Part shown: positions 1 through 64,000 of the stretch, piece after piece
Position numbering within the stretch: position 1 is the first letter of the stretch
Layout of the letters: each line of letters opens with the position of its first letter
NCBI GenBank assembly: GCA_964521195.1
Contig: CAZFRE010000001.1
Span: 334,317 to 398,316, forward strand
Direction: 5' to 3'
Length of the DNA stretch: 64,000 nucleotides
From: an uncultured Eubacteriales bacterium
Lineage (GTDB): Bacteria > Actinomycetota > Coriobacteriia > Anaerosomatales > JAAXUF01
Translations under genes and position numbers: made by a program
Notes under the pieces: generated by a model
What the model was told of the DNA's origin: nothing
The model's input: only the letters and a program-made list of their open reading frames with translations
Databases searched by the model: none

Positions 1-29
1 CCTTCAGCGCTGAACCGCGAGCTGGTCGT

Positions 30-794
30 CTAGCCCCACGAAGCCTGCTTCTCGATCGGCAGCGGCTCCACGATGTAGCCGCCGTCGAACTGCGGGTCGA
101 TGTAGATGGTGCCCAGGGTGTCGAGCGTGTCGAGATACTCGCTCTGCTCGATGTCGTAGGTGAACGTCAGCGTGCGTTGCGTGGCGATCTCACGCTGCGA
201 GTACGTGTAGGATCCGGCTTCGTACTCGATAGTGGCGGAGTCATCGAACATGCCCATGTACTCGACCTTGATGAGCCCGTCGAACGCCTCGGCGTTCCAA
301 CTGACCGGGTACGCGACGCTGACCCGCGCGACACCGGGCGAAGGGTTGACCACTTCGATCGTCGGCTCGCCGAGTGCCAGACCGATGTTCTCGCGGAACG
401 ACGAGTACGCGACGCAGGACTTCGCCGTCGACGAACCGGCGAAGTAGAGCTTGTAGCGGCCCCGTCGGGCGATCTCGAAGGACGGGTTCGAACTCTTCTT
501 GCTGGTGATGTAGACGTAGCGCCCCTCCGCGGGGTCGTAGCGATAGAGCTTCACCGTACCGGTGTAGGCGCGGTAGGTGCCGCTGACCTTCTTCTGCAGC
601 TTCGCCGAAAGGGTCACCGGCCACGGGTTCGTACCGGGCGTCGAGCGGTCGACGGTCGTCGTCTTCGCGGCGACGATGCGCGTCGACGCCTTCGCTGCCA
701 GCGCGGTGGCAGGCAGGGCGAGCATGGCGCCGATCGCGAGGAGCGAGCAGGCCATCAAGACCAGGCGGTGCCGCGGCAGTGCGTGCGTCCTCAT
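30..794 (-). CDS. secreted protein of unknown function, tandem paralog 1
   Basis: ORF 30..842 trimmed to ATG at 794, which is preceded by GAGGAAGGG. Signal peptide LLAIGAMLALPATALA. Collinear similarity to the next ORF (TRIVA.KTTTV.R.TPG.NPWP, RGRYKL.F.GSS, YPVSWN.EAF). No named family recognised. Confidence 0.6.
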   Translation of the reverse strand: MRTHALPRHRLVLMACSLLAIGAMLALPATALAAKASTRIVAAKTTTVDRSTPGTNPWPVTLSAKLQKKVSGTYRAYTGTVKLYRYDPAEGRYVYITSKKSSNPSFEIARRGRYKLYFAGSSTAKSCVAYSSFRENIGLALGEPTIEVVNPSPGVARVSVAYPVSWNAEAFDGLIKVEYMGMFDDSATIEYEAGSYTYSQREIATQRTLTFTYDIEQSEYLDTLDTLGTIYIDPQFDGGYIVEPLPIEKQASWG

Positions 795-1007
795 ACGTGG
801 GTCCCTTCCTCTACGTTCTCTCATGAGCACGTGCTTCCCCAATATTCTCCATATAGCGCTTCATCACAAGTGCAGACCGGAGAACGCGCACGCACAACGG
901 CCCGCCATGGGTTCAGACCCGCGGCGCGCTGACCTGCTGGACGCGGGGCACGAGGAAGGGCCGCCCGGATCGGGCGGCCCTTCGCTATCCTCAGACGGTC
1001 GTGCGCG

Positions 1008-1760
1008 CTAGAACGTGCTGCGCGAGTACTCGGCGGTCGCCGGTGTGAGGATGTGGCTTCCTCCGAGGTAGTCCTCGACGAACGCGCTGCCCCACGTGTT
1101 CAGCGTCGTGAGCAGCTCGGCGCCCTCGACCTTGTAGTTGTACTCGACGGTGCCCGGAGCGGTGACGTCGCGGTAGTAGGTGACCCACCCTGCTTCGTTC
1201 ACGCCGTCATCGAAGTAGGCCTCATAGCTCACCGTAGCCGGGCCGGCGAACGCCTCGGTGTTCCAGCTCACGGGGTAGGAGACGTTGACCCAGTACTTCG
1301 TGGTGGCAGGAATCGCCTCGATGCTCACGGTGGGCGAGCCAAGCGTGAGCCCGACCGACTCGTAGAAGTCGGAGTAGGCGGTAGAGGCCTTGGCCTTGGA
1401 CGAGCCGCTGAAGCGGAGCTTGTACCTGCCGCGCTGTGCGATCGAGAACGATACGGTCGAGCCCTTCTTGCTGCTCATGAGCACATAGGCCTTCGTGGCG
1501 GGGTTGAACCAGTAGAGCTTTACGGTGCCCACGTAGGCCCGGTACTTGCCGGAGGACTTGCGCTGCAGCTTCGCCGTGAGACTGGACGGCCACGGGTTCA
1601 CGCCGGGCGTGTCTCGATAGACGGTCGTGGTCTTCGTCGCAACGATGCGCGTGGCCGCCTTCGCGGCGAACGCAGACGCCGGCATCGCGGCCACCATCGC
1701 GACAACGAGTACGGCAGCTGCCAGCACGACCAGGCGTGCGGACCTCGGTGACTTCCTCAT
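1008..1760 (-). CDS. secreted protein of unknown function, tandem paralog 2
   Basis: ORF 1008..1901 trimmed to ATG at 1760, which is preceded by AAGGAAAGG. Signal peptide VVAMVAAMPASAFA. Paralog of 30..794. Confidence 0.6.
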   Translation of the reverse strand: MRKSPRSARLVVLAAAVLVVAMVAAMPASAFAAKAATRIVATKTTTVYRDTPGVNPWPSSLTAKLQRKSSGKYRAYVGTVKLYWFNPATKAYVLMSSKKGSTVSFSIAQRGRYKLRFSGSSKAKASTAYSDFYESVGLTLGSPTVSIEAIPATTKYWVNVSYPVSWNTEAFAGPATVSYEAYFDDGVNEAGWVTYYRDVTAPGTVEYNYKVEGAELLTTLNTWGSAFVEDYLGGSHILTPATAEYSRSTF

Positions 1761-1903
1761 GGTGTCGCCTTTCCTTGTCGGCCGCTCGATGCTCGAGCGG
1801 TCCCGTGACCCTGTTATCGGCAGGTATGTGACTTGCTGTGAGACTCGCTTTCGGGCCCTCATCCGTGCGAGACTATAGTATTGACTCACTCGAAGGGACA
1901 TGC

Positions 1904-2965
1904 ATGAAGGCGCCCAGTACCGCCAGCCGAATCCTGCTCGTTCTCGCCGCCACGCTGCTGATCGCTCTGTCTGCGACGCTGGCGTGGGCGGTCGTGGTCG
2001 ACTACCAGTCCCGGGGGCTCGTTCCCAGCGGCGTGACGGTCGTCGGCGAGGATCTCGGTGGCATGACCGAAACGCAGGCGCGAGAGGCGATCGAGGAGGC
2101 CGTCTCGACGCCGATGTTTCGGCCTGTGACCGTCACCGGTGACGGCAGGTCCTGGACGCTGGATCCCAAGGGCATCGTCACCGTCGACGTCGACTCGATG
2201 ATCGCCTCGGCCTACCACCCGCGCCGCAACGCGACGATGGTGCAGCGGCTGAACAACCAGATCGCCGGTGAGCCGATGACCGCGGAGATCGAGCCGGTCT
2301 ACTCGGTGGACGAGAGCGCAGTCGCCGCGTGGGTCGCAAGCGCTGCAGAGCAGGTCAACCGCAAGCCCAAGGACGCGAAGCGCGAGCTGAGGGGCTACAA
2401 GTTCAAAATCACCAAGTCCAAGCCGGGCGCGAAGGTGAACCAGGCCGCGACGGTCGAGCAGATCTCCAACGCTCTCACCGCCGATGCCGCGCTCTCGTCG
2501 GACGCTCGTACCGTGGCGATGACGATCAAGTCGCTCAAGCCCAAGGTGCACGAGAAGTCCTTCAAGACCGCGATCATCGTGTCGCTCTCGCAGTGCAAGA
2601 TCCGCCTGTACAAGGGCTCGAAGCTCGTCAAGACGTACATGTGCGCGCCGGGCCGTCCTGCATTCCCCACGCCCACCGGCGACTTCAAGATCGTGACCAA
2701 ACTCGCGAACGCGCCGTGGATCAACCCGGGGTCAGACTGGGCGAAGGACATGCCGCCGAGCATCCCGCCGGGGCCGTACAACCCGATGGGCGTGCGCAAG
2801 ATCGGCATCAACTACCCAGGCGTGTTCATGCATGGCATCCCGCCGAGCGAATTCGGAAGCATCGGCACGCACGCGAGCCACGGCTGCATGCGCATGATGC
2901 CGAGCGCCGTGCTCGACCTGTTCGGGCGCGTCAAGGTGGGCGACCCGGTCTACATCCGGCAGTAG
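1904..2965 (+). CDS. L,D-transpeptidase (YkuD domain) with N-terminal membrane anchor
   Basis: C-terminal YkuD catalytic signature ...GTHASHGCMRMMP. N-terminal TM segment ILLVLAATLLIALSATLAWAVV. Start set at the internal ATG (MKAPSTAS). Confidence 0.85.
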   Translation: MKAPSTASRILLVLAATLLIALSATLAWAVVVDYQSRGLVPSGVTVVGEDLGGMTETQAREAIEEAVSTPMFRPVTVTGDGRSWTLDPKGIVTVDVDSMIASAYHPRRNATMVQRLNNQIAGEPMTAEIEPVYSVDESAVAAWVASAAEQVNRKPKDAKRELRGYKFKITKSKPGAKVNQAATVEQISNALTADAALSSDARTVAMTIKSLKPKVHEKSFKTAIIVSLSQCKIRLYKGSKLVKTYMCAPGRPAFPTPTGDFKIVTKLANAPWINPGSDWAKDMPPSIPPGPYNPMGVRKIGINYPGVFMHGIPPSEFGSIGTHASHGCMRMMPSAVLDLFGRVKVGDPVYIRQ

Positions 2966-2969
2966 CCGC

Positions 2970-4010
2970 TCACTCACGTACCAGCGACACGTCGTCGACG
3001 TACGCGGAGCTACCCGCGCTCACCACGCCCGATGCATCGACACTGCTCGCGCCCGCGAGCAGGACGCTGACGCGTGCGAGGACGGCACCGTTGGGGGCGG
3101 CACCCGCGACGCCCAGCCGAGCGAACGAACTTGCGCCGACTCCGGCGGACGCGCCGGTGGTGCTCGTCTCGGCGAGTGATCGGCCGGACTCGTCGAGGTA
3201 GGAGAGGCGAAGTTCGACACCCTCGGGTGCGTAGCCGGTCATCGCCCAAGCTGCCGCGCGGTATGAGGTCCCGGCAACGACGCTCGTCTCCTGCGACAGC
3301 TCGGTCCGGCCGCCGGGGTCAGCGTCGGGGTTGAGCAGCTTGAGTGAGTTGCGAGCGGTGCGGTATGTCTTCTTGGCGTGCTTGGTCCGCGTCTCGTCCC
3401 ACTGCTCGTTCGCCGTCCACCACACCGGTTTCTCGGGAGCGCTGCTCCAGCTGCGTGCCCACGTGTTGAACGAGCCGTTGCGCAGCAGATTCGAGGGTGC
3501 CGGGCTGTTCTTGATGCGGTCGAACCGAGCCGGCACGTACCCGAAGTCGAGATCGTCGCGCAGCCGGTGGATGCGGCACACCGCGACCTTGCCGTTGCCG
3601 GACTCGTAGGCAACGTAGTAGGTGTGCTCGGGGTCGAGCCAGCCGTAGAACAGCCGGATGTGGTACCCGCGCTTGAGCATCGCGTCGCCCGGCTTGAGCT
3701 CAGAGGACTTGATGCGGTGGGCGACATTGCGGAACGAGCGAGTCGACCACGACGTGCCGGTCTTCCAGCACATCGACACGTAGCCCGAGCAGTCCGTCCG
3801 GTAGCCGGCGTGGTACTTCGACTGGCTATAGCCCACGGGCGAGTCGACCCAGCGCTGGGCGCGAGCGAGCACGTCGTTGCGCGTGATCGCGGATGCCGGC
3901 GCCGCGCATGAGAGCGCGATGGCGCACGCGAGTACGAGTGTGCGCCCGACCGGCGGGCGTCCACGCCGCGTCCGGGCTGTCTTCGTCGAAGCGATGGTGA
4001 CTGTGTCCAT
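2970..4010 (-). CDS. NlpC/P60-like cell-wall hydrolase fused to a C-terminal carbohydrate-binding-like beta-sandwich
   Basis: Signal peptide. Cys nucleophile context YRTDCSGYVSMCW followed by HIRLFYGW. The C-terminal half (LLRNGSFNTW...YVDDVSLV) resembles CBM4/9-type modules. GGAGG lies 10 nt upstream of the ATG at 4010. Confidence 0.65.
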   Translation of the reverse strand: MDTVTIASTKTARTRRGRPPVGRTLVLACAIALSCAAPASAITRNDVLARAQRWVDSPVGYSQSKYHAGYRTDCSGYVSMCWKTGTSWSTRSFRNVAHRIKSSELKPGDAMLKRGYHIRLFYGWLDPEHTYYVAYESGNGKVAVCRIHRLRDDLDFGYVPARFDRIKNSPAPSNLLRNGSFNTWARSWSSAPEKPVWWTANEQWDETRTKHAKKTYRTARNSLKLLNPDADPGGRTELSQETSVVAGTSYRAAAWAMTGYAPEGVELRLSYLDESGRSLAETSTTGASAGVGASSFARLGVAGAAPNGAVLARVSVLLAGASSVDASGVVSAGSSAYVDDVSLVRE

Positions 4011-4119
4011 GGGGCCGTTCACCTCCGGCTTCGGTATCGGCGCGAGGGCGGTGTTCCGTGAGCGTCGCGAGGCGATTGCGCCGAGCGCCGGTGACGCTCG
4101 TCACCGGCCATGCGCTACC

Positions 4120-4521
4120 ATGACGGGCATGCCACGCCAACTCATCGTACCTGCCATCATCATGTCGCTCGCCTTCGTCTTCTACACGACCGGCGTGTGG
4201 TCCGAGAGGGTCCAGCGCGACCTGCGGGGCTGGCACATCGCGCTCTTCTGGCTCGGCCTGGCGTGTGACGGCTACGCGACCACGCTCATGTCCGGGCTCG
4301 TGGCCGCCGGCGAGGACCCCGGCATCATCCACAGCGTCACAGGGTTCTCGGCGTTCTGGCTGATGGCGGCGCATGCCGCATGGGCGACGTTGGTGCTCTT
4401 CCGGGGTACGCCCGAGGCCAAGGCGCGTTTCCACCGCTTCAGTCTCGCCGTCTGGAGCGTGTGGCTCATCCCCTACTTCGGCGGCATGATCGCCGGAATG
4501 GCGCGAGGGGTGAACGGTTGA
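4120..4521 (+). CDS. HsmA-family (TIGR03987-like) small integral membrane protein
   Basis: About 133 aa with 4 TM segments. Characteristic FYTTGVWSER...WH.ALFWLGL..D...T..MS and FH.FS..VW..WLIPYF blocks, as I remember the family. Confidence 0.55.
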   Translation: MTGMPRQLIVPAIIMSLAFVFYTTGVWSERVQRDLRGWHIALFWLGLACDGYATTLMSGLVAAGEDPGIIHSVTGFSAFWLMAAHAAWATLVLFRGTPEAKARFHRFSLAVWSVWLIPYFGGMIAGMARGVNG

Positions 4522-4763
4522 TGTCGTCGACGCCTGAGAGCCCGCCCGCGCGCACGCCCGTGATGACGTGCAACCTGAGCCGCACCGACCGTGTGGTCCG
4601 CTGCTTGGGCGGCGCGCTGCTCGCCGGGCTGGGCCTGTTCGCCGTGCGCGGTTGGCCGGGAGTGCTGCTTGCCGTGGTCGGGGGCGTCTTCGTGTTCAGC
4701 GGGACCGTGGGCTTCTGCCACATCTACAAGGTGCTGCATATCAGCACGAAGCGCCGGGCGTAG
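4521..4763 (+). CDS. DUF2892 (YgaP-like) membrane protein
   Basis: CNLSRTDRVVRCLGGALLAGLGLF motif typical of DUF2892. ATGA overlap with the upstream stop. The start could instead be the later Met (MTCNL). Confidence 0.55.
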   Translation: MSSTPESPPARTPVMTCNLSRTDRVVRCLGGALLAGLGLFAVRGWPGVLLAVVGGVFVFSGTVGFCHIYKVLHISTKRRA

Positions 4764-4890
4764 TCGAGCAGGTCCGCTCGGTCGATCCGCTGTGCGACCT
4801 CAAGCACCGCCTCGGGCGTGCCGAAACACTCCACGGGAAGACCACCGGCTACCGTGCGCGCCGCGGTAGCCTCACGCACACTCTGGAGAG

Positions 4891-7662
4891 ATGATGTCCG
4901 CTCGCATACGAGTGTCGGCCGCACTGTCCGCTGCGGGGCTCGTGTGCGCGCTCGTGTGGGGGGCGAGCCCGGCATTCGCTGCGACCGCCGAGGACGCAGC
5001 CTCCGAGTTCGTCATCGGCACGGTCGTCTCGGCACAGCCACGATTGGTCGCCGAGACCGGCGTGATCGTCACCGATGTCGAGGTCGTGCAGGCCGCACCG
5101 GGCGGGGGAGTCGAGGTCGCCGGGTTCGCCATGCGCGGCGGCGAGATCGGCGACATGGGCATGTGGTCCGAGCAGTACGTGGCCCTCTCACCGGGAGATC
5201 CGGTGCTCGCGCCGGTCGAGGAGATCGGCGGCGCGGTCACCGCTGTCGGCGCGCCCGTCTCGGGGGTGGCCGCTGTCAGCGCGGGCTACATCTGGGAAGG
5301 TCTGAGCTGGCCCGACAGTTCGCTCCCCGTGCACTACCGGTTCAATCCCTCAGGCATGCCGACGGGGTCTGAGTCCGCCGTCATCGCGAGCGCCGACGCA
5401 TGGGAGAACGATGCTGGCTCGTACATGGACTACACGTACGACGGCACCACGTCGACGTCAGCCGGTGCCGCGGACGGGGTGAACGTCGTCGGCACGGGCG
5501 CTCTCGGCGCCGGGGGCCCACTGGCGGTGTGCCAGTACTGGTACAACCCTTCGACGATGTCGATCGTGCAGTTCGACATACAGTTCAACGTCTCGAACTA
5601 CAGCTTCGCGACCAACGGAAGCGGGTCGGCGTACGACGTTCGCGCCGTAGGCACGCACGAGTTCGGGCACACGCTGTGCCTCTCGGACATGTACGAGGCC
5701 GAGAACGCCAACCAGGTGATGTATGGCTACGTGACCGCGGGCGACCTGTCCAGCCGTACCCTCAAGTGGGGCGACATCGCGGGAATCCGCGCCATCTACC
5801 CCAGTCCCGCCGGCTCGCTCTCGGGCACCGTCACCGATGCCGTGGGCACCGGGCTCTCGGGTGCGTCAGTCTCGGTACCAGGCAGCCCGGCGGTCCTGAC
5901 GGGCGCGAGCGGGACGTACGCGATCTCCGGCATCGAGCCCGGGGCCTACGACGTCACGTACTCCAAGCCCGGCTACATCAGCCGGACCCTGAGCGTCACC
6001 ATCGCCGATGACGGGAACACGGTGAGCAACGTGGCGCTGTCCGCTCCGCCGGCAACCACGGCAAGCGTGTCGCCGTCGACGGCGCTGAGCTCGTGGATCG
6101 CCACGTCGGCGACGGTGAGCCTGTCCGCGTCGGCGAGTACCGGGACGATCGCGTGGACGCACTACGCCGTGAACGGCGGTGCCGAGCAGGCCTACGCGAC
6201 GCCGTTCGTCATCTCAGGCGAGGGCACCACGACGATCGGGTACCGCTCGCAGGACTCGCACGGCAACCTCGAGACCTCGAAGACCGCCGCGGTCCGCATC
6301 GATCTGTCCGCGCCCGTGACGACGCTCGTGCGCCCCGGAGCCACCTATGCCGCAGGCGCGGGCGGCTGCTTGAGCCTGGTCGCAAGCGATGCGCTGTCAG
6401 GTGTCGCGACCACTTCGTGGCGACTCGGTGCGAGCGGCGGCTTCAAGTCGGGAACGGCGGTTCCGGTGCCGGCGGCAGTCGGCACCTACACGATCCAGTA
6501 CTTCTCCGTGGATGCGGTCGGCAATGCCGAGGCCGTGCAGTCGTCGCAGTTCGCGGTCATCAGCGACGCCCTGCCCCCGGTCACCACGAGCGACGCGAAG
6601 GCGCAGTATGACACGTCCGCCAGGGTGTCGCTCACGGCCACCGACCTCGTCTCGGGCGTGGCGAGCACCCATTGGCTGCTCGACGGTATCGCCGGCACCG
6701 GCACGACCATCGACGTCGCCGCCTACGGAAACCACTCGTTGAGTTTCTGGTCGATCGACGGCGTCGGCAACGCGGAGACGCCGAGTGCTGTCAGCTTCTT
6801 CGTGCGCGATGTGACCGCTCCGACGGTCAGCGCGTTCGTCGACGCTCTGAACACCGAGAACGCGACGATTGAATTGCGCGCTTCGGACGAGGCGCATGGG
6901 AGCGGCGTCGCATCGATCTCCTATCGGCTCGACGACGAGGCCACCCAGACCGTCGCGGGTGCCTACACCACCGTGACTCCGTCGCAGGGCGTGACGCACA
7001 CCGTCACGTACTGGGCGAACGACGTCGCGGGCAACGCCAGCTCGCCCGGTTCTGTCACGCGCAAGGTGATCGGGCCGACGCGTTTCCTGCTCGATACGCT
7101 GCCGTCCCCCGTGGCGCCGGGTGCATTCGTGACACTATCGGCTCGCGTCGAGACGTTCTCGGCGGTCGCGCCTGTGGCCGGTGAGAGCGTCATCCTGCAG
7201 GTCAGCAATGGCGGCGTCTGGTCGAAGGCCGTGCCCACGGGAGCCCTGGTAGCCGAGGACGGCTCCTTCACGTTCGAGTTCTCGCCACTGCAAAGCGCCA
7301 CCTACCGGTTCTCGACATCACCGGGCACCGCTCTGCGCTACGGCGTGAGCGACCCGTTCGTCATCGGGGTGCGCGCGCTGGTCACCCGTCCTTCGGCGCC
7401 GAAGTCACCCATGGCGAAGCGCACCTTCTCGGTCTCAGGCCGGGTGACTCCGAAGCTCGCAAGCACGGCTCGGCTGAAGTGGTACCGCGTGAAGAGCACC
7501 GGCAAGAAGTACTACGCCGGCAAGACCGTCTCGCTCTCGTCGACCGGCAAGTGGACGGCCAAGCGCAGCCTGCCGAGGGGGACCTGGGCGGCGCGGGTGG
7601 TCTACACAGACCCGTTCGGCGTTGTGACGACGAGTTCGTACCGGACGTTCAAGGTGAGGTAG
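4891..7662 (+). CDS. secreted metzincin (matrixin/snapalysin-like) protease with CarboxypepD_reg-like domain, about 4-5 Ig-like (OmpL47/CHB_HEX_C-type) repeats and a C-terminal beta-sandwich
   Basis: Signal peptide ...SPAFAATAED. Zinc site HEFGHTLCLSDMY (HExxHxxxxxD). SGTVTD..G..L.GA.V.....TG..G.Y.I.G..PG.Y resembles carboxypeptidase-regulatory/PEGA modules. Repeats carry the signature ...SGVA.T.W.L.G......G.H...Y.S.D..GN.E. Confidence 0.8.
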   Translation: MMSARIRVSAALSAAGLVCALVWGASPAFAATAEDAASEFVIGTVVSAQPRLVAETGVIVTDVEVVQAAPGGGVEVAGFAMRGGEIGDMGMWSEQYVALSPGDPVLAPVEEIGGAVTAVGAPVSGVAAVSAGYIWEGLSWPDSSLPVHYRFNPSGMPTGSESAVIASADAWENDAGSYMDYTYDGTTSTSAGAADGVNVVGTGALGAGGPLAVCQYWYNPSTMSIVQFDIQFNVSNYSFATNGSGSAYDVRAVGTHEFGHTLCLSDMYEAENANQVMYGYVTAGDLSSRTLKWGDIAGIRAIYPSPAGSLSGTVTDAVGTGLSGASVSVPGSPAVLTGASGTYAISGIEPGAYDVTYSKPGYISRTLSVTIADDGNTVSNVALSAPPATTASVSPSTALSSWIATSATVSLSASASTGTIAWTHYAVNGGAEQAYATPFVISGEGTTTIGYRSQDSHGNLETSKTAAVRIDLSAPVTTLVRPGATYAAGAGGCLSLVASDALSGVATTSWRLGASGGFKSGTAVPVPAAVGTYTIQYFSVDAVGNAEAVQSSQFAVISDALPPVTTSDAKAQYDTSARVSLTATDLVSGVASTHWLLDGIAGTGTTIDVAAYGNHSLSFWSIDGVGNAETPSAVSFFVRDVTAPTVSAFVDALNTENATIELRASDEAHGSGVASISYRLDDEATQTVAGAYTTVTPSQGVTHTVTYWANDVAGNASSPGSVTRKVIGPTRFLLDTLPSPVAPGAFVTLSARVETFSAVAPVAGESVILQVSNGGVWSKAVPTGALVAEDGSFTFEFSPLQSATYRFSTSPGTALRYGVSDPFVIGVRALVTRPSAPKSPMAKRTFSVSGRVTPKLASTARLKWYRVKSTGKKYYAGKTVSLSSTGKWTAKRSLPRGTWAARVVYTDPFGVVTTSSYRTFKVR

Positions 7663-7741
7663 CCCCGCACCACCGTGCGGCTCGGCTCGACTTCGGGAAC
7701 AAACGTCTCACGGCCGTCGAGTTCCCGAAAGGTCATACCTC

Positions 7742-8536
7742 ATGATTCGTCGTGCGCTCACGCTGTTCGCCGCCATCGCACTCGTCACGCTTCTGCTCGC
7801 GGGCTGCGGCGCTGAGGACCAGATGTCCGAGCTGACCGCGAACCCGTGGGTCGCCACGCAGATCCAGACGTCGGCCGGGATGGGGCCCACGCTGCAGGGT
7901 TCGTCGCCGGCGGTCTACTTCAATCCTGATGGGACCGTCACCGGTAACGCCACGGTGAACTCGTTCAAGGGGCCCTACACCGTGAACGCGCGAAACATCG
8001 CGATCGGCCCGCTCGTGGTGAGCGACTGGGACGCACCGCAGATGGAGAGCACGCAGGATCAGACCGTGCTCGATGCGCTCAAGTCCGCCGCCAGGTACCA
8101 CATCAAAGACGGTGTGATGCAGCTTTCCGACGCGTCGGGCAACCTGCTGATGAGCTTGACCGTGGCCCAGGAGCCCAAGCTGGTGGGGCCGGTGTGGAAG
8201 TGCACGGCGTGTCTCGACGAGAAGGGCGAGCTCGCCTCGACGATCGGGACGAGCCAGGTGGTCGCCGAGTTCGCTCCCGACGGCGAGCTCAAGGGCTCGA
8301 CAGGCGTGAACCAGTACTCGGCGGCATACACGGTCTCGGGCACGAACATGACTATCGGTCCGGACGTGAGCGTGACGAAGACATCCGGACCGGAGGCGCT
8401 GATGGTGCAGGAGGCGAGATACCTCGCGGCCATCACGCGAACCGCCGGCTACCGCATCGAGGCCTACAGCCTGACCCTGACAGACGCGCAGGGTGTCACG
8501 GTGGCCACCTACGTTCCGCTCGCGCCGAAGCAGTGA
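7742..8536 (+). CDS. lipoprotein with two META (HslJ-like) domains
   Basis: Lipobox LLLAGC. Two repeats of the META pattern (NSFKGPY.V....I.IGP......; GVNQYSAAYTVSGTNMTIGP). Confidence 0.7.
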   Translation: MIRRALTLFAAIALVTLLLAGCGAEDQMSELTANPWVATQIQTSAGMGPTLQGSSPAVYFNPDGTVTGNATVNSFKGPYTVNARNIAIGPLVVSDWDAPQMESTQDQTVLDALKSAARYHIKDGVMQLSDASGNLLMSLTVAQEPKLVGPVWKCTACLDEKGELASTIGTSQVVAEFAPDGELKGSTGVNQYSAAYTVSGTNMTIGPDVSVTKTSGPEALMVQEARYLAAITRTAGYRIEAYSLTLTDAQGVTVATYVPLAPKQ

Positions 8537-8584
8537 TCGCACCGGTGGCGGGTCCGTCGGCTCGCAGTCGCGCGACCGTCACCA

Positions 8585-9529
8585 CTACTCCCCGGCGTTC
8601 CACCCCTCGTCCTGAGCGGCCCAGCGCCCGGGTGACATCCCCACCCAGTCGTACTGGCTGATCCCGATGCTGCCGGCCTTGCGCGCGGCCTTGGTGAACG
8701 CACGGATCTGCGGGGACGACGAGCCGCTCGAGATTCCGCCGATCAGGTGGACCGGCACGTCCGAGCAGCCCGGCTGCGCTCGTAGCAACTGCATACTCGA
8801 GGTCGCGTACGCCCCGGCCGCCTTGGCGGTGTGCGCGTCGAAGGTGTAGTAGGCCATCGGCAGCAGCACGTCGTAGTTCTCAGCCACCTCCGCATAGGGG
8901 AAGACGTCCCAGAAGCCGGTCTGCTTCGCGAGTCCCACGGGCGAAGGGATGATGCCGCCGAGCGGGTACTTGGAGCCCACGTGCTTGCGCAGGGCCTTGG
9001 TGAGGCGCAGCAGATTACGGTTGCGCTTCGCGTACGACTTCACCGCGGTCGATTCGATGTCGAGCGCGAACGAGTCGGCTTTGTCGCCGTCGGGTGTCTC
9101 GAAGTCGATCGCGGCGATGCAGCGGTCGAGGTCGGTGGAGTCGGTCTTGAGGTTGGGCAGGTACCACGTCACCACGTAGATGCCGCGTTCGTGCGCCTCG
9201 GTGATGAACTTCGCGAGTGCATCCGGGTTCGAGATGCCCTCCGGCGACTTCGAGTTGCCGGTCTGGATGTAGAGCGTCGTCACGCCATGCTGCTCGAGAT
9301 CGCGCACGGTCGCCGCGGGATCGCGCCACGCCCGGGCGTCCCAGAGGTCGACCCACGCACCAACGCCCTCGTACGGCTCGATGCCTCGCACCACCCTCGG
9401 CTTCTTCCTCTCGGCTGCCGGTGGCTTCTCGCCGAGCAGCCCGGCCCCGAGCGCGCCGGCCATCGCCAGCATGAGCAGCGCAGCCGCGCCAAGCAGCGGC
9501 CACCGGTATCGGAGAATGAACTGACGCAT
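8585..9529 (-). CDS. membrane-anchored putative glycoside-hydrolase-like TIM-barrel protein (GHL/DUF4015-like)
   Basis: ORF trimmed to ATG at 9529 with a perfect AGGAGG 4 nt upstream. N-terminal TM segment. Alternating beta/alpha pattern with ...TTLYIQTGN..., ...IYVVTWYLP..., ...DSFALDIES... The family call is tentative. Confidence 0.45.
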   Translation of the reverse strand: MRQFILRYRWPLLGAAALLMLAMAGALGAGLLGEKPPAAERKKPRVVRGIEPYEGVGAWVDLWDARAWRDPAATVRDLEQHGVTTLYIQTGNSKSPEGISNPDALAKFITEAHERGIYVVTWYLPNLKTDSTDLDRCIAAIDFETPDGDKADSFALDIESTAVKSYAKRNRNLLRLTKALRKHVGSKYPLGGIIPSPVGLAKQTGFWDVFPYAEVAENYDVLLPMAYYTFDAHTAKAAGAYATSSMQLLRAQPGCSDVPVHLIGGISSGSSSPQIRAFTKAARKAGSIGISQYDWVGMSPGRWAAQDEGWNAGE

Positions 9530-9627
9530 CAGACCTCCTGTCGCAATGAAGGCGATTGTACGCATGCCGAGAAGCCCGGGTGCACGTCCGTAGTAGAATC
9601 GTCGCGCAGCCGTGATGGGAGAGCGCG

Positions 9628-10488
9628 ATGGGATGCACGCGAGGGCACGCACCGGAAGCGCGCAGTGCGCTGCGCGCGCTTGGCGCGGCCGTCGCCGGGT
9701 CTGCGCTGGTCGTCGCGGTGTTTGCGGCGACGCTGATGGCACTTCCCGTGACCGCCTCGGCGTTGACCGCGCCCGCCGCCGAGCCCACCGGCAGTGTCGA
9801 GCCCACCGGCACCACCGAGCCCACCGGCAGTGTCGAGCCGACGACCGTAGTGTCGCAGGTCACCACCCGCTCGATCGGGGTCACCGTTCGCGGGCGGCCG
9901 ATCGTGCTCGAACGGTTCGGGTCGGGTTCGCGGCACATCCTCATCGTAGGGGGCCTCCACGGCGACGAGGCCGGCGGGCTACTCGGCGCGCGGTTCAAGG
10001 CGTACCTGCGGTCGCACCCCTCCGCCATTCCCACGGACACGGTCGTCGACGTCATCGCATACGCGAATCCGGACGGCCGGGCTCTCAAGCGCCGAACGAA
10101 CGCGCGCCGGGTCGATCTCAATCGCAACTTCCCGGCGAGCAACTGGACCCGCAAGCACCCGCGCGGCACCCCATCGCACGGCAAGAAGGCCGCCTCCGAG
10201 CCCGAGACCCGCGCGCTGGTCAGGCTGCTGGCCGACGAGAAGTACCTGCGCGTCATCACCCTGCATTCGCGCGGCGGATTCATCGACCCGGACGGCGCCG
10301 GCAGTCGTGCGCTCGCCAAACGCATGGCGCGCGCCGCTCATATCCGAGTGGTCAACCTGCCCGCGTACAACGGCTCGATGGGCAGCTACGTTCCCGAGAA
10401 GCACCGCATCCCGATCGTGACCTGGGAGTTGTCGAGCCGCACGCTCACCAAGCGCGTGCGCAACGGGCTGCTCGCGGGCCTGCGGTAG
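9628..10488 (+). CDS. M14-family zinc carboxypeptidase / murein peptide amidase-like
   Basis: Signal peptide. ILIVGGLHGDEAGG (HxxE zinc site), NPDG, VDLNRNFP, SEPET..L. Confidence 0.75.
   Translation: MGCTRGHAPEARSALRALGAAVAGSALVVAVFAATLMALPVTASALTAPAAEPTGSVEPTGTTEPTGSVEPTTVVSQVTTRSIGVTVRGRPIVLERFGSGSRHILIVGGLHGDEAGGLLGARFKAYLRSHPSAIPTDTVVDVIAYANPDGRALKRRTNARRVDLNRNFPASNWTRKHPRGTPSHGKKAASEPETRALVRLLADEKYLRVITLHSRGGFIDPDGAGSRALAKRMARAAHIRVVNLPAYNGSMGSYVPEKHRIPIVTWELSSRTLTKRVRNGLLAGLR
9781..9852 (+). repeat. 18-bp in-frame tandem repeat (3.5-4 copies) encoding an EPTG(SV/TT) linker
   Basis: gagcccaccggcagtgtc / gagcccaccggcaccacc / gagcccaccggcagtgtc / gagccgacgaccgtagtg, read directly. It lies inside the M14 peptidase just after the signal peptide. 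Confidence 0.9.
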
Positions 10489-10503
10489 TCGGGAGGCCAG
10501 TGC

Positions 10504-12309
10504 ATGCCAGTGCGCACCATCCGCGTCGACTGCGCCGCCGAGCAGACCGTCTTCGAGGGCTGGGGGACGTCGCTTGCGTGGTGGGCGAACGCGGTGGGAC
10601 GTTGGCCCGCCGAGCAGCGCGCGCCGCTTCTGCGCCGACTCTTCACGCTTGATGCCGGCGGCCTCGGGCTCACGATCGCGCGCTTCAATGCGGGCGGCGG
10701 CGAGCGGCCGGGCACCCAGACGACGATGATGCCGCGTGCGGTCATGGACGGCTACCGGTCGCGGCCGGGCGCGCCGTTCGACGAGACCGCCGACCCTGGT
10801 CAGCGCGCCGTGCTGCGCGAGGCCGCAGCGCTCGCCTCGGCGTCGGGTGACGAGCTCGTGGTGGAGCTGTTCGGCAACTCGCCTCCATGGTGGATGACGC
10901 GCTCGGGCAGCGTGACCGGCGACTCGCTCATCGGCCGAATCCCCGCACCCAATCTCGCTCCCTCGTTCGAGCGCGACTACCTCGCCTACCTTGCCGAGGT
11001 CGCGTCGTTCGTCGAGCGCGACGCCGGCGTACGCGTGGAGTCGATCTCGCCGGTCAACGAACCGACGTCACAGGCGTGGGCGCTCGGCGGGCGGCAGGAG
11101 GGCTGCACGTATTCGCTGCGCGGTATCGACCGGCTGCTCTCGCGCTACGCCGAGGAGCCCGCGCTCGCTGGCGGCCACGTGGTCGCGGGTACCGAGGAGT
11201 GGGGGCTGCACGAGGCGGTGCGTACGTTCGACGCACTCGGCTCCGTCGCTCGCGGCGTCCTCGGGCGGCTCAACACGCACACGTACCGCGGCGCTTCGCG
11301 CTCGGCGGTTCGGGCTCGCGCGGTGCGTGCCGGTCTCTCTCTGTGGCTGTCGGAGTTCGGCGAGGGCGGCCCTTGCGGCTACGAACTCGCGCTCGCCATC
11401 GTGCGCGACCTGCGGGAGCTCGCACCGAGCGCGTGGGTGCTCTGGCAAGCCGTCTCGCCCGACGACTGGGGACTCTATCGCCTCACGCACGGCGGCTCGC
11501 GCGCCGAGGTCGCACCCAAGTTCGAGGTCTTCTCGCGGTTCACGCGCTCGATCCGCCCGGGCATGCGCCTGCTGGGCACCGACGACCCGCATTCGGTCGC
11601 CGCGCGCGGCGGCGGGCGGCTTGCCGCGGTCCTCCTCGGCAGCCTCACCGCCGAGGAGGACGTGCACCTCGACTTTGGCGCTCCTGCGGCCGGTGCAGGC
11701 GTACCCGCCGTGGTCACGGTCGCATCCGCGCTCTGCGGTGGGCTGCCGGAGCGTTTCGAGGTGCACGCCGGCGACGGGACCGTGCGGTTCTCGTTACCGC
11801 GGGGAGCCATCGCGTCGGTGGAGCTCGCCGCCGCCGACCCGTCCGCCGCCGAGCAGGGCTATCGCGGCTGCGGCACGTGGCGGCTCGTGCACGGGTCGGG
11901 GCAGCAGCTCGGTCTCGCGGTCGCGGGCGATGCCGAGTTGCGAGCAGGCGTGCGCGCGATCGGTGTCGCTCCGGACGATCGTGCCGCCGTGCAGCGCTGG
12001 CGTGCCGAACCATGTGGCGGTGGCGACGTGCGATGGGTGTGCGAGGCCTCCGGCTGCCAGCTCGACGTGGCGTACGCATCGCGTCGCCACGGGGCGCCGG
12101 TAGTGCAGTGGCGTGCCCGACTCGCCGAGAAGACCCCGCTGCATTGCCGCTTCGCCGTGCGCGAGGTCGGCGACGGCGCCTTCGAGCTGATCGCGCGCCA
12201 CAGCGGCCTCGCGCTCGCGCTGGACGGTGCCGGTAGAGCGGTGACGCAGCGGCCCGGTGACGCGGCCACGCGGTGGCGTCTCGTTCGCGCGACCGGGGCG
12301 CGATTGTAG
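10504..12309 (+). CDS. glycoside hydrolase family 30-like enzyme with C-terminal ricin-B lectin domain
   Basis: N-terminal Q.FEGWGTSLAWWAN pattern typical of GH30/O-glycosyl hydrolases. C-terminal region has QxW-like repeats (VQRW, VVQW, TRW). GGAGG lies upstream of the ATG. No signal peptide is visible. Confidence 0.65.
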   Translation: MPVRTIRVDCAAEQTVFEGWGTSLAWWANAVGRWPAEQRAPLLRRLFTLDAGGLGLTIARFNAGGGERPGTQTTMMPRAVMDGYRSRPGAPFDETADPGQRAVLREAAALASASGDELVVELFGNSPPWWMTRSGSVTGDSLIGRIPAPNLAPSFERDYLAYLAEVASFVERDAGVRVESISPVNEPTSQAWALGGRQEGCTYSLRGIDRLLSRYAEEPALAGGHVVAGTEEWGLHEAVRTFDALGSVARGVLGRLNTHTYRGASRSAVRARAVRAGLSLWLSEFGEGGPCGYELALAIVRDLRELAPSAWVLWQAVSPDDWGLYRLTHGGSRAEVAPKFEVFSRFTRSIRPGMRLLGTDDPHSVAARGGGRLAAVLLGSLTAEEDVHLDFGAPAAGAGVPAVVTVASALCGGLPERFEVHAGDGTVRFSLPRGAIASVELAAADPSAAEQGYRGCGTWRLVHGSGQQLGLAVAGDAELRAGVRAIGVAPDDRAAVQRWRAEPCGGGDVRWVCEASGCQLDVAYASRRHGAPVVQWRARLAEKTPLHCRFAVREVGDGAFELIARHSGLALALDGAGRAVTQRPGDAATRWRLVRATGARL

Positions 12310-12326
12310 GAGAATGACGCGAGTCG

Positions 12327-13799
12327 GTGCTGCGAAGGGGAGGTTCGTTGGCTGGAGCTGAGTGGCAGGCGGTCGCGCTGATCGTCGTCGACATCGCGAT
12401 CGTCATCTACTGGATCATCGTGTCGGTGCTCATCATCTCGCAGGACCGAGACCCCAACGCCACGCTCGCGTGGCTGCTCATCCTGTTCGCAGTGCCGTTC
12501 TTGGGGCTCGTCATCTACTTCCTGTTCGGCCGCAACTGGGCCCACAACATCCAGAACTCGCCGGCGACACGCCGGCTGCACGACGAGATCGACCGCTTCA
12601 TGCCCACGGTGTACCAGCCGTTCGCCGAGGCCTCGCGTGAGTTCCAGTCCGAGGCCTCGCCACAGGTCTTGCGCATCGCCAATCTCGGCGGTGTGGCGCA
12701 AGGTGCACCCGTACTGCCGGTGCGCACGTTCGAGCTGTTCGGATCGGGGGAGGAGTACTTCGATGTGCTGCTCGCCGATCTTGCCTCGGCGAAGCGGTTC
12801 GTCCACATGGCGTACTTCATCTGGGAGGCCGACGAGCTCACGGCTCGGATCACGGAGGTGCTGCTCGACCGCCTCGCGGCCGGTGTCGAGGTGCGGATCG
12901 CCAACGACGTGTACGGAAGCCTTCGCTACTCCAAAGCCGAGATGCGGGCGATGAGCCGCGCCGGCGCGCACATCGGGTTCGACCGCAGCCAACTCGCACG
13001 CGTGAACTATCGCAACCACCGCAAGATCACCGTGGTCGACGGGGAGATCGGGCACACGGGCGGATTCAACGTCGGCCAGGAGTACATCGACGGTGGCAAG
13101 CGGTTCCCGGCGTGGCGCGACACCGGCGTGCGCATCACGGGCCCGGCGGTCGCCGAACTCGAGAAGCTCTTCGGCATGCGGTGGTTTCGCACGACGGGCC
13201 AGAGCCTGTTCAGGCAGGAGTATTACCCCGACCCGTCGCTTGCGCACGGCGACGTGATGGTGCAGTCCGTGCACCAGGGCTACGACGAGGCGTGGGATCC
13301 GATCACGCGCGGCTACCAGCTGGCGATCTCGGGCGCGCAGGAGCGCATCATGATCCAGTCGCCCTACTTCATCCCTGATGCGACCACCCTCGACGTGCTC
13401 ATCAACGCGGCCGCGGGTGGCGTGCGTGTCGACTTCATGACGACGAGTTGGCTCGACAAGAAGCTGCCGTGGTACGCCGCCGAGTCCTACTTCGAGCCCC
13501 TGCTCGTGGCCGGCGCACGCGTGTGGCAGTGGCAAGACGGGTTCTTCCACGCCAAGTCGCTCACCGTCGACGGTGAGATGACCGCGGCCGGCACGATGAA
13601 CACCGACCTGCGCAGCTTCCGTATCAACAAGGAGAACATGGTATGGGCGTTCGACCGCGACGCCGCGGCGCGGGCCACCGCCATGTTCGAGGCCGATCTC
13701 GAGCGGTGCCGGGAGCTGACGCTCGATGAGGTACGCGAGTGGTCGCGGTTCCGCCGCTTCCGCAACTCGACGGCGCGGCTGCTCTCGAACCTGATGTAG
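12327..13799 (+). CDS. cls: cardiolipin synthase
   Basis: Two N-terminal TM helices plus two PLD HKD motifs: HRKITVVDGEIGHTGGFNVG and HAKSLTVDGEMTAAGTMN. Confidence 0.9.
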   Translation: MLRRGGSLAGAEWQAVALIVVDIAIVIYWIIVSVLIISQDRDPNATLAWLLILFAVPFLGLVIYFLFGRNWAHNIQNSPATRRLHDEIDRFMPTVYQPFAEASREFQSEASPQVLRIANLGGVAQGAPVLPVRTFELFGSGEEYFDVLLADLASAKRFVHMAYFIWEADELTARITEVLLDRLAAGVEVRIANDVYGSLRYSKAEMRAMSRAGAHIGFDRSQLARVNYRNHRKITVVDGEIGHTGGFNVGQEYIDGGKRFPAWRDTGVRITGPAVAELEKLFGMRWFRTTGQSLFRQEYYPDPSLAHGDVMVQSVHQGYDEAWDPITRGYQLAISGAQERIMIQSPYFIPDATTLDVLINAAAGGVRVDFMTTSWLDKKLPWYAAESYFEPLLVAGARVWQWQDGFFHAKSLTVDGEMTAAGTMNTDLRSFRINKENMVWAFDRDAAARATAMFEADLERCRELTLDEVREWSRFRRFRNSTARLLSNLM

Positions 13800-13918
13800 C
13801 GGCTGCGGTTCACCGCATCTCAGCGGCGCCTTCTCATCCGTGAGAGGCGCGCCACGCCTCCACACAATGCCCATTAATGGTCCATAAGAAGTTGGCGTGC
13901 TACTTGCCATACTCGTGA

Positions 13919-15772
13919 GTGTCGGGGCCTGCCTCCCGGCGGATTGGACCAGCAGTGAGCCTCAGGACCAGCAGTCACGCCACAACCCGCGGCGCCGCGG
14001 CAGCCTTCGTGCTGCTCGCGGCCGTTGCGTATGGCGCATCTGCGGTCACGGCAGCCCGCGCCGACAGCCCCCACCTCAGCGCATCGACCGACACCTCCAG
14101 CTGTGCGGCTTGCCACTGGAGCCATGCGGCCACGCACCCCACACTCACGCGCAGTACCGACGCCTCCGACGCCGTCACGCCGACGTGCCTGTCGTGTCAC
14201 AGCGGTGTGGATGATGAGATCTCGAACGTCACGAGTGGCACGGTCGACTCGTTCTCGCTGCCATCCGGGCATTCGATAGATCCCGACTCCGGACTCGACG
14301 CGCATATCGCCGGCTGCGAGACGTGCCACGACATCCACGGGTCCTCGGAAGAGACGCGACGCACTCCTGCGCGGACGATCAACGGGGTCTCGGTCTCCTC
14401 GGCGGACAAGCAGACGTGCGTGGCCTGCCACGCGTCATCTGAAGACTGGTTCGGTGCAGGCTACCCCGCAACCGACAGCCCGACTCGCGACGCGACCGGC
14501 TACCCCGTGGCCGGCACATGGCCCGGTCCGAGCACGTACGAGTCCCAGACCAACGCACACCGTCTGATCCCCGAATCGACACGCACGGTCGGCGTGAGCG
14601 AGCCGATCATGCGCGAGGAGGGCTCCTGCCTCTACTGCCACGCCGCTCACGGCGCAGCCAACGCCTACGACGGCCTCGTGACCACGTACACGGTTCCGAG
14701 TACCGCCACGCTCGAGGCGGACCGCACGGATGGTGACTACGCGGCCGTGTGCTTCGAGTGCCACGGCGGCTCCACGCCGGCGGGCTTCGATGACCGGCCC
14801 GTCGATATCAAGCAGTTCGCGACGGTATCCGGCGCAGGCGGCCACTCGATCGTCACGAGCGGTGGGGCACTACCGGTCGGCGCGCAGCTGCCGTGCTTCG
14901 AGTGCCACAACCCGCACGGCTCGACGCGTGGCAATGCGGCCAACATCTCCGATGAACTCGGCGGCTCCCTGGCGACCACGAGCGCTGCCGGCGTCCGTGC
15001 GTTCTGCTTCACCTGCCACACCACGAGCGACACGGTGGCCGGGTGGAGCAGCACCGACGAGACGTACACCCCGGTGGTGTGGAGCGACGAGGTCGTGGGA
15101 TTGCCGCGTGAGGGTGCACTGCTGAACCTGCCGGACACGGCGGGGCACAGCCAGGAAGACACCGCGTCGTGCTACGAGTGCCACGGTGACGACTACAACG
15201 AGGATGGCAACAACGTTCACAACCCGGCCGACCCGCACGCCGGCCGGTTCGCCATCGCGGCGCCGCTCGGCGAGAGCATGCTGACGACCCCGACAGTCGA
15301 GGCGACTTCGAGTGTCGACGCATCCGCATCGCTGGATGCCAGCGCGAGCCTCGTGGCGACCGGCAGCATCGTGGCGACCGGCACCGTCGTCGTGCCCGAT
15401 GCCGGCGTGCCGAGCGAACCGTCATCCGGCGTAGCGGCGGCCGACCTCATCGCGCCACTGACCGCCTCCGACGCGGTCGCCACCTACAGCGTCACTGCGA
15501 CGATCACGTTGACTGCGGCCGATGACGCCGGCGGGAGCGGGGTCGCCGAGACGTTCTGGTCGCTCGACGGCGGTGAGCTCTGCACCGGCACGGTCGTCGC
15601 GACGTCGACGCCGGGCACCCACACGCTCACGTTCTGGTCGGTGGATGTGGCGGGCAACGCCGAGCCGGCCAACACCGTCGACTTCACGGTCGAAGACGCC
15701 CTGACGTACTCGGCGATGCCTGCGCTGATCGCCCGGCGCGGCTGGGTGATCGGCGAGCGCTCGGGCAGCTAG
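13919..15772 (+). CDS. exported multihaem c-type cytochrome (9 CxxCH) with C-terminal Ig-like surface domain
   Basis: Signal peptide ...AAVAYGASAVTAARA. CxxCH motifs: CAACH, CLSCH, CETCH, CVACH, CLYCH, CFECH, CFECH, CFTCH, CYECH; several appear as CxxCHxxHG. The C-terminus has ...DDAGGSGVAETFWSLDGG...GTHTLTFWSVDVAGNAE. The GTG start is uncertain. Confidence 0.75.
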   Translation: MSGPASRRIGPAVSLRTSSHATTRGAAAAFVLLAAVAYGASAVTAARADSPHLSASTDTSSCAACHWSHAATHPTLTRSTDASDAVTPTCLSCHSGVDDEISNVTSGTVDSFSLPSGHSIDPDSGLDAHIAGCETCHDIHGSSEETRRTPARTINGVSVSSADKQTCVACHASSEDWFGAGYPATDSPTRDATGYPVAGTWPGPSTYESQTNAHRLIPESTRTVGVSEPIMREEGSCLYCHAAHGAANAYDGLVTTYTVPSTATLEADRTDGDYAAVCFECHGGSTPAGFDDRPVDIKQFATVSGAGGHSIVTSGGALPVGAQLPCFECHNPHGSTRGNAANISDELGGSLATTSAAGVRAFCFTCHTTSDTVAGWSSTDETYTPVVWSDEVVGLPREGALLNLPDTAGHSQEDTASCYECHGDDYNEDGNNVHNPADPHAGRFAIAAPLGESMLTTPTVEATSSVDASASLDASASLVATGSIVATGTVVVPDAGVPSEPSSGVAAADLIAPLTASDAVATYSVTATITLTAADDAGGSGVAETFWSLDGGELCTGTVVATSTPGTHTLTFWSVDVAGNAEPANTVDFTVEDALTYSAMPALIARRGWVIGERSGS

Positions 15773-15778
15773 CGCGTC

Positions 15779-17269
15779 TCACTCGCGCTCCCACTTCATC
15801 GATCGCCTGACCGCCTCGCTCCACAGCACGCGCAGCGCCTCCATCCGAGCGACCTCGTCGGGCTGCGCCGGGTAGGTCTGCGCGACCGCTCGGAGGAGCG
15901 GGAGGTCGTCGGGTCCTGCGAACACGCCAACCGCGAGTCCTGCCAGGTAGGCGGCGCCGAGCGCGGTCGACTCGGCGAGTTGCGCGACTTCGACGGGGCG
16001 GTCGAGTACGTTGGCGAGCGTCTGCATGACAAGCGAGTTCACCGTGACGCCGCCGTCGGCGCGCACGGATTCCAGGTTGTGGCCGGCGTCTGTCTCCATC
16101 GCCACCATGAGGTCGCCCACCTGCAGCGGGATCGCCTCCATCGCCGCGCGTGCGATGTGCGCGTCGGTGGCGCCGCGCGTCAGACCGAAGATCGCGCCAC
16201 GCGCGAGCGGGTCCCACTCAGGAGCGCCGAGCCCCGTGAGCGCGGGCACGAATACGACGCCGTTACTGTCCGGCACCGTCTCGGCGAGCGCCTGCGCGGC
16301 GGCGGGGGAGTCGGCGAGCTTGAGGCCTTCGACCACCCACTGCACCACCGCGCCGCCCATGAAGATGGAGCCCTCGAGCGCGTACTCGAGCTCCTCGCCG
16401 ATCTGCGCCGCGACAGTGGCCGCGAGCACTTCCGAGTGTGGGCGGGTGGTTCCGGAGTGCATGAGCGCGAAGATCCCCGTCCCGAACGTCACCTTCGCGT
16501 CGCCCGCCGAGAAGCACCCGTTGCCAACGAGCGCCGCCTGCTGATCGCCCACGATCGATGCGACCGGGATCGCGGCGTCGAACACGCCTGCGGCGGTCGA
16601 ACCGACCACCTGCGACGAGCGCACGACCTCTGGCATGAGCGCCCGCGGTACGCGAAACAGGCCGAGCAGTTCGTCGTCCCACACGCCGCGCTCGATGTCG
16701 AAGAGCAACGTTCGCGACGCGTTCGAGGAGTCGGTGGCGTGCACGGTACCGCCGGTCAGCTGCCACACGAACCAGGTGTCGACCGTCCCGAACGCGAGCT
16801 CGCCCGCCTCGGCCCGCTCGCGCGCACCCTCCACGTTGTCGAGCACCCACGCGATCTTGCTCGCCGAGAAGTACGGGTCGATCGGCAGGCCGGTCTTGGC
16901 GCGAACGCGCGGGCCGACGCCGGTGGCCGCGAGCGCCTCGCACGTCTCGGCGGTTCGCCGGTCCTGCCAGACGATCGCGTTCATGAGCGGCTCGCCGGTC
17001 GCGCGGTCCCACACGATCACGGTCTCGCGCTGGTTCGTCACGCCGAGCCCGGCGATATCGCCCGCCTGCACGCCCGCCTGCACGATGGCGTTGCGAGCGC
17101 ACTCGAGCTGGTTGTTCCACATGAGCACAGCGTCCTGCTCGACCCAGCCAGCCTGGGGAAACACCTGCGGCAGCGGTATCTGCACCTGTGCGAGCTTCCG
17201 GCCCAGGTCATCGAAGACGATCGCCCGGGAGCTGGTCGTACCTTGGTCGAGCGCGAGGATGAACGACAT
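15779..17269 (-). CDS. glpK: glycerol kinase
   Basis: MSFILALDQGTTSSRAIVFD..., GWVEQD, TNQRET..VWD. ORF trimmed to the ATG with AAGGAG upstream. Confidence 0.95.
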   Translation of the reverse strand: MSFILALDQGTTSSRAIVFDDLGRKLAQVQIPLPQVFPQAGWVEQDAVLMWNNQLECARNAIVQAGVQAGDIAGLGVTNQRETVIVWDRATGEPLMNAIVWQDRRTAETCEALAATGVGPRVRAKTGLPIDPYFSASKIAWVLDNVEGARERAEAGELAFGTVDTWFVWQLTGGTVHATDSSNASRTLLFDIERGVWDDELLGLFRVPRALMPEVVRSSQVVGSTAAGVFDAAIPVASIVGDQQAALVGNGCFSAGDAKVTFGTGIFALMHSGTTRPHSEVLAATVAAQIGEELEYALEGSIFMGGAVVQWVVEGLKLADSPAAAQALAETVPDSNGVVFVPALTGLGAPEWDPLARGAIFGLTRGATDAHIARAAMEAIPLQVGDLMVAMETDAGHNLESVRADGGVTVNSLVMQTLANVLDRPVEVAQLAESTALGAAYLAGLAVGVFAGPDDLPLLRAVAQTYPAQPDEVARMEALRVLWSEAVRRSMKWERE

Positions 17270-17424
17270 CGGAGCTCCTTCGGCTGCGCGAAGCGGATAT
17301 GTGGGTGTTGTTCCCGAGCAGGTCGTTCGCGTAGCGATTGTAGTCGTCGAGTCTTGGGAACGAACGACACGGTTCGTTACGAATTTCACGATGTCAGGCG
17401 CGGCGGACTCAGCGGAGGCTCGAA

Positions 17425-17993
17425 TGAAGAAGGGGTTGCGCGCGACGTTGTGGGTGGTGGCCGGGCTGGCGGTGGTCTTCAGCCTGGGTGCCTACAACAA
17501 GTCCATCGGGTCGGGCGAGCGGGGGAGTTTCGTCATGAACTACCCGGCGAGCGGGACCGCAGCAGGCGGCCCCTCGCCTCGGGCGCTGACGGGGCAAGTC
17601 GTCGTCTCGCTTGATGATGCGGGCGCGATCAAGCGCGCGCTCCAGCCGGATGTGATCGAGGTCGCTTCGCATGTCGTGTCCAATGTCGGCGACGTCCCGC
17701 GGCGCATCCGCTTCGAGACGGCAGGGTTCCCCTCCGGGCTCGAGTTGCACTCGCGCGATCGCGCCTGGAACCCCGTGACTCATGAGATCGAACGCGACCT
17801 GCCTCCCGGCTCCTCCGTCGACTTCGGCCTTCTCGTGCGGCTGCCGAGCCCATTGCCCGATCGGGCGGTGGCTGCCAGCGGCACCATTCGGATCGTCGAC
17901 GCGCGATCGGGAGAGCGACTGAGCTCGCTCCCGGTCCAGTTCCGGCGCGAGGGATACCCGGTGCAGGCAGGTGACTGCTGTGCACCTCAGTGA
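17425..17993 (+). CDS. membrane-anchored beta-sandwich protein ending in a CC motif (unknown function)
   Basis: ATG at 17425 with GGAGG 6 nt upstream. N-terminal TM segment LWVVAGLAVVFSL. DUF1573-like beat (HVVSNVGDVPRRIRFE...). The C-terminus is ...AGDCCAPQ. Confidence 0.55.
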
Positions 17994-18840
17994 TGGGGTC
18001 ACCCGTAACCGCCTGCGGCGTCTGGTGGGATTCGCCCTCGGTCTCGTGCTCTTCTACGCCCCGTTCGCGCTGCTGGTCCGGGGCTTCGGGATACTCTTTC
18101 CGAGCACGGCGGCAGGGACTTCGATCTCGGACGTGCACGGAGCGTGCCTTCGGATGCCGCTGGGCTGGCTGGCCCAGCCCTGGATGTGGGGAACACTGGC
18201 GAACAGCCCCGCCTCATGGCTGCCGATCGCCGTCTTGCCGCTGGCAGCCATGGCGGCAGGTCCGCTGTTCTGCGGCTGGTTGTGCCCTGCAGGCGCGCTG
18301 CCCGAGTATCTCGGCCGAGCGGTTCCGGACCGTTTCAAGTTCGACTTCAAAGGTACCGTCGACATCGTCCCGCTGCGGTACGGGTTCCTCGCAGGCATCA
18401 TGCTGGTGCCGTTTGTGGCATCGAGCATCTGCTGCTCGTTCTGCAACTTCAATCAGATGCAGTACCTGGTGGGCGGCGTGTTCGGTGATCTGTCCGGGTT
18501 CGCATACTTCAGTTCTATGGGAGTGCTCGCGGCCGCCGTATGGATCGTCCCCCTCGGCCTGTTCACTCGGGGCGGGCGTGGTTGGTGCCTGTTCCTGTGC
18601 CCGGCCGGCACCGTTCAGGGCCTGGCGTCGAAGCTCACGGCACGGCTCCCGTGGGCTGTGCGCGTGCGGCGTGACCACGGCGCTTGCACGAGTTGCGGCC
18701 AATGCGAGGATGTCTGTCCGATGAGGGCCGCGGATGCGGCTGCGGATTCTGCGCCCGACATCGACGGTCACCTGTGCATCCAATGCCAGGACTGCGTGGC
18801 CACCTGCCCTGCGGGGGCTCTGTCGTACCGGAGGCCCTGA
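17971..18840 (+). CDS. NapH/MauN-type membrane polyferredoxin (4Fe-4S binding protein)
   Basis: Two membrane CxxCP-type motifs (CGWLCPAG, CLFLCPAG) and two ferredoxin motifs (CTSCGQCEDVCP, CIQCQDCVATCP). Overlaps the upstream gene by 23 nt. Confidence 0.8.
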   Translation: MTAVHLSDGVTRNRLRRLVGFALGLVLFYAPFALLVRGFGILFPSTAAGTSISDVHGACLRMPLGWLAQPWMWGTLANSPASWLPIAVLPLAAMAAGPLFCGWLCPAGALPEYLGRAVPDRFKFDFKGTVDIVPLRYGFLAGIMLVPFVASSICCSFCNFNQMQYLVGGVFGDLSGFAYFSSMGVLAAAVWIVPLGLFTRGGRGWCLFLCPAGTVQGLASKLTARLPWAVRVRRDHGACTSCGQCEDVCPMRAADAAADSAPDIDGHLCIQCQDCVATCPAGALSYRRP

Positions 18841-19106
18841 TGGGCGATCCGAAGACACGTGCGGGCTCGTTCCTGGCTGCCGTTGGCACGCTTGGGCTGG
18901 CCGGAGTACTCACCAGGGGTTGCCCGGGGTCGTGCCAGTCATGCGTCTCGTGCGCGAACGCGCTGGTGCCGCTCGGGGCCTCGGTCGCTGCGGTGGGCGG
19001 TGCGTTCGTGACGTCGGCGGTGCTCCGCCATCGGAGCTCGAACGACCACACGGGTGGGCGAGATGCTGTGCGCAAGGCGCGAGGCGACGGCTCCGGGAAC
19101 CCGTGA
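18840..19106 (+). CDS. small 2-TM membrane protein with loop Cys cluster CPGSCQSCVSC
   Basis: ATGA overlap with the polyferredoxin stop. Two hydrophobic helices flank GCPGSCQSCVSC. Confidence 0.5.
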   Translation: MGDPKTRAGSFLAAVGTLGLAGVLTRGCPGSCQSCVSCANALVPLGASVAAVGGAFVTSAVLRHRSSNDHTGGRDAVRKARGDGSGNP

Positions 19107-19196
19107 GCAGCCGCTCGTCGGGCTGGTGGCGCGCGGCGCCCTGCACTTGCCCCCCACGGGCGTGAAAGCTACCGTCGAGCGTGACAGCGTAACTTC

Positions 19197-19889
19197 GTGC
19201 GGGAGGCCGACGTGAGCGACTTCGGACCACGACGGGACTACGGGCGTATCCGCGAGCGCCCGTATCGGCATGGCAGCCACGATCGCGAGAAGCGCCTGCA
19301 GTTCACCATCGGAGTCGGCGCAGCCATCATGCTGGTGCTCGGCGCGGGAATCGGGTTCGCGCTCGGCAGGGCCACGGCGCCGACACCCGATCCCACGGAG
19401 CCTGCGACCATCGTCGAGGAGACGACGCTGCCCGCCGGCGTCATCGAGGACGTCCCCACCGAGAGCGTCGACGCGAGCTTCACCGACGACGTCACGCTGT
19501 CCGAGGAGCCCACGGAAGACGTCAAGCCGCCCACGAGGCCCAAGCAACTCGCGCCCTCCAACGGCGCGGTGATCGATGCCACGAATGTGTACCTGAAGTG
19601 GTCGAAGTCGAAGGACGATTCCGGATCGGTGACGTACTCCTTCGAGATCCAGGACCGGCTCTCGAACGGCACGTACGGCCGCACGCAGGTCATCAAGAAG
19701 CTCAAGAAGCGCCAGTACTACGCACGCGTGCTCTCAGTGAAGCGCCGTTGGCGCGTGTGGGCAGTGGACGAGGCCGGCAACAAGAGCAAGAAGAGCCCGT
19801 GGCACTACTACATCAAGAAGTACACGCCGCCGGCGACCCCGAAGAAGTCGACGAACACGTCGGACAGCAAGAGCGACGAGACGACGTAG
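19197..19889 (+). CDS. membrane-anchored protein with FN3/Ig-like ectodomain and Lys-rich tail
   Basis: TM segment IGVGAAIMLVLGAGIGFALG. Acidic/Pro linker, then ...LKWSKSKDDSGSVTYSFEI...WRVWAVDEAGNKS. Confidence 0.5.
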   Translation: MREADVSDFGPRRDYGRIRERPYRHGSHDREKRLQFTIGVGAAIMLVLGAGIGFALGRATAPTPDPTEPATIVEETTLPAGVIEDVPTESVDASFTDDVTLSEEPTEDVKPPTRPKQLAPSNGAVIDATNVYLKWSKSKDDSGSVTYSFEIQDRLSNGTYGRTQVIKKLKKRQYYARVLSVKRRWRVWAVDEAGNKSKKSPWHYYIKKYTPPATPKKSTNTSDSKSDETT

Positions 19890-19982
19890 CCACGACGCAG
19901 CTGCCGCCTGTCGTCTGACTTGCTGGGAGTCGGACCCTTCGGGCAGAAACCCCGTACAGGTCGTTCGGGTACGGAGGTGCAC

Positions 19983-21323
19983 GTGGCCGAGAACGAGTTC
20001 GACGTCATCGTCATCGGTACGGGAGTAGCGGGTCAGACCGCCGCCGAGGAGCTCGCCGCTGCCGGCAAGCGTGTCGCCGTGGTCGAGTGTCGAGAGGTCG
20101 GTGGCACGTGCGCGCTGCGCGGCTGCGAGCCGAAGAAGGCGCTGTTCAGCATCGCCGAGGCGTCCGAGCGCGCGCGGGCGCATCTCGGCGACGGGGTCAC
20201 CGGCTGTGGTCCGGTCCAGTGGTCCGAGTTGCTGGCCTTCAAGCGCACGTTCACCGATGACGCGTCCGAGGCGATCACGGGAGCGTTGACCGGCTCGGGC
20301 GTTTCGATCCTGAGAGGCGTCGCGGTCTTCTCGGACCCGAGCACCATCGTCGTGGACGGGACGCGCCACAGCGCGGACCACATCGTGGTCGCGACGGGCG
20401 CGCGATCTCGGCCCCTGGGCATCCCGGGCGAGGAACTGGTGCTGACGAGCGAGCAGTTCATGGCCGCCGAGTCGATCGGCCCACGCGTCGTGTTCATCGG
20501 CGGCGGCTACGTGAGCTTCGAGTTCGCGCACATCGCAGACGCCACGGGGGCGCGGGTGACGATCGTCCATCGAGGTGAGCGCGTGCTCGACGGTTTCGAG
20601 CCTCGACTCGCGACGATGCTTGCCGATTCGTACCGCGCCCGTGGAATCGACATCATGCTCGGAGCTCCGGTGGCTGCGCTCAAACGCGAGGGCGGCGGGC
20701 TTGCGGTGCTGCTGGGCGACGGCAGCCGCATCGAGTGCGATACGGTCGTGCACGGGGCGGGCCGAATCCCTGATCTCGAGGCGCTCGATCTCTCGGCGGG
20801 CGGTGTGGCGTTCGGGCCGCGCGGCATCGAAGTCGATGACGCCCTGCGAAGCACCTCGAATCCGCGCGTCTGGGCCGCTGGCGACGCAGCGGCACTCGGG
20901 CCGCCACTGACCCCGGTCGGCATCGCTCAGGCGCGTGTGATCGTTCGTCAGCTCCTCGGTGACACGGGAGCGAGGTTCAGACCCCCGGCCGTGCCGAGCG
21001 TCGTGTTCTCCGACCCGCCACTCGCCAGGGTGGGGCTCACCGAGGCGTCGGCCGCCGAGAAGGGCCTCGATGTCGACGTCCGGTTCACCGACATGAGCGG
21101 ATGGGCGTCGTCGCGCCGCGCAGGCGTCACCGCGGCTGGTGCCAGCATCCTCGTCGCACGAGACACAGGCATGGTGGTCGGCGCACATCTGCTCGGTCCG
21201 CACGCCGACGAGATGATCAACGTGCTTGCGACAGCGATCATGGGGGGTGTGACGGCCGGCGAGCTCAAGAGCGCGATCTGGGCGTATCCGACATCAGGCT
21301 ACGAACTCGTGTACCTGCTCTAG
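19983..21323 (+). CDS. class-I pyridine-nucleotide disulfide oxidoreductase (MerA/RclA-like variant)
   Basis: GTG at 19983 with GGAGG upstream. FAD motif VIVIGTGVAGQTAA. Redox disulfide GGTCALRGCEPKK. The C-terminal dimerisation motif reads AYPTSGYELV where glutathione-reductase-type enzymes have HPTSSEEL. Confidence 0.8.
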   Translation: MAENEFDVIVIGTGVAGQTAAEELAAAGKRVAVVECREVGGTCALRGCEPKKALFSIAEASERARAHLGDGVTGCGPVQWSELLAFKRTFTDDASEAITGALTGSGVSILRGVAVFSDPSTIVVDGTRHSADHIVVATGARSRPLGIPGEELVLTSEQFMAAESIGPRVVFIGGGYVSFEFAHIADATGARVTIVHRGERVLDGFEPRLATMLADSYRARGIDIMLGAPVAALKREGGGLAVLLGDGSRIECDTVVHGAGRIPDLEALDLSAGGVAFGPRGIEVDDALRSTSNPRVWAAGDAAALGPPLTPVGIAQARVIVRQLLGDTGARFRPPAVPSVVFSDPPLARVGLTEASAAEKGLDVDVRFTDMSGWASSRRAGVTAAGASILVARDTGMVVGAHLLGPHADEMINVLATAIMGGVTAGELKSAIWAYPTSGYELVYLL

Positions 21324-21336
21324 CGCTTGCACGGCG

Positions 21337-21360
21337 AAGGGCGCCCCGTGGGGCGCCCTT
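21337..21360. terminator. GC-rich hairpin between convergent genes
   Basis: aagggcgcccc-gtg-gggcgccctt, a perfect 10-11 bp stem. No clear U-tract. Confidence 0.5.
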
Positions 21361-21385
21361 GCTGGTCAGAGCATGTGTCGCTGTG

Positions 21386-22366
21386 CTAGCGGACGCGCAC
21401 CGAGACGATCTGCGAAACGCTCGGGGCGAGTTCGGCGGTGCCGGCGAAGCGTGCCTGGAACTTGTACGTGCCCTTGGACGACGCGTTGTAGCGATACTTC
21501 CAGCTGGCGCTGTTCGACTTCTCGGAGTCCTTCGTCTCGACCTTCTTGACGAGGACCCACGTGCTGGAGCCGGGCTTCATGACGTAGATCGCGACCTTGA
21601 GGTCGTCCTCATTCGCACTCAGCTTGCCGGACAGCGAGACGCTCCTGCGCGACTTGTGATCGTCGTCGTCGCCGTCACGTTCGTACGAGGCGCGGAGAGT
21701 CACGGTGGTGGACGTCAAGCCGCTCGGGTCGACCGGCACCGGGGCGGTGATCGTGAAGCTCGCGGTCTTGTGGGTCTCGGCGTTACCGGCCACGTCGACC
21801 GACCAGAACTCGATGGTGTGGGAGCCGACGGTGGCGACGTTGATCGACGTGCCCGTCATCTGCGCACCGCCGTTGAGCTTGTAGTAGGTGTTGGCGACAC
21901 CGGAGCCCGCGTCGGTGGCGGAGAGCTTGATCGCCGCCGAGGAGACGTAGGTCGCCTTGGCATCCGACGTCGTCACCGGGGCGGTGGCGTCGACGGGCAC
22001 CGGGGCGGTGGCGTTCAGGATGGCCGTACCGAGCCCATCAGACGTTCCCGGCCCGGTGACGGCGAAGATCGTGTACACGTTGCCGGTGGTCACGGTGAAC
22101 TGGCCAGAGGCGCCGGCGACAGTGGTCACGCGGGTCGTACCATTGAACACGGAGACGTAGTCGGCGCCGGGGGCGCTGAAGCTGTACGTCGCGGAGGTGC
22201 CCGATGCCGAGAGAAGCGTGGTGGTGATGGTCGCGCCTGCACCGTCGTGACAGTTGCTGCATTGCGAGGTCTTGCTTGGGGTCGCCGAAGCGGTGGTGGC
22301 GAACACAGCCAGCATGCCAACCGCGATCAAGGCGACGGCCACACCGAGTCTTCCTTTGCGAATCAC
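21386..22366 (-). CDS. secreted protein: single CxxCH + Ig-like (OmpL47-type) domains + shared C-terminal beta-sandwich
   Basis: GTG at 22366 with GGAGG upstream. Signal peptide ...AVFATTASA. CSNCH lies directly after the signal peptide. ...SATDAGSGVANTYYKLNGG...GSHTIEFWSVDVAGNAE. The C-terminus has KGTYKFQARFAGT. Confidence 0.65.
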   Translation of the reverse strand: MIRKGRLGVAVALIAVGMLAVFATTASATPSKTSQCSNCHDGAGATITTTLLSASGTSATYSFSAPGADYVSVFNGTTRVTTVAGASGQFTVTTGNVYTIFAVTGPGTSDGLGTAILNATAPVPVDATAPVTTSDAKATYVSSAAIKLSATDAGSGVANTYYKLNGGAQMTGTSINVATVGSHTIEFWSVDVAGNAETHKTASFTITAPVPVDPSGLTSTTVTLRASYERDGDDDDHKSRRSVSLSGKLSANEDDLKVAIYVMKPGSSTWVLVKKVETKDSEKSNSASWKYRYNASSKGTYKFQARFAGTAELAPSVSQIVSVRVR

Positions 22367-22721
22367 GAAACACCTCCGAGAGTTGCGGGATGCGGCGGAT
22401 CCAGCGTCCGCCTTGCGAACCGTTTCGGCGGTTAGAAAGCGCATCTAGAGCCAATTCGTGCTAGCTAAGAAGACTCTAAGGGTGGCCTAATGTCCGAGAC
22501 GGCCCAGAGGGTCGAGGGCGACGCACCCGACGGTCAGTCGCTTCACCGCTCTGAGCAGGCGTGACGTGGCTGAGAGCGTGGTTGGCTCGCGCAGCCGACG
22601 CCGCGGAGCGGTCAGACCGCTCTCATCCACCGCTCTCATCTGCGGCTTCCTCTACTGTGCGCTTCGTCACAGTGTGGGCGCCGACGGGACCGCACGTCGC
22701 CAGATCGCGGCCGAGGTGACG

Positions 22722-24026
22722 CTACGACGCGGCGGCCACCACGGGCTCGCGCGCCTGGTCGACCGGGCCGATCACCTTGAGGCGCTTGCCGTCAAGCGCG
22801 CTCAGCAGCGCGTCGACCACCGCTGGATCGAACTGGGTCCCGCGTCCGTTCTCCAGTTCGGCCCGTGCCGCTGATTCGCCCATGGCGCGCCGATACGGTC
22901 GCGTGGACATCATCGCGTCGAACGCATCGGCCACTGCGAGCACGCGTGCTGCGTAGGGGATGGCCTCGCCAGCGAGACCGTCGGGATACCCGGTGCCGTC
23001 CCAGCGCTCGTGGTGGCTTCGTATCACGGGTACGGCGTCGGCGAGGAACGGTATCGACTCGATGATCTGCGCACCGGTGGCGGGGTGCGCCTCGACCTCA
23101 CGGAACTCGACGGCATCGAGCTTCCCCGGCTTCTGGAGGACCTTCTCGGAGGTGCCGATCTTGCCGATGTCGTGCAGCAGGCCGGCACGCTCGAGGAGCT
23201 CCGCCGCCTCGGGGTGGCCCATCTCGCCAGCGACGCATTTCGCGTAGTCCGCGACATGCACCGAGTGCATCGCCGTGTAGCGGTCCCGTGCGTCGATCGC
23301 CATGAGGAGCGAGACGAGGGTGCCGAGCGACGCGCTCTCGAGGTCGACCAGCGCATCACCCAGACGACGGTGCGCGGTCTCGGCCTCAGCCTGCTGCCGC
23401 CTGATCTCCCGTTTGGCCTGTGCGACGAAGATCGACAGGAGCAGGTAGGTGGACGCGGCACCCAGCAAGACGATGCCCGCGACAGCCCCGGACGCCATCC
23501 GCACGTTGGCGGCTATTGGAGCATACGGGCGCCAGCCGACCCAGACCGCTTCAGGTGGTCCGTCGTCGGCATCGACCGCCCCGGTGACTCGCAGCGTGGT
23601 CCCGGCGGGGCCGGTTCCGATCAGGGTCGAGTCGATGCGTCCGTCGAGCGCGTGATCCAGCGTGGCCTGGCTCGGCATCGGGGGAAGATCGTCCTCGCTC
23701 CGGTAGAGCACGGTGCCGTCCGAGCGAACGACTGCGACTTGGGACAGTGCGCCCTGCACGATCCGCTTGCGGATGAGCTCCTCGAGCCGAGCTGCGGCCT
23801 CGGGCGAGGCATTCTGCACGTCAGCGGGCGTATACGCCTCGGACACGAACCCGCCGAGACCGGACTGCACGATACGGGCGAACCCGTTGAGGACGACGTT
23901 GCGGACGAACAGTGCGGCGATGACGGCGACAGCGATTCCCAGCAACGCGATCGCCCACATCGCGCGCGTCTTGAGCCGCTTGAGGAGGTCGAGCTCCTGG
24001 CCGGCGTCCATGCGTCGGGTCTCCAA
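22722..24026 (-). CDS. HD-GYP domain c-di-GMP phosphodiesterase with membrane-bounded extracytoplasmic sensor region
   Basis: HS.HVA....LLHDIGKIG...HHERWDGTGYPDGL. Two TM segments flank a segment of about 150 aa. Confidence 0.85.
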   Translation of the reverse strand: METRRMDAGQELDLLKRLKTRAMWAIALLGIAVAVIAALFVRNVVLNGFARIVQSGLGGFVSEAYTPADVQNASPEAAARLEELIRKRIVQGALSQVAVVRSDGTVLYRSEDDLPPMPSQATLDHALDGRIDSTLIGTGPAGTTLRVTGAVDADDGPPEAVWVGWRPYAPIAANVRMASGAVAGIVLLGAASTYLLLSIFVAQAKREIRRQQAEAETAHRRLGDALVDLESASLGTLVSLLMAIDARDRYTAMHSVHVADYAKCVAGEMGHPEAAELLERAGLLHDIGKIGTSEKVLQKPGKLDAVEFREVEAHPATGAQIIESIPFLADAVPVIRSHHERWDGTGYPDGLAGEAIPYAARVLAVADAFDAMMSTRPYRRAMGESAARAELENGRGTQFDPAVVDALLSALDGKRLKVIGPVDQAREPVVAAAS

Positions 24027-24201
24027 TCACGCTGTGCGCGTCCCCGCCCCGAACGGCCGCCCTGAGACGCCCGGTGGCCATGGACTGGATGATACAGCAG
24101 GCCCTCTGCCGCCGCGAGGCTCGCACGCGCCGCTGCCGCGTGAGCCGTTCCTGCTTCTCGGGAACAAGCCACAACACGACCCCGCGACGAAAGGGTTCCC
24201 C

Positions 24202-24960
24202 ATGGATGCCACCACACGCGTCGTCTCGCTCTACCCACGACTCATCGACGGGGACATCGGCGTCCTGGCCGCCTTCGCCGACAAGGCGACGATCGACACG
24301 CCGCTGCAGGGCCATCACGAGCCACCCGAATTCGTCGCCGAGACCCGCGCGTGGCTCTCCGCTCACGACGCGCGCGTGGATGCGGGTCCGACCGTCGTCA
24401 CGCCAGAGCGCATCGTCCACGAGTTCGTGCTCTGCGTGAGCGTCGACGGCGCAGACAAAGAGCTTCCGGTCATGCTTGTGGCCGATATCGACGGTGACGG
24501 GTGCATTCGTGATCTGCGCGTCTACCACTCCACGTGGCCGTTGACCGGGACGCACCGCGTGCGTAGCCCGCTCATCCAGTACTCCCTCACCGACCGGCCA
24601 GCCGAGCCGGTCGGCAGCTACCACGCGGCGCTCGGCGCGGGGGATGCCTCGGCTGCCGACGCCGCGTTCGAGCCGGACGGCACCGTTCGCGAGCCTGCGG
24701 GATCGACGTGGACACACTCGGGTGAGGACCGAGCGGCGTGGTACGCGAGCATCCTCTCGGACGGTCCGTTGCCGCTCAAGCTCGGGACGGTCACCGACGA
24801 CGGCACGACCCTGGTCTACGAGTACGAGGTCGAGCAGTGGGGCTCGACGCGGATCCCGCCCCAGGCCGGAGCTGCCGCGTACCAGCGCGGGCCGAACGGC
24901 GGGATCGCTTCCGCGCGCATCTACGACGACGTCGAGCCTCCGGCGGTGCTCGGCGCGTGA
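24202..24960 (+). CDS. tandem NTF2/SnoaL-like domain protein
   Basis: Two segments of about 120 aa with a ketosteroid-isomerase-like pattern. ORF trimmed to ATG at 24202. Weak family call. Confidence 0.4.
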   Translation: MDATTRVVSLYPRLIDGDIGVLAAFADKATIDTPLQGHHEPPEFVAETRAWLSAHDARVDAGPTVVTPERIVHEFVLCVSVDGADKELPVMLVADIDGDGCIRDLRVYHSTWPLTGTHRVRSPLIQYSLTDRPAEPVGSYHAALGAGDASAADAAFEPDGTVREPAGSTWTHSGEDRAAWYASILSDGPLPLKLGTVTDDGTTLVYEYEVEQWGSTRIPPQAGAAAYQRGPNGGIASARIYDDVEPPAVLGA

Positions 24961-25073
24961 TCGCACGGCGGCCCGGTAGCCGGGACCGGACTACGGTCGC
25001 CAGCGTGAGCACTGGGGCCTCGGCGCGGTAGAATCGAGTGGCTTCACCGCGCGCCGAACGACCGGAGGTGCTC

Positions 25074-25640
25074 GTGGACGTACTGACAGGCATCACTCTC
25101 GCTGCACCAGCGGGGCTCAACGCCTACATTCCGGTGCTCGCCGTCGCGATCGCGCAGCGCATGGGCTGGCTTCATCTGAGCGGCGTCTACGAGCACATGG
25201 GCGACTGGTGGTTCATCGCACTGGTCTCGGTGTTGTTGCTCGTCGAGATCGTGGCGGACAAGGTCCCGGCGGTCGACCACGTCAACGACGCCGTCCAGAC
25301 GGTCGTGCGACCTGCTGCAGGCGGCCTGCTCGCGGTCGCGGCTTCCGGCGAAGGCAGGCTCGAGCCGTGGTTGCTCCTTGCGGCGGGCGTCCTCGTGGCG
25401 GGAGGCGTGCACGCCGTCAAAGCGTCCGCTCGGCCTGTGATCAACGCTGTGTCGGGTGGCACGGGTGCGCCGGTCGTGTCGACGGTCGAAGACGTGGGGG
25501 CCGCGACCGTCTCGGTCATGGCGATCGTCTGGCCGGTGCTGGCCGCTCTTGTGGTGGTCGCCGCAGTGGCGTTCACGCTCTGGGCCGTCTCGCGGTGGCG
25601 GTCGGCTCGAGCCCGACGACGTGCCGCCGAGCAACCCTAG
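25074..25640 (+). CDS. DUF4126 membrane protein
   Basis: ...GLNAYIPVLAVAI...LLVEIVADKVPAVDHVND..QT.VRP.AG motif block. GTG at 25074 with GGAGG upstream. Confidence 0.65.
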   Translation: MDVLTGITLAAPAGLNAYIPVLAVAIAQRMGWLHLSGVYEHMGDWWFIALVSVLLLVEIVADKVPAVDHVNDAVQTVVRPAAGGLLAVAASGEGRLEPWLLLAAGVLVAGGVHAVKASARPVINAVSGGTGAPVVSTVEDVGAATVSVMAIVWPVLAALVVVAAVAFTLWAVSRWRSARARRRAAEQP

Positions 25641-26095
25641 CGCTCGATGTCGGCCGGCGTGAGCGTGCCTCCCGGCCCCTCGTGCCCGTGCTGCAGATGC
25701 GCCTTGCGGTTCGTTTCCTCGGTCTGGATGCGTTGCGCCTCGCGGTACAACGCGAGCAGATCCGGCTCGGCGAGTGTTCGGCCGATCGTCTCGGAGAGCA
25801 GCGTGACAGCATCCTTGTAGTCGCCCGCCGCCAGCAGCGTGTCGGCGCGAAGCCACGCCGCGACATAGTCGCGCCGGGCGACGAACCGTGGGTTCCAGGG
25901 CTCGATCGCTGCCGCCACGTACGCCCGCTCGTAGCGAGCGTCGAGGTCCGTGCCCGGGGCGCTGGAGGCGGTGTACGTCTCGGAGGCGTAGGCGTGCAGT
26001 GCTAAGGCTCCACCCGCGAGCGCGAGTGCCAGCAGCCCGCCGATCAGTGGCAGCGTCGTGCGCGTCGAGACTCGATCGGTCGTGCCGTCAGCCAT
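25637..26095 (-). CDS. membrane-anchored hypothetical protein (helical repeat-like ectodomain)
   Basis: A TM segment LPLIGGLLALALAGGALAL followed by a helical region. Plausible codon usage. No family recognised. Confidence 0.4.
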   Translation of the reverse strand: MADGTTDRVSTRTTLPLIGGLLALALAGGALALHAYASETYTASSAPGTDLDARYERAYVAAAIEPWNPRFVARRDYVAAWLRADTLLAAGDYKDAVTLLSETIGRTLAEPDLLALYREAQRIQTEETNRKAHLQHGHEGPGGTLTPADIER

Positions 26096-26226
26096 CGCGA
26101 CTCCATCAGTAGGTCCGAGACGTCAGTGTACCCGCGCAGGCGGCCGAGGTTGCGGATGACGAGGTGGCGAACCATCAGTAGTATGGTCGCCAGACCCCGT
26201 TCCCACGCCGCCGAGGAGACCGCGCC

Positions 26227-26601
26227 ATGCGAGACGTGCTGTTCGTCGCCGCCGGTGGCGCCATCGGCGCCGCGTTGCGCTACGTCGTGGGGACGGCGAT
26301 CGTGGCGCGTACCGGTGAGACGTTCCCGTGGCACACTGCGGCCATCAATCTATCCGGCGCGTTTCTCATCGGCATGCTGCTGGCGATGCCGTGGGCGGGA
26401 ATGGCGACCGGCGCACCCTGGCGGCTGTTCCTCATCGTCGGCGTGCTCGGGGGCTTCACCACGTTCTCGACACTGGCATACGAGTCCATCGCGCTCGCGG
26501 CCGAGGGGCGCACGCTCGCGGGGTTCGCCAACATGTTCGGTAGCGGGATGCTCGGCCTCACGGCGGCATGGCTCGGCGTGATGACGGGCCGCGCGCTGTA
26601 G
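26227..26601 (+). CDS. crcB: fluoride ion channel CrcB/FluC
   Basis: GGAIGAALRY...INL.GAFLIG...LGGFTTFST. Confidence 0.9.
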   Translation: MRDVLFVAAGGAIGAALRYVVGTAIVARTGETFPWHTAAINLSGAFLIGMLLAMPWAGMATGAPWRLFLIVGVLGGFTTFSTLAYESIALAAEGRTLAGFANMFGSGMLGLTAAWLGVMTGRAL

Positions 26602-26834
26602 GGGGGCCCGCGGCGCGCATCCCGGACTTCGTGACGAAGGTCACAGGCGCGGGCCGCCCGGGTATTCACACAGCCGCAGGACGGCCACATCATGAGCCCA
26701 AGCTCCCGTGCGAGCCCGAACAACCCCCCATATCCCGCGGTACCGCCCACCCAGCAGCCCCGGAACCCGCTACCCCACAAGCGGGATTCTCGCTGGAGTG
26801 GGCGGTGCGGCGTCCGGGGCCGGTCGTTGCGGTG

Positions 26835-27266
26835 CTAGACGGCGATCTTGCGCCAGGTCACCGGGGAGGACAGCACGATCGACGTGGTGGTCTGTCCGTA
26901 GGGGAGGAACTTCACGACGATCCGCTCGAGGTGTTCGATCGAGCTGACGGCGAGTTTCATCACGTAGCCCTCGGTACCGGTGACCCGATTGAACTCGAGC
27001 ACTTCGAGCGTCTCGGAGGCGAGACGCTCGAGCTGTGGCGCAAGGTCCGGCGGCGAGGTGAGGCGGACGTAGGCCACGATCCCGTAGCCGGCCTTCTTCA
27101 GGTCGATCGAGGCGTGGTATCCCGTGATGACGCCGGAGTTCTCGAGCCTGCGCATGCGTTCAGCCACGGCAGGTGCGGACAGCCCCACGCGTCGACCGAG
27201 CTCGGCGTAGCTGCACCGCGCGTCGTCCTGCAGCGCAGATATGAGTGCGCGATCGATCTCGTCCAT
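26835..27266 (-). CDS. Lrp/AsnC-family transcriptional regulator
   Basis: MDEIDRALISALQDDARCSYAELGRRVGLSAPAVAERMRRLE..GVI.GY plus a RAM domain. Confidence 0.9.
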   Translation of the reverse strand: MDEIDRALISALQDDARCSYAELGRRVGLSAPAVAERMRRLENSGVITGYHASIDLKKAGYGIVAYVRLTSPPDLAPQLERLASETLEVLEFNRVTGTEGYVMKLAVSSIEHLERIVVKFLPYGQTTTSIVLSSPVTWRKIAV

Positions 27267-27469
27267 CGTCGTCCTTTCGAAGGGCGCTACGGTGTGTCTC
27301 GCCCGATACGACGGCGATTGTAGCGCAGTACGCCCGAAACGAAGCCACCGCACCCGTGTCGCAGCTGGTGGCCGCCATCCGCGATCGAGGCGGGGGCGCG
27401 TCGGCCGAGTGACGCTTCCCGTGCGCTAGACTTGACCGCAACAACCGCCAGGATCAGCAGGGAGGCTCA

Positions 27470-28165
27470 ATGCCCGACAAGCCCACACGAGCGACCGCCA
27501 TCGCCGCGATCGGCTGCATGGTCACGCTGAGCGTCATCGTCTTCGTGCTCGTCATGCGGTTGCCCGACGTGGTCGGGCTGGGCTCGCGCGTGAAGCTGCC
27601 GATCTTCCACGGGGCGTCCACCTGGGTGGACCTGATGCTCTTCGTGCTGATGGGAATCGCGGCCATCATCTACGTCGCCGGGCGAAGCGACCGTGTCTAC
27701 GCGTGGGAGGTCGGGCTGCGGGCGGTCGCCATGCCGCTGTGGGCCCTGAACAGCGTCCTCGGCTTGGTCGCAGCGCTCAACACGTGGGACTTCACGGCAT
27801 CCAAGCAGTCCCCGCTCGTCGTCGCAAGCCAGGACCCGCGACTGACGGCGCAGCTCGTGCTGTTGCTGGGCATCGGCATCGTGCTGCTGCTCGACTGGCT
27901 CGTGCATGAGAAGCGCGTGCACAAGGCCCTCACAGACCTCGCGTTCGTGGTCGTCGCGGCCTACCTGCTGTCCGACATCTTCTTGGACCCGGCGAAGCGG
28001 GCGCTTCATCCGGACAGTCCGGTGCTGAACTCGGGGTGGGAGATCAAGGGCCCGTTCTTCGGGATCGTCACCGCGTGGCTGGGTGCGATGCTGATCGGTG
28101 CGTGGCTCGTGAGCCGCTACGTCGGCCCCGAGACGTCGCTGCCGGACGCGCAGGAAGAGGCGTAA
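27470..28165 (+). CDS. 6-TM membrane protein, divergent CcmC/CcsA-like (haem-handling) candidate
   Basis: Predicted topology and landmarks parallel CcmC as I recall it. His in loop 1 (LPIFHGASTW). Degenerate Trp-rich loop ending in DPRLTAQLVLLL (compare WGxxWxWDxRLTSELVLL). His in loop 3 (ALHPDS). Confidence 0.4.
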   Translation: MPDKPTRATAIAAIGCMVTLSVIVFVLVMRLPDVVGLGSRVKLPIFHGASTWVDLMLFVLMGIAAIIYVAGRSDRVYAWEVGLRAVAMPLWALNSVLGLVAALNTWDFTASKQSPLVVASQDPRLTAQLVLLLGIGIVLLLDWLVHEKRVHKALTDLAFVVVAAYLLSDIFLDPAKRALHPDSPVLNSGWEIKGPFFGIVTAWLGAMLIGAWLVSRYVGPETSLPDAQEEA

Positions 28166-28217
28166 GTCCCGCGGCTCGCCACCCCGGGCGCCCTCACGCT
28201 GCGACCGGCGTCTGCCG

Positions 28218-28829
28218 ATGAACCCACAAAGGCCCCACACGAAGGACGACACACACATGGCCGACACCCGCCGAGCGATGCGCTCTCTCAGTTCGTCCGG
28301 CGCCGACCCCGAACTCGTGGCGGCGCTCCTGTCGGCCGTGTCCGACGCCGACGCGGTCGTCTCGTTCTCACTCCTGCGCGGGACGATTCCCGACGAGGAG
28401 CTCGTACTGCTCGCCAACCTCCGAGAAGTGCTGTTCGAGCTGCCGGAGCCGCCCTTTCGCGTGGGCGAGGACCTTGCGCTGCTGGAGCTCGGCGACGCGT
28501 ACGAGGACACCGGGCGATCGTATCGGCGGCTCTTCACGAGCAGCCACGGGGTGTTCGGGCTCGAGTTCCTCGGGCGGGGCAGACAGTGTGACGGCATCGT
28601 CGTCCACACGCCCAAGAGCCGCATGGAGCTCAGTACGGCCGGGGACTACCGCATCGACACCGAGATGATCACGCTGTTCGTGAATCACCGGATACTGCTC
28701 GACGCCTTGCTCGAGGCGCTCGCGCTCCTTGGCGTGCCGATGTCGCCGGCGATCCATGTGACACCGGAGGACTTCCTCGAGGAGCACGGTCCCGCAGCGG
28801 CATCGCAAGCGCTCGGCGAGCTGTTCTAG
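28218..28829 (+). CDS. hypothetical cytoplasmic protein
   Basis: Long ORF with normal composition. The start may be the Met at 28257. No family recognised. Confidence 0.4.
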   Translation: MNPQRPHTKDDTHMADTRRAMRSLSSSGADPELVAALLSAVSDADAVVSFSLLRGTIPDEELVLLANLREVLFELPEPPFRVGEDLALLELGDAYEDTGRSYRRLFTSSHGVFGLEFLGRGRQCDGIVVHTPKSRMELSTAGDYRIDTEMITLFVNHRILLDALLEALALLGVPMSPAIHVTPEDFLEEHGPAAASQALGELF

Positions 28830-28898
28830 CCGCGAGCGGCGCCGGCGTCCACGCCCGAATAGCCCCTCACCGACTGCGGCTTTCGGCTGTTCCCGGCA

Positions 28899-28926
28899 TT
28901 GACTTCGCGCGTCAAACGCATACCAT
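28899..28926 (+). promoter_or_regulatory. candidate sigma-70-type promoter for the nrdD leader
   Basis: TTGACT (28899-28904), a 16-nt spacer, then TACCAT (28921-28926), just upstream of the riboswitch. Confidence 0.4.
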
Positions 28927-28949
28927 ATGCTGTACCACGGTTCGCCAGA

Positions 28950-29118
28950 CCACCATATCTGGTGCTAAGAGGGAAGCCGGTGCGCCAACGCGGCAACGCC
29001 GGCGCTGCCCCCGCAACTGTAGACGGAGAGCCGCTGTCGACCACCGCCACTGGCGCGCAAGTGCTGGGAAGGCCCGACAGCCGCACTGACCCGCAAGCCA
29101 GTAGACCTGCCGTGGCGC
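28950..29118 (+). promoter_or_regulatory. cobalamin (B12) riboswitch upstream of nrdD
   Basis: Conserved blocks read directly: AGAGGGAAGCCGGTG (28968), GCCCCCGCAACTGTA (29007), B12 box GCCACTGG (29046), GGGAAGGC (29066), AGCCAGTAGACCTGCC (29096). Confidence 0.85.
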
Positions 29119-29226
29119 ACGAGCAATGTATCGCCAGGGCGGGGTGTCCCGGTGGCTTGCAGGGGGAGCGTCGACCGTCGCCTGCGCCAGCCGCAGACCA
29201 CCCGGACCTTGCAGAGGAGGACGGGT

Positions 29227-31251
29227 ATGGCAGCGCAGGGCATCTCGGCACCATCGGGCATCATCACTCGCGGCGGCCAGATCACGCCGTTTGAGCTTGA
29301 GAAGATCCGCTCGGCGATCGAGCGCGCGGGCAAGGCCACCAACGAGTTCGACGGGGACGAGGCCGACCTGCTTGCCAAGCAGGCGTTCAAGGTGCTCGCG
29401 CACCGCTTCGCCGACGCGCCGCCGCACATCGAGCAGATCCAGGACGTCGTCGAGCAGGTGCTGATCAGCGCCAACCACTTCGCGACGGCCCGTGCCTACA
29501 TCGTCTACCGAGAGCAGCGCGCCCGCCTGCGCGAGGACAAGCGCACCGTCGTCGAGGTCGAGAGCTCGATGAACGAGTACCTGTCGCGGGCCGACTGGCG
29601 GGTCAACGCCAACGCGAACCAGGGCTACTCGCTCGGCGGGCTGATCCTGAACGTGTCGGGCAAGGTCGTCGCGAACTACTGGCTCTCGCACGTCTACCCG
29701 CGCGAGGTCGGTCAGGCGCACCGCGACGGCGACGTCCACATCCACGACCTCGACATGCTCGCCGGCTACTGCGCGGGCTGGTCGCTGCGCACGCTGCTCA
29801 ACGAGGGCCTCAACGGCGTGCCCGGCAAGATCGAGTCGGGTCCCCCCAAGCACCTGTCGAGCGCCGTGGGCCAGATCGTGAACTTCCTCGGCACGCTGCA
29901 GAACGAGTGGGCTGGCGCGCAAGCGTTCAGCTCGTTCGACACGTACATGGCCGCGTTCGTGCGCAAGGACTCGCTGTCCTACGACGACGTGCGCCAGTCG
30001 ATCCAGGAGCTCGTCTACAACCTCAACGTCCCCTCGCGGTGGGGCACGCAGACGCCGTTCACGAACCTCACCTTTGACTGGACGTGCCCGGACGACCTCA
30101 AGGATGAGTACCCGATCATCGGCGGAGAGATCTGCGACTTCACCTACGGCGAGCTGCAGGCCGAGATGGACATGATCAACCGCGCCTACATCGAGGTCAT
30201 GACCGCGGGCGACGCCAAGGGCCGCGTCTTCACGTTCCCGATCCCGACGTACAACATCACGCCCGAGTTCCCCTGGGAGTCCGAGAACGCCGCGCTGCTC
30301 TTCGAGATGACGGCGAAGTACGGGCTTCCGTACTTCCAGAACTTCCTGAACTCCGAGCTCAAGCCGAACATGGTGCGCTCGATGTGCTGCCGCCTGCAGC
30401 TCGACCTCACCGAGCTGCTCAAGCGCGGCAACGGCCTCTTCGGCTCCGCCGAGCAGACCGGGTCACTCGGCGTCGTGACCATCAACTGCGCCCGTCTCGG
30501 CCACCTGTACGCGGGCAACGAGACGGCGCTGTATGCGGCGCTCGACACGCTGCTCGAGCTCTCGCGCACCTCGCTCGAGCTCAAACGCAAGGTCATCCAG
30601 CACCACATCGACGGCGGGCTGTTCCCGTACACCAAGCGCTACCTCGGCACGCTGCGCAACCACTTCTCGACGATCGGGGTCAACGGCCTCAACGAGATGG
30701 TGCGCAACTTCACCGGCGACGCGCACGACATCACGACGCCGGAAGGCCACGCGATGGCGGTACGCTTCCTCGACCACGTGCGCGAGCAGATCACGCGCTT
30801 CCAGGAGGAGACCGGGCACCTCTACAACCTTGAGGCCACGCCCGCGGAGGGCACCACGTACCGCTTCGCCCGTGAGGACAAGAAGCGCTACCCGGAGATC
30901 CTGCAGGCCGGCACGGCCGACAACCCGTACTACACCAACTCTTCGCAGCTGCCGGCTGGCTTCACCGACGACCCCTTCGAGGCGCTCTCGCGCCAGGAGG
31001 AGCTGCAGCGCAAGTACACCGGCGGCACCGTGCTGCACCTGTACATGGGCGAGCGGGTCTCCTCGGCGGAGGCGTGCAAGAAGCTCGTGAAGCGCTCGCT
31101 CGAGAACTTCCGCCTGCCCTACATCACGATCACCCCGACGTTCTCGGTCTGCCCCGTCCACGGCTATCTCGCCGGTGAGCACGAGTACTGTCCCGTCTGC
31201 GACGAGGAGATCGCCGAGAAGAAGCGGCTCGAAGCCGCGTCATGCTGCTGA
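29227..31251 (+). CDS. nrdD: anaerobic ribonucleoside-triphosphate reductase, large part (lacks the glycyl-radical loop)
   Basis: ATP-cone-like N-terminus (ITPFELEKIRSAIERA). Class III RNR core. C-terminal Zn site CPVH...CPVC. The ORF stops 17 codons after CPVC, with no RxxGY motif. Confidence 0.85.
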   Translation: MAAQGISAPSGIITRGGQITPFELEKIRSAIERAGKATNEFDGDEADLLAKQAFKVLAHRFADAPPHIEQIQDVVEQVLISANHFATARAYIVYREQRARLREDKRTVVEVESSMNEYLSRADWRVNANANQGYSLGGLILNVSGKVVANYWLSHVYPREVGQAHRDGDVHIHDLDMLAGYCAGWSLRTLLNEGLNGVPGKIESGPPKHLSSAVGQIVNFLGTLQNEWAGAQAFSSFDTYMAAFVRKDSLSYDDVRQSIQELVYNLNVPSRWGTQTPFTNLTFDWTCPDDLKDEYPIIGGEICDFTYGELQAEMDMINRAYIEVMTAGDAKGRVFTFPIPTYNITPEFPWESENAALLFEMTAKYGLPYFQNFLNSELKPNMVRSMCCRLQLDLTELLKRGNGLFGSAEQTGSLGVVTINCARLGHLYAGNETALYAALDTLLELSRTSLELKRKVIQHHIDGGLFPYTKRYLGTLRNHFSTIGVNGLNEMVRNFTGDAHDITTPEGHAMAVRFLDHVREQITRFQEETGHLYNLEATPAEGTTYRFAREDKKRYPEILQAGTADNPYYTNSSQLPAGFTDDPFEALSRQEELQRKYTGGTVLHLYMGERVSSAEACKKLVKRSLENFRLPYITITPTFSVCPVHGYLAGEHEYCPVCDEEIAEKKRLEAASCC

Positions 31252-31295
31252 CCCGCACGCGTTCATCCCGCACGCCCGCCACGAAAGGACCCGTC

Positions 31296-31487
31296 ATGAG
31301 CCACACCGACGACACCGCCCCCGAACTGCAGCTCCAGCCCGTCCTCTCCGATGAGGAGCGCCAGCCCTGTGAGATCTGGACGCGCGTGATGGGCTACCAC
31401 CGCCCGGTCGCGTCGTTCAACGCCGGCAAGAAGGGCGAATTCGCCGAGCGCACCTGCTTCACCGAGGACCGTGCCGAGCTCAACTAG
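31296..31487 (+). CDS. stand-alone NrdD glycyl-radical domain (63 aa)
   Basis: CEIWTRVMGYHRPVASFNAGKKGEFAER matches the class III RNR C-terminal glycyl-radical consensus (..R..GY.RPV...N.GK..EF..R). It is in a different frame from nrdD. Confidence 0.65.
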   Translation: MSHTDDTAPELQLQPVLSDEERQPCEIWTRVMGYHRPVASFNAGKKGEFAERTCFTEDRAELN

Positions 31488-32232
31488 CGACACGCGTGCG
31501 GCGGGCGCCTGGGACCAGCGCGACGCAGGGGCCCAGAGCCTGCCCGCCGCACCGCTGCGCGTCGCCGGGGTGTCGCCGCTTTCGAGCGTGGATTGGCCCG
31601 GCGAGCTTGCTGCGACGGTGTTCCTGCAGGGCTGCCCGTGGCGCTGCCCGTACTGCCACAACCCGCACCTGCAGGGCGTTGAGGGCGGCGATGCGCTCGA
31701 ATGGGGCGGCGTCCTCGACTTCCTGCGCGCACGCGTGGGCCTGCTCGACGGGGTCGTCTTCAGCGGCGGTGAGCCGACCGCGCAGAAGGCGCTCGCTGCC
31801 GCGATCGAAGAGGTGCGCGAGCTCGGGTTCCGCGTCGCGCTGCACACCGGAGGGCCGGTGCCCGCGCGCGTGACCGAAGTGCTGCCGCTGCTGGACTGGG
31901 TCGGCTTCGACCTCAAGGCCCCCTTCGAGGAATACGAGCGCATCACCCACGTGCCGCGCAGCGGCGACGCTGCGCGCGAGAGCCTGTTGGCGGTGGTGGC
32001 GAGCGGGGTCGCGTACGAGGTGCGAACGACGGTGCACCCGGCACTGCTCGATGAGGGCGCGTTGACGCGGATGGCCGATGAACTCGCGGCGCTCGGCGTG
32101 CACGAGTGGGTGCTGCAGCCGTTTCGCGCCGCGGGGTGCGCCGACGAGGGACTGCTGGCGACGGGGCCGGCGACGCTCGGGCTACCAGCCGATCTGCTCG
32201 GCCGAGTGGTCGACGTCTCGATCCGCGAGTAG
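31471..32232 (+). CDS. nrdG: anaerobic ribonucleotide reductase activating radical-SAM protein
   Basis: SSVDWPGELAATVFLQGCPWRCPYCHNP (CxxxCxxC). GTG start overlaps the preceding ORF. Confidence 0.85.
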   Translation: MPSSTSDTRAAGAWDQRDAGAQSLPAAPLRVAGVSPLSSVDWPGELAATVFLQGCPWRCPYCHNPHLQGVEGGDALEWGGVLDFLRARVGLLDGVVFSGGEPTAQKALAAAIEEVRELGFRVALHTGGPVPARVTEVLPLLDWVGFDLKAPFEEYERITHVPRSGDAARESLLAVVASGVAYEVRTTVHPALLDEGALTRMADELAALGVHEWVLQPFRAAGCADEGLLATGPATLGLPADLLGRVVDVSIRE

Positions 32233-32339
32233 CTCTCGGCACCTGGCGGCATTGTCGGCGAGTGCGCGAGGTCCCGACCTGCGGTGCTGGCGTCGTGAGG
32301 TTCGGCTCGGCTAGACTCGCAGCGTTCACAACAGAACAG

Positions 32340-32470
32340 GCGTCATTCGGTGCCCGGGAGCGCGCAAGCGGCCTCGGGAGAATAGGGAACCCGGTGAGAG
32401 TCCGGGACGGTACCCGCCACTGTGAGCGCCGCGATGACGCGGCGTGGAGTCAGGAGACCTGCCGAGTGAT
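32340..32470 (+). promoter_or_regulatory. cobalamin (B12) riboswitch upstream of btuF-like transporter operon
   Basis: AATAGGGAACCCGGTGAGAGTCCGGGAC (32381), GGTACCCGCCACTGTGA (32409, B12 box), AGTCAGGAGACCTGCC (32448). Confidence 0.9.
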
Positions 32471-32568
32471 GCGCGACGCGGCCTTCGAGGATAGAGGCCG
32501 GCTCGCGGTGCCCGGCGATGCGACTCCAACGGCCGGCTCCCCGAACCGCTCCGCTGCACACTCGAAAG

Positions 32569-32607
32569 CCCGCTCGCCTCGGTACGTCACAGGCGGCGGG
32601 TTTTCTC
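32569..32607 (+). terminator. candidate riboswitch expression-platform terminator
   Basis: cccgc(t)cgcc ...13-nt loop... ggcggcggg followed by TTTTCTC. Located between the aptamer and the btuF start. Confidence 0.55.
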
Positions 32608-32652
32608 ATGTCAGGGGCGCGTCATGACCGCCCCGTAGCAAGAGGAGGACGC

Positions 32653-33642
32653 ATGACCTGCACCACGCGCACGACCCGCACCGACCGGCCCACGCGCCGG
32701 GCCCGCCCGCGCATCGCGCTAGCGCTCGCGGCCGCGGCGCTCGCCGCCGCCGCGCTCGCAGGCTGCTCAGGCGCTGCGCCCGCGCCGCCCGCGCCCGCCG
32801 AGGCGCCCGCGCCCGCCGCAGCATTCCCGGTCACGATCACCGACGACGCGAGCCAGTCCGTCACAATCGAGACGGAGCCGCAGCGCATCGTCTCGCTCGC
32901 GCCGGCGAACACCGAGATCGCATTCGCGCTCGGCCTGGGCGACAAGGTCGTCGGCGTCACGACGTTCGACGACTACCCGGCCGAGGTGGCCGGAATCGCC
33001 AAGGTCGGCGACTTCACGACCCCGAACTTCGAGGCGATCGCCGCGGCCAAGCCCGACCTCGTGCTTGCGACGACCGGCGTGCAGGCCGACGCTATCGCCA
33101 AGCTCAAGGAACTCGGCGCCACCGTGATCGCGATCGACCCGCAGAGCCTCGAGGGTGTGTATACCGACATCGAGCGCGTCGGTCAGGCGACCGGCACTTC
33201 CGAGAAGGCGGCCGAGGTCGTCGGCGGCATGAAGGCCGAGGTCGCAGCGGTTCAGAAGGCGGTTGAGGGCACCGAGGCCGTCACCGCGTTCGTCGAGATC
33301 GCCCAAAACCCGCTCTATACCGTCGGCTCGGGCACGCTCATCGACGAGCTGCTGACGCTCGCAGGTGGCACCAACGTGGTGACCGAGCCGAGCTATGTCG
33401 CCTACTCCTCCGAGCACGTCATCAAGGCCGACCCGCAGGTCTACCTCGCGACGAAGGGCTCGATGAGCGACCCGGCCGCACTTGCCAAGCGCGCCGGCTT
33501 CGCCAAGCTCTCGGCGGTCAAGAACGACCGCGTCTACATTCTCGACGACAACTGGGTGTCGCGGCCGGGTCCGCGCGTGGTACTGGGCCTCAAGCAGATC
33601 GCGGCTGCGCTGCACCCCGGCGCGGTCGACGCCCCGCAGTAG
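32653..33642 (+). CDS. cobalamin/siderophore-type ABC substrate-binding lipoprotein (BtuF-like)
   Basis: ATG with GAGGAGGA upstream. Lipobox LAGC. PRIVSLAPANTEI.FALGLGDKVVGVT pattern. B12 riboswitch upstream. Confidence 0.8.
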   Translation: MTCTTRTTRTDRPTRRARPRIALALAAAALAAAALAGCSGAAPAPPAPAEAPAPAAAFPVTITDDASQSVTIETEPQRIVSLAPANTEIAFALGLGDKVVGVTTFDDYPAEVAGIAKVGDFTTPNFEAIAAAKPDLVLATTGVQADAIAKLKELGATVIAIDPQSLEGVYTDIERVGQATGTSEKAAEVVGGMKAEVAAVQKAVEGTEAVTAFVEIAQNPLYTVGSGTLIDELLTLAGGTNVVTEPSYVAYSSEHVIKADPQVYLATKGSMSDPAALAKRAGFAKLSAVKNDRVYILDDNWVSRPGPRVVLGLKQIAAALHPGAVDAPQ

Positions 33643-33645
33643 CCG

Positions 33646-34662
33646 ATGAGCGCCCGCCGGCAGCCGCGCCCTGCGCTCGCACTCGCCGCACTCGCCGTCA
33701 CGTTGTTGGCGGCGATGGTGGCAGGCGTGGCGCTCGGCGCGGTGCCGGTCGCGCCAGCCGACGTCATCGGTGCGATCGGCCGGGCGCTTCGCGGTGCGAC
33801 GAGCGGGCTCGCCGACACCCTCATCATCGACGTGCGCCTGCCCCGTGTGGTGCTCGCAGCGCTCGTGGGGGCGGCGCTCGGCGGCGCGGGCGCTCTGTAC
33901 CAGGCACTCTTCCGTAACCCGCTCGCCGACCCCTACATCCTCGGCATCTCGAGCGGCGCAGGTCTCGGCGCGATGGCGGCGATCGTGGCGACGGCCGGAG
34001 CCACGGCGCTGCGCTTTGCGGCCGTACCGCTCTCCGCGTTCGTGGGCGCAACTCTCACCATGCTGCTCGTCGTGCGGCTTGCGACGCATCGTGGCCGGCT
34101 CGATGCGACATCGCTCCTGCTCGCGGGTGTCGCGCTGTCGTACACGCTCGCGGCGGTCACTTCGTTTCTGATGGTCGTCGCGCGCGAGCAGATGGCGGCC
34201 ATCGTCTACTGGATGATGGGCGGCTTCTCGGCGGCGTCATGGCCGTACGTCGCGATGGTCGCGCCGATGTTTGTGGCCGGCATCGTGTTGCCACTGCTCT
34301 CGACGCGAGAGCTCAACCTCATGCTGCTCGGTGACGAGCGCGCGGGGCATCTCGGCCTGTCCGTCGAGCGCTTCAAGCTGCTCACGCTCGCCTCGGCATC
34401 GCTGCTCACGGCGGCGGCGGTCTCGGTGGCCGGTCTTATCGGGTTCGTCGGGCTCATGACGCCGCACATGGTGCGGCTCGTACTCGGCCCCGACCATCGC
34501 ACCCTGCTGCCCGCATCGTTGCTCGGGGGCGCGATCGTGCTCGTGCTCGCCGACCTCGTCGCACGTACGATCATCGCGCCGATCGAGATTCCGGTGGGTA
34601 TCGTGACGGCGGTGCTCGGCGGGCCGTTCTTCATCTGGCTGCTCGTCAGGGGGCGACGATGA
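33646..34662 (+). CDS. FecCD-family ABC permease (BtuC-like)
   Basis: RLPRV..A.LVGAALG.AGA.YQ...NPLADPYILGISSGA and a C-terminal ...GGPFFIWLL. Confidence 0.9.
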   Translation: MSARRQPRPALALAALAVTLLAAMVAGVALGAVPVAPADVIGAIGRALRGATSGLADTLIIDVRLPRVVLAALVGAALGGAGALYQALFRNPLADPYILGISSGAGLGAMAAIVATAGATALRFAAVPLSAFVGATLTMLLVVRLATHRGRLDATSLLLAGVALSYTLAAVTSFLMVVAREQMAAIVYWMMGGFSAASWPYVAMVAPMFVAGIVLPLLSTRELNLMLLGDERAGHLGLSVERFKLLTLASASLLTAAAVSVAGLIGFVGLMTPHMVRLVLGPDHRTLLPASLLGGAIVLVLADLVARTIIAPIEIPVGIVTAVLGGPFFIWLLVRGRR

Positions 34663-35933
34663 TGCCTACACCCCTGACTCCAGCACTGCTGTCATACGAG
34701 GCGGCCGCGGTCGGCTATGCCGCCGCACCGGTCGTGTCGGAGGCGACGTTGCAGGTCCACGCGGGCGAGGTCGTGGGGCTCGTCGGTCCGAACGGCGCGG
34801 GCAAGTCCACGCTTCTGCGCGCTGTGACCGGTGACGCCGAGATCCTCGGCGGGGCGCTCTACGTGGGTGGAACCGAAGTGCGGGTGCTCGCGCCACTCGA
34901 CCGAGCGCGGCTTGTCGGCGTCGTACCGCAGCAGGTCACAGCGGCCTTCGCGCTTCCGGCGCGCGAGTACGTCGAGATGGGCCGATACGCACACCTGCCG
35001 CGCTTCTCGGCGCTCGGCGAGGCGGATCGCGCCGTCGTCGACGAAGCACTCGACCTCACCGATACCAAGCATCTCGCGTCGCGTCCGACCGATGAGCTGT
35101 CCGGCGGCGATCTGCAACGGCTCGCGCTCGCGCAGGCGCTCGCGCAGCAGCCGCGCATGCTGCTGCTTGACGAGCCGGTCAGTCATCTCGACTTGAACCA
35201 CCGCCTGCAGGTGCTCGACCTCGTGCGGCAGTTCGCCGCGGAGCGCGACATCGGAGTCCTCGCCGTCTTCCACGACCTCGACCTCGCGGCGCGGTACGCG
35301 GACCGTGTGAGCATCGTCGCTGGCGGGCGTCTGGGCGAGGCGCAACCGCCGGAGCAGGTGATCACCGCCGAGTCCCTCAGGACCGTCTTCGGCGTTCGCG
35401 CCGTGGTGGGGACCGACCCGGTCACCGGGTCGGTGAGCGTGACGCCCGTGCTGCGCGAAGGCGCGGTTGCAGCTGGCGGGCGCGGAACGGTGCTCGTGAT
35501 CGGCGGGTCCGGCGCGGCAGCTCCGCTGCTACGACGCCTCGTCCTGGCCGGGTGGGACGTCAGCGCGGGAGCGCTCAACGCTGGCGACGCCGACCAGATC
35601 CTCGCCGAGGCGCTCGGCGTACCCTACGTCGCTCTGTCGCCATTCGCGCCCATGGACGAGACCGCCGCCGAGAAGACCGCTGCCATCGCCCGCGAGGCGG
35701 ACGCGGTGATCGTATGCCAGGTGCCTTTCGGGCACGGCAACGTCGCAAATCTCGCGGCCGCCGCCGAGGCCGCCCGTGCCGGACGGCGCGTGGTGCTGGT
35801 AGGCGACATCGAGGGGCGCGACTACACCGGGGGCACGGCTGCGGTGCTGTGGGAGAAGGCGCTCGCCGCGGGGGCGATCACCGTAGCCGATGCGGAGCAC
35901 GCCTTCGACGAACTGAGCGGCATCGCGGGGTAG
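34659..35933 (+). CDS. ABC ATPase (BtuD/FepC-like) fused to an uncharacterised ~165-aa C-terminal domain
   Basis: Walker A GPNGAGKST, signature LSGGDLQR, Walker B LLLDEP. An additional alpha/beta-like domain starts at about residue 260 (VLVIGGSGAAAPLLRRLVLAGWDV...). Confidence 0.8.
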   Translation: MMPTPLTPALLSYEAAAVGYAAAPVVSEATLQVHAGEVVGLVGPNGAGKSTLLRAVTGDAEILGGALYVGGTEVRVLAPLDRARLVGVVPQQVTAAFALPAREYVEMGRYAHLPRFSALGEADRAVVDEALDLTDTKHLASRPTDELSGGDLQRLALAQALAQQPRMLLLDEPVSHLDLNHRLQVLDLVRQFAAERDIGVLAVFHDLDLAARYADRVSIVAGGRLGEAQPPEQVITAESLRTVFGVRAVVGTDPVTGSVSVTPVLREGAVAAGGRGTVLVIGGSGAAAPLLRRLVLAGWDVSAGALNAGDADQILAEALGVPYVALSPFAPMDETAAEKTAAIAREADAVIVCQVPFGHGNVANLAAAAEAARAGRRVVLVGDIEGRDYTGGTAAVLWEKALAAGAITVADAEHAFDELSGIAG

Positions 35934-36069
35934 CTGCGCTGCGAAGGCTCCCGCATCGCAGCCGATCCTACCAGGGTGCTCGAAACGCGCTGCTCACGCG
36001 CTCAAGTGCGCCGATTCACGAGCCGATAGGAATCGTGGGGACCGTCGTGCGCGCGAAGGGGCGTGAAGC

Positions 36070-39000
36070 ATGCTGAGAATGCGTTGGGCACTGGTCGCGC
36101 TTGCGGCCGCCGCGCTGGTCACCATCGCGGGGGTGCTCGGCGTGCCCTTCCCAACGGCGCTGTCGCAGCCGTCCGTCGCCCGGCCGTTGGCCCAACCTGC
36201 AGACGTGTCGATCGCGCAGGAGAGCGCGTGTGTGTCGAACGCGCTGTCCATGCCCGGCGTATCGGCGACCTCGACGGCTGCCATCAGTGCGCTCGGCTCG
36301 CAGTTGCCCGCAGTCGCACGACGATACGGCATGACCCCTGAAGTACTCGAGCAGACGCTGCTCTCGGATTCCACACTCAACGTGGATCGGCGAGGCGCGC
36401 TCTTCTACGTCGAGCCTGCGCCCGAGGTGGATGCCCCGCCCTCGATCTCCGAGATGGACTCGGCGGTGCAGCGAGACGCCGCCGCCGCGCCCTTCCCGCT
36501 GTCGCAGACGTTCATGCTTCACAGCCGACCTGGTGCCGAGCGCACGATCCTGCTCGACTTCAAGGGCATGCGCATGTCCGGCAATGCCTGGACCGCGAGC
36601 TACAACGGCGGGGCCGACATCGTGTGTCCACCGTTCTCCCTCGATGGGAGCCCCTCCTTCAGCGAGGCCGAGCAGGCCATCATCCAAGAGGTCTGGCAGC
36701 GGGTGGCCGAGGACTACGCCCCGTTCGACATCGACGTGACCACCGAGTTCACCAGTGAGGAAGTCATCACGCGGAGCTCATCCGCCGACCGAATCTACGG
36801 CACGCGAGCCCTCATCAGCCCGATCAGCGACAAGATTCCGGATGCCGCGGGCATCGCCTATGTCGGAGCCTTCAACGACATCGGCGACTACTACAAGCCG
36901 GCGCTGGTGTTCCCAGAATCCTGGGGCAACACGGCGAAGGATATCGCGCAGACGACGTCGCATGAGTGCGGCCACAACCTCGCGCTTCTCCACGATGGCA
37001 CCTCCGCGATCGAGTACTACCCCGGCGGGAACGGCTGGGCGCCAATCATGGGCCAAGGTCACTACGAAAGCCTCACCCAGTGGAGCAAGGGCGAGTATTC
37101 GGGAGCGAACAACTTCCAAGACGACCTCGCGCTCATCGCTGCGATGTCCGGTTTCCGTGCCGACGATGCCGCCGGAAGCCGCGAGAACGCCGCTGAGCTG
37201 CAGGTAGGTTCGTCCATCTCAGCGGCCGGCGTCATCACCGATGCGGGGGATGCCGACTACTACCGGTTCGTGGCAGGCGCGGGCCCGGCGGCGATCAGCA
37301 TCGTGCCTGCACCGAGCGGCCCGAACCTCGATATCGCGGCCGAGCTGCTGGATGCGAATGGCGCCGTAGTCGCATCGAGCGACTCGGCCTCGACACTGTC
37401 CGCCAGGATCAGCGTGCCCATCTCCCAGGGGGTCTACTACATCCGCGTCCGAGGCACCGGAAAAGGCGACCCTCTCACCACCGGGGGGTACTCGAACTAC
37501 GCCAGTGTCGGTCAGTACACCCTCTCAGGCAGCGTCCCCGCGATTCCGCCGCCCACGACCACCCTCACAGCGGTTCCCTCGGCGGCACTCAGTGGCTGGG
37601 TGTCCGGTGACGTGACGATCACCCTCACGGCGGTCAGCTCCATGGATCCAGTCGCCCGCACGAGCTACACGGTGGACGGGTCGGCGGAGCAGGACTACGC
37701 ATCTCCATTCCGCGTCACAGGCGATGGCGCCGTGCCGGTCACATACCACTCGTTCAGCAACCTCGGAATCGCCGAGACCGTGCGCACAGCGACCGTCTAT
37801 CTCGACAACTCCTCGCCGGTCACGGGTCCCACCAACATGCGCGCGATGTATCGAGTCTCGTCGGGGGCGACCATCGCGCTCGCAGCCAACGATCCACAGT
37901 CCGGCGTGGCATCGACGCGCTGGAGGCTCGGCTCGGCAAGCACATTCACCTCCGGTGCGGCTGTGCCGGTGCCGAGTCAGGCGGGCACCTACACCGTGCA
38001 GTACTACTCGGTCGACAAGGTCGGTAACGTTGAGCCCACGAAGTCCCTGAGCTTTGCGGTCGTGAACGATTCCACGCCGCCGAGGACGACCAGTGACGCG
38101 GCGGCCACCTATGACACGTCGGCACGCGTGACACTCGTCGCCACAGACACGGGAATCGGCGTCGAGTCGACTCACTGGCTCCTCGACGGGGCCGCAGGAA
38201 CCGGCACGACTGTCGACGTCCTTGACTATGGATCCCACGAGCTGCGGTTCTGGTCGGTCGACGCCGCCGGCAACGCCGAGACACCGACGACAGTGACGCT
38301 GTTCGTTCGGGATGTGAACTCGCCGACGGTGTGCGCGAGCGCGGACTACGCTTGGCTGAACGGGATGTCTGTGGAGTTCCAAGCCGCTGACGAGTCCCAC
38401 GGCAGCGGTCTTGACGTGATCGCGTACCGGCTCGACGGAGCTGAGACGCAGACCATCGCTGCGTCCAACTACGTTCTCACGCCCCGGCGTCCGGGCCGCC
38501 ACGAATGCGTCTACTGGGCCGTCGACAAGGCGGGGAACGCGAGTGCGCTCGCGACGCTCGTGTTCGACGTCATCGCGCCGACCCGCTTCGTGATGGACGC
38601 GATTCCGGCGCCGGTGAAGCCCGGCGTGGAGACGACCATCTCGGGTCGCGTCGACACCGAATCGGTCACCGCCCCGCTTCTCGGCGAGCCCGTGGTGCTC
38701 CAAGTGCTCCGGGACTCCGCGTGGACGAAGGCGCTTCCCTCGCCCGCGCTCGCGCAGGCGGACGGGGCGTTCGCCTTCAGGGTCGCTCCATACGAGAGCG
38801 GCGTGTATCGGGTGATCGTCGGCACTGGGAGCGCGCTGCGAGCCGGGGAGAGCGAGACCTTCGTGATCGGAGCGAAGGCGTCGGTCACGCGGCCGTCCAA
38901 GCCGAATTCTCCGCGCCACCGTCGCGCGTTCACACTCACCGGTTGGGTGATGCCGTCGCTCTCACGGAGCGTGCAGGTCAAGTACTACCGCGTGAAGAGC

Positions 39001-39165
39001 GGGAAACGGACGCTGTACTCCACGAAGACGGCATCGCTGTCGTCGGCGGGGAAATGGACCTACCGGCGCTCGCTTCCCCGCGGATCGTGGGCCGTGCGGG
39101 TGGTCTACACCGATCCGCTGAAGGTCGTCAGCACCAGCAGCTACCGGTCCTTCACGGTGAAGTAG
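36070..39165 (+). CDS. secreted reprolysin/adamalysin-like zinc metalloprotease with PPC domain, Ig-like repeats and shared C-terminal beta-sandwich
   Basis: Signal peptide. HECGHNLALLHDG (HExxHxxxxxHD). Pre-peptidase C-terminal-like block (DADYYRF...YYIRVRG...YTLSG). The stalk is collinear with that of 4891..7662. Confidence 0.8.
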   Translation: MLRMRWALVALAAAALVTIAGVLGVPFPTALSQPSVARPLAQPADVSIAQESACVSNALSMPGVSATSTAAISALGSQLPAVARRYGMTPEVLEQTLLSDSTLNVDRRGALFYVEPAPEVDAPPSISEMDSAVQRDAAAAPFPLSQTFMLHSRPGAERTILLDFKGMRMSGNAWTASYNGGADIVCPPFSLDGSPSFSEAEQAIIQEVWQRVAEDYAPFDIDVTTEFTSEEVITRSSSADRIYGTRALISPISDKIPDAAGIAYVGAFNDIGDYYKPALVFPESWGNTAKDIAQTTSHECGHNLALLHDGTSAIEYYPGGNGWAPIMGQGHYESLTQWSKGEYSGANNFQDDLALIAAMSGFRADDAAGSRENAAELQVGSSISAAGVITDAGDADYYRFVAGAGPAAISIVPAPSGPNLDIAAELLDANGAVVASSDSASTLSARISVPISQGVYYIRVRGTGKGDPLTTGGYSNYASVGQYTLSGSVPAIPPPTTTLTAVPSAALSGWVSGDVTITLTAVSSMDPVARTSYTVDGSAEQDYASPFRVTGDGAVPVTYHSFSNLGIAETVRTATVYLDNSSPVTGPTNMRAMYRVSSGATIALAANDPQSGVASTRWRLGSASTFTSGAAVPVPSQAGTYTVQYYSVDKVGNVEPTKSLSFAVVNDSTPPRTTSDAAATYDTSARVTLVATDTGIGVESTHWLLDGAAGTGTTVDVLDYGSHELRFWSVDAAGNAETPTTVTLFVRDVNSPTVCASADYAWLNGMSVEFQAADESHGSGLDVIAYRLDGAETQTIAASNYVLTPRRPGRHECVYWAVDKAGNASALATLVFDVIAPTRFVMDAIPAPVKPGVETTISGRVDTESVTAPLLGEPVVLQVLRDSAWTKALPSPALAQADGAFAFRVAPYESGVYRVIVGTGSALRAGESETFVIGAKASVTRPSKPNSPRHRRAFTLTGWVMPSLSRSVQVKYYRVKSGKRTLYSTKTASLSSAGKWTYRRSLPRGSWAVRVVYTDPLKVVSTSSYRSFTVK

Positions 39166-39238
39166 GTCTGATTTCTGACGTGTGGGTATCTTCCTCACAG
39201 CCCTCGCATTCGCGAGGCGCGCATGGAGGTGACGGCTC

Positions 39239-39439
39239 ATGTCGGAGAAGGGCCACTGGCCATTCGGGCAAGAGGGTGCGGAGGGTATGTCGCGCGAAGA
39301 GGAGCGCGCTTTGGAGCGCGAGCGCGAGCGCGAAGCGCACCAGCGCGAAATGGCGGCCAAGGCCGCGAACCAGCAGTCTCGCAACAACCGGCTCATCGTC
39401 GGCGGCAAGGCTCATACGCGGAAGAAGGGCCTGAGCTAG
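39239..39439 (+). CDS. small charged hypothetical protein (66 aa)
   Basis: GGAGG 9 nt upstream of the ATG. Glu/Arg-rich helix and a basic tail. No family recognised. Confidence 0.35.
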   Translation: MSEKGHWPFGQEGAEGMSREEERALEREREREAHQREMAAKAANQQSRNNRLIVGGKAHTRKKGLS

Positions 39440-39452
39440 GTCGCCCGAGCAC

Positions 39453-39905
39453 TCAGCGCTTGTGCGCTCGCGCGGCCTTCTCGGCGTCCTTGACCATCGC
39501 GTCCCAGCCGGGCTCGCAGATCAGTTCCCACGTGCAGCCGTGGCATGCGTCCGCCCGCCACGTGCCCACGCCGATCGCGTCGGCTTCGAGTCGTTCGCGC
39601 GCGGCCTCAAGCGACAGCCTGTCGCCGGGGGCCACACCCAGCACGTCGCACGCGAGCGCGTCGATGCGCGCGATCTCATCCTCGCCGCCCGCGCCTTCGC
39701 TCGCACACCGGCTATCAGTCCCGAGTTCGGGGCACGCCGCGCACACGTTATCGACACCCGGGACGATCAGCGCCGGAGCCGATTCCGCGTGCCCGATCAC
39801 GTGCTCGAGGTTGGCGACGAAGTCGTCGGAGTAGCCCTCGCCGCGGAAGAACTGCAGGCAGATCAGGTGGTGGCCGCGGAGCCGGACCAGAGGCGCCGCG
39901 CTCAC
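39453..39905 (-). CDS. DUF1284-family (Cys-rich, putative Fe-S) protein
   Basis: LRGHHLICLQFF.GEGYS..F..N.... and C..CP...C, ...CHGC.W blocks. GTGA overlap with the upstream MBL gene. Confidence 0.55.
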   Translation of the reverse strand: MSAAPLVRLRGHHLICLQFFRGEGYSDDFVANLEHVIGHAESAPALIVPGVDNVCAACPELGTDSRCASEGAGGEDEIARIDALACDVLGVAPGDRLSLEAARERLEADAIGVGTWRADACHGCTWELICEPGWDAMVKDAEKAARAHKR

Positions 39906-40720
39906 AGGTGCTCCTCCGGGAACAGCGTCGACTGGGCGGGATCGGAGTCGAGCGGCTCGTGCTGTGGGGCGACGTGCACCGGTACGCTCAGGCCGATCGC
40001 CGTCAGCCGAGCGACGAGCGCGCGCTTCGCGAGCGAGGGCGTGTTGTTCGTGTCCGAGCGGTGGAGCGCGATGATGCGCCGCAACCTCGAGGACGCCAGC
40101 GACTCGACGGCGTCCGCAGCGTCCGGGTTCGACAGGTGCCCCTGGGCCGAGCGGATCCTGCGCTTGAGGTAGCTCGGGTACGGCCCGTTGTCCAGCATCC
40201 CGAGGTCGTGGTTGCTCTCGATGCCGAGCAGGTCGACGTCGGCGAGCGCCTCGGCCGCCTCGGGGGTCACGACCCCCGTGTCGGTCGCCAGGCCGAACCG
40301 CTCGCCGGCCGCATTCTGTACGCGGTAGCCGACCGGCTCGGCGGCGTCGTGTGACGTCCTGAACGGCAGCACCGTGAGGGAGCCGATCCGCAGCTCCTCG
40401 CCCGTGCGCAGCGTGCAGACCTCGCTGCCGAGACAGTCGAGTCCCGCCGCCATGCGCGTGCCGCGGGTGGCGTGCACCGCGCAGCCATGCCGGCGCGCGA
40501 ACACTTCGACCCCGCGCAGGTGGTCCGAGTGCTCGTGTGTGAGCAGGACCGCCCGCACCGAGTTCGCATCGAGGCCGGCGAGCGCCATTCGTCGAGCGAC
40601 CTCGCGGGCCGAGAACCCGCAGTCGATGAGCAGCGTGGTGTCGCCGTCGGTCACGGCGACGGAGTTGCCGCCGGAACCGGAGCCGAGCACGACCACGCGA
40701 AGGGGAGTGGTATCGGGCAT
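39902..40720 (-). CDS. MBL-fold metallo-hydrolase (YycJ/WalJ-like)
   Basis: VLGSGSGGN...LIDCG......LLTHEHSDH. Confidence 0.8.
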   Translation of the reverse strand: MPDTTPLRVVVLGSGSGGNSVAVTDGDTTLLIDCGFSAREVARRMALAGLDANSVRAVLLTHEHSDHLRGVEVFARRHGCAVHATRGTRMAAGLDCLGSEVCTLRTGEELRIGSLTVLPFRTSHDAAEPVGYRVQNAAGERFGLATDTGVVTPEAAEALADVDLLGIESNHDLGMLDNGPYPSYLKRRIRSAQGHLSNPDAADAVESLASSRLRRIIALHRSDTNNTPSLAKRALVARLTAIGLSVPVHVAPQHEPLDSDPAQSTLFPEEHL

Positions 40721-40888
40721 GCGGGCAGTGTACACCGCTCCGGTGACATCTCCTCACGAACACCACAGCTTCCCGGCGCTGCCGCGGCGATTATCGGGAA
40801 TAGAACTCCTAGCAAACCCACCGGGCCGATCCGACACCGGCCCGTCAGCGTTCGTGCACCACCTGCACGACCGGAGCGAGGAGCGACG

Positions 40889-41134
40889 ATGGCTGTCCAC
40901 CTGTACGCGCTGTCCACCTGCCCGTACTGCCGCATGACGAAGAAGTACCTCGACGAGCATGAGATCGCGTACGAGATGACCGAAGTCGACCTGCTCGAGG
41001 GTGACGAGAAGGACGCCGCGGTCGCTGAGGTCGTTCGGCTGTCGGGCGGCAAGTCCTTCCCGGTGCTCGATGCGGACGGTCAGGTGGTCGTCGGTTTCAA
41101 CAAGGGGCGCATGGCCCAGGTCCTCGGGCTGTAG
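40889..41134 (+). CDS. glutaredoxin-like small redoxin (CPYC)
   Basis: 81 aa. LYALSTCPYCRMTKKYL...FPVL...VVGFN. GAGGAG lies upstream. Confidence 0.8.
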   Translation: MAVHLYALSTCPYCRMTKKYLDEHEIAYEMTEVDLLEGDEKDAAVAEVVRLSGGKSFPVLDADGQVVVGFNKGRMAQVLGL

Positions 41135-41143
41135 GCCACGCAC

Positions 41144-41827
41144 ATGACCGCCGAGAAGCCCGGGCGCCGCGTCTTCTTCGCCGGCACCACCATCGACGAC
41201 CTGAAGGCCTACATGGGCCCGTTCGCCGAGCGTCTCGGCTACAAGTTCAACACCGAGACCGACTTCGTCGACGAGGTGCTGATCAGTGAGCTCGAGATCC
41301 TTGAGCGAGACGGGGACGTCTACTGCCCATGCCGGATACGCAGTGGGGATCCCAAAGAAGACGCGCAGATCGTCTGTCCGTGCATCCCGTTCTACCGCGA
41401 CGAGTTCGCAGCTATCCGCAAGTGCTGGTGCGGGCTCTTCATACTCTCTGACGTCGAGGATGGCGCCGACCTCATCGGCGTGCTCGACGAGGTGGAACCG
41501 GGCACCGTGGTCGACGTACCGGTCGCGACGCTCGCCGACCTCGCCCCCGGCACGCCTCGCCACGTCAAGATCGGGAAGCGCGACATCGCGGTGGTGCGAG
41601 TCGGCGAGGAGGTGTTCGCGCTGTCGAACCTCTGCCGGCACGCGTTCGGGCCCCTCGCCGAGGGGTTCGTCGATGGCTATCACCTGATGTGCCCGTGGCA
41701 TGGGTGGCGCTACGACGTCCGCGATGGGACCACCGATCATCCCAATGCCGATGTCGCGACGTTTCCGGTAGCGGTTCGCGACGGCGTCGTGTTGGTCTCG
41801 ATACCGCTCGGCCGCTCGCGGCGCTGA
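41144..41827 (+). CDS. ferredoxin:thioredoxin reductase catalytic-subunit-like domain fused to a Rieske [2Fe-2S] domain
   Basis: CPC(61-63)-x14-CPC(78-80)-x13-CWC(94-96)GLF, compared with the FTRc CPC-x16-CPC-x8-CHC pattern. C-terminal Rieske motif CRH(164-166)-x16-CPWH(183-186). Starts 9 nt after the glutaredoxin stop. Confidence 0.75.
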   Translation: MTAEKPGRRVFFAGTTIDDLKAYMGPFAERLGYKFNTETDFVDEVLISELEILERDGDVYCPCRIRSGDPKEDAQIVCPCIPFYRDEFAAIRKCWCGLFILSDVEDGADLIGVLDEVEPGTVVDVPVATLADLAPGTPRHVKIGKRDIAVVRVGEEVFALSNLCRHAFGPLAEGFVDGYHLMCPWHGWRYDVRDGTTDHPNADVATFPVAVRDGVVLVSIPLGRSRR

Positions 41828-41939
41828 AGGCCACAGGCCTCGAGACGCTGGGGTGGCGACGCCGCTACCTCGGCCGGCGTAGCGCGAGATACTCCCTCGG
41901 GTGCATGCGTCGCCTCGGCAGGGGGGCTACTATCGACCC

Positions 41940-43202
41940 ATGAGCCCCACACCGAACAAGCCCCGCAAAGCGCTCTCCGCAGCCGTATCCGACGTGCTTC
42001 TCGCCGTCGGTCTCGCAGCCGCGAGCGCCATCTCGGTGGCGTTGCGGGTGCCGCTCTTCATCCGCGGCGGCGGATTCGGGGGAGGGCCCGGCGTCGACCC
42101 GCCGAACGTACCCGATGCCGCCGTGCGGGCCGCCATAGAGCGACCGGAGCTCGCCGTCTACAGCATCCCGCTTGCGGCCGTGGCGTTCCTGCCTCTCGCC
42201 GTGCGGCGACGCTTCCCGGTTCCGGTGCTGGCGGTCGTGGTCGCGATCGCTGCCGTCAACGACCTGCTTCCCGGGCCACCCTCGCTCGTCTTTCTCGCGC
42301 CACTCATCGCCCTGTACACGGTGGGTACCGAGCGTTCGCGCACGACCCTCGTGTGGTCGGCATTGTTCGCGGCCGCGGTCCAGCTTGCCGTGAACCTTCC
42401 GCATCACGCCGGCGTGACGTACTGGGCGGACGTCGTGCGCATCGTCTCGATGGTGACGGTGGCCGCCGCGTTGGGCGATGCCACCCGAACGCGCCGCGCC
42501 TACGTTGCCGAGGTCGAGCAGCGCGCGATCGAGGCCGAACGCACGCGGGACGAGGAGGCCCGACGCCGTGTGGACGAGGAGCGGCTGCGGATCGCCCGCG
42601 AGCTGCACGACGTCACGGCACACTCGCTGTCCATCATCGCCGTGCAGTCGGGCGCCGCCGCGCACGTCATCGACACGAACCCGGCGGAGGCGCGCCGCTC
42701 GCTCGAGGCGATCCGGCAGACCAGCAAGCAAGCCCTCGACGAGCTGCGCTCGATGCTCGGCGTGCTCCGCTCGGCCGATGAACCCGACGCGCCGCTGGCG
42801 CCTGCACCGGGCCTGGCGCGCCTCGACGAGCTCGCGGTGCCGATGCGCGAAGCCGGCATCGACGTGACGCTCGACGTCGATGACGACCTGGGCGAGATCC
42901 CGGCGCTGGTGGACGCATCCGCCTACCGCATCGTCCAGGAAGCGCTCACGAACGTGGTGCGCCACGCCGGCCCCTGCGCGGCGCGAGTGGTGGTGAAGAG
43001 AGCCAACGGCGACCTGGTGCTCCAGGTGACCGACGACGGCGCGGGCACGCGGGCGGCGACCAATGCCGAGGGCCACGGCATCGAAGGTATGCGCGAGCGC
43101 GCCGTGGCACTGGGTGGCGCGTTCGAGTCGGGGCCGCTCGCCGACGGCGGCTTCCGCGTGAGCGCCAGGCTGCCGGTGGGCGCCCGGGGCGGGCGGGCGT
43201 GA
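41940..43202 (+). CDS. sensor histidine kinase (HisKA_3 / NarL-partner type)
   Basis: Multi-TM N-terminus. RIARELHDVTAHSLS H-box. HATPase blocks. Confidence 0.85.
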   Translation: MSPTPNKPRKALSAAVSDVLLAVGLAAASAISVALRVPLFIRGGGFGGGPGVDPPNVPDAAVRAAIERPELAVYSIPLAAVAFLPLAVRRRFPVPVLAVVVAIAAVNDLLPGPPSLVFLAPLIALYTVGTERSRTTLVWSALFAAAVQLAVNLPHHAGVTYWADVVRIVSMVTVAAALGDATRTRRAYVAEVEQRAIEAERTRDEEARRRVDEERLRIARELHDVTAHSLSIIAVQSGAAAHVIDTNPAEARRSLEAIRQTSKQALDELRSMLGVLRSADEPDAPLAPAPGLARLDELAVPMREAGIDVTLDVDDDLGEIPALVDASAYRIVQEALTNVVRHAGPCAARVVVKRANGDLVLQVTDDGAGTRAATNAEGHGIEGMRERAVALGGAFESGPLADGGFRVSARLPVGARGGRA

Positions 43203-43882
43203 TGTCGGAGCGTATCCGCGTGCTCGTCGCCGACGATCAGGCGCTCGTTCGGGGCGGGTTCCGCGTCCTGGTGGACTCATCCCCCGACCTCGAGGTCGTG
43301 GGTGAGGCTTCCGACGGCGCCGAGGCGCTTGCGCTTGCGCGAAAGCTGACGCCCGACGTCGTGCTGATGGACATCCGGATGCCGGTCAAGGACGGCATCG
43401 AAGCCACTCGTGAGATCGCACAGGATCCGACAACCGCCGAGACCCGCGTGCTCATCCTCACGACGTTCGATCTCGACGAGTACGTCTACGAGGCGCTGCG
43501 GGCCGGCGCGAGCGGCTTCCTTCTCAAAGACACCGAGCCGAACGCGCTGCTCGATGCGATCCGGGTCATCGCGTCGGGAGATGCGCTCCTGGCACCGTCG
43601 GTGACACGCCGGCTGATCGCCGAGTTCGCGCACCGGCCTTCACCGAGCAAGGTGAGCGCTGCCCATCTCGAGGCGCTGACCGGGCGTGAGCGTGAGGTGC
43701 TGGCGCTCGTCGCGCGCGGGCTCTCCAACGCAGAGATCGCCGCCGAGCTGTTCATCAGCCCTGCCACAGCCAAGACCCACGTGAGTCGCGTGATGATGAA
43801 GCTCGCGGCGCGCGATCGCGCCCAGCTCGTCGCCATCGCGTACGAGGCGGGCGTCGTCGCGCCCGGCACCTCCGGCGAGTAG
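43202..43882 (+). CDS. response regulator, NarL/LuxR family
   Basis: RVLVADDQ...D.....DVVLMDIRMP. C-terminal LTGREREVL.LVARGLSN.EIA helix-turn-helix. Confidence 0.9.
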   Translation: MSERIRVLVADDQALVRGGFRVLVDSSPDLEVVGEASDGAEALALARKLTPDVVLMDIRMPVKDGIEATREIAQDPTTAETRVLILTTFDLDEYVYEALRAGASGFLLKDTEPNALLDAIRVIASGDALLAPSVTRRLIAEFAHRPSPSKVSAAHLEALTGREREVLALVARGLSNAEIAAELFISPATAKTHVSRVMMKLAARDRAQLVAIAYEAGVVAPGTSGE

Positions 43883-44084
43883 CACCTCAGACTGGCGTCG
43901 CGCTCGCACGGCCCCGCGTACTCCCGTAGGAGTACGCGAAGTGACTCCCCCGGCATGACGAACGGCGCCTCCCGCCCGCCTAGGCTGAGTACGTGACGTA
44001 CCCGCCCGCGAGGAGGATCCCGATGCCCACCGTCTCCCATGCCACCCAGCGCGCAGCGCGCGCGAACGGCGAACGGGCCTGCCG

Positions 44085-45479
44085 ATGAACGCCGAGGCAG
44101 CGCCGCGCGCAGCGGCCCGCAAGCGCACGAGCCGCGCGGTCATCGGCCTGGTCGTCGCGCTCGTGCTCGTCGGCGCCGGCGTCGCGGCCTTCACCGTGCT
44201 CCGGTCGAGCTCGACGCCCACATCCAGCGTCTCCACCGCCGTCGCCGAGCGACGGACACTCAGCGTCTTGGTCTCGGGAACCGGCACCACGGTGGTCTCC
44301 GACTCCGTGACGGTCAATCCCAAGATCAGTGGCACGGTCAAGAAGCTCTACGTCAGCCTCGGCGAGACCGTGACCGCAGGCGACAAGCTGTACACGATCA
44401 CGAGTGACGACGTCGAGACGTCCCGGCTTCAGGCGAAGGCCTCGCTCCTGCAGTCCAAACAAAGCCTCGCGCAGGCCGAGGGAAGCAAGACGCAGGCGAA
44501 CAACCAGCTCTACAGCGCCAACACGGCGCTCATCGAAGCCGAGCAGAACCTCGACGCCCTGCGCAGCCAACCCGAGACGGCCGGACTCGACGACAAGATC
44601 ACGATCGCCAAGCGCCAGGTGACCAGCGCGAAGAAGAGCGTCGCAAGCGCCGAGGACAGCGTCGACTCCGCATCGATCGGCATCGAGGTCGCGCAGGCGA
44701 ACTACACCTCGGCCAAGCAGTCCTACGAAGACGCGGTCGACGCGACGCACGACACGGTCGTCGAGGCACCCATCGACGGCGTGGTCACCGAACTGCCCAT
44801 CTCGGTGGGCTCGGACGTCAACGCAGGCACCACGAGCACGTCCTCCGGCGGCTCGACCGGCGCTGCGGCGACCGGGAGCTCCTCGTCGAGCGCGTCATCA
44901 GGCAGCTCGGGATCGTCCATCACGATCTCGGACATGGGCAGTCTCGAGGTCGAGGTCTCAGTCAGCGAGGCCGACATCACATCGGTCGCCGTCGACCAGA
45001 CCGCCACCGTCACGTTCGACGCACTGGACGACACCGAGTTCACCGGCACCGTGAAGTCCATCTCTCCCAACGGCACGAGTTCCTCCGGTGTCGTCAATTT
45101 CACCGTCACGCTGTCGCTCGACCGCCAGGACGACCGGCTCCGTCCCGACATGACCGCCACCGCCGATATCGCGACACAGGTCGCCGAGAATGTCGTCGCG
45201 GTGCCGGTCGCTGCCGTGAGATCCAGCGACGGCGAGAAGTACGTGATCGTGATGAACGGCGCACAGCAGTCCAACACCCCGGTGACTGTCGGCGTCAGTG
45301 ATGACTCGTATGTCGAGATCGAGAGCGGCCTGTCCGAGGGTGACGTCGTCGTCACCGGGTCGCAGTCAGCGACATCGAACTCGTCGAGCCCTTCTCAGAG
45401 CGATCGCCGCTCCGGCGGCTTCATGATGGGTGGGCCCGGCGGGGGCGCGCCGCCCTCGGGTGGACCGGGTGGCAACTGA
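44085..45479 (+). CDS. HlyD/MacA-type periplasmic adaptor protein
   Basis: N-terminal TM segment. Coiled-coil hairpin. Beta-barrel blocks (A.V.FDAL....F.G.V..I.P). Ser/Gly-rich tail. Confidence 0.8.
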   Translation: MNAEAAPRAAARKRTSRAVIGLVVALVLVGAGVAAFTVLRSSSTPTSSVSTAVAERRTLSVLVSGTGTTVVSDSVTVNPKISGTVKKLYVSLGETVTAGDKLYTITSDDVETSRLQAKASLLQSKQSLAQAEGSKTQANNQLYSANTALIEAEQNLDALRSQPETAGLDDKITIAKRQVTSAKKSVASAEDSVDSASIGIEVAQANYTSAKQSYEDAVDATHDTVVEAPIDGVVTELPISVGSDVNAGTTSTSSGGSTGAAATGSSSSSASSGSSGSSITISDMGSLEVEVSVSEADITSVAVDQTATVTFDALDDTEFTGTVKSISPNGTSSSGVVNFTVTLSLDRQDDRLRPDMTATADIATQVAENVVAVPVAAVRSSDGEKYVIVMNGAQQSNTPVTVGVSDDSYVEIESGLSEGDVVVTGSQSATSNSSSPSQSDRRSGGFMMGGPGGGAPPSGGPGGN

Positions 45480-46174
45480 TGGGCGCGATCATCGAAGTGC
45501 GCGACATGGTCAAGACCTACGTGACCGGCGATACCTACACGATGGCGCTGAAGGGCGTGTCACTGACGGTGCGGGAGGGCGAGTTCCTCGCGATAATGGG
45601 GCCGTCGGGATCGGGCAAGTCGACGCTCATGAACCTCCTGGGCCTGCTCGACACGCCGACGAGCGGGACGTACAGGATCCGCGGCGTCGACGTGTCCGAG
45701 CTCGATGAGATCGAGCTCGCGGAGGCGCGTTCGCGCGAGATCGGGTTCGTATTCCAGTCGTTCAACCTGCTGCCGCGTGCAACGGTGATGCGCAACGTGA
45801 TGCTGCCGCTCGTCTACGCACGCACGCCCGACCGCGAGCGGGAACCCCGCGCGCTCGCCGCGCTCGCAGCGGCCGGACTCCCGCCGGAGTTGCACCACAA
45901 GGGTTCGAACCAACTCTCGGGAGGCCAGATCCAGCGTGTCGCGATCGCACGCGCGCTCATCAACGACCCCGCACTCATCCTCGCAGACGAGCCGACAGGC
46001 AACCTCGACACCGTGACCGGCGACCACATCCTCGCCACGTTCAAGCGCCTCAAGGAGCAGGGCCGTACCATCGTCCTCATCACGCACGAACCCGAGGTGG
46101 CAGAGCACGCGGATCGCACCATCCACATCCGAGACGGGCTCGTCACCGACGAGGTGGGGGTGGGACACCGATGA
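45479..46174 (+). CDS. MacB/LolD-type ABC ATPase
   Basis: GPSGSGKSTL, LSGGQIQRVAIARAL, ILADEPTGNLD. Confidence 0.9.
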   Translation: MGAIIEVRDMVKTYVTGDTYTMALKGVSLTVREGEFLAIMGPSGSGKSTLMNLLGLLDTPTSGTYRIRGVDVSELDEIELAEARSREIGFVFQSFNLLPRATVMRNVMLPLVYARTPDREREPRALAALAAAGLPPELHHKGSNQLSGGQIQRVAIARALINDPALILADEPTGNLDTVTGDHILATFKRLKEQGRTIVLITHEPEVAEHADRTIHIRDGLVTDEVGVGHR

Positions 46175-47394
46175 GGCTCAAAGACCTCCTCGCCGAGACC
46201 TTCCTGTCGCTTACTGCGAACAAGGCCCGCTCCTTCCTGACGGTGCTCGGCATCGTCGTGGGCATAACGTCGGTCATCGTCATGGTCGGGTTCGGACAGG
46301 GCACGAAGGCGTCGATCGAGGGAAGCATCTCCTCGATGGGTGCGAACCTGCTCATGGTCTCTCCCGGTGGCCAGATGAGCCGCATGGTCGGCGGCGGCGG
46401 TGCAGGGGCGAGTACGAACTCGCTCACGCTCAAAGACGTCGCCGCCATCGAATCGCAGGTGGGCAACATCAAGCGCGTCGCGCCGACGACGTCGGGGTCG
46501 TATCAGGTGTCGGCAGAGGCCAGCAACACGAACGTGACGGTCACAGGCACGACCTCCGACTATCAAGCAATCCGCAACCTGAGCCTGCAGGCGGGGAGCT
46601 GGTTCAGCGAGGACCAGAACGCCGGTGGGGCGCGCGTCGCGGTGCTCGGCCCGACGACCGCCGAGACGCTCTTCGGTGACGCGGCGTCGGCGGTTGGCCA
46701 GAAGATCCGCATCAATGCGCAGCCGTTCACGGTCATCGGCGTCACGGTGTCGAAGGGCAGCAACGGGATGCAGAGCCAGGACGATGCCGCCTACATCCCG
46801 TACGAGACGTTCTCGAATCACCTGTCGAGTTCGACCGGGGTCTCGATGGTCTACGTCGAGGCCGAGAGCCAGGACGTCATGTCGCAGGTCGAAGCGGACC
46901 TCGAGAGCCTGCTACTTGCTCGCCACGGCATCGATGACTCGGACAGCGCTGACTTCTCGATCATGAATCAGGAGGACATCGCGTCGACCCTGTCCACCGT
47001 CACCACGACGCTCACGATCCTGCTCGGCTCCATCGCCGGCATCTCACTCGTGGTGGGCGGCATCGGCATCATGAACATGATGCTGACGACGGTCACCGAG
47101 CGCATCCGCGAAATCGGTCTTCGCAAGGCGCTCGGGGCCACCCGCTCGGACCTTACGTCGCAGGTCCTCGCCGAGGCGGTCGCGCTCACGCTCACGGGTG
47201 GCGTGATCGGCATCCTCCTCGGCTGGCTGATCTCGCTCGCCATCACGGCGCTGTCGAGCTACGCGACCACCGTGAGCCTCATGTCCGTGCTGCTGGCGGT
47301 CGGCGTCTCGACGGCGATCGGTGTCGTCTTCGGCTACTACCCGGCGCGGCGTGCGGCCAAGCTCGATCCGATCGACGCACTCAGATACCAGTAG
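46171..47394 (+). CDS. MacB/FtsX-type ABC permease
   Basis: MacB_PCD plus an FtsX C-terminus (...GGIGIMNMMLTTVTERIREIGLRKALGA...). Confidence 0.9.
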   Translation: MRLKDLLAETFLSLTANKARSFLTVLGIVVGITSVIVMVGFGQGTKASIEGSISSMGANLLMVSPGGQMSRMVGGGGAGASTNSLTLKDVAAIESQVGNIKRVAPTTSGSYQVSAEASNTNVTVTGTTSDYQAIRNLSLQAGSWFSEDQNAGGARVAVLGPTTAETLFGDAASAVGQKIRINAQPFTVIGVTVSKGSNGMQSQDDAAYIPYETFSNHLSSSTGVSMVYVEAESQDVMSQVEADLESLLLARHGIDDSDSADFSIMNQEDIASTLSTVTTTLTILLGSIAGISLVVGGIGIMNMMLTTVTERIREIGLRKALGATRSDLTSQVLAEAVALTLTGGVIGILLGWLISLAITALSSYATTVSLMSVLLAVGVSTAIGVVFGYYPARRAAKLDPIDALRYQ

Positions 47395-47457
47395 CGGACG
47401 TGCGTCACGCGCGACACCCCGCGTGATGCCCCGCGCGACGGAGCAGGAGGTCACGAT

Positions 47458-47868
47458 ATGGACGGCACACAAGCGACACCGCAGGGCGCGCCGGGTGCGG
47501 CACAGGGCACGGGAGTCATGGGCGGCCCCGGCGCGTTCCCTGGCGGCCCTCCCGGCGGGCGAGGGGGCCTCATGCTTTTGGGTGGCCCGACCGGCGCCAT
47601 CGTGCTCGCGTTGTACGCGATCACGTGTGTCGTGCTCGCCATCTCGTTCTGGAAGTTCCTGAGCGAAGCCGGGCTTACCCCGGCGGTCGCTCTGCTCATG
47701 CTCGTGCCCGTGGTCAACCTCGGCGTGGCCCTTTGGGCCGCGTTGGCGGAGTGGCCCGCGCTCAAGGAGGTCGCCCGCCTCAGGGAGCGTGTCGCGTCGT
47801 ACGAGCTGCGTGCCGAGGATCCGGCACCGGATGCCGGCGCAACCCCCACCCCTTCAGCTCCCGCCTAG
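47458..47868 (+). CDS. small membrane protein with Gly/Pro-rich N-terminus
   Basis: Two TM helices. No family recognised. Confidence 0.4.
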   Translation: MDGTQATPQGAPGAAQGTGVMGGPGAFPGGPPGGRGGLMLLGGPTGAIVLALYAITCVVLAISFWKFLSEAGLTPAVALLMLVPVVNLGVALWAALAEWPALKEVARLRERVASYELRAEDPAPDAGATPTPSAPA

Positions 47869-47944
47869 AGCAGGGCGACCGGTGCAGCCCTCGTGATGCC
47901 CTCGGAGTACTCGCGGCGTCGCGTGCCACCGCCAGGAACGAACA

Positions 47945-47972
47945 GAAGGGCGGCTCGGATGAGCCGCCCTTC
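47945..47972. terminator. perfect 12-bp hairpin between convergent genes
   Basis: gaagggcggctc-ggat-gagccgcccttc. Confidence 0.6.
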
Positions 47973-48000
47973 GCCATGTGAGAGCGTGATCCGACCCGTT

Positions 48001-48219
48001 TCAGCGCTTCACCACGAAGCGTTGTCCGAGTACGACGAGCAGTGAGGCGACGCCGACGAAGGCGATCCACTGCCAGCCGTTGGGCGCCTGGAACGCCTCG
48101 AGAACCGCGGCGACGACAGCACCGATGCTCCACGGCAGCGTGAGCAGTCCGCCTGTCACGCACTCCCCGAGTGCGCACACCACGGCGACGACTATCCATG
48201 CCCAGAACGCAAGCGACAC
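48001..48219 (-). CDS. small 2-TM membrane protein (NfeD-like N-terminal region?)
   Basis: GTG at 48219 with GGAG upstream. 72 aa and hydrophobic. Confidence 0.35.
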   Translation of the reverse strand: MSLAFWAWIVVAVVCALGECVTGGLLTLPWSIGAVVAAVLEAFQAPNGWQWIAFVGVASLLVVLGQRFVVKR

Positions 48220-48433
48220 GCGAAGGCTCCGATTCGTCGGTCCGGTAGTGGCTAGCGTAGTCGATTGTCGGGCGTGCGGCGAGGCGGCAGCCGCCGCGTC
48301 GGCCACTCCGTTCGTCGGTTGCCCACACGCTCCGGTGAGTAAGCGCATATTGCGCATCGTAATAGTGCGCAACTAGTCGACCTTTCGGTGCTACCATCGG
48401 CGCAGAAGCCAGCCACGTCGAAGGAGACGCGCC

Positions 48434-49390
48434 ATGTCCGAGATAGCGTCCGCTGTCGATGTCACCATCGGCGACACGCCGCTCGTCCGCCTTAACCGAC
48501 TGTCCGAGGGCCTTGCGGCTACGGTCGCCGTCAAGCTCGAATCGCGAAACCCTGGCGGTTCGGTGAAGGACCGCATCGGCCGCGGGATGATCGATGACGC
48601 CGAGGCGCGCGGCATCATCACGCGTGGCAGGACCGTCATCGTCGAGCCCACGAGCGGCAACACGGGTATCGCGCTCGCGCTTGTCGGCGCAGCGCGAGGC
48701 TACAAGGTCATCCTCACGATGCCGGAGTCCATGTCGGTCGAGCGGCGCAAGCTGCTGCGGGCGTTCGGCGCCGAGCTGGTGCTGACCGACAAGGCGCTCG
48801 GGATGAAGGGTGCGGTCGATGCCGCGAACGAGATCGCCGAGAGCACGCCTGACGCATGGATCGCAGGCCAGTTCGACAACCCCGCCAACCCGCGGGCGCA
48901 CTACCAGACGACCGGCCCTGAGATCCAGGCCGCGATCGGCGATGCGACGCTGGCGGCATTCGTTGCCGGTGTCGGCACGGGCGGCACTATCTCGGGGGCG
49001 GGACGCTACCTCAAGGAACGCTATCCGGGAGCACTGGCTATCGCGGTCGAACCCGCCGAGTCGCCGATCATCACTCAGCGCCGTGCAGGTGAGGCGCTCA
49101 CGCCCGGGCCGCATCTCATCCAGGGAATCGGCGCCAACTTCATTCCCGGCGTGCTCGACTTGGATGTACTCGACGGCGTCGAGCAGGTGAGTGGCGACGA
49201 GGCCATCGCGACGGCGCGTCGCGTCGCCGCCGAGGAGGGGCTGCTCGTCGGCATCTCGAGTGGCGCAAACGTCACCGCCGCCCTGCGGCTCGCCTCGAGG
49301 CCGGAGTTCGCCGGCAAGCTCGTCGTCACAGTGGCGCCCTCGACCGGCGAGCGCTATCTGACCACCAAGCTGTGGGATGAGCTGGGCTAG
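48434..49390 (+). CDS. cysK: cysteine synthase A (O-acetylserine sulfhydrylase)
   Basis: IGDTPLVRLNRL...KLE..NP.GSVKDRI...EPTSGNTGIALA. Confidence 0.95.
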   Translation: MSEIASAVDVTIGDTPLVRLNRLSEGLAATVAVKLESRNPGGSVKDRIGRGMIDDAEARGIITRGRTVIVEPTSGNTGIALALVGAARGYKVILTMPESMSVERRKLLRAFGAELVLTDKALGMKGAVDAANEIAESTPDAWIAGQFDNPANPRAHYQTTGPEIQAAIGDATLAAFVAGVGTGGTISGAGRYLKERYPGALAIAVEPAESPIITQRRAGEALTPGPHLIQGIGANFIPGVLDLDVLDGVEQVSGDEAIATARRVAAEEGLLVGISSGANVTAALRLASRPEFAGKLVVTVAPSTGERYLTTKLWDELG

Positions 49391-49392
49391 CG

Positions 49393-49809
49393 ATGCGAGT
49401 ACCACAGAGTCTCGACTACGCCGTGCGTGCGCTCGTGCTGCTCGCCCTGCGACCCGATGGTGATTACATCGCCGCGGGCGATCTAGCCGACCGGCTGGGC
49501 CTGCCGCGGCGGTTCGTCGAGCAACAGATCACCTCGCTTTCACGCGCGGGGATCGTCCACTGTCGCCGAGGAGCCAACGGCGGCTGCGCCCTCGCGAGGC
49601 CTGCTCAAGACGTCACCGTATTCGATATCGTCGAGGCCGTGCAGGGCGAGGTTCTGGACGTGCCGCACGTGACCGGCTCGGCGGCTTCGCTCCTTTGGCA
49701 ACAGGCTGCCGGCCAACTAGCAGCGTTTCTGCAAGGGGTGACCCTTCACGCGCTGGCCGAGAGCCAGAGAGAGCTTGATGGTGCCGGAGCGCACATGTAT
49801 TGGATTTGA
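49393..49809 (+). CDS. Rrf2-family transcriptional regulator (CymR-like context)
   Basis: DYAVRALV.LA............LP..F..QI...L..AG.V...RG..GG. Starts 2 nt after cysK. Confidence 0.8.
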   Translation: MRVPQSLDYAVRALVLLALRPDGDYIAAGDLADRLGLPRRFVEQQITSLSRAGIVHCRRGANGGCALARPAQDVTVFDIVEAVQGEVLDVPHVTGSAASLLWQQAAGQLAAFLQGVTLHALAESQRELDGAGAHMYWI

Positions 49810-49849
49810 TGCACTCAAGCGATTGAAAGCACCTATCCAATACATATGT
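49793..49849. promoter_or_regulatory. AT-rich inverted repeat (terminator or operator)
   Basis: ATGTATTGGAT (49795-49805) pairs perfectly with ATCCAATACAT (49835-49845). It spans the Rrf2 stop codon and is the most AT-rich spot nearby. Confidence 0.45.
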
Positions 49850-50030
49850 CGCGCGTGCGCGGTCGAAGCTTGAAGCCGGGTCCGGTTATGCAGCGGGAGG
49901 CTGGTTGCATTCCTCGCCATTCTGATACACTCCGAGAGTCCTGCGGTGGGATGGCCGCGGGTCCCGGGATTCCCAGACGGGAATCGCGGTGCATCGCAAG
50001 GGTATTTGTCCAGGGAGCAAGGGAGGAACT

Positions 50031-51254
50031 ATGAAGGTGAGCAACAAGCTTCTGCTCGCCGTCGTCGCTGCGCTGGTTGCGCTTGCGATGATCGCCACCG
50101 GTTGCGGTGGCGGCGGTAGCACCGAGGGCACCACCGGTGGTACCGAGGCGAAGACCGTCACGATCGGCATCGGCGCACCGCTGACTGCCGGCGCGGTCGC
50201 ACTTGGCCAGGGCATGAAGCGCGGCGCCAACCTCGCCGTCAGCGAGGCCAACGAGTCCGAGGCCGCCAAGGCCGCGGGCATCACGTTCAAGACCGTCGAC
50301 GGCGACGATCAGGGCGACCCGAAGGTCGGCGTTACCGTCGCCAACACCTTCGCGTCCGATCCGAACCTCCTGGGCGTCATGGGCCACCTGAACTCGGGTG
50401 TCTCGATCCCGGCTTCCAAGGTCTACGCCGAGAAGAAGATCGTTCAGATCTCGCCGGCCTCGACCAACCCGGCTCTGACCCAGCAGGGTCTCAAGAACGT
50501 CTTCCGCGTCTGCACCACCGACGCCGTTCAGGGCCCGGCCGCTGCTGACTACGCGATCGACCTGCTCGGCCTGAAGTCCGCCTACGTCATCGACGACTCG
50601 ACTCCGTACGGCGAGGGCCTCGCGGCCGAGTTCGCCAAGCAGTTCGAGGCCAAGGGCGGCAAGGTGCTCGGCACCGCGAAGACCTCCGACAAGGACACGG
50701 ACTTCAACGCGCTGGTCACCAAGATGAAGGGCGCCAACCCGGACGTCATCTACTACGGTGGCATCTACAACGCCGGCGCCCTGCTCTCGAAGCAGTCCAA
50801 GGAAGCGGGCCTCAAGGCCCCTCTCATGGGCGGCGACGGTCTGTACGACGGTGAGTTCATCAACCTTGCTGGCGCTGCCGCCGCCGAGGGCGACTTCGCG
50901 ACTTCCGTCGGTCTGCCGATCGACAAGCTGCCGAAGGGCCAGGAGTTCACGGCTGCCTACAAGGCAATGTTCCCGAGCGATGAGATCGCTGCGTACGACG
51001 CGTATGCGTACGACGCCACGAACGTGATCATCGAAGCCATCCTCAAGGTTGCCGCTGAGAAGGGCGCTGCCGCTGTCTCGACCCCTGAGGGTCGCGACGC
51101 GATCATCGCTGCTGTCGCTGCGACCAAGACCACCGGCGTCACCGGTGACATCGCGTTCGACGCCAACGGCGACACCACCAACAAGGCGATCAGCCTGTAC
51201 ACGGTCGCCGAGGGCAAGTGGACCACGAAGGCCGCAGCAGGCGCAGCTCAGTAG
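50031..51254 (+). CDS. livJ: branched-chain amino-acid ABC substrate-binding lipoprotein
   Basis: GGAGGA upstream. Lipobox ATGC. IGAPLTG..A..G.......A..E.N...G..... Type-I PBP pattern. Confidence 0.85.
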   Translation: MKVSNKLLLAVVAALVALAMIATGCGGGGSTEGTTGGTEAKTVTIGIGAPLTAGAVALGQGMKRGANLAVSEANESEAAKAAGITFKTVDGDDQGDPKVGVTVANTFASDPNLLGVMGHLNSGVSIPASKVYAEKKIVQISPASTNPALTQQGLKNVFRVCTTDAVQGPAAADYAIDLLGLKSAYVIDDSTPYGEGLAAEFAKQFEAKGGKVLGTAKTSDKDTDFNALVTKMKGANPDVIYYGGIYNAGALLSKQSKEAGLKAPLMGGDGLYDGEFINLAGAAAAEGDFATSVGLPIDKLPKGQEFTAAYKAMFPSDEIAAYDAYAYDATNVIIEAILKVAAEKGAAAVSTPEGRDAIIAAVAATKTTGVTGDIAFDANGDTTNKAISLYTVAEGKWTTKAAAGAAQ

Positions 51255-51297
51255 ATCTGACACGCCTACCGCCGTCCTGGTCTTCCTAGGACTCGGT

Positions 51298-51328
51298 CCG
51301 GGCGGGCACCGCGCTGGTGCCCGCCCGG
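51298..51328 (+). terminator. intercistronic 13-bp stem-loop after the binding-protein gene
   Basis: ccgggcgggcacc-gcgct-ggtgcccgcccgg. No U-tract, so it is probably an attenuator or mRNA-stabilising hairpin. Confidence 0.5.
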
Positions 51329-51389
51329 ATTCCATGTCCGGAAGCCTCAAGACCGTCGGCGGAATCCCGGATAGACAGGAACGCCTGCA

Positions 51390-52376
51390 GTGTCTCTAAA
51401 CATCATCGTTGAGCAGCTGATCAACGGCATCACGCTGGGTGGCATGTACGCTCTCATCGCCCTCGGCTACACGCTCGTATACGGCATCCTGCTCATGATC
51501 AACTTCGCGCACTCCGAACTCTTCATGTGCGGCGCGTACGTGGGCCTCGGCACCATGCAGGTGCTGACCAACCCGGAAATCGCGCAGAGCATCGCTGCGA
51601 AGATGCCGTTCTTCGCATGGCTCATCCCGGCGCAAGCCTTCTTCACCAGCGGGACCGCCGGGCTCATATCGCTGTTCCTGATCGTCTTCTTGGTGTCGAT
51701 GATCGCCATCGGCCTCCTCGGAGTCATCATCGAGCGGTTCGCGTACCGCCCGCTGCGTCACGCACCTCGCCTGGCGCCGCTCATCTCGGCGGTGGGCGTG
51801 TCGATCTTCCTGCAGAACGCGATTCTGCTGTGGGTCGACTCAAAGCAGATTCCTTTCCCGAGCCCGCTCGGGACGCGAGTCGCGTTCACCTTCATGGGTG
51901 TCTCGGTGAGCGCGCTCAAGGTGTTCATCTTCGTCACGGCCATCACTCTCATGCTGCTGCTGGACCTCTACGTGAGCCGCAGCCGGATGGGTAAGGCCAT
52001 GCGCGCGACGTCGCAGGACCGCGAGGCTGCGGGTCTGATGGGCATCGATATCAACCTCGCGATCATGCTCGCGTTCTTCATCGGCCCGGCTCTTGGAGCC
52101 GTCGCCGGTGTGTTCTACGGCATGTACTACGGGTCGATCGTCTTCAGCATGGGCTTCATCCCCGGCATGAAGGCGTTCACCGCGGCGGTTATCGGCGGTA
52201 TCGGTAACCTCCGTGGCGCGATGCTCGGTGGGTTCGTGTTGGGAATCGTCGAGTCGCTTGCGGCCGGCTTCCTCTCATCGGGCTACAAGGACGTCATCGC
52301 GTTCGCGGTTCTCATCCTCGTCCTGATCTTCCGTCCGGGCGGTCTGCTCGGCGAATCCGTAGTGGAGAAGGTGTAA
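51390..52376 (+). CDS. livH: branched-chain amino-acid ABC permease
   Basis: QLINGITLGGMYALIALGYTLVYGIL..INFAH. Confidence 0.9.
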   Translation: MSLNIIVEQLINGITLGGMYALIALGYTLVYGILLMINFAHSELFMCGAYVGLGTMQVLTNPEIAQSIAAKMPFFAWLIPAQAFFTSGTAGLISLFLIVFLVSMIAIGLLGVIIERFAYRPLRHAPRLAPLISAVGVSIFLQNAILLWVDSKQIPFPSPLGTRVAFTFMGVSVSALKVFIFVTAITLMLLLDLYVSRSRMGKAMRATSQDREAAGLMGIDINLAIMLAFFIGPALGAVAGVFYGMYYGSIVFSMGFIPGMKAFTAAVIGGIGNLRGAMLGGFVLGIVESLAAGFLSSGYKDVIAFAVLILVLIFRPGGLLGESVVEKV

Positions 52377-52379
52377 GCC

Positions 52380-53588
52380 ATGGGCGGCGGAAAGATGGAC
52401 GTCTCAACCAAGGTCGACTCCGGCAAGATCACGCCGACCAAGATCGCGCTGTACGTGCTCCTGGGCGTCGCGTTGATCGGTGCACCGTTCCTCTTCGAGG
52501 GCTTCGGTCTGCTGTTCATGACGCGTATCCTCGCGCTCGTCGGCCTGTACGTCATGCTGGCCCTCGGCCTCAACATCGTGGTCGGCTACGCAGGACTGCT
52601 CGACCTCGGCTACATCGCGTTCTACGCGATCGGCGCGTACTCGGGTGTCATCGTGGGCAACCTCGCAACCAGGTCGTTGCCGGTCGCGCTGCAGCCGTTC
52701 TCCTACTTCTTGATGATTCCAGTTGCCGCTGCGTTCGCGGCGCTTGCAGGTCTCGCGCTCGGCACGCCGGTCCTACGGCTTCGTGGTGACTACCTCGCCA
52801 TCGTCACGCTCGGATTCGGTGAGATCGTGCGCATCATCATCAACAACAACGCGTTCGGCATCACCAACGGCGCCGCCGGTCTCCCGCGCGCCGGGGAGTT
52901 CCTCGCCAAGCCGCTCGGGCTCGTGTGGCTGTCGAACAACTTCTACTTCAGCATCCCGGGTCTCGGTCCCAACGGGTTCAACTTCATGTTCTCGTCGAAC
53001 CTGTACTGGTACTACATCATCGTGATCCTGTGCGTCCTGACGGTCTTCGTCGTCAACCGCCTCAACCAGTCGCGTCTCGGCCGGTCCTGGGTCGCGATGC
53101 GCGAGGACGAGGTGGCTGCCGCGTCGATGGGCATCAGCATCATGGGCGCGAAGCTCTGGGCGTTCTCGCTCGGCGCGGTCTGGGGCGGCATCGCGGGTCT
53201 GACGTTCGCCAACTTCCAGCAGTTCGTCAGCCCCGAGTCGTTCACGTTCATGGAGTCCGTGTTCGTGGTCTGCAGCGTCGTCATCGGTGGTATGGGATCG
53301 ATTCCCGGCGCCATCGTCGGCGCGCTGCTCATCCAGGGCACACCGGAGATCATTCGTGGCTTCGCATCTTCCGGCATCATCCCGGGCCTCTCGGGTGAGC
53401 AGGTGTCGGCGATCTCGAGCTACCGCAACCTGGTGTTCGGCATGGTCATGGTTCTGATGATGATCTGGCGTCCGCAGGGCATCATCCCCTCCAAGCGTCG
53501 CGCGGCGGAGCTCCTCGCCGATGACGACATCTTGGAAGAGGAGAACGAGACGCTCTACGACGCGCAGCACGACACCGGCGGGTTTTAG
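52380..53588 (+). CDS. livM: branched-chain amino-acid ABC permease
   Basis: LGLNIVVGYAGLLDLGYIAFYAIGAY... LivM pattern. Confidence 0.9.
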   Translation: MGGGKMDVSTKVDSGKITPTKIALYVLLGVALIGAPFLFEGFGLLFMTRILALVGLYVMLALGLNIVVGYAGLLDLGYIAFYAIGAYSGVIVGNLATRSLPVALQPFSYFLMIPVAAAFAALAGLALGTPVLRLRGDYLAIVTLGFGEIVRIIINNNAFGITNGAAGLPRAGEFLAKPLGLVWLSNNFYFSIPGLGPNGFNFMFSSNLYWYYIIVILCVLTVFVVNRLNQSRLGRSWVAMREDEVAAASMGISIMGAKLWAFSLGAVWGGIAGLTFANFQQFVSPESFTFMESVFVVCSVVIGGMGSIPGAIVGALLIQGTPEIIRGFASSGIIPGLSGEQVSAISSYRNLVFGMVMVLMMIWRPQGIIPSKRRAAELLADDDILEEENETLYDAQHDTGGF

Positions 53589-53630
53589 CGATGACCGCGG
53601 ACCCAGCAACGGGCCGGGAAGGGTACTGAG

Positions 53631-54479
53631 ATGGCAAACCTAGTAGACGCACAAAACGTCACGATGCAGTTCGGCGGCCTCAAGGCCGTATCGAACGTGA
53701 CGCTGCATATCGATGAAGGCGAGATCGTCGCGCTCATCGGCCCCAACGGGGCGGGCAAGACGACGTTCTTCAACATGTTGACCGGCATCTACACGCCGAC
53801 CGAGGGTGCCCTCACGTTCGACGGCAACTCGGTCAGCGGTAAGAAGACGCACGTCATCGCCCGCATGGGCATCTCGCGGACGTTCCAGAACATCCGCCTG
53901 TTCCAGAACATGACGGCACTCGAGAACGTCATGGTCGGACGCCATATGCGCACCGGTTCGAGCCCTCTCGGTGCCGTTCTTCGTACACCGAAGTTCAAGG
54001 CCGAGGAGCAGAAGACCCTCGAGGTCGCTTACGAGTGGCTCAAGTTCGTCGGGCTCGGACCCAAGGGTAACGAGCTCGCCAAGAACCTGCCCTACGGTGA
54101 GCAGCGCAAACTCGAGATCGCGCGGGCCCTGGCCACAGAGCCCAAGCTGCTCTTGCTCGACGAGCCGGCGGCCGGCATGAACCCGCAGGAGAGCCAGGCG
54201 CTCAACGCGCTGGTGCGCAAGGTGCGCGACCTCGGCATCACGATCCTGCTCATCGAGCACGACATGAAGGTCGTCATGGACCTCGCGGACCGCATCTACG
54301 TACTTGACTTCGGCGAGCTGATCGCCCAGGGGCTCCCGGCGGAGATCCAGCGCGACCCGAAGGTCATCGAGGCGTATCTCGGCAAGGGCGCCGACGAGAT
54401 GCTCAAGAACGCGCACGCGGAGAATGAGGCCGCCGCCGTGGCTGCCGAGTCCGTTGAGGAGGGCTCGACCAATGGCTGA
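53631..54479 (+). CDS. livG: branched-chain amino-acid ABC ATPase
   Basis: FGGLKAV..V.L....GEIVALIGPNGAGKTT.FN, LPYGEQRKLEIARAL. Confidence 0.9.
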   Translation: MANLVDAQNVTMQFGGLKAVSNVTLHIDEGEIVALIGPNGAGKTTFFNMLTGIYTPTEGALTFDGNSVSGKKTHVIARMGISRTFQNIRLFQNMTALENVMVGRHMRTGSSPLGAVLRTPKFKAEEQKTLEVAYEWLKFVGLGPKGNELAKNLPYGEQRKLEIARALATEPKLLLLDEPAAGMNPQESQALNALVRKVRDLGITILLIEHDMKVVMDLADRIYVLDFGELIAQGLPAEIQRDPKVIEAYLGKGADEMLKNAHAENEAAAVAAESVEEGSTNG

Positions 54480-55191
54480 CGTCGTACTCAAGGTAACCGA
54501 CCTCTACGCCGCTTACGGCAAGATCGAGGCGCTTCGCGGTGTCTCCCTCGAAGTCAACTCGGGCGAGATCGTCACGCTCATCGGCGCCAACGGCGCCGGC
54601 AAGTCGACGACGCTCAAGACGATATCGGGTCAGCTCGTCCCCAAGAGCGGCACGATCGAGTACATGGGTGAGGCGATCGGCGGTACCAAGCCGCACCTCA
54701 TCACCGGCAAGGGCATCATCCAGGTCCCAGAGGGTCGTCGCATCTTCTCGCGCATGACCGTCATGGAGAACCTCGAGATGGGCGCATTCCTGCGCAAGGA
54801 CAAGGACGAGATCAAGGCCGACCTCGATCACGTCTTCGAGCTCTTCCCTCGCCTCAAGGAGCGCATCGCGCAGAAGGGCGGTACGCTGTCCGGAGGCGAG
54901 CAGCAGATGCTGGCCATGGGCCGCGCGCTCATGAGCAAGCCGACGCTGCTGATGCTCGACGAGCCGTCGATGGGCTTGGCGCCTGTCGTCGTCGAGACGA
55001 TCTTCGAGATCATCCAGAAGCTCAACTCTCAGGGCATCACGATCCTGCTCGTCGAGCAGAACGCCAACCTCGCGCTCGCTATCGCGAACCGCGGGTACGT
55101 GCTCGAGACCGGCGAGATCGCTCTGACCGGTACCGGACGCGAGCTGCTCACGAACGAGGCAGTCCGCAAGGCGTATCTGGGCGAGGACTAG
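54472..55191 (+). CDS. livF: branched-chain amino-acid ABC ATPase
   Basis: YG.I.AL.GVSLEV..GEIVTLIGANGAGKSTTL, LSGGEQQMLA.GRAL. Confidence 0.9.
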   Translation: MADVVLKVTDLYAAYGKIEALRGVSLEVNSGEIVTLIGANGAGKSTTLKTISGQLVPKSGTIEYMGEAIGGTKPHLITGKGIIQVPEGRRIFSRMTVMENLEMGAFLRKDKDEIKADLDHVFELFPRLKERIAQKGGTLSGGEQQMLAMGRALMSKPTLLMLDEPSMGLAPVVVETIFEIIQKLNSQGITILLVEQNANLALAIANRGYVLETGEIALTGTGRELLTNEAVRKAYLGED

Positions 55192-55215
55192 CCTCACACT
55201 TCATGCACGACTGCC

Positions 55216-55245
55216 GAGAAGGGCGTCCCGAGGGGCGCCCTTCTC
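55216..55245 (+). terminator. hairpin terminator after livF
   Basis: gagaagggcg-tcccgagggg-cgcccttctc. Confidence 0.6.
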
Positions 55246-55510
55246 TCATGCGAACCACCGGGCGCAGGGGCGAGGCGCGGGACGTGAAAGGCCTGCAGGT
55301 AGACAGGCCATTGGCGTACGCAGCGCGGGCGCTTCTGTCGAATCGAAAGCGTCGCCGCACGCGGCGTTCCGATTCGCAGGAAAGACCCGCGATATACAGT
55401 CAACAAACTACTTCATGCGTTCGTGGTGCTGTCGTACGCTTCGCGGCGTTTGCCGTGCGGACAACGGTGTCCGCCACTGGGCTGATCCAGGTGAACGACA
55501 GGAGGAGACA

Positions 55511-56722
55511 ATGCAGGCTCGCAAGTACGTGGTAGGCGGCGCGCTGGTCGCGCTCGCACTCACCGCCACGCTTCTCGGCGGATGTGGGGGCGGCAGCGCC
55601 CCGGCAGGCGAGGGGAGCGAGAAGGTCGTCAAGATCGGTATCGGCGCACCGCTCACGGCCGGTTCGGTCGCTCAGGGCCAGGGCATCCAGCGCGGCGTCG
55701 AACTCGCCGTCAAGCAGGCGAACGAGAGCGAGGAGCTCAAGGCGCTCAAGCTCAAGATCGAGACCGTCCCCGGCGACGACCAGGGTGACCCCAAGACAGG
55801 CGTCACCGTGGCCAACACCTTCACGTCGGATCGCTCGCTCGTGGCGGTCGTCGGCCACCTGAACTCGGGCGTCACGATCCCGGCCTCGAAGATCTACAAC
55901 CAGGCCAAGATCGCGATGATCTCGCCCGCAGCAACGAACCCTGCTCTCACCCTTCAGGGCCTGAACAACGTGTTCCGCGTCTGCACCATCGACTCGGTGC
56001 AGGGACCGACCGGCGCGGATGCAGCCTTCAACGAGGCTGGCGCCAAGAAGGTCGTCGTCATCGACGACTCGACGCCGTACGGCGAGGGACTTGCGTCGGA
56101 GTTCGCCAAGCAGTTCGCGGCCAACGGCGGCGAAGTCCTGTTCACCGAGAAGACCTCGGACAAGGACTCGGACTTCAACGCGCTCGTCACCAAGATCAAG
56201 GCTGCGGGCGCCGACCTGGTCTACTACGGCGGTACGTACAACGCCGGCGCGCTGCTGTCCAAGCAGATGTCTGAGTCTGGCGTGCAGGCGCCGCTCATGG
56301 GCGGCGACGGCCTGTTCGACGCGCAGTACGTGAAGCTCGCGAGCACCGACGCCGCGCAGGGCGACATGGTGACCTCGGTCGGCCTCCCGATCGACAAGCT
56401 TCCCAAGGGCCAGGAGTTCACGGCGGCCTACAAGGAGGCCTTCCCGAGTGAGGAGGTGGGCGCGTACGACGCGTACTCGTACGATGCCGCCAACACGCTC
56501 ATCGCCGCGATCGTGGCGGCCGCGAAGGAGAAGGGCGTTGACGCGCTCGTTCTGCCCGCCGGCCGCGATGCGATCATCGCCAACGTCGCCAAGACCGACA
56601 CCGAGGGCGTGACCGGCAAGATCTCGTTCGACGCCAACGGCGACACGACGAACAAGGCCATCACGGTCTACAAGATCGAGGGCGAGGAGTTCGTCCCGTT
56701 CGTGGTGCCCACCGCCAACTAA
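55511..56722 (+). CDS. second branched-chain amino-acid ABC substrate-binding lipoprotein (paralog)
   Basis: GGAGGAG upstream. Lipobox LGGC. Collinear with 50031..51254. Confidence 0.85.
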   Translation: MQARKYVVGGALVALALTATLLGGCGGGSAPAGEGSEKVVKIGIGAPLTAGSVAQGQGIQRGVELAVKQANESEELKALKLKIETVPGDDQGDPKTGVTVANTFTSDRSLVAVVGHLNSGVTIPASKIYNQAKIAMISPAATNPALTLQGLNNVFRVCTIDSVQGPTGADAAFNEAGAKKVVVIDDSTPYGEGLASEFAKQFAANGGEVLFTEKTSDKDSDFNALVTKIKAAGADLVYYGGTYNAGALLSKQMSESGVQAPLMGGDGLFDAQYVKLASTDAAQGDMVTSVGLPIDKLPKGQEFTAAYKEAFPSEEVGAYDAYSYDAANTLIAAIVAAAKEKGVDALVLPAGRDAIIANVAKTDTEGVTGKISFDANGDTTNKAITVYKIEGEEFVPFVVPTAN

Positions 56723-56750
56723 GGCTGGGGCACGTCAGGGCTCTTCCCGC

Positions 56751-56775
56751 GGGGCGCCTCGATCAGGGGCGCCCC
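56751..56775. terminator. hairpin between convergent genes
   Basis: ggggcgcc-tcgatcagg-ggcgcccc. Confidence 0.5.
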
Positions 56776-56798
56776 GCTCCCGCTATCGCGCGGGCGGG

Positions 56799-58103
56799 CT
56801 ACCCGCCCGCGAGGGCCTGCCGGGCTCGCGCGGTCGCGTCCGCGGCACGTGCCTCCGCAATGGTGTCACGCCGGAGCAGGGCGCCGTCGCGAACGCGCCA
56901 CACCCCGCCGCTCAGCACCGCACGGACCGTGTCTCGACCGGCGCTCGCGATGACCGACCGTTCCGCGTCGTCGTGCTGCCCAAGGGCGAAGACGGCCACG
57001 TCGGCCTGCATGCCGGGCGCCAACGCCCCGTAGCGGTCCCCCACGCCGAGAGCTCGAGCTCCGGTCGCTGTCGCCATTCGCAGCAGCGCCTCCGACGGAA
57101 GGCCCGGCTCCGCTGACGCGACCTCGCGCACCTCCGCCATCAGGTCGAGGTCGTGATTGCTTGCCGACGAGTCGGTCCCCACGCCCACCGCGACACCCGC
57201 CGACAAGAGCGGGGCCACCGCGGGGGGTGGGTTGTCGAGGTAGCGGTTGGAGCGCGGGCAGGTCACCACGCCTCGGGCGTGGCGGGCGACAAGGTCGCGG
57301 TCCGCATCCTCCAAGTGGCAGCAGTGGACAGCGGTAGCGTCGTCGAGCACACCGAGTGCGGCGAGGTAGGCGACCGTGGAGGTGCCGGGGGGCGCGAAGC
57401 CGTGCGCAGTGCGCGCGGCGACCTCGGCAAGCGGGCCGGTGCCGTCGCGAAGCAGCTGCGATTCGGCCGCGGACTCGGCCACGTGGATGGCGAAGGGTAC
57501 TCCGAGTTCGCACGCGCGCGCATGTACGGCGCGCAGCAGCGCCGGCCCGCTGGTGTATGGCGAGTGAGGCGAGAGCCCGGCGGTCACCCGGGCACCGTAC
57601 CCGTCGTGTGACGTCGGGTAGCGCAGGTAGGCGAGCTGCTCCCCGATCTGCTCGGCGTCCAGGCCGAGCAACTCCCAGTAGTAGACGCCGCCGAGTCCCG
57701 CCCGGCTCGCCGAGGCGACCTCGGCCGCGCCGTAGGCGATGTCGCCGACCACCGTCACCCCCGCAAGCAGGCACTCTTGGGCGCCTACGACCCCCGACGC
57801 CTCGTGGTCACCGATGTCCCAGGGCCCCATCGCCGAGACGAGTCGCGGCAGCCACTCGTGGAAAGGCGCCGGCGGCACCACACCCGAGAGCGCGGTCAGC
57901 GTGAGATGCGTGTGCGCGTTCACCAGGCCCGGCGTGATCGTGCAGCCGGGGAAGTGCACACGCTCGACGTCTGCGGCGGTCTCGGCATCCAGTGTGGCGC
58001 GTGCGCCGACCGCGGCGATCCGGTCGCCCTCGACGAGCACCGCGCCGTCGCGCAGCGGAGCCGAAACGACCGGGAGCACCCAGTCAGCCGAGATGAGCAG
58101 CAT
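56799..58103 (-). CDS. amidohydrolase-superfamily nucleoside deaminase (MtaD/DadD-like)
   Basis: PGLVNAHTHL.LT, ...HVAES..E, ...HC......D.. metal-ligand pattern. Confidence 0.7.
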   Translation of the reverse strand: MLLISADWVLPVVSAPLRDGAVLVEGDRIAAVGARATLDAETAADVERVHFPGCTITPGLVNAHTHLTLTALSGVVPPAPFHEWLPRLVSAMGPWDIGDHEASGVVGAQECLLAGVTVVGDIAYGAAEVASASRAGLGGVYYWELLGLDAEQIGEQLAYLRYPTSHDGYGARVTAGLSPHSPYTSGPALLRAVHARACELGVPFAIHVAESAAESQLLRDGTGPLAEVAARTAHGFAPPGTSTVAYLAALGVLDDATAVHCCHLEDADRDLVARHARGVVTCPRSNRYLDNPPPAVAPLLSAGVAVGVGTDSSASNHDLDLMAEVREVASAEPGLPSEALLRMATATGARALGVGDRYGALAPGMQADVAVFALGQHDDAERSVIASAGRDTVRAVLSGGVWRVRDGALLRRDTIAEARAADATARARQALAGG

Positions 58104-58106
58104 CGG

Positions 58107-58991
58107 CTACGACTCGCGCTCGTCGGGCAGGTTGAGCAGACTCGGCTTGCGGTACTCCATGCAGCCGCAGTCGGAGGCGAGGTCGGTGGCGGCGATGGCG
58201 TCGACGACGATGCGAGAGATCGTCTCGGACTCGTCGTAGAAGGCCGACTTCAGTTCCTCATGCGCCCAGTCTCGCACGATGCCCTCGCCGTAGTTGACCA
58301 CCAGGTAGATGCCGGCGAAGCAGGCACCGATGTCGCGCGCCAGGAAGACCTCGGGAGCGAGCGACTGACCGATGACATCGCCGCCGAGGCGCTTCATGTA
58401 GTCGACCTCGGCCGGCGATTCGAAGCGCGGGCCGTCCGTGACGAGATAGCTGCCGCGGCCGAAGACGCGTCCGAAGTCGGCAGCGCACGCGCCGCGGTAG
58501 AGGGTCGCAGCCATGTCGGGGCAGATGGGCTGGCGCATGATGAGCAGGTGGTCGCCTCGGACGTAGATGTCCTGCTTGATCGACAGGTCGATGAAGTCGT
58601 TGGGAATGACGACGTCGCGCGGGTCGAGCAGGTGATTCAGGCTGCCCACGCCGCCGTCCGCCAGCACCTTCCTGACGCCGGCCTCATGGAAGACCCAGAA
58701 CGCCTGCAGGGAAGCGTCGGCGCGCTTCACGCCGCGTCGCCAGCCGTGCATCTTGATGGCGAGAGCCTCGCGCGGGCCGCGCTCGCCGTCAACGCGGAAG
58801 TGCGTGAACGCCGGCGACCGCCCGAACGGCGTTTCGAAGACGAGGTCGGTCGCGAGCACGGTGACGCGCGGGTCGTTCAGGGCGGCGGGGAAGTCGAAAC
58901 TCAAGCTGCCGCTGCCGCCGCAGATGCCGAACTCGGCGCGCGGGATCGTCTGGTCGGGCACGGGTCCTCCTCGGTCCGGTCGTCGAGCCAA
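58107..58991 (-). CDS. MTAP-family purine nucleoside phosphorylase
   Basis: FGICGGSG...TPFG.S......H G......RA...A....GV..V....GVGSL.......D.V.P.DFID. Starts 4 nt from the deaminase. Confidence 0.65.
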   Translation of the reverse strand: MARRPDRGGPVPDQTIPRAEFGICGGSGSLSFDFPAALNDPRVTVLATDLVFETPFGRSPAFTHFRVDGERGPREALAIKMHGWRRGVKRADASLQAFWVFHEAGVRKVLADGGVGSLNHLLDPRDVVIPNDFIDLSIKQDIYVRGDHLLIMRQPICPDMAATLYRGACAADFGRVFGRGSYLVTDGPRFESPAEVDYMKRLGGDVIGQSLAPEVFLARDIGACFAGIYLVVNYGEGIVRDWAHEELKSAFYDESETISRIVVDAIAATDLASDCGCMEYRKPSLLNLPDERES

Positions 58992-58998
58992 GGCTACC

Positions 58999-60270
58999 CT
59001 ACTTGTGCATCGCGAGCATCTGACGCGTCCGGCTCCAGGCGAGGCGGAAGCTGCCCACTTGCAGCCAGTAGAGCACGTACGTGAGCCGCTTCATGACGAT
59101 CGCCGGCCAGCCGCTGACGTTGAGCCCGAACATCCAGCCCACGCCCCAGCGCGGGCCGATGCTCACGAACTCGCCGTGCATGTTGGGGACGAACGGCTTG
59201 GGCGTCTCGCCGCGGGCCTCGGCGATGATGTTGTCCGCGGCCTGCTCGGCCTCACGGATCGCGAACTGCGCGAGCATCGGGAGCACGCGGTTGTCGGCGG
59301 GGTCGCGGAAGGCCGCGACATCCCCGGTGGCGTAGATGGCCTCGCAGCCCGGCACCTTGAGGTCCGGGCCAACGATGATGCGGCCGGAGTTGTCGAAGTC
59401 GAGTCCCCAGTCGACCGCGTCGGGGTCGGCGTGCGCGCCGCCACACCACACGAGCGTCTCGGCGGGGACACAGCGGCCGGACTCCGTGTACGCGCAACCG
59501 GCCTCTACGCGGGAGAGCATCTCGCCGCACACCAGCTCGACGCCCATCCGCTCGAGCTGGCGCCGGGCACGGGAGCGCTGTGCCTCTGGAAGGTCGTACA
59601 GGATGTCGGGCCGGCCTTCGAGAAGGCACAGCTTGAGTTCGCGCGGGTCGTAGCCGGATCGCCTGATCATCTTGGGGAGGACCGCGGCGATGGTGCCGAT
59701 GATCTCGACGCCGGTGGCACCACCACCGACCACGGTGAAGCTCAGCGCTTGCCGACGCGCCGCGGGATCGGTGAGACTCGCAGCTCTGCGGAACTGTCGC
59801 TCGATGCGGCGCTGCAGGAGGAAGGCGTCCTCGACCGACCACATGGTGATCGCGTGATCCGCGAGTCCCGGCACGGGTGGCACGGACGCGACCGCACCGG
59901 TGGCGATCACGAGGCGCCAGTAGGGCACGGACGCGGTGGGGTCGTCCCGCGGGCCGAGGTCGACGGTCTGCTCGGCGGGGTGGACCGCCTCGAGCCGGTC
60001 GTAGCAGACGCTGATGGGGAGGTCGCGGAAGATCGACGCGTGCCACAACTCGGCGAACTGCGGCCGAGACGTACCGGCGGCCACGAGGTCGAGCTCGGAG
60101 AGCGCCTGCTGGAAGGGCCGCGGGTCCACGAGCACGATCTCGAGGTCGTCGGAGGGCCGCATCCGGTGCGCGAGCGTGGTGGCGAGTGTGATGCCCGCGT
60201 AGCCGCCGCCGGCGATGAGCACTCGGCGCGCGGCGGGGGAGCACAGCTCGGTGGTCTCGACAACCTTCAC
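58999..60270 (-). CDS. type II NADH dehydrogenase-like FAD oxidoreductase
   Basis: GTG at 60270 with GGGAGGG upstream. RVLIAGGGYAG, VVGGGATGVE, ATGD.A. Amphipathic C-terminal tail. Confidence 0.75.
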   Translation of the reverse strand: MKVVETTELCSPAARRVLIAGGGYAGITLATTLAHRMRPSDDLEIVLVDPRPFQQALSELDLVAAGTSRPQFAELWHASIFRDLPISVCYDRLEAVHPAEQTVDLGPRDDPTASVPYWRLVIATGAVASVPPVPGLADHAITMWSVEDAFLLQRRIERQFRRAASLTDPAARRQALSFTVVGGGATGVEIIGTIAAVLPKMIRRSGYDPRELKLCLLEGRPDILYDLPEAQRSRARRQLERMGVELVCGEMLSRVEAGCAYTESGRCVPAETLVWCGGAHADPDAVDWGLDFDNSGRIIVGPDLKVPGCEAIYATGDVAAFRDPADNRVLPMLAQFAIREAEQAADNIIAEARGETPKPFVPNMHGEFVSIGPRWGVGWMFGLNVSGWPAIVMKRLTYVLYWLQVGSFRLAWSRTRQMLAMHK

Positions 60271-60426
60271 TTCGGTAGTCCCTCCCAGGCAGGGTGTGAC
60301 GGCCTCGCGATTACGTATCGTTCCGACCATACGTCATCGGGAGGAGTTGTGCATAGAACGGGCCCCGCCGTGAATCGACGGGGCCCGTTGTCGTGCAGTT
60401 CAAGCGCCGACGTGCGGCGCTCGCGC

Positions 60427-61377
60427 TCAGGGCTGCTCGATGCGCAGCAGCACCCAGTCGAGCGCCGGGTCGTTCATCATCGTGCCGCAGTACGCGCACT
60501 TGACGTAGTTGCCGTCGGTGACCGGCCCACCGCAGTTCGGGCACTTCTGGATGGTCGCGTCGGACTTCGTCTGTGCACCCACCTTGCGCACGAGCGTCCA
60601 GAACTCGTCGAACGTCTTGGGGGTCTTGCCGTCACCGAGCACGTCCGGGTTCACGATCTGCCCGGTGCGCTCGTCGACGGTGTAGTCGATGACGGTAGCC
60701 GTGATCATGACCTTGACGTAGTCGGAGTCGCCCTCGCGGGTCACCGACACCGGCAAGATCTTGTCGATGTGGATGCTATCGAGCTTGTTGATCTGACCGT
60801 TGCGGACGTACTCGCCCACGCCACCCGCAAGCACGTCGAACTGCTGCTGCGAGAGGAAGCGACGGGCCGGCTCCATGTTGCGGGCCTCCCACGCCTTCTG
60901 GATCGCGAGGAACATCTCGTTGACGCGCCCGTAGAAAAGCTGCTCCGAGAAGGCCGGATCCGATGCCTTGAGCTCGTCGAAGCTTGCGGACGCCGCTGCG
61001 GCCGCGGCTGCGGCGCGCTCGTACATGCCTGCCTGTTCCGCGAGGTCCTCGGGGCTGATGCCCTTCTTCTTAAGCGACTGCAGAACGGCGAACACGACGA
61101 TGATGATGACGACGAGCCCTATGAAGCCGCAACAGCCACCACCGCCGACGCTACTGGCAGCCGCGCTGCCAAGGGCGACGCCGCCTGCCGCACTACCGAG
61201 GCTGCGACCGGAGCTGCTCGACCTTGAGCTGCTGCCTCCCGAGCGGCCCGGATTGCTCGTGTGCCCGCCTCCAGCACGCCCCAATGCGACGACAGGCACG
61301 AGCACCGCGACGACGAGAGCGGTGACGAGGAGTATCGCCCCGACTCGAATCCACGTGCGTCGGTTCATCGCCACCAC
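60427..61377 (-). CDS. membrane protein with Tim44-like domain and C-terminal zinc ribbon
   Basis: Two TM segments, Ser/Gly-rich loop, Tim44-like block (F...V...F..IQ.AW...........L......), and CPNCG...CAYCG. The start may be the Met at 61368. Confidence 0.65.
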   Translation of the reverse strand: MVAMNRRTWIRVGAILLVTALVVAVLVPVVALGRAGGGHTSNPGRSGGSSSRSSSSGRSLGSAAGGVALGSAAASSVGGGGCCGFIGLVVIIIVVFAVLQSLKKKGISPEDLAEQAGMYERAAAAAAAASASFDELKASDPAFSEQLFYGRVNEMFLAIQKAWEARNMEPARRFLSQQQFDVLAGGVGEYVRNGQINKLDSIHIDKILPVSVTREGDSDYVKVMITATVIDYTVDERTGQIVNPDVLGDGKTPKTFDEFWTLVRKVGAQTKSDATIQKCPNCGGPVTDGNYVKCAYCGTMMNDPALDWVLLRIEQP

Positions 61378-62529
61378 CTACTCCTGCTTGGTGCCGCATT
61401 CGGGACAGAACTTGGCGTCAGCAGCCAACTCCGCCCCGCAGTTCGCGCACGTCTTGGGCCCGAGGCCTGTGCCACACTCCTGGCAGAACTTCGCCCCCGG
61501 GGTGTTGGCTGCGCCGCACTTCGGGCACGCGACCGTCGCCTCGGCAGGAGCCGCGGGCGCCGCGGCGGCGGCTGCGGCGGCCGCCGGCGCGGCAGCAGCG
61601 GCCTGCTCGGCCTGAGCCGCGTCAGTGGCGGCCTGCTGCACCTGGCCGGACTGTATGCCGCCCGCGATGTTCTGCCCGATGCCGGCGCCCACGAACAGCC
61701 CAGCCATCGACGTGCCGTCGCCTCCCTGCGCCATACCCTCGGCGGCGCCGAACATCGCCTCGGTCTGCGCGGCGGCCATGTAGCGAGCATCGCCGGCGAG
61801 TCGCATCTTCGCCATGCGGTCCTTGAGCTCCAGCAGGCGTACGCGGTCCGCCTCGTCCATGTTGACGAGGAAGTCCTCGATGCGGGTGATCTGGAGGCCG
61901 AACGGCTCGAGGTAACCCGCGGCCGCGGCGACGATCGCCTGCTCGAACTCGAGCGTGTACATGCCGGACGTCACGTCGAGCAGCGACCATTGCTGGTCCT
62001 TCATCTGGCGATTGACGGTCGCCCGCAGGATCTTCGTGAGCTGGTCCTTGATCGCGTCGATGATGAAGTCGTTGCTCGTGATCGGCTGCGTGCCGATGAG
62101 GTTGAGGATCAGCTTCGCAGGATCGACGACCTTGAACACGAACTCGCCGAACACGCCGCACCGGACGACCTCACCGGTCCCCGGATCTTCGACTTCGCCC
62201 ATCGAGCCGCCGAACTTGTTGTTCGCGAACTCGCGGCTGGAGATGAAGTAGAGCTCGGCCATGAGCACATTGCCGCCGGTGAAGCTGTCGATCAGCCCGC
62301 CGAGGAATGGGATCTGCGCGCCGTCGAGCTTGTGCTGGCCGCCCTGGAGGTAGCCGACGACCGTGCCTTGCTTGATGAAGTACGCCCATTCGTCGGGCTG
62401 GACGGTGAGCACCGAGAGCATACGGATGTTCGTCTCGGGCCACTTGTAGATCACGAGATCCTTGCTCGAATCCGGGCGAGCTACGAACTGCTGTTGCACT
62501 TCGCCCTTCATGCCATCGAACAGTCCCAT
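61378..62529 (-). CDS. SPFH-domain protein (YdjI / COG4260-like) with Ala-rich linker and double zinc ribbon
   Basis: MGLFDGMKGE... N-terminus typical of the family. The C-terminus has CPKCG..N..GAKFCQECG...CANCG......KFCPECG. Confidence 0.7.
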   Translation of the reverse strand: MGLFDGMKGEVQQQFVARPDSSKDLVIYKWPETNIRMLSVLTVQPDEWAYFIKQGTVVGYLQGGQHKLDGAQIPFLGGLIDSFTGGNVLMAELYFISSREFANNKFGGSMGEVEDPGTGEVVRCGVFGEFVFKVVDPAKLILNLIGTQPITSNDFIIDAIKDQLTKILRATVNRQMKDQQWSLLDVTSGMYTLEFEQAIVAAAAGYLEPFGLQITRIEDFLVNMDEADRVRLLELKDRMAKMRLAGDARYMAAAQTEAMFGAAEGMAQGGDGTSMAGLFVGAGIGQNIAGGIQSGQVQQAATDAAQAEQAAAAAPAAAAAAAAAPAAPAEATVACPKCGAANTPGAKFCQECGTGLGPKTCANCGAELAADAKFCPECGTKQE

Positions 62530-62652
62530 AGCTCCACCCTTCACTCAGACGGACACAAGGCGTGCGACTCGCCGCTCGCGAGCTGCGGCGCGGTCACTTC
62601 AGGTGATTCCCATAACGGGAAGTGAATCGCGCCGGCCCGAGACGGTGTTTGG

Positions 62653-62919
62653 TCACGCCTTGCGCTTGATCGCGTAGCGCCAGACCAGCAGGACGACGAC
62701 GGCACCGGCGATCGAGCTCACGATCCCGCCGATTCGCAGGCTCAGGCCCTCGCCCAGGAGGAGGCTGCCCACAGTCCCGCCGAGAAGCGATCCGAGCGCA
62801 CCGGCGACCAATGCCTGCAGCCAGTCGGTGTTGCCGATTCCCTTGCCGCCCAGGATCATCTGGCCGACCCAGCCGATCGCCATACCCCACACGAGCGCAC
62901 CGATGATGAACAGTCCCAC
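62653..62919 (-). CDS. GlsB/YeaQ/YmgE-family (transglycosylase-associated) small membrane protein
   Basis: GTG at 62919 with GGAGG upstream. GlsB/YeaQ/YmgE-type blocks read directly: IIGALVWGMAIGWVGQ...LVAGALGSLLGG...GGIVSSIAGAVVVLL. Confidence 0.7.
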   Translation of the reverse strand: MGLFIIGALVWGMAIGWVGQMILGGKGIGNTDWLQALVAGALGSLLGGTVGSLLLGEGLSLRIGGIVSSIAGAVVVLLVWRYAIKRKA

Positions 62920-63063
62920 GGCGTATTCCTCCCCAACGTCATGTCTGAACGTGCGGGGCAATCATAGCGTATGCGGCCTTGCCGAACGGCAGCCGGCAGA
63001 CCGTGTGCGACAATGCGGACCGGGGGTTCAGCCAGCACGATCCGGCCCGCGAGAAGGGGAGCG

Positions 63064-64000
<937 letters not shown>

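Follow-up and report, generated by a model that had tools for sequence, protein, structure and literature searches.

Domain organization of the two metalloprotease genes

The window (the whole stretch of 64,000 nucleotides analysed) contained two genes, A and B, for which a preliminary description of this DNA had proposed different zinc protease heads on a common stalk. Both ORFs were present at the positions given there, 4891-7662 and 36070-39165, with GC3 values of 0.87 (A) and 0.83 (B). The product of gene A was 100% identical to P0001 in NCBI data (922 aa, beginning at the second Met), and the exact protein of gene B was found in NCBI-derived data as P0306. GGAG was located upstream of the ATG of gene A. 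Promoter and terminator scans around both genes returned nothing, and DNA of 68% GC makes such scans uninformative. The N-terminus of A contained a hydrophobic 12-mer (Kyte-Doolittle score, 2.36), with no transmembrane-like segment further on. Features of the two genes were assigned as follows (basis in parentheses).

4891..7662, + strand: gene A, predicted secreted matrixin-like zinc metalloprotease with a six-domain tail, 923 aa (ORF list)
4891..4980, + strand: predicted Sec signal peptide of A, aa 1-30, with the inferred cleavage site SPAFA/AT (read from sequence)
5281..5805, + strand: catalytic head of A, matrixin-like, aa ~131-305 (Pfam PF00413, family alignment)
5656-5688, + strand: zinc motif of A, HEFGHTLCLSD, aa 256-266 (sequence)
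aa 276-279 of A, + strand: Met-turn VMYG (sequence)
5815..6039, + strand: CarboxypepD_reg beta-sandwich adaptor of A, aa 309-383 (PF13620, 49.2 bits; cut-off, 32.3)
6046..7074, + strand: repeats of A, R1 (6046-6309), R2 (6310-6573), R3 (6574-6816), and R4 (6817-7074) (NF047446, repeat alignment)
7075..7380, + strand: Ig-like domain C1 of A, aa 729-830, net charge -1 (AlphaFold, Foldseek)
7381..7659, + strand: terminal polycationic Ig-like domain C2 of A, aa 831-923, net charge +20, pI 11.7, ending in SSYRTFKVR (charge, AlphaFold)
36070..39165, + strand: gene B, predicted secreted reprolysin-like zinc metalloprotease with a paralogous tail, 1031 aa (ORF list)
36490..37224, + strand: catalytic head of B, aa ~141-385 (Reprolysin_3 and Reprolysin_5 below threshold; a homologue passes)
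36961-36996, + strand: zinc motif of B, HECGHNLALLHD, aa 298-309, with PIMG further on (sequence)
37249..37455, + strand: PPC (pre-peptidase C-terminal) domain of B, aa 394-462 (PF04151, 31.9 bits; cut-off, 25.9)
37549..38577, + strand: repeats R1-R4 of B, aa 494-836, collinear with those of A (NF047446, gapless alignment)
38578..39162, + strand: Ig-like domains C1 (aa 837-938, net charge -1) and C2 (aa 939-1031, net charge +19, pI 11.7, ending in SSYRSFTVK) of B (charge, Big_13, HMM)

The CarboxypepD_reg-like domain of A and the PPC domain of B, both previously proposed, were recognized by Pfam. Named relatives in our searches came from Coriobacteriia, Thermoleophilia, and other Actinomycetota MAGs, the nearest being Coriobacteriia MAGs.

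Catalytic heads

Head A passed the Peptidase_M10 model (PF00413) marginally, at 24.8 bits (cut-off, 24.0) and over aa 230-303 only. A profile of its family matched MMP-8, MMP-7, MMP-3, and karilysin (best E=1.5e-5, with the catalytic domain of MMP-8), and the Met of VMYG aligned with the Met-turn of MMP-8. The H, E, H, and D residues of the zinc motif and the Met of the Met-turn (aa 277) were invariant among 12 family members. Head A and the matrixins (M10A) shared the zinc helix, Met-turn, and last helix in the C-terminal part, while a conserved beta-rich N-terminal region of 100 aa had no Pfam match. An AlphaFold model of aa 31-305, built from a 12-sequence alignment, reached a pLDDT of only 41. 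The zinc motif departed from HExxHxxGxxH at two positions, Cys for Gly and Asp for the third His, and the former also sets it apart from the HExxHxxGxx(H/D) consensus. Snapalysin (M7) has Asp at the third zinc ligand position, as does head A, in place of the third His of matrixins, and the HExxHxxxxxD spacing is common to both. Comparison with snapalysin structures (4hx3 and 1c7k) gave only faint matches (E=0.27-0.30), and the M7 family was absent from the Pfam scan of A. Head A was classed as matrixin-like, and a sequence relationship to solved snapalysins was not supported.

Head B, classed as reprolysin-like (MEROPS M12B-like), scored below the cut-offs of both Reprolysin_3 (17.4 bits; cut-off, 22.4) and Reprolysin_5 (16.2 bits; cut-off, 27), and its homologue P0036, with a head 51% identical, passed the former at 25.4 bits. 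A full-length search with B returned 1724 proteins at E<=0.001; among those listed, the match lay mainly in the head and PPC domain, and many carried PF13582 or PF13688. The motif HECGHNLALLHD fits the pattern HExxHxxGxxHD with Ala for Gly, and APIMG, 20 residues on, may be read by its position as the Met-turn.

The N-terminal halves of A and B had the HExxH motif as their sole common feature. In addition to the different Pfam assignments, hhalign, comparing the head families profile to profile, aligned only 38 columns around HExxH with a probability of 27.6%, and the Smith-Waterman score between the heads (73) was lower than that of the best shuffle (78). These values ruled out homology of the heads over their full length and upheld the proposal that A and B carry different heads: compared by sequence, they are from different metzincin-type families and unrelated outside the zinc motif.

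Homology and anatomy of the tail

The tails of A (aa 386-923) and B (aa 494-1031) aligned over 538 columns with 52% identity, 68% positives, and no gaps (BLASTP; 544 bits, E=0 with composition-based statistics), and conserved W, Y, H, N, and D positions were found along the collinear columns. The Smith-Waterman score was 1442 against 61 +/- 10.5 in 200 shuffles (z=132). Since the window is 67.7% GC and the tail sequence is rich in Ala, Thr, Ser, Val, and Gly, a compositional likeness of Ala/Thr/Ser/Val-rich beta-strand sequence was considered; it is scarcely credible, because the composition-corrected E value and the shuffle statistics, together with 538 collinear gapless columns, ruled out both compositional and low-complexity similarity. 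The collinear stalk of the preliminary description, its quoted peptides, and the SSYR endings were all present, and homology was found to begin with nt 6046 of A and nt 37549 of B; the onset had been estimated at ~6043 and ~37534, the latter being off by 5 codons.

The tail is composed of four OmpL47-type beta-sandwich repeats and two Ig-like domains. The model for the OmpL47-type beta-barrel domain (NF047446; cut-off, 40 bits) matched four stretches each in A (172.1 bits) and B (158.9 bits). The repeats of A were all acidic (pI 4.3-5.4) and divergent, R3 showing 29, 42, and 29% identity with R1, R2, and R4, respectively, and exact internal repeats in A and B did not exceed 5 aa. An AlphaFold model of aa 723-923 of A, which covers the last two domains only, consisted of two all-beta sandwiches (pLDDT, 93.3), and a Foldseek search with it returned exclusively Ig-type matches. 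Residues 972-1030 of B matched Big_13 (PF19077; 34.7 bits; cut-off, 27), and its C1-C2 region scored 257 bits against the C-terminal HMM. No solved structure related by sequence to R1-R4 was found, and their profile gave weak Ig/FN3 matches only in the PDB, including FN3-like modules of chitinase and chitodextrinase (E=0.004-0.2). The term "Ig-repeat" was roughly right: R1-R4 belong to the curated OmpL47-type family, with the weak Ig/FN3 matches just given, and C1-C2 were modelled as Ig-like sandwiches.

Related repeats had also been noted on a multihaem cytochrome and a protein at 21386-22366. A single domain was confirmed in each; the end of the latter gene was corrected, as the first listed possible start codon was at 22444.

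15452..15700, + strand: single R3-type OmpL47 domain at the C-terminal end of a nine-haem cytochrome (gene 13919-15772) (NF047446, 58.6 bits)
21740..21982, - strand: single R3-type OmpL47 domain in a 352-aa protein (gene 21386-22444) (NF047446, 71.9 bits; repeat tree)

Nine CxxCH motifs were counted in the cytochrome, and in the repeat tree its domain fell together with the R3 copies of A and B.

Exchange of catalytic heads

The proposed modular exchange was borne out by the unrelated heads of A and B and by a third head on the same tail in other organisms. P0157 combined an M6 domain (TIGR03296, 126.5 bits; cut-off, 110.8) with the whole six-domain cassette (47% identity with the tail of A, 2 gaps in 528 columns), and P0158 carried an M6 head followed by R3-R4-C1-C2. 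Moreover, homologues of head A had quite different middle regions, and in those of head B the tail was of quite another kind, with PKD predominating. Such shuffling is usual in these protein families.

On the other hand, the exchange could not be called "recent", as had been suggested, because the dS between the two tails was ~1.1 (pS, 0.58; dN/dS, ~0.42), DNA identity was 64% over the only segment alignable by blastn, and the longest identical run was 15 nt. Identity was even along the tail, and amounted to 47% at third codon positions against 38% expected from composition. The tail of A was as near to that of P0159, on another contig (53-54% identity), as to that of B. Recent duplication or gene conversion was ruled out by the dS and longest run. 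In neighbour-joining trees of few sequences, on which any direction of transfer rests, the sister grouping of the A and B tails had 55% bootstrap only, and the R3-to-C2 tree placed the M6-headed tails outside a group of A, B, and P0159 with 92% support. Head swapping is real, and the event is old.

The cassette was probably joined to both genes via recombination at the Pro-Pro-x-Thr-Thr linker opening each repeat. It is itself probably a mosaic, with R1-R2 of the type found in relatives of B and R3 of the type found on the cytochrome and relatives of A. With regard to the direction of transfer, the best matches of R1-R4 of A were the B-family proteins P0041 and P0036 (42%), and not A-family proteins.

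A different history, in which no head was swapped and each gene inherited its own OmpL47-type tail, later homogenized by gene conversion (concerted evolution), appears very improbable. P0005-7 and P0009 (head A) and P0041 and P0050 (head B) do have OmpL47 repeats together with a basic Ig domain at the end, indicating that recombination substrates existed on both sides. However, no conversion tract was found, the short identical runs and even identity described above speak against one, and the relatives of A were found with at most one repeat recognized by the A/B repeat profile, not four. The whole cassette was also found under an M6 head elsewhere, which makes the cassette either older than the A/B pair or unconnected with it. 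Furthermore, a tail replaced by conversion and a grafted tail arise by one recombination mechanism, and the two accounts differ in wording only.

Terminal polycationic module

What may be new is the polycationic last domain of the tail, as a possible cell-surface holder. The charge was confined to C2, the other domains of both tails having pI values of 4-5.4, except for R2 of B (net charge +2). A 201-aa profile of C1-C2 retrieved 211 cluster representatives at E<=0.001, and the module with its basic end, to which A and B belong, was treated as a family delimited here, not a curated one. Among the best 149 of the 211, the protein ended exactly with the match in 109 and within 10 aa of it in 129. 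R or K was the last residue in 89 of 100 representatives in which the match reached both the module end and C-terminus, and the net charge of the last 95 aa ranged from 7 to 26 in 79 representatives (median, +15), against -3.9 per 95 aa for the remaining protein. Forty-two of 56 complete-looking representatives had a signal-peptide-like N-terminus, and none of the 56 a later transmembrane segment. The carriers were diverse: besides metalloproteases of three families, they included S8 subtilases, an NlpC/P60 hydrolase, and proteins of the propeller type. The module was absent from 43 genome loci fetched via OmpL47 repeats, and was found in only four ORFs among 78 metagenome loci; none of these ORFs had HExxH or a peptidase Pfam match.

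In P0036 and P0038, two of the closest relatives of B, scanned with Pfam, three CWB2 domains started 4-5 aa past the last OmpL47 repeat, and precomputed annotation placed CWB2 (PF04122) also on the B relatives P0037, P0039, P0040, and P0043; other relatives of heads A and B had a basic Ig domain as their last. A and B themselves had neither an LPXTG motif nor a transmembrane or CWB2 anchor by Pfam/NCBIfam scans and hydropathy, and their C-termini had no hydrophobic tail.

The reading that we prefer, with a probability of roughly 0.7, is that A and B are Sec-exported proteases on one plan, in which heads were swapped onto an old shared cassette and C2 likely holds the protein at the cell envelope. 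The signal peptide, catalytic head, small beta-sandwich adaptor, and 538-aa cassette would follow one another in both. C2 would bind an anionic polymer of the cell envelope electrostatically, and the five domains before it, mostly acidic (all but R2 of B), would form a rod that is not drawn back to the wall, ~15-25 nm long as estimated from typical Ig-domain sizes. The protease would thereby be kept at the outer face of the wall. The sequences show the domain content, paralogy, age, third head family, and charge asymmetry, and the strictly C-terminal placement of C1-C2 in many secreted proteins; for A and B we infer from them export, a rod-like shape, anchoring, and the anchor target, that is, a putative non-covalent envelope anchor with an acidic spacer. 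Accepted in this sense, the "display scaffold" of the preliminary description is plausible, given the polycationic C2 and its positional equivalence to CWB2 in the relatives of B.

C2, being basic, might just as well bind DNA, a mineral surface, or some anionic substrate. PKD, PPC, and FN3 modules of collagenases and chitinases bind substrate, and the tail might similarly be a binding or targeting module of freely secreted proteases, directed to protein fibres, polysaccharide, extracellular DNA, or minerals and not to the cell's own envelope. The lack of a covalent or known non-covalent anchor in A and B, the PKD tails (typical of soluble secreted enzymes) of most head B homologues, the weak resemblance of the repeat profile to chitinase and chitodextrinase modules, and the great diversity of extracellular proteins carrying C1-C2 all agree with such a role. 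We nevertheless consider it unlikely: the closest relatives of B have a CWB2 wall anchor at the equivalent position; charge confined to the last domain of a module that is nearly always terminal is more in keeping with a point of attachment than with a clamp on substrate; and carriers as different as S8, M6, NlpC/P60, FG-GAP, and BNR proteins argue against one common substrate.

Extending the preferred envelope-anchor reading beyond A and B, C1-C2 might be an undescribed, widespread C-terminal envelope-attachment module of uncultured monoderms, interchangeable with CWB2 and displaying any secreted enzyme on an acidic Ig-type spacer; this generalization is tentative and rather doubtful. In a bolder form, C1-C2 would be a sorting signal for dedicated machinery, by analogy with type IX secretion and its C-terminal beta-sandwich domains. 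The sole match to the T9SS C-terminal sorting domain (TIGR04183) was at aa 419-464 of B, inside the PPC domain, at 16.4 bits (cut-off, 23), and A and B were rejected as carriers of that domain.

Comparison with known systems

Modular secreted metzincins with PPC, PKD, CarboxypepD_reg, or Big domains have the same signal peptide, HExxH head, and string of small beta-sandwiches, and their accessory domains pass freely from family to family, as was directly apparent in our searches with A and B. A and B differ from them in the ordered six-domain cassette, found intact under three unrelated heads, and in its polycationic end. With an intact cassette, three catalytic families, and a junction exactly at a domain linker, A and B illustrate domain shuffling in textbook form. 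For annotation, function should be named by the heads and not by the large shared tail, and the cassette would be an instance from nature of a portable scaffold for display.

CWB2 domains are well-established anchors that attach to an anionic polymer of the wall, and the CWB2 wall proteins of Firmicutes (the Cwp family of Clostridioides difficile) combine a functional N-terminal part with a C-terminal non-covalent anchor (PMC4973711). A and B have two Ig-like domains in place of CWB2, the last with a net charge of +19/+20, and their binding to the wall is a prediction. If C2 is a wall anchor, it would be a new type beside the LysM, SLH, CWB1, CWB2, GW, and WxL non-covalent modules; no such module appeared in the text reached by keyword search of a 2018 catalogue of surface-attachment modules (PMC5817068). 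It would also make surface proteomes predictable in little-known lineages, most of them uncultured, and provide a small fusion tag for surface display.

Leptospira OmpL47, reported to be surface-exposed (PMC2698987), shares with A and B the ~68-aa OmpL47-type domain (NF047446) in tandem, but has no protease head and comes from a different type of organism. A and B were rejected as its orthologues, with 77.8 and 68.1 bits, respectively, against a cut-off of 250 for NF047441; only the domain is shared.

Periscope proteins resemble A and B in their N-terminal functional domain, Ig-like stalk, and C-terminal attachment (predicted for A and B). What defines that class is tandem repeats of high mutual identity together with variation in length; its wall attachment is typically by an LPXTG sortase signal, and Big_13 is among its stalk folds (PMC9704523). 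A and B were not assigned to it, given the 29-42% identity between repeats of A, the lack of longer exact repeats, and the absence of a sortase motif. Separately, exact internal stalk duplications of 240 and 189 aa were observed in the homologues P0166 and P0037, respectively.

Two ORFs and their common C-terminal tail

4891-7662, + strand: ORF A, protease, 923 aa; long codon-biased ORF, GC3 0.87
36070-39165, + strand: ORF B, protease, 1031 aa; long codon-biased ORF, GC3 0.83

Within the window (GC content, 67.7%), BLASTP aligned residues 386-923 of A with residues 494-1031 of B in 538 columns without a gap: 52% identity, 68% positives, 544 bits, and E=0. The preliminary description had placed both proteins on one stalk, and this collinear alignment bore that out. 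The Smith-Waterman score of tail against tail was 1442, compared with 61 +/- 10.5 for 200 shuffles (z=132), far more than chance or composition would give, so the similarity is real; a purely compositional likeness, which the same description had allowed for, was thereby set aside. Homologous sequence begins at a Pro-Pro-x-Thr-Thr linker (nt 6046 for A, nt 37549 for B), exactly where the preceding domain, CarboxypepD_reg in A and PPC in B, has ended. B is present in the public collection (as P0306) within a cluster represented by a 52-aa fragment and so never surfaces in homology searches, which is why the search with A was without its own paralogue.

Comparison with NCBIfam revealed four OmpL47-type domains (NF047446; R1-R4) in each tail: 172 bits in A and 159 bits in B (cut-off, 40). 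The last 201 residues, modelled from a 16-sequence alignment (pLDDT 93.3, pTM 0.83), formed two all-beta sandwiches (C1 and C2), for which Foldseek returned Ig-type matches only. The tail is thus a row of six beta-sandwich domains, R1-R2-R3-R4-C1-C2 (referred to as the cassette). When a profile of the ten repeats of the window was used to search the PDB, no close relative was found; weak matches were to CEA Ig domains (E=5e-4) and chitinase FN3-like modules. As had been noted from the sequence, related repeats were also carried, as one NF047446 domain each, by two other genes:

13919-15772, + strand: secreted nine-haem cytochrome, 617 aa; nine CxxCH motifs, Paired_CXXCH_1 and MtrC/MtrF-like Pfam matches
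21386-22444, - strand: 352-aa protein; single CxxCH (aa 62) and one R3-type OmpL47 domain (aa 155-235)

The R3-type domain (aa 512-594) lies at the end of the cytochrome. Such a pairing of a multihaem cytochrome with a surface-type module, in an apparently actinobacterial genome, is a hint of extracellular electron transfer.

Catalytic heads

Head A (the N-terminal catalytic part of A) gave a marginal match to Pfam Peptidase_M10 (24.8 bits; cut-off, 24.0), and the profile of its family matched the catalytic domains of MMP-8, matrilysin, stromelysin, and karilysin (best E=1.5e-5) across the zinc helix, Met-turn, and last helix. In the motif HEFGHTLCLSD, Asp occupies the position of the third His of matrixins, as originally read from the sequence, and Cys that of their Gly. 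In an alignment of 12 relatives, H256, E257, H260, D266, and M277 were invariant. The AlphaFold model of head A had a pLDDT of 41. A beta-rich region of ~100 aa (aa 31-130; window 4981-5280), which separates the signal peptide from the catalytic domain, had no Pfam match and was well kept in all head A relatives, with several invariant Gly and Trp residues; it may be a propeptide.

Head B contains the motif HECGHNLALLHD, followed by PIMG, and was sub-threshold on the Pfam models Reprolysin_3 and Reprolysin_5. When full-length B was the query, 1724 proteins reached E<=0.001; among the matches listed, mainly the head plus PPC were covered, and many pass the Reprolysin_3/Reprolysin_5 models. In a profile-profile comparison, the families of heads A and B matched over 38 columns only, around HExxH (probability, 27.6%), and are thus different, as had been proposed. 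The N-terminal halves scored 73 by Smith-Waterman, under the best shuffle (78); neither comparison revealed homology over the full length of the heads, and these sequences have at most a general zincin core in common.

Age of the head exchange

The exchange of heads had been called recent. The tails of A and B differed by a pS of 0.58, dS of ~1.1, and dN of 0.46 (dN/dS, ~0.42), with a third-position identity of 47% against a composition expectation of 38%. Blastn aligned only 1243 nt of the tail DNA, with 64% identity; the longest identical run was 15 nt, and no gene-conversion tract was visible in this comparison. "Recent" is therefore wrong on dS, DNA identity, and run length, and the head swap is real but, judged from these divergences, old.

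Relatives and spread of the cassette

The nearest named relatives were MAGs of Coriobacteriia and other Actinomycetota. Relatives of head A, ~50-55% identical over aa 1-305, carried middles of CarboxypepD_reg arrays, cadherin-like/Big_9 domains, or a single OmpL47 repeat. Most head B relatives had PKD tails; in the closest (P0036-P0041, P0043, and P0044), the head and PPC lead into a run of two to six OmpL47 repeats and then into either three CWB2 domains or a single basic Ig domain. The best outside matches of R1-R4 of A were to the B-family proteins P0041 and P0036 (42%), not to A-family proteins. Neighbour-joining of individual repeats placed R1 and R2 with two subtypes that make up, in alternation, the stalks of B's relatives, while the R3 subtype was shared with the cytochrome, the 21386-22444 protein, and A-family proteins. 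R4 was peculiar to A and B within this tree, which was built without P0157 and P0158, two homologues whose alignments to the tail include R4.

A third head family emerged when the last 201 aa (C1-C2, the C-terminal module) served as the profile in an exhaustive search. In P0157 (1012 aa), all six domains of the cassette stand behind an M6 protease domain (TIGR03296, 126.5 bits; cut-off, 110.8), and this tail is 47% identical to that of A with 2 gaps in 528 columns; P0158 has R3-R4-C1-C2 under an M6 head. Related tails occurred under M6-type heads in P0162, P0163, P0165, and P0166, assigned by PF05547 Peptidase_M6 (P0162 and P0163), TIGR03296 (P0163 and P0166), or an M6-type motif read in the sequence (P0165). 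In the R3-to-C2 tree, (A, B, P0159) and (P0157, P0158) were recovered at 92% and 88%, respectively, with the remaining M6 tails outside, and the sister pairing of A and B at 55% only. With at least three head families joined to it, the cassette is thus a mobile unit, in support of the proposed modular exchange of heads on a common tail; its core looks ancestrally M6-associated in this tree. Exact internal duplications were present in the OmpL47 stalks of M6-headed P0166 (240 residues; aa 514-753 and 763-1002) and reprolysin-headed P0037 (189 residues; aa 609-797 and 784-972), and stem either from very recent alteration of stalk length or from faulty assembly of metagenome bins.

The polycationic last domain

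C2 had a net charge of +20 in A and +19 in B (pI 11.7), whereas the other domains had a pI of 4.1-5.4, with the sole exception of R2 of B (net +2, pI 9.3). Among 79 representatives (of clusters found with the C-terminal module), net charge over the final 95 aa ranged from +7 to +26 (median, +15), against an average of -3.9 per 95 aa in the rest of the protein. The module ended exactly at the C-terminus in 109 of the 149 best representatives and within 10 aa of it in 129, and the final residue was Arg or Lys in 89/100 with a match reaching both the module end and C-terminus. A signal-peptide-like N-terminus was found in 42 of 56 complete-looking representatives, and a later transmembrane segment in none of the 56. 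Module carriers included S8 subtilases, M6 proteases, one NlpC/P60 hydrolase, and CarboxypepD_reg, FG-GAP, BNR, and cadherin-like proteins. Nearly all head A relatives had a basic terminal Ig domain (+9 to +20), irrespective of the middle. The 21386-22444 protein, with its poly-Asp linker and terminal Ig-like domain ending in ...SVRVR (net +6), looks from its sequence like a small head-spacer-basic-end version with a haem head.

In P0036 and P0038, three CWB2 domains stand directly behind the last OmpL47 repeat, and CWB2 fastens surface proteins of Clostridioides difficile to the anionic polymer PSII (PMC4973711). We infer, with a probability of about 45%, that C2 is a non-covalent anchor: it would attach electrostatically to an anionic envelope polymer, and the mostly acidic domains ahead of it would act as a spacer holding the protease outside the wall. 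The main rival is that the enzymes are freely secreted and that the tail may direct them to an external anionic or insoluble substrate. Such putative anchoring by C2 supports the "display scaffold" of the preliminary description, which is plausible and the best current explanation. In a limited literature search, no account of an anchoring role for such a polycationic Ig domain at the C-terminus came to light, and a keyword search of a 2018 catalogue of modules for surface display in monoderm bacteria was likewise negative.

Comparison with known systems

Heads with interchangeable beta-sandwich accessory domains are commonplace in secreted bacterial proteases, and the head swap is ordinary as a phenomenon; modest follow-up is merited by the conserved cassette shared by three head families and, most of all, by the polycationic module at the C-terminus. 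The repeats of A and B belong to the same curated OmpL47-type domain family as OmpL47, but the NCBIfam comparison did not make the proteins its orthologues. The stalk idea resembles the concept of Periscope proteins, a class defined by highly identical tandem repeats (PMC9704523); in A, R3 shared 29-42% identity with R1, R2, and R4, and exact internal repeats were at most 5 aa long, which set A and B apart from this class.

Gene surroundings

1838-2965, + strand: YkuD L,D-transpeptidase with a PG_binding_4 domain, a cell-wall gene adjoining A
2970-4022, - strand: 350-aa secreted protein, no Pfam match, listed with the cell-wall genes adjoining A
28921-29128, + strand: cobalamin riboswitch (Rfam RF00174, 118.7 bits)
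32331-32480, + strand: cobalamin riboswitch (Rfam RF00174, 85.5 bits), ahead of the transporter
32518-35933: BtuFCD-like ABC transporter, stop codon 137 nt upstream of B

A YgaP-like membrane protein and META-domain lipoprotein were also near A. No terminator-like site was found between the transporter and B by a scan that is weak in such GC-rich DNA, so the two may be co-transcribed. There was no sign of a dedicated partner for A or B among the neighbouring genes. Another modular extracellular enzyme in the window was a 601-aa protein (10504-12309, + strand) that combines GH30-like glycosidase and ricin-B lectin domains.

Follow-up and report, generated by a model that had tools for sequence, protein, structure and literature searches.

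To our knowledge, only a handful of proteins, in essence those of Thermincola, OcwA among them, have made it clear how respiratory electrons pass through thick monoderm peptidoglycan. A gene in the 64-kb stretch of DNA analysed here (the window) raises the question of whether its product, a cytochrome with nine haem-binding motifs, could serve in this way. We think it reasonably likely, if well short of certain, that this product works outside the cytoplasm of a Coriobacteriia-type monoderm, as a nonahaem c-type cytochrome that purely transfers electrons and acts as a wire.

The gene was defined as follows.

13919..15772, + strand: whole gene (617 aa, GTG start), for a predicted secreted c-type cytochrome of nine haems that carries an Ig-like domain near its C-terminus

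This open reading frame is coding and its frame is intact. GC at codon positions 1, 2 and 3 is 0.62, 0.61 and 0.85, respectively, a native value at the third position, and the frame plot is concordant over the full length. An in-frame GTG at 13955 may be an alternative start. A scan with a sigma-70-like promoter consensus and for terminators found neither around the gene; the consensus is not calibrated for the host phylum, and the scan is uninformative there. The nearest database protein is 66% identical, with no exact match on record, and the homologue search recovered 95 homologues.

The preliminary description of this DNA had reported nine CxxCH motifs behind a Sec-type signal peptide, several of them in the CxxCHxxHG form that gives a doubled-CXXCH look. 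Both observations hold. The motifs (CAACH, CLSCH, CETCH, CVACH, CLYCH, CFECH, CFECH, CFTCH and CYECH) start at residues 62, 90, 133, 167, 237, 278, 326, 363 and 418, and they contain 18 of the 19 cysteines of the protein. When the residues of the protein were shuffled 20,000 times, no shuffle had more than one CxxCH, compared to nine in the real protein. No second ORF in the window has more than one CxxCH, and the 53 remaining called proteins contain two in total. Four motifs have the form CxxCHxxH, and three of those four the form CxxCHxxHG. The profile Paired_CXXCH_1 (PF09699) matched four stretches with 65.7 bits (cut-off 20.6) and TIGR01905 matched with 52.4 bits (cut-off 25.2). By these profiles, both above their curated thresholds, the protein is a member of the doubled-CXXCH domain family. 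Read from its sequence, the core consists of four di-haem units of the doubled-CXXCH type, followed by a ninth haem site.

14063..15253, + strand: nonahaem core module, aa 49-445, with nine CxxCH and ten conserved non-motif histidines in invariant alignment columns
14102..14272, + strand: di-haem unit 1, C62xxCH66xxH69 ... C90xxCH94 ... SGH118; a Paired_CXXCH_1 stretch
14315..14560, + strand: di-haem unit 2, C133xxCH137xxH140G ... C167xxCH171 ... NAH214; Cytochrome_C7 and c3_2 matches fall here
14627..14845, + strand: di-haem unit 3, C237xxCH241xxH244G ... C278xxCH282 ... GGH309
14894..15148, + strand: di-haem unit 4, C326xxCH330xxH333G ... C363xxCH367 ... AGH410; contains the best Paired_CXXCH_1 stretch (residues 320-369)
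15170..15220, + strand: ninth haem site, C418xxCH422 ... NVH434NP; invariant in all alignments

In alignments of 47 and 113 sequences, the 18 motif cysteines, the nine motif histidines and ten further histidines (H52, 69, 118, 140, 214, 244, 309, 333, 410 and 434) were invariant or nearly so, and every Cys and His ligand is kept in orthologues down to 48% identity. There are ten conserved spare histidines for nine haems, therefore enough for bis-His ligation of all haems. Such ligation at every haem is probable; it is allowed by the histidine count, not proven by it. The core has no conserved Met or Lys, no CxxCK motif and no conserved Cys as a distal candidate.

We found that the nonahaem unit belongs to a small family. 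It comprises 294 clusters among 1.84 billion (1.84e9) proteins, and the 58 genomic loci are nearly all in Coriobacteriia/Actinomycetota/Anaerosomatales MAGs; as far as the sequences sampled indicate, the family is nearly confined to Coriobacteriia/Actinomycetota MAGs. This fits the high-GC, Gram-positive-type lineage that had been proposed from the window, and cultured members have a Gram-positive wall (PMC9686372). Haem counts across the family have modes at 9 and 17-19. The 400-aa module recurs in the 17-19-haem proteins and in giants: two proteins of 4,500-4,600 aa (P0133 and P0144) have 61-69 CxxCH and 10-11 matched stretches. By this comparison, the 617-aa cytochrome represents the family, which is lineage-restricted, in its minimal form: one module, standing alone.

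Two larger proteins are true homologues. The core of the window cytochrome shares 40% identity with the N-terminal part of Anaerosoma tenue MCK8114672 (P0125) and 41% with a 19-haem protein of Coriobacteriaceae sp. EMTCatB1 (locus L026). These Anaerosomatales and EMTCatB1 homologues share lineage, GC range and Gram-positive wall with the window protein (PMC9686372). They have 17-19 haems in 1,060-1,170 aa and are clustered with cytochromes, ResB/CcsA and Rex, whereas the window protein is a single module with an Ig-like domain, encoded by a stand-alone gene. The clusters of the relatives include NrfH/NapC-like and MtrA/DmsE-like cytochromes (the latter with 14 haems), the 19-haem homologue, ResB, CcsA and Rex. 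ResB and CcsA are encoded beside homologous cytochromes at three loci, L026, L028 and L044, the last from the same MAG as L032, the closest genomic orthologue of the window cytochrome.

The preliminary description had called such cytochromes rare in monoderms. That is overstated: Gram-positive multihaem cytochromes have already been reported. Cultured Anaerosomatales are Gram-positive, have 66-68% GC and encode 17-18 multihaem cytochromes, and MCK8114672 heads a cluster that has been discussed as homologues of MtrA/OmcH/CFE_2239 and as candidates for Fe(III) reduction (PMC9686372). Multihaem cytochromes of EMTCatB1 are up-regulated on a biocathode. We did not equate the L026 homologue with the biocathode-induced 1d0898 or 1c0642, as the supplement gives expression values without coordinates or sequences, and we did not use it as evidence.

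We compared the predicted structure of the core to known cytochromes. A first full-length AF2 model, from 47 sequences, had a core pLDDT of ~40 and was unusable. It was replaced by a core-only model from 113 sequences, which holds no haems and has a pLDDT of 88.3 and a pTM of 0.86. This confident model has no helix longer than 10 residues and no three-helix bundle. Foldseek, with a sensitivity that may be low for loop-rich cytochromes, matched the core model to no fold in the PDB.

A known protein of similar setting is OcwA (TherJR_2595) of Thermincola potens, a nonahaem, cell-surface terminal reductase of a Gram-positive bacterium. Both proteins have nine CxxCH, are about 60 kDa, are exported by Sec in a monoderm host and have a proposed role in extracellular electron transfer. 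OcwA differs in having an NrfA/c554/MccA-like haem core and a C-terminal three-helix bundle (three long helices); two of its haems are five-coordinate, with HH motifs, and another is His/Met ligated. None of these features is apparent in the window cytochrome. Neither sequence comparison (E<=1) nor Foldseek matched OcwA to it, and there was no sign of an OcwA/NrfA-type protein. At most, OcwA is analogous in function; the two are not homologous.

OcwA nonetheless raises the alternative that the protein is an enzyme in which, as in proteins of the NrfA/MccA/OTR/OcwA type, one haem is catalytic; it would reduce or detoxify a soluble compound, for example nitrite, hydroxylamine, sulfite, tetrathionate or a chelated metal. 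OcwA is the best-studied Gram-positive surface nonahaem protein; its histidines are also sufficient, yet it is NrfA-like, has the five-coordinate and His/Met haems and reduces nitrite and hydroxylamine. Profile searches gave weak matches to the nitrite reductases 1qdb (E 0.002), 1fs7 and 3sxq (both E >=0.1), and the gene stands alone with no wire partners visible in the window. However, each of those matches is limited to a single CxxCH neighbourhood, and Foldseek found no match to structures of NrfA, HAO, MccA or OcwA. The absence of CxxCK and of conserved Lys, Met or Cys distal candidates, the spare histidines, and a confident model without long helices or a three-helix bundle also argue against an enzyme, and a module that recurs in larger and giant multihaem proteins suits wires, not enzymes. 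We consider an enzymatic role improbable.

A weak and local profile match in the PDB (E 2e-5) was to a decahaem chain of 333 aa, chain A of 6r2q, an MtrCAB entry. We take this chain to be MtrA; its label in the PDB table is 'Cystathionine beta-synthase'. The window cytochrome has the doubled-CXXCH domain in common with the MtrA/DmsE wire family, in its four CxxCHxxH...CxxCH units, and a role as a linear electron wire is presumed for it too. It differs in having nine haems, not ten, no porin partner, a monoderm host and an extra Ig-like domain. It is not a member of that family by TIGR03508 (32.7 bits versus a cut-off of 192), and Foldseek did not match the core model to 6r2q. Proteins of the OmcA/MtrC family have two pentahaem domains flanked by beta-barrel domains. 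The profile for MtrC/OmcA domains II/IV (PF22113) gave a formal pass, 43 bits versus 30, over only profile positions 75-168 of 176, and the partial MtrC-MtrF_II-IV match covers residues 228-335, over di-haem unit 3. The family model TIGR03507 (at least 209 bits needed) did not match the target and gave relatives no more than 32 bits; no PDB chain of MtrC or OmcA was found by profile search at E<=1 or by Foldseek.

Weak profile matches were also found to the OmcE filament structures 7tfs and 9yuq (E 4.5e-5 and 1e-4, respectively). Both proteins have a loop-rich fold and local doubled-CXXCH similarity. All OmcE haems are His/His ligated, and OmcE has four haems in ~220 aa versus nine in ~400 aa for the window cytochrome. 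It is conceivable that the window protein is itself the subunit of a polymerising filament, a Gram-positive 'nanowire' in which subunits stack head to tail, S-P-H52 or another surplus histidine ligates a haem of the neighbour as in OmcS/OmcE, and the Ig-like domain decorates the filament. Besides the OmcE matches, one conserved histidine is surplus, a conserved histidine lies four residues from the predicted mature N-terminus, and the module connects end to end in the giant proteins. Parvivirga, a relative in the Anaerosomatales, has pili-like appendages only during growth on ferrihydrite (PMC9686372). In contrast, the similarity to OmcE is restricted to a ~40-residue doubled-CXXCH segment. 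OmcE depends on a histidine donated by the next subunit and on its own beta-barrel/beta-propeller gene cluster, and homologues of it have been reported only from five Gram-negative phyla; the cluster for a beta-barrel protein and a beta-propeller lipoprotein is absent here. The histidine count makes the monomer self-sufficient, and thus no inter-subunit ligand is required. There is no filament linked to the nonahaem family and no sign of oligomerisation. A filament of this kind is very unlikely.

A broader idea is that the nonahaem unit of 400 residues folds unlike any cytochrome of solved structure and can be stacked as a wire module, that Coriobacteriia build covalent cables of 9 to >60 haems per polypeptide from it, and that the single-module, Ig-tagged form docks or polymerises in the wall as a nanowire independent of OmcS, OmcE and OmcZ. 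We hold this to be doubtful.

We examined the sequence for export and attachment.

13919..14062, + strand: Sec-type signal peptide, aa 1-48, read from the sequence, with cleavage predicted after A46-R47-A48

The signal peptide has a basic n-region, the hydrophobic core AAAAFVLLAAVAYGASAV and A-R-A ahead of D49, giving D-S-P-H52 as the predicted mature N-terminus. Homologues repeat this arrangement of AxA followed by (S/T)PH, and residues 18-42 are helical in the predicted structure. The lipobox cysteine of a bacterial lipoprotein is absent; the first cysteine, C62, is within haem motif 1. The protein, which ends ...ALIARRGWVIGERSGS, has no LPXTG and no C-terminal hydrophobic or transmembrane segment. 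In some paralogues within the family, LP(S/E)ET-like motifs are combined with RRRR tails, and NCBIfam sorting-signal models matched none of these tails. We did not adopt anchoring by sortase: the target is without a motif and the paralogue tails are unrecognised by NCBIfam. The cytochrome may simply be released from the cell.

Downstream from the core are three further regions.

15254..15445, + strand: low-complexity linker rich in Ala, Ser, Thr, Val and Asp, aa 446-509, recognised by composition; pLDDT <50 and variable length in homologues
15446..15703, + strand: Ig-like beta-sandwich domain, aa ~510-595, OmpL47-type or Big_13-like with a PKD/FN3-like fold
15704..15769, + strand: conserved C-terminal peptide (...AMPALIARRGWVIGERSGS), with related tails in homologues; not transmembrane and without LPXTG

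Over aa 445-510 (66 residues counted) the linker region has A14, S11, V9 and T7. The Ig-like domain scores 58.6 bits (cut-off 40) with the NCBIfam OmpL47-type profile NF047446 on residues ~510-595, and 12.3 bits, under threshold, with Big_13 (PF19077). It was modelled at pLDDT 95-98 and matched 3pe9, 4l9d, 4tn9 and 4jrw by Foldseek (E 7e-5 to 3e-4). As modelled, the domain folds like PKD/FN3-type modules of secreted hydrolases. It superposes on Ig modules of ColG, PrtV and CbhA with target-normalised TM-scores of 0.56-0.78; those modules are parts of hydrolases, whereas here the domain is joined to a redox protein. The C-terminal peptide has a short predicted helix at 600-611, and related tails are found in P0001, P0004-6, P0038, P0054-55 and P0079.

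The same Ig-like repeat occurs elsewhere in the window, as first noted along with the linker: it is 37-54% identical in two large metalloproteases (4891-7662 and 36070-39165) and in an ORF on the - strand (21386-22444). The Ig-like domains of orthologous cytochromes are closer, at 55-70% identity, indicating that the fusion is old and not borrowed locally; for this reason we rejected recent domain shuffling from the proteases of the window. By a strict motif, 23 of 51 nonahaem members of the family carry the domain. The fusion, which the preliminary description had not seen described, is an old family trait, and what was called a protease-type display scaffold is a generic PKD/FN3-like extracellular module, not an anchor. 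We counted the fold, and the occurrence of the domain in secreted proteases, in favour of an extracellular location.

The cytochrome gene stands alone between genes for cardiolipin synthase and glycerol kinase. Three ORFs further along were considered as companions.

17424-17993, + strand: small signal-anchored ORF that overlaps the polyferredoxin gene; possible partner, unproven
17971-18840, + strand: NapH/MauN-like polyferredoxin with Fer4_5/Fer4 matches, two CX3CP and 4Fe-4S binding motifs; possible partner, unproven
19197..19889, + strand: membrane protein of 230 aa with a single pass, a linker rich in Pro, Thr and Glu, and an FN3-like ectodomain; recurrent neighbour

The first two correspond to the NapH-type operon placed at 17425 in the preliminary description; TIGR02163 gave the polyferredoxin 74 bits, under its cut-off of 213. 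In L005 the pair is directly upstream from the orthologous cytochrome (69% and 75% identity), and it was absent near the other orthologous cytochromes examined. The neighbours at orthologous loci are mutually unrelated (RecQ, Fur, CbiM, HisRS, two-component regulators). We therefore rejected an operon partner, since the neighbours are unrelated and the polyferredoxin pair is adjacent in L005 only. The sole recurring neighbour is the 230-aa membrane protein, which had no significant family match; in L006 and L032 a homologue of it is the next gene downstream from the cytochrome, and L002 and L015 have one close by.

Nowhere in the 64-kb window did we find Ccm, ResBC or a WWD motif, in agreement with the earlier view that none is adjacent, nor another cytochrome or a membrane quinol dehydrogenase cytochrome. 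No porin gene and no beta-barrel or beta-propeller neighbours were found around the cytochrome. A supposed CcmC-like gene at 27470 was dismissed: Pfam and NCBIfam gave it no match, it lacks a WWD motif, and at 1e-8 it showed no similarity to the CcsA ORFs of the family loci.

A gene this isolated might be a silent or decaying leftover of a larger cytochrome cluster, neither matured nor expressed. The lack of maturation genes and other cytochromes in 64 kb would fit such a relic, as would the missing sigma-70-like promoter and terminator (with a scan uncalibrated for the phylum) and the orthologues L015, L021, L032 and L045, which look fragmented. However, the frame is intact with native GC3, all Cys and His ligands are conserved down to 48% identity, and the chromosomal position is conserved with L015, L002, L004, L005 and L021. 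The fragmented orthologues all come from one MAG series (names beginning MFD), and we suspect assembly frameshift errors in high-GC contigs, not gene decay. A decaying gene is the reading to which we give hardly any weight.

An extracellular electron-transfer role, as originally proposed, stays the best reading and would be consistent with the conservation of ligands, the modularity and the gene clusters of relatives. The wire could work as follows. The apoprotein would be exported by Sec and the signal peptide cut after A-R-A48. A System II (ResB/CcsA) encoded elsewhere in the genome, as the genes of relatives suggest, would attach nine haems. Each haem would take its second histidine ligand from among the ten conserved histidines outside the motifs; the haems would then be bis-His and low-spin and, given that conservation, probably without an open catalytic site. 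The four di-haem units and the ninth haem would then form one continuous haem chain. We favour a wire segment because larger homologues add more haem-rich sequence to the module, reaching 17-19 haems or 61-69 CxxCH, and because of the resemblance to the wire cytochromes MtrA and OmcE. The flexible linker and the PKD/FN3-like Ig domain may position the cytochrome in the peptidoglycan or beyond it, as a tether or a spacer. Electrons would be relayed between membrane-associated donors and Fe(III) minerals, humics, electrodes or partner cells, and reverse flow through the cytochrome may also occur.

The finding overturns nothing; it narrows where to look. The nonahaem family would be a second solution to crossing the monoderm wall, unrelated to OcwA and from a different phylum. 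Its nine-haem unit is compact, modular and probably all bis-His, and it is extended in the same lineage to the 17-19-haem proteins and the giants. In its stand-alone 617-aa form the module is at its smallest and is experimentally tractable. Among the relatives are Parvivirga, an obligate Fe(III) reducer whose wall is Gram-positive (PMC9686372), and a bacterium that dominates a biocathode. Based on these relatives, the family is a candidate determinant of subsurface iron cycling and also of electron uptake in electromethanogenesis.

We found that the ORF at 13919-15772 (+) encodes a 617-aa protein with nine CxxCH motifs, starting at residues 62, 90, 133, 167, 237, 278, 326, 363 and 418. Eighteen of its 19 cysteines are within these motifs. 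No shuffle of its own residues (20,000 shuffles) contained more than one CxxCH, and every other ORF in the window has at most one. The window is 68% GC and contains many spurious long ORFs. GC content at codon positions 1, 2 and 3 of the target was 0.62, 0.61 and 0.85, and the third-position signal was kept over the whole gene, indicating a genuine coding frame. A Sec-type signal forms the N-terminus; A-R-A48 stands directly before D-S-P-H52, and there is no lipobox. These features agree with the exported, nine-motif ORF of the preliminary description. The 'doubled CXXCH' look that it pointed out was also evident in HMM searches: the target matched Paired_CXXCH_1 (Pfam) in four stretches (65.7 bits; cut-off 20.6) and TIGR01905 (NCBIfam; 52.4 bits; cut-off 25.2).

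We aligned the target with 46 and then 112 homologues. In both alignments, the nine CxxCH motifs show no or almost no variation. It is very improbable that the target, with these conserved motifs and the coding signal along its length, is a silent relic. Ten additional histidines (H52, H69, H118, H140, H214, H244, H309, H333, H410 and H434) are invariant or nearly so, and the core has no conserved Met or Lys. The core contains four di-haem repeats, each CxxCHxxH ... CxxCH ... (S/G)GH, and a ninth motif that is followed by N-V-H434; S-P-H52 is four residues from the predicted mature N-terminus. As to the distal His count, which the preliminary description asked to be checked, nine haems require nine distal ligands and ten conserved histidines are at hand, so the simplest reading of the sequence is that all nine haems would be bis-His, low-spin and used only for electron transfer. 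OcwA, the nonahaem cell-surface terminal reductase of Thermincola potens, is a caution here, as it shows that a sufficient number of histidines does not guarantee bis-His ligation. A catalytic multihaem enzyme seems unlikely; profile matches to nitrite reductases were limited to a single motif.

We compared the target with cytochromes of known structure. A single-sequence search of the PDB gave no significant match, and matches in profile searches were weak, local and confined to doubled-CXXCH segments. Among them were chain A of the MtrCAB entry 6r2q (E 2e-5; 'Cystathionine beta-synthase' in the PDB table), which we take to be the decahaem MtrA, and two subunits of OmcE filaments, 7tfs (E 4.5e-5) and 9yuq (E 1e-4). 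That the target is a polymerising nanowire subunit like OmcE we consider improbable, somewhat more so than an enzyme. OmcS, like OcwA and MtrC/OmcA, had no match at E<=1 in the PDB profile searches. OcwA is defined by a core resembling that of NrfA, a bundle of three helices, one haem with His/Met ligation and two that are five-coordinate; none of these features was found in the target. NCBIfam whole-protein models of named multihaem families all scored far below cut-off: DmsE, 33 bits versus 192; GSU2203, 22-37 versus 325; OmcA/MtrC, at most 32 versus 209; and nine-haem cytochrome c, 16 versus 640.

The target is no oddity of one genome. An exact look-up found no database record of this protein. 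The first database search gave 95 homologues, the best 66% identical; the few with a name are called 'cytochrome c3 family protein' and come from Actinomycetes, Actinobacteria or Coriobacteriia MAGs. A scan of one genome per species gave 58 loci. Nearly all belong to MAGs of uncultured Coriobacteriia, Actinomycetota or Anaerosomatales, and Coriobacteriaceae sp. EMTCatB1 is also represented. When 1.84 billion cluster representatives were searched exhaustively with HMMER, no more than 294 relatives reached E<=1e-3; the family is therefore small and lineage-restricted. Orthologues in several MFD-named MAGs are divided among two or three overlapping ORFs (L015:9995-11165; L021:9878-11999; L032:10438-11028; L045:9983-11597), which we suspect are frameshift errors in high-GC assemblies and not pseudogenes.

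The ~400-residue nonahaem unit is a module that occurs alone, at the N-terminus of 17-19-haem proteins, or inside giant proteins. Exactly nine haems were present in 51 of 132 matches. The query matched 10-11 stretches in the database homologues P0133 (61 CxxCH; 4,629 aa) and P0144 (69 CxxCH; 4,501 aa), in which Ig-like and FN3 domains precede the CxxCH-rich part. Single ORFs with 45-74 CxxCH are found at related loci. Giant multihaem ORFs at Coriobacteriia/Anaerosomatales loci include L048:9194-21181, L025:5990-17530, and L023:580-6585 and 6749-14887; one locus ORF, itself truncated where the locus ends, has 74 CxxCH in 3,996 aa, and others have 45 and 50+33. These giants appear to be undescribed and to rank among very large haem proteins. 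The target is the minimal form in a family of modular multihaem cytochromes that is uncharacterised and restricted to Coriobacteriia.

The C-terminal Ig-like repeat of the target matches the OmpL47-type domain NF047446 (NCBIfam; 58.6 bits versus 40). In the AlphaFold model this domain has a pLDDT of 95-98 and superposes on PKD/FN3-like modules of the secreted hydrolases ColG, PrtV and CbhA. As had been noticed, the repeat is shared with the large metalloproteases of the window (4891-7662 and 36070-39165; two or three copies each), and one copy is in ORF 21386-22444 (-). The further suggestion of a cytochrome on a 'protease-type display scaffold' was not supported: the domain shares 55-70% identity with its counterparts in orthologous cytochromes, whereas identity to those in the proteases of its own genome is only 37-54%. 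Judged from these identities, the fusion is old and vertically inherited, and not a local borrowing. When a strict motif is applied, the repeat is present in 23 of the 51 nonahaem members. Across the family, C-termini have zero, one or several Ig-like repeats (six in the homologue P0002 under the strict motif, and 13 in one nonahaem match), low-complexity tails or extra haem domains, and some members have N-terminal FN3 domains.

The two metalloproteases, an M10 matrixin-like protein with a CarboxypepD_reg domain (4891-7662, +) and an HExxH protease with a PPC domain (36070-39165, +), are both secreted. Their C-termini are nearly parallel, with three Ig-like repeats and a conserved ~250-aa tail ending ...LPRG(T/S)WA(A/V)RVVYTDP..., which suggests a paralogous display or attachment cassette. 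In the clade of the target, the Ig-like domain is followed by a conserved extreme C-terminal peptide (15704-15769; residues 596-617), ...A-A-R-R/L-G-x-W-I/V-x-x-x-G-T/S. This peptide may be a sorting or docking signal, but it is not hydrophobic and does not resemble LPXTG. At the C-terminus of other family members are LP(S/E)ET-like or WPGE(T/P) sequences, then a Gly/Ala/Thr stretch and RRRR.

In the window the target stands alone, with a PLD-type cardiolipin synthase gene upstream on the same strand and a convergent glycerol kinase gene downstream. Nearby features are:
17424-18840 (+): small signal-anchored ORF, without a family match, and overlapping polyferredoxin
17971-18840 (+): the polyferredoxin, NapH/MauN-like, with two CX3CP motifs; 74 bits, below the cut-off of 213
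19197-19889 (+): 230-aa protein with one membrane pass, a linker rich in Pro, Thr and Glu, and an FN3-like ectodomain, without family assignment

The order cls-cytochrome-glpK is conserved in L015, and downstream genes are shared by L002, L004, L005, L006 and L021, all loci in related MAGs. The only recurrent immediate neighbour is the 230-aa protein, directly downstream of the cytochrome in L006 (11616-12317) and L032 (11727-12425); a role as membrane tether or as partner is possible. The remaining flanking genes of orthologues are unrelated between loci. The NapH-type operon of the preliminary description corresponds to the polyferredoxin and the small ORF that precedes it. This pair is directly upstream of the orthologous cytochrome in L005:333-1836 (69% and 75% identity) and absent near the other orthologues (2 of about 12 loci have the link), so the link is weak. 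Respiratory quinones are undetectable in cultured Anaerosomatales (PMC9686372), and for that reason the pair could conceivably provide quinone-independent transmembrane electron input.

The lack of adjacent Ccm or ResBC genes extends to the whole 64 kb, which encodes no Ccm, ResB, CcsA or other cytochrome and has no WWD haem-handling motif. ORF 27470-28165 (+), once described as CcmC-like, was rejected as such: Pfam and NCBIfam searches gave no match, and the WWD motif is absent. It encodes a multi-pass membrane protein that is conserved in L002, L004, L005 and L021 (65-73% identical), and it lies upstream of nrdD, in divergent orientation to an AsnC-type regulator. NrdD (29152-31251, +; 585 bits) is near a radical-SAM protein (31471-32232, +), presumably its activase. 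NrdD points to anaerobic life, which agrees with a Coriobacteriia-type organism that respires iron or electrodes. ORF 41144-41827 (+) is an unusual 227-aa fusion of FeThRed_B (ferredoxin-thioredoxin-reductase catalytic) and Rieske [2Fe-2S] domains.

Maturation genes are found in relatives. The 17-19-haem homologues are in a conserved cluster with an NrfH/NapC-like 10-11-haem cytochrome, an MtrA/DmsE-like 14-haem cytochrome (166-177 bits; cut-off 192), and Pfam-confirmed ResB and CcsA; Rex is also present in L028. The 19-haem protein of this cluster has the target's module at its N-terminus. L044, a locus with ResB and CcsA, comes from the MAG that also contains L032, where the closest genomic orthologue is found (64% identity); therefore the lineage of the target has System II maturation. 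This cluster agrees with the key cluster published for Parvivirga hydrogeniphila, an obligate Fe(III) reducer, which comprises MtrA and OmcH homologues, a multihaem that oxidises quinol, proteins for cytochrome c biogenesis, and Rex (PMC9686372). Members of Anaerosomatales in culture (OPB41, class Coriobacteriia) encode 17-18 multihaem cytochromes, with 66-68% GC, and their wall is Gram-positive (PMC9686372). The Anaerosoma tenue homologue P0125 (core identity 40%) is MCK8114672.1, the first gene of the discussed cluster 'MCK8114672-75' (PMC9686372). Larger family members have already been named as uncharacterised candidates for Fe(III) reduction. Of the 18 c-type cytochromes in Coriobacteriaceae sp. 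EMTCatB1, some are strongly induced on a working biocathode (PMC7943316). Its homologue of the target is in L026. Our literature search turned up no account of the nonahaem module, of its fusion to an Ig-like domain or of the giant forms.

Our results place the target among known envelope multihaem cytochromes of Gram-positive bacteria. The preliminary description was correct about the nonahaem/Ig-like ORF and only partly so in its interpretation. We think it reasonably probable that the target is an electron-relay cytochrome. It would be exported by Sec, with cleavage of the signal peptide, and would receive its haems from System II. The nine bis-His haems would form one chain, and the flexible linker and Ig-like module would place it in or beyond the wall. 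Electrons might then be relayed between membrane-side donors and external acceptors, or in reverse. The main value of the target is that it gives tractable access to what would be a second way of wiring monoderms, independent of OcwA, and to the giant cytochromes that contain the nonahaem module.

Follow-up and report, generated by a model that had tools for sequence, protein, structure and literature searches.

A conserved gene trio around a NapH-superfamily polyferredoxin, with a predicted role in electron transfer to the outer face of the cell membrane

The window (the whole 64,000-nucleotide stretch of DNA that was analyzed) contains a gene trio, g1, g2 and g3 (Table 1), which a synteny check across related loci revealed to be a conserved, tightly coupled unit; the coupling had been proposed in an earlier sequence-only reading. 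The trio and its Cys motifs exceed chance: the motifs are invariant in the homologs, and all related loci that were compared show the same order of genes. NapH-like proteins have been described as modular units that transfer electrons across the membrane for a range of extracytosolic oxidoreductases; an FMN-binding domain usually accompanies them (PMC8238504). From the sequences, we tentatively predict that the trio forms one membrane complex, a variant of such a module in which a Cys/His metal site replaces the usual flavin domain, a reading that falls a little short of being probable. The probable function of the trio is delivery of electrons to the outer side of the cell membrane, or reduction of a metal there. 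The composition had been called undescribed; this agrees with our finding no paper on such a gene set and no Pfam or NCBIfam family that matches g1 or g3.

Table 1. Position and characteristics of the trio, its ribosome-binding sites and the surrounding genes in the window
Feature	Position	Strand	Characteristics
9-heme exported c-type cytochrome	13919-15772	+	Paired_CXXCH_1 and MtrC/MtrF matches; C-terminal OmpL47-type domain; outside core
ORF between cytochrome and g1	15779-17389	-	N-terminal sequence read only
GGAGG ribosome-binding site of g1	17414-17418	+	5 nt before g1 start; read from sequence
g1	17424-17993	+	189 aa, ATG start; membrane-anchored Ig-like sandwich with CC tail
g2	17971-18840	+	289 aa; NapH-superfamily membrane polyferredoxin, 4 TM helices
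GGAGG ribosome-binding site of g3	18830-18834	+	within the end of g2, 5 nt before g3 start
g3	18840-19106	+	88 aa; two-helix hairpin, loop R-G-CPGSCQSCVSC
Membrane protein	19197-19889	+	follows g3 here only; outside system
Pyridine-nucleotide-disulfide oxidoreductase	19920-21323	+	downstream of g3 in the present genome only; outside system
Monoheme (CSNCH) protein with OmpL47-type domain	21386-22444	-	NCBIfam OmpL47 at 4.4e-20; outside core

The three genes are encoded on the same strand, and in the ORF listing each overlaps or abuts its neighbor. The start codon of g1 is one base upstream of where the sequence-only reading had placed it, while the ORF itself is as described. The reported overlap of 23 nt between g1 and g2 holds when g2 starts with the GTG at 17971; in the NCBI gene call, g2 has 286 aa and overlaps g1 by 14 nt. 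The 88-aa two-helix ORF of g3 is present, but its junction with g2 is TGATG, with a 1-nt overlap, and not the ATGA that had been given. A scan for promoters and terminators was uninformative in this DNA of 68% GC. A gene picker based on GC3 chose an antisense ORF (17409-18002) instead of g1. This ORF was rejected as a real gene because g1 has homologs in genomes of ~46% and ~50% GC and a confident fold.

In the loci with DNA available, g1 and g2 are always adjacent (21/21), and a g3-like gene then follows in 16 of 19. These loci span genomes of 46-71% GC and several phyla; many uncultured anaerobes have the set. We define the module by three successive genes: a member of the g1 family, immediately after it a member of the g2 subfamily that has H56/C59/C155/C158, and then a small ORF in which two hydrophobic segments flank the pattern C-x3(4)-C-x2-C-x2-C. 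The window has all three, and the same layout, with a g3 ortholog directly 3' of g2, is found in L001-L009, L017, L018 and L025-L028 (L numbers denote related loci). g3 is absent from L010 and from two Chloroflexota loci, which counts against an electron-transfer role. Loss of synteny, of the Cys motifs of g1 and g3 in orthologs, or of translation of the small ORF would each have spoken against the sequence-only reading; instead, the synteny holds, the Cys motifs of both proteins are conserved, and g3 behaves as a coding gene.

g2 was correctly described as a NapH/MauN-type protein with two CxxxCP motifs and two CxxCxxCxxxCP ferredoxin motifs, as seen in the sequence and in Pfam and NCBIfam matches. 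Pfam assigns Fer4_5 (4.3e-11) and Fer4 families. The nearest named NCBIfam family is NapH/MauN (E 1.2e-20), with scores below the membership cutoffs (74.2 bits vs 213.05 for TIGR02163, 66 bits vs 234 for PRK09477). Like NapH/MauN (TIGR02163; E. coli NapGH), g2 has four TM helices, two CxxxCP motifs and two C-terminal [4Fe-4S] motifs. All 16 Cys and His56 are conserved at 89-100% in 123 homologs; C101/C105, C206/C210, C239-C249 and C269-C279 reach 99-100%, and the AF2 helices agree with them. Unlike NapH/MauN, the g2 subfamily has invariant His56, Cys59, Cys155 and Cys158 (and Cys154 at 89%), together with YAPFAL, WLAQPWM and GGRGWC motifs. These five His/Cys residues, which are predicted to be located on the outer face, are missing from E. 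coli NapH and YccM in the alignment. A further difference lies in the partners of g2, which has g1 and g3 in place of a Tat-exported ferredoxin; among the neighbors scanned in the window and related loci, there is no molybdopterin reductase, NapG or Mau family. When g2 was searched against the PDB by sequence and by profile, the matches were soluble ferredoxin domains only. A plasmid tblastn returned other NapH-like subfamilies (YccM, NapH, Pelobacter and Leptolinea proteins) without g1/g3 neighbors; these served as outgroups only.

For g1, the AF2 model and the sequence confirm the described membrane-anchored beta-sandwich that ends in GDCCAPQ. The model (pLDDT 82) has a helix (2-24), a beta-sandwich (33-174) and a tail that is disordered (pLDDT below 50). 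The C-terminal CC is invariant across 60 homologs with at least 54% identity. A profile search returned 99 cluster representatives, nearly all of 170-230 aa, and no family match was found in Pfam or NCBIfam. Relatives carry CC, CH, His-rich or no such tails; in the last 15 residues of 75 full-length representatives, Cys is enriched 6-fold and His 3-fold. No Cys/His tail is present in 40 of these 75, which counts against the electron-transfer reading. Foldseek with the g1 model retrieved generic sandwiches only. FixG_C was weakly matched by 3 of 21 close members (best E 0.017) and by 2 of 44 diverse members (best E 0.043), in both cases beside other generic Ig-like families. g1 could conceivably be a split-off FixG_C domain, but these matches are weak and mixed with other Ig-like families, and the profile search contained no proteins of CcoG length.

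The loop of g3 reads GCPGSCQSCVSC. Its pattern CxGxCxxCxxC is conserved, with C-x3(4)-C-x2-C-x2-C across orthologs. The number of differences per site is 0.38/0.32/0.60 for codon positions 1/2/3, so g3 is under protein-level selection. It has no Pfam match at E 0.1 and none in NCBIfam. A search of 5.8 billion proteins returned only g3 itself; orthologs were therefore located by position and motif.

c-type cytochrome genes are found within ~8 kb of the trio in 6 of 18 loci (the window, L002, L006, L008, L010 and L014). In the window, the cytochrome upstream of the trio is, as reported, an ORF with nine CxxCH motifs, which ends 1.65 kb before g1, across a minus-strand ORF that we take to be glycerol kinase, recognized from its N-terminal sequence. 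In L006, the gene right after the trio encodes a homolog of this cytochrome; in L002, a related C-terminal domain is encoded 7 kb upstream. The monoheme protein has homologs in such positions as well, immediately 5' of the trio in L008 and, in L010, immediately 3' of g2. The cytochrome neighbors vary in position and strand between loci, and the genomes of these bacteria hold many cytochrome genes (PMC9686372), so that part of the adjacency could be chance. Copper redox enzymes are near the trio in 4 of 18 loci: a multicopper oxidase and a cupredoxin in L018, three Cu-oxidase proteins in L014, a weak multicopper-oxidase-like protein in L001, and, in L025, a nosZ/nosD cluster that contains the trio relative together with CopZ (an HMA chaperone) and a P-type ATPase. 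Another recurrent neighbor is a MacB-type ABC transporter with DUF4418, a domain for which no functional literature was found. Six of the 18 loci with enough flank (L003, L004, L005, L007, L009 and L017) have housekeeping neighbors only, which counts against the electron-transfer reading. The proposal of a conduit that feeds exported cytochromes is partly supported by these contexts.

The two genes that follow g3 in the window are not conserved partners of the trio. When their proteins were compared by tblastn with L001-L010, nothing was found near the trio except a flavoprotein fragment ~7 kb off in L008. The membrane protein had been labeled FN3-like, which does not hold (no match above any Pfam threshold). 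The second protein had been described as a MerA/RclA-like flavoprotein. It is a class-I pyridine-nucleotide-disulfide oxidoreductase but scores below every NCBIfam equivalog cutoff (264 bits vs 454 for MerA).

The K/R distribution in the sequences fits an orientation of g2 with its N-terminus inside and loops 1 and 3 outside (helix boundaries taken from the AF2 helices); it likewise fits an outward position of the g1 sandwich and of the g3 loop. With this predicted topology, the two [4Fe-4S] ferredoxin motifs of g2 would be cytoplasmic, and its two CxxxCP motifs would sit where TM2 and TM4 reach the cytoplasm. A His and 3-4 Cys, which NapH lacks, would be located at the outer ends predicted for loop 1 and TM3. 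g3 would be a hairpin with both termini in the cytoplasm, its short outward loop placing four Cys at the outer membrane surface. g1 would consist of an N-terminal anchor, an Ig-like domain outside the cell and a flexible tail with the terminal CC. Electrons may be supplied by a cytoplasmic donor or by menaquinol. They would pass through the iron-sulfur centers of g2 to a putative metal or Fe-S center with Cys/His ligands, which g2, g3 and the g1 tail would form together at the outer face, and from there to extracytoplasmic redox proteins, with cytochromes as candidates here and copper enzymes elsewhere. g1 and g3 would fill the place taken by the FMN-binding domain, NapG or FixG_C in related systems. 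It counts against this reading that all cofactors are predicted from sequence motifs and that the topology is likewise a prediction.

Flavinylated NapH-like systems (NosR, PceC/RdhC; Meheust et al. 2021, PMC8238504) are similar in having a modular membrane Fe-S protein beside varied extracytoplasmic oxidoreductases. The trio also shares with them an extracytoplasmic partner domain and, in L025, the nosZ/nosD context. These systems are recognized by an extracytoplasmic FMN-binding domain, fused or neighboring, with ApbE (PMC8238504). Neither FMN_bind nor ApbE is matched in g1, g2, g3 or the neighbors scanned; the outer partner is, unlike in those systems, an Ig-like domain with a Cys/His tail plus the Cys4 hairpin protein. 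g3 is analogous to NqrM in that a small four-Cys membrane protein accompanies a redox complex, but sequence similarity was not detected (no Pfam match at E 0.1) and the complex differs. In NqrD/E (RnfA/E), a Cys-ligated intramembrane Fe center carries electrons across the membrane. To our knowledge, no route is described by which an integral membrane protein could acquire an Fe-S cluster at its outer face, which counts against the main reading. We also speculate about an electron exit that is independent of heme and flavin, although we consider it decidedly unlikely. An Fe-S/metal-thiolate chain would lead through the membrane to an extracytoplasmic cluster, ligated jointly by His/Cys3 of g2, Cys4 of g3 and the tail of g1. 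This would be a new "wire" of Gram-positive-type anaerobes, feeding extracellular cytochromes, multicopper oxidases and NosZ.

The trio might instead be an extracytoplasmic reductase and chaperone for a metal, most likely copper. In that case, g2 would be the electron source, in the way that the related CcoG is for Cu(II); the reduced metal would be bound by the g1 tail and the g3 loop and passed on, either to maturing cuproenzymes or for detoxification. The exchange of CC, CH and poly-His in the tails of g1 relatives is typical of metal ligands rather than of an obligate dithiol, and it sustains the metal-binding part of the hypothesis of a thiol-based metal uptake and reduction system, the flavoprotein part of which is lost with the missing synteny. 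The copper contexts of L018, L014, L001 (weak) and L025 point in the same direction. CcoG, which belongs to the same superfamily, is reportedly a cupric reductase; its reductase site is probably cytoplasmic. CcoG/FixG has a Fer4_5 membrane domain, two [4Fe-4S] clusters and, as FixG_C, an Ig-like domain outside the cytoplasm; taken together, g1 and g2 have a comparable set of parts, like a CcoG that is split and reordered. CcoG/FixG is, however, a single polypeptide, whereas g1 and g2 are separate genes, and the ccoGHIS/ccoNOQP context was not seen (no cco family among the trio neighbors scanned or listed). The likeness of g1 to FixG_C is not significant, and more than half of the g1 family lacks the ligand tail. 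Moreover, the recurrent neighbors in the window's own clade are heme proteins, not copper proteins, and the window ORFs scanned, from 5 to 28 kb, include neither a copper transporter nor a copper chaperone. We consider a copper reductase unlikely, though it deserves attention.

A transmembrane thiol-disulfide relay with the logic of DsbD/CcdA would carry reducing power through Cys pairs and keep exported CxxCH apocytochromes or other thiols reduced. It would account for the ten Cys predicted on the outer face, for the vicinal CC on the arm of g1, which is flexible according to the model, and for the cytochrome c genes that adjoin the trio in several loci. In MerA and high-Mr thioredoxin reductases, as in the Ig-like carrier SoxY, a Cys arm at the C-terminus is flexible and shuttles a ligand or electrons. 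The Ig-like domain and terminal CC of g1 recall these proteins by analogy only, homology not being established, and its relatives, unlike those arms, swap CC for CH or poly-His. Tails with CH or only His are incapable of forming a disulfide, the module also occurs beside copper enzymes that need no thiol reduction, and a conserved thioredoxin-fold partner is not found alongside the trio. Such a relay is improbable.

The sequence-only reading had also considered mer-like uptake and reduction of a thiophilic metal(loid), with the downstream flavoprotein as reductase. Membrane proteins with CC and Cys4 motifs would fit, as would the adjacent flavoprotein, which matches MerA models at 2.2e-78, below cutoff. 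This protein and the gene preceding it are absent from the trio neighborhood in L001-L010, so the three-part analogy to MerT/MerP/MerA loses its reductase. g1-g3 have no MerT, MerP or HMA match, all g2 matches are Fe-S families, and g2 has redox centers of its own, which leaves such a system very improbable. That g2 is an ordinary NapH, the quinol dehydrogenase subunit of periplasmic nitrate reductase, is suggested by its best NCBIfam match and by the JGI automatic annotation of many homologs as "ferredoxin-type protein NapH", but deserves hardly any credence in view of its 74 bits against a cutoff of 213, of neighbors that include no NapA, NapB or NapG family among those scanned in the window and related loci, and of the extra conserved His/Cys that E. 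coli NapH lacks.

It is poorly understood how monoderm anaerobes, such as subsurface Coriobacteriia-like Actinomycetota, pass electrons from the cytoplasm or from quinones on to exported cytochromes and copper enzymes. The solutions known so far are membrane cytochromes, flavinylated NapH-like or NosR proteins, and PepSY/MsrQ-type proteins. The trio is a multi-phylum NapH-superfamily module with an extra predicted outer-face His/Cys site and two undescribed partner families, a membrane-anchored Ig-like protein with a Cys/His tail and a Cys4 hairpin micro-protein. Should the trio serve for electron exit or metal reduction, models of extracellular electron transfer, of N2O reduction and of the maturation of copper enzymes would gain a component. 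Many proteins labeled "NapH" or "hypothetical" could gain a new annotation, and a testable role is offered for g3, a conserved small ORF that is easily missed.

Three neighbouring plus-strand ORFs at 17424-19106, g1, g2 and g3 (the trio), lie in DNA of about 68% GC and form a conserved module whose core, g2, is a membrane polyferredoxin belonging to a distinct subfamily within the NapH superfamily. This observation is solid and broadly conserved; the function is what we infer. Both g1 and g3 have a GGAGG 5 nt before their start. Counted from its GTG, g2 overlaps g1 by 23 nt (14 nt with NCBI's own call of 286 aa). The g2 stop and g3 start share one base (TGATG), rather than the ATGA overlap that the sequence-only reading had given. 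That reading had correctly located the 9-CxxCH cytochrome, the minus-strand ORF next to it (which we take to be glycerol kinase, recognised by its N-terminal sequence only), and the membrane protein and flavoprotein beyond g3. The label "FN3-like" for the membrane protein reaches no Pfam threshold. An antisense ORF opposite g1, chosen by a simple GC3-based gene picker, was rejected as a gene; it looks conserved between two loci because the sense frame is conserved in high-GC DNA.

Coordinates of features in the window and in related loci of other genomes (L numbers)
Feature	Stretch	Position	Strand	Remarks
g1	window	17424-17993	+	189 aa
g2	window	17971-18840	+	289 aa, GTG start
g3	window	18840-19106	+	88 aa
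Multihaem cytochrome	window	13919-15772		nine CxxCH
ORF between cytochrome and g1	window	15779-17389	-	
Antisense ORF (rejected)	window	17409-18002	-	
Antisense ORF (rejected)	L006	300-746	-	
Membrane protein	window	19197-19889		
Flavoprotein	window	19920-21323		
Exported haem protein	window	21386-22444	-	single CSNCH
Matrixin-like protein	window	5044-7662		872 aa
CrcB	window	26227-26601		
CrcB	L004	10258-10746		
Cobalamin riboswitch	window	28921-29128	+	Rfam 118.7 bits
Cobalamin riboswitch	window	32331-32480	+	Rfam 85.5 bits
DUF4418 protein	L011	4938-5369		
DUF4418 protein	L014	7506-7925		
DUF4418 protein	L018	11165-11620	-	
DUF4418 protein	L026	6539-6979		
GCGCSTSCVC protein	L027	6541-6999		152 aa
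Polytopic protein	L027	3121-4104	-	327 aa, 11 Cys
nosD/nosZ, HMA and ATPase setting	L025	1-2963, 10035-12276		
Pat-like protein	L003	9598-12396		
Pat-like protein	L018	4668-7328		

A genome scan with the g1 alignment as query gave ten loci. Every one lies in a metagenome-assembled genome of Actinomycetota or of Coriobacteriia type, and some of these are mislabelled "Eubacteriales". In all ten g1 adjoins g2, and in nine g3 follows; L010 has a monohaem gene there. Among distant members, a g2-type gene lies directly 3' of g1 wherever DNA is available. In L017, L018, L025, L026, L027 (uncalled there) and L028, g2 is followed by a small ORF in which two hydrophobic segments enclose C-x3(4)-C-x2-C-x2-C. 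The three-gene unit seen from sequence holds across genomes: g1 and g2 are adjacent in 21 of 21 loci, and 16 of 19 loci continue with a g3-like gene, which is missing only from L010 and the two Chloroflexota loci. These loci span 46 to 71% GC, so this is not a clade-specific accident. That g3 is a coding gene was also upheld, since orthologues show 0.38, 0.32 and 0.60 differences per site at codon positions 1, 2 and 3; this peak at the third position indicates protein-level selection on the small ORF.

The g2 protein matches Pfam Fer4_5 and 4Fe-4S families; its own family comprises 346 matches and reaches Chloroflexota at 45-50% identity. All 16 Cys and His56 are conserved at 89-100% in 123 homologues. 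When aligned with E. coli NapH, E. coli YccM and two further NapH-like proteins, His56, Cys59, Cys154, Cys155 and Cys158 are subfamily-specific, as are the motifs YAPFAL, DVHxxCxRMP, WLAQPWM, (C)CSFCNF and GGRGWC. AlphaFold2 (pLDDT 72) predicts four long helices and a ferredoxin domain; PDB searches found no solved structure for such a membrane domain. Arg and Lys are concentrated in loop 2, behind TM4 and at the N-terminus, which suggests an N-in topology, as is reported for NapH. The CxxxCP motifs and ferredoxin clusters would then lie on the inner side, His56, Cys59 and Cys154-158 on the outer.

The g1 protein, without Pfam or NCBIfam family, starts with MKKGLR and a single hydrophobic helix and ends in GDCCAPQ. 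Its AlphaFold2 model (pLDDT 82) has a helix (2-24), a beta-sandwich (33-174) and a disordered tail; the matches of Foldseek against the PDB were all generic sandwiches (Ig-like, PapD and MSP). All 21 aligned homologues (52-74% identity) keep the CC. A profile search of 1.84 billion cluster representatives gave 99 proteins, nearly all stand-alone and 170-230 aa long. The last 15 residues of 75 full-length cluster representatives hold CC (13), CH (5), at least three His (11), two His (3), a single Cys (3) or no such feature (40); relative to the remaining sequence, the tail has a 6-fold excess of Cys and a 3-fold excess of His. Members from Chloroflexota are devoid of the C-terminal CC and have SCCxVGGP inserted close to the domain's N-terminal part. 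With CH or poly-His taking the place of CC in relatives, the tail is a putative metal ligand, for an ion or a cluster; this exchange argues against an obligate dithiol/disulfide. For g3, no family matched and a large protein search returned only itself. It has basic termini and two Ala/Gly-rich hydrophobic segments, and the R-x-CPGxCxxCxxC loop between them probably faces outward by the positive-inside rule.

We tentatively favour the trio being a transmembrane electron-transfer unit that serves exported redox proteins. Recurrent neighbours were counted over 18 loci with enough flank. Cytochromes of c-type are such neighbours in the window, L002, L006, L008, L010 and L014; Anaerosomatales, a related cultured order, have 17-18 multihaem cytochromes per genome (PMC9686372), therefore part of this adjacency is expected by chance. 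Copper redox proteins recur in L001, L014, L018 and L025. A MacB-type FtsX/ABC transporter, in most cases accompanied by a DUF4418 protein, occurs in L011, L014, L018, L026 and L027. Six of the 18 loci have no cytochrome, copper redox or MacB-type neighbour, and housekeeping genes (PheT, enolase, trigger factor, Ham1, PASTA kinase) are common in actinobacterial loci.

The acceptor could instead be a metal ion, most likely copper, reduced and then passed on with a logic like that of CcoG, which is reported to be a cupric reductase. We consider this main rival rather unlikely, but it is favoured by the g1 tail chemistry and the copper contexts: a multicopper oxidase with cupredoxin (L018), three Cu-oxidase proteins (L014), a 1203-aa weakly multicopper-oxidase-like protein (L001), and NosZ/NosD with an HMA chaperone and P-type ATPase (L025). 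It overlaps with the electron-transfer reading. A thiol relay is improbable given the His-only g1 tails. A mer-like scheme with the flavoprotein, as proposed earlier, is very improbable: the window proteins were compared with L001-L010, and there neither this protein nor the adjacent membrane protein is a conserved partner; a flavoprotein fragment occurs in L008 alone, about 7 kb off. Least credible is a plain NapH; NapH/MauN is the top NCBIfam match of g2 (E 1.2e-20), yet it scores 74 bits where the cutoff is 213, and both this score and the gene context contradict the annotation.

Outside the window's clade, a DUF4418 membrane protein, in which four Cys are conserved, repeatedly adjoins g1-g2 together with the transporter; in L026 these and the trio are all on the same strand. 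A tblastn search detected no DUF4418 homologue in the window, and we found no publication on what DUF4418 does. In L027 (50% GC), the GCGCSTSCVC protein takes its place and the 11-Cys protein belongs to a divergent ABC operon, so further Cys-rich membrane partners occur. In L025, the trio with a His-tailed g1 lies between the N2O reductase cluster and the CopZ-like HMA protein with the ATPase; no NosR is visible in this stretch, so the trio might replace it there.

Both exported haem proteins of the window have a beta-barrel domain of OmpL47 type, a name that otherwise comes from a surface protein of Leptospira, and their homologues directly adjoin the trio in L006, L008 and L010. BLAST groups the matrixin-like protein (Peptidase_M10, CarboxypepD_reg) with the multihaem cytochrome's C-terminal part; the two appear to have a surface-domain module in common. 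A Pat-like protein (CoA-binding, ATP-grasp and GNAT domains) adjoins the trio in two loci, once downstream and once upstream, which may be residual ancestral synteny. The CrcB (fluoride channel) gene lies a few kb from the trio in two stretches; no fluoride riboswitch exceeded the Rfam threshold in the window. Each cobalamin riboswitch precedes genes.

Our searches gave neither a family model that covers g1 or g3 nor a paper on this composition. In the NapH-like systems described, the partner of the membrane protein is an FMN-binding domain on the extracytoplasmic side, and these systems serve varied oxidoreductases (PMC8238504). In the trio, by contrast, the Ig-like g1 with its Cys/His tail and the Cys4 hairpin g3 would hold that domain's place, and g2 would have gained a predicted outer His/Cys3-4 site. 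As an electron-transfer unit, the trio would end at the outer face with a metal or Fe-S centre that has Cys/His ligands and may feed exported redox proteins.
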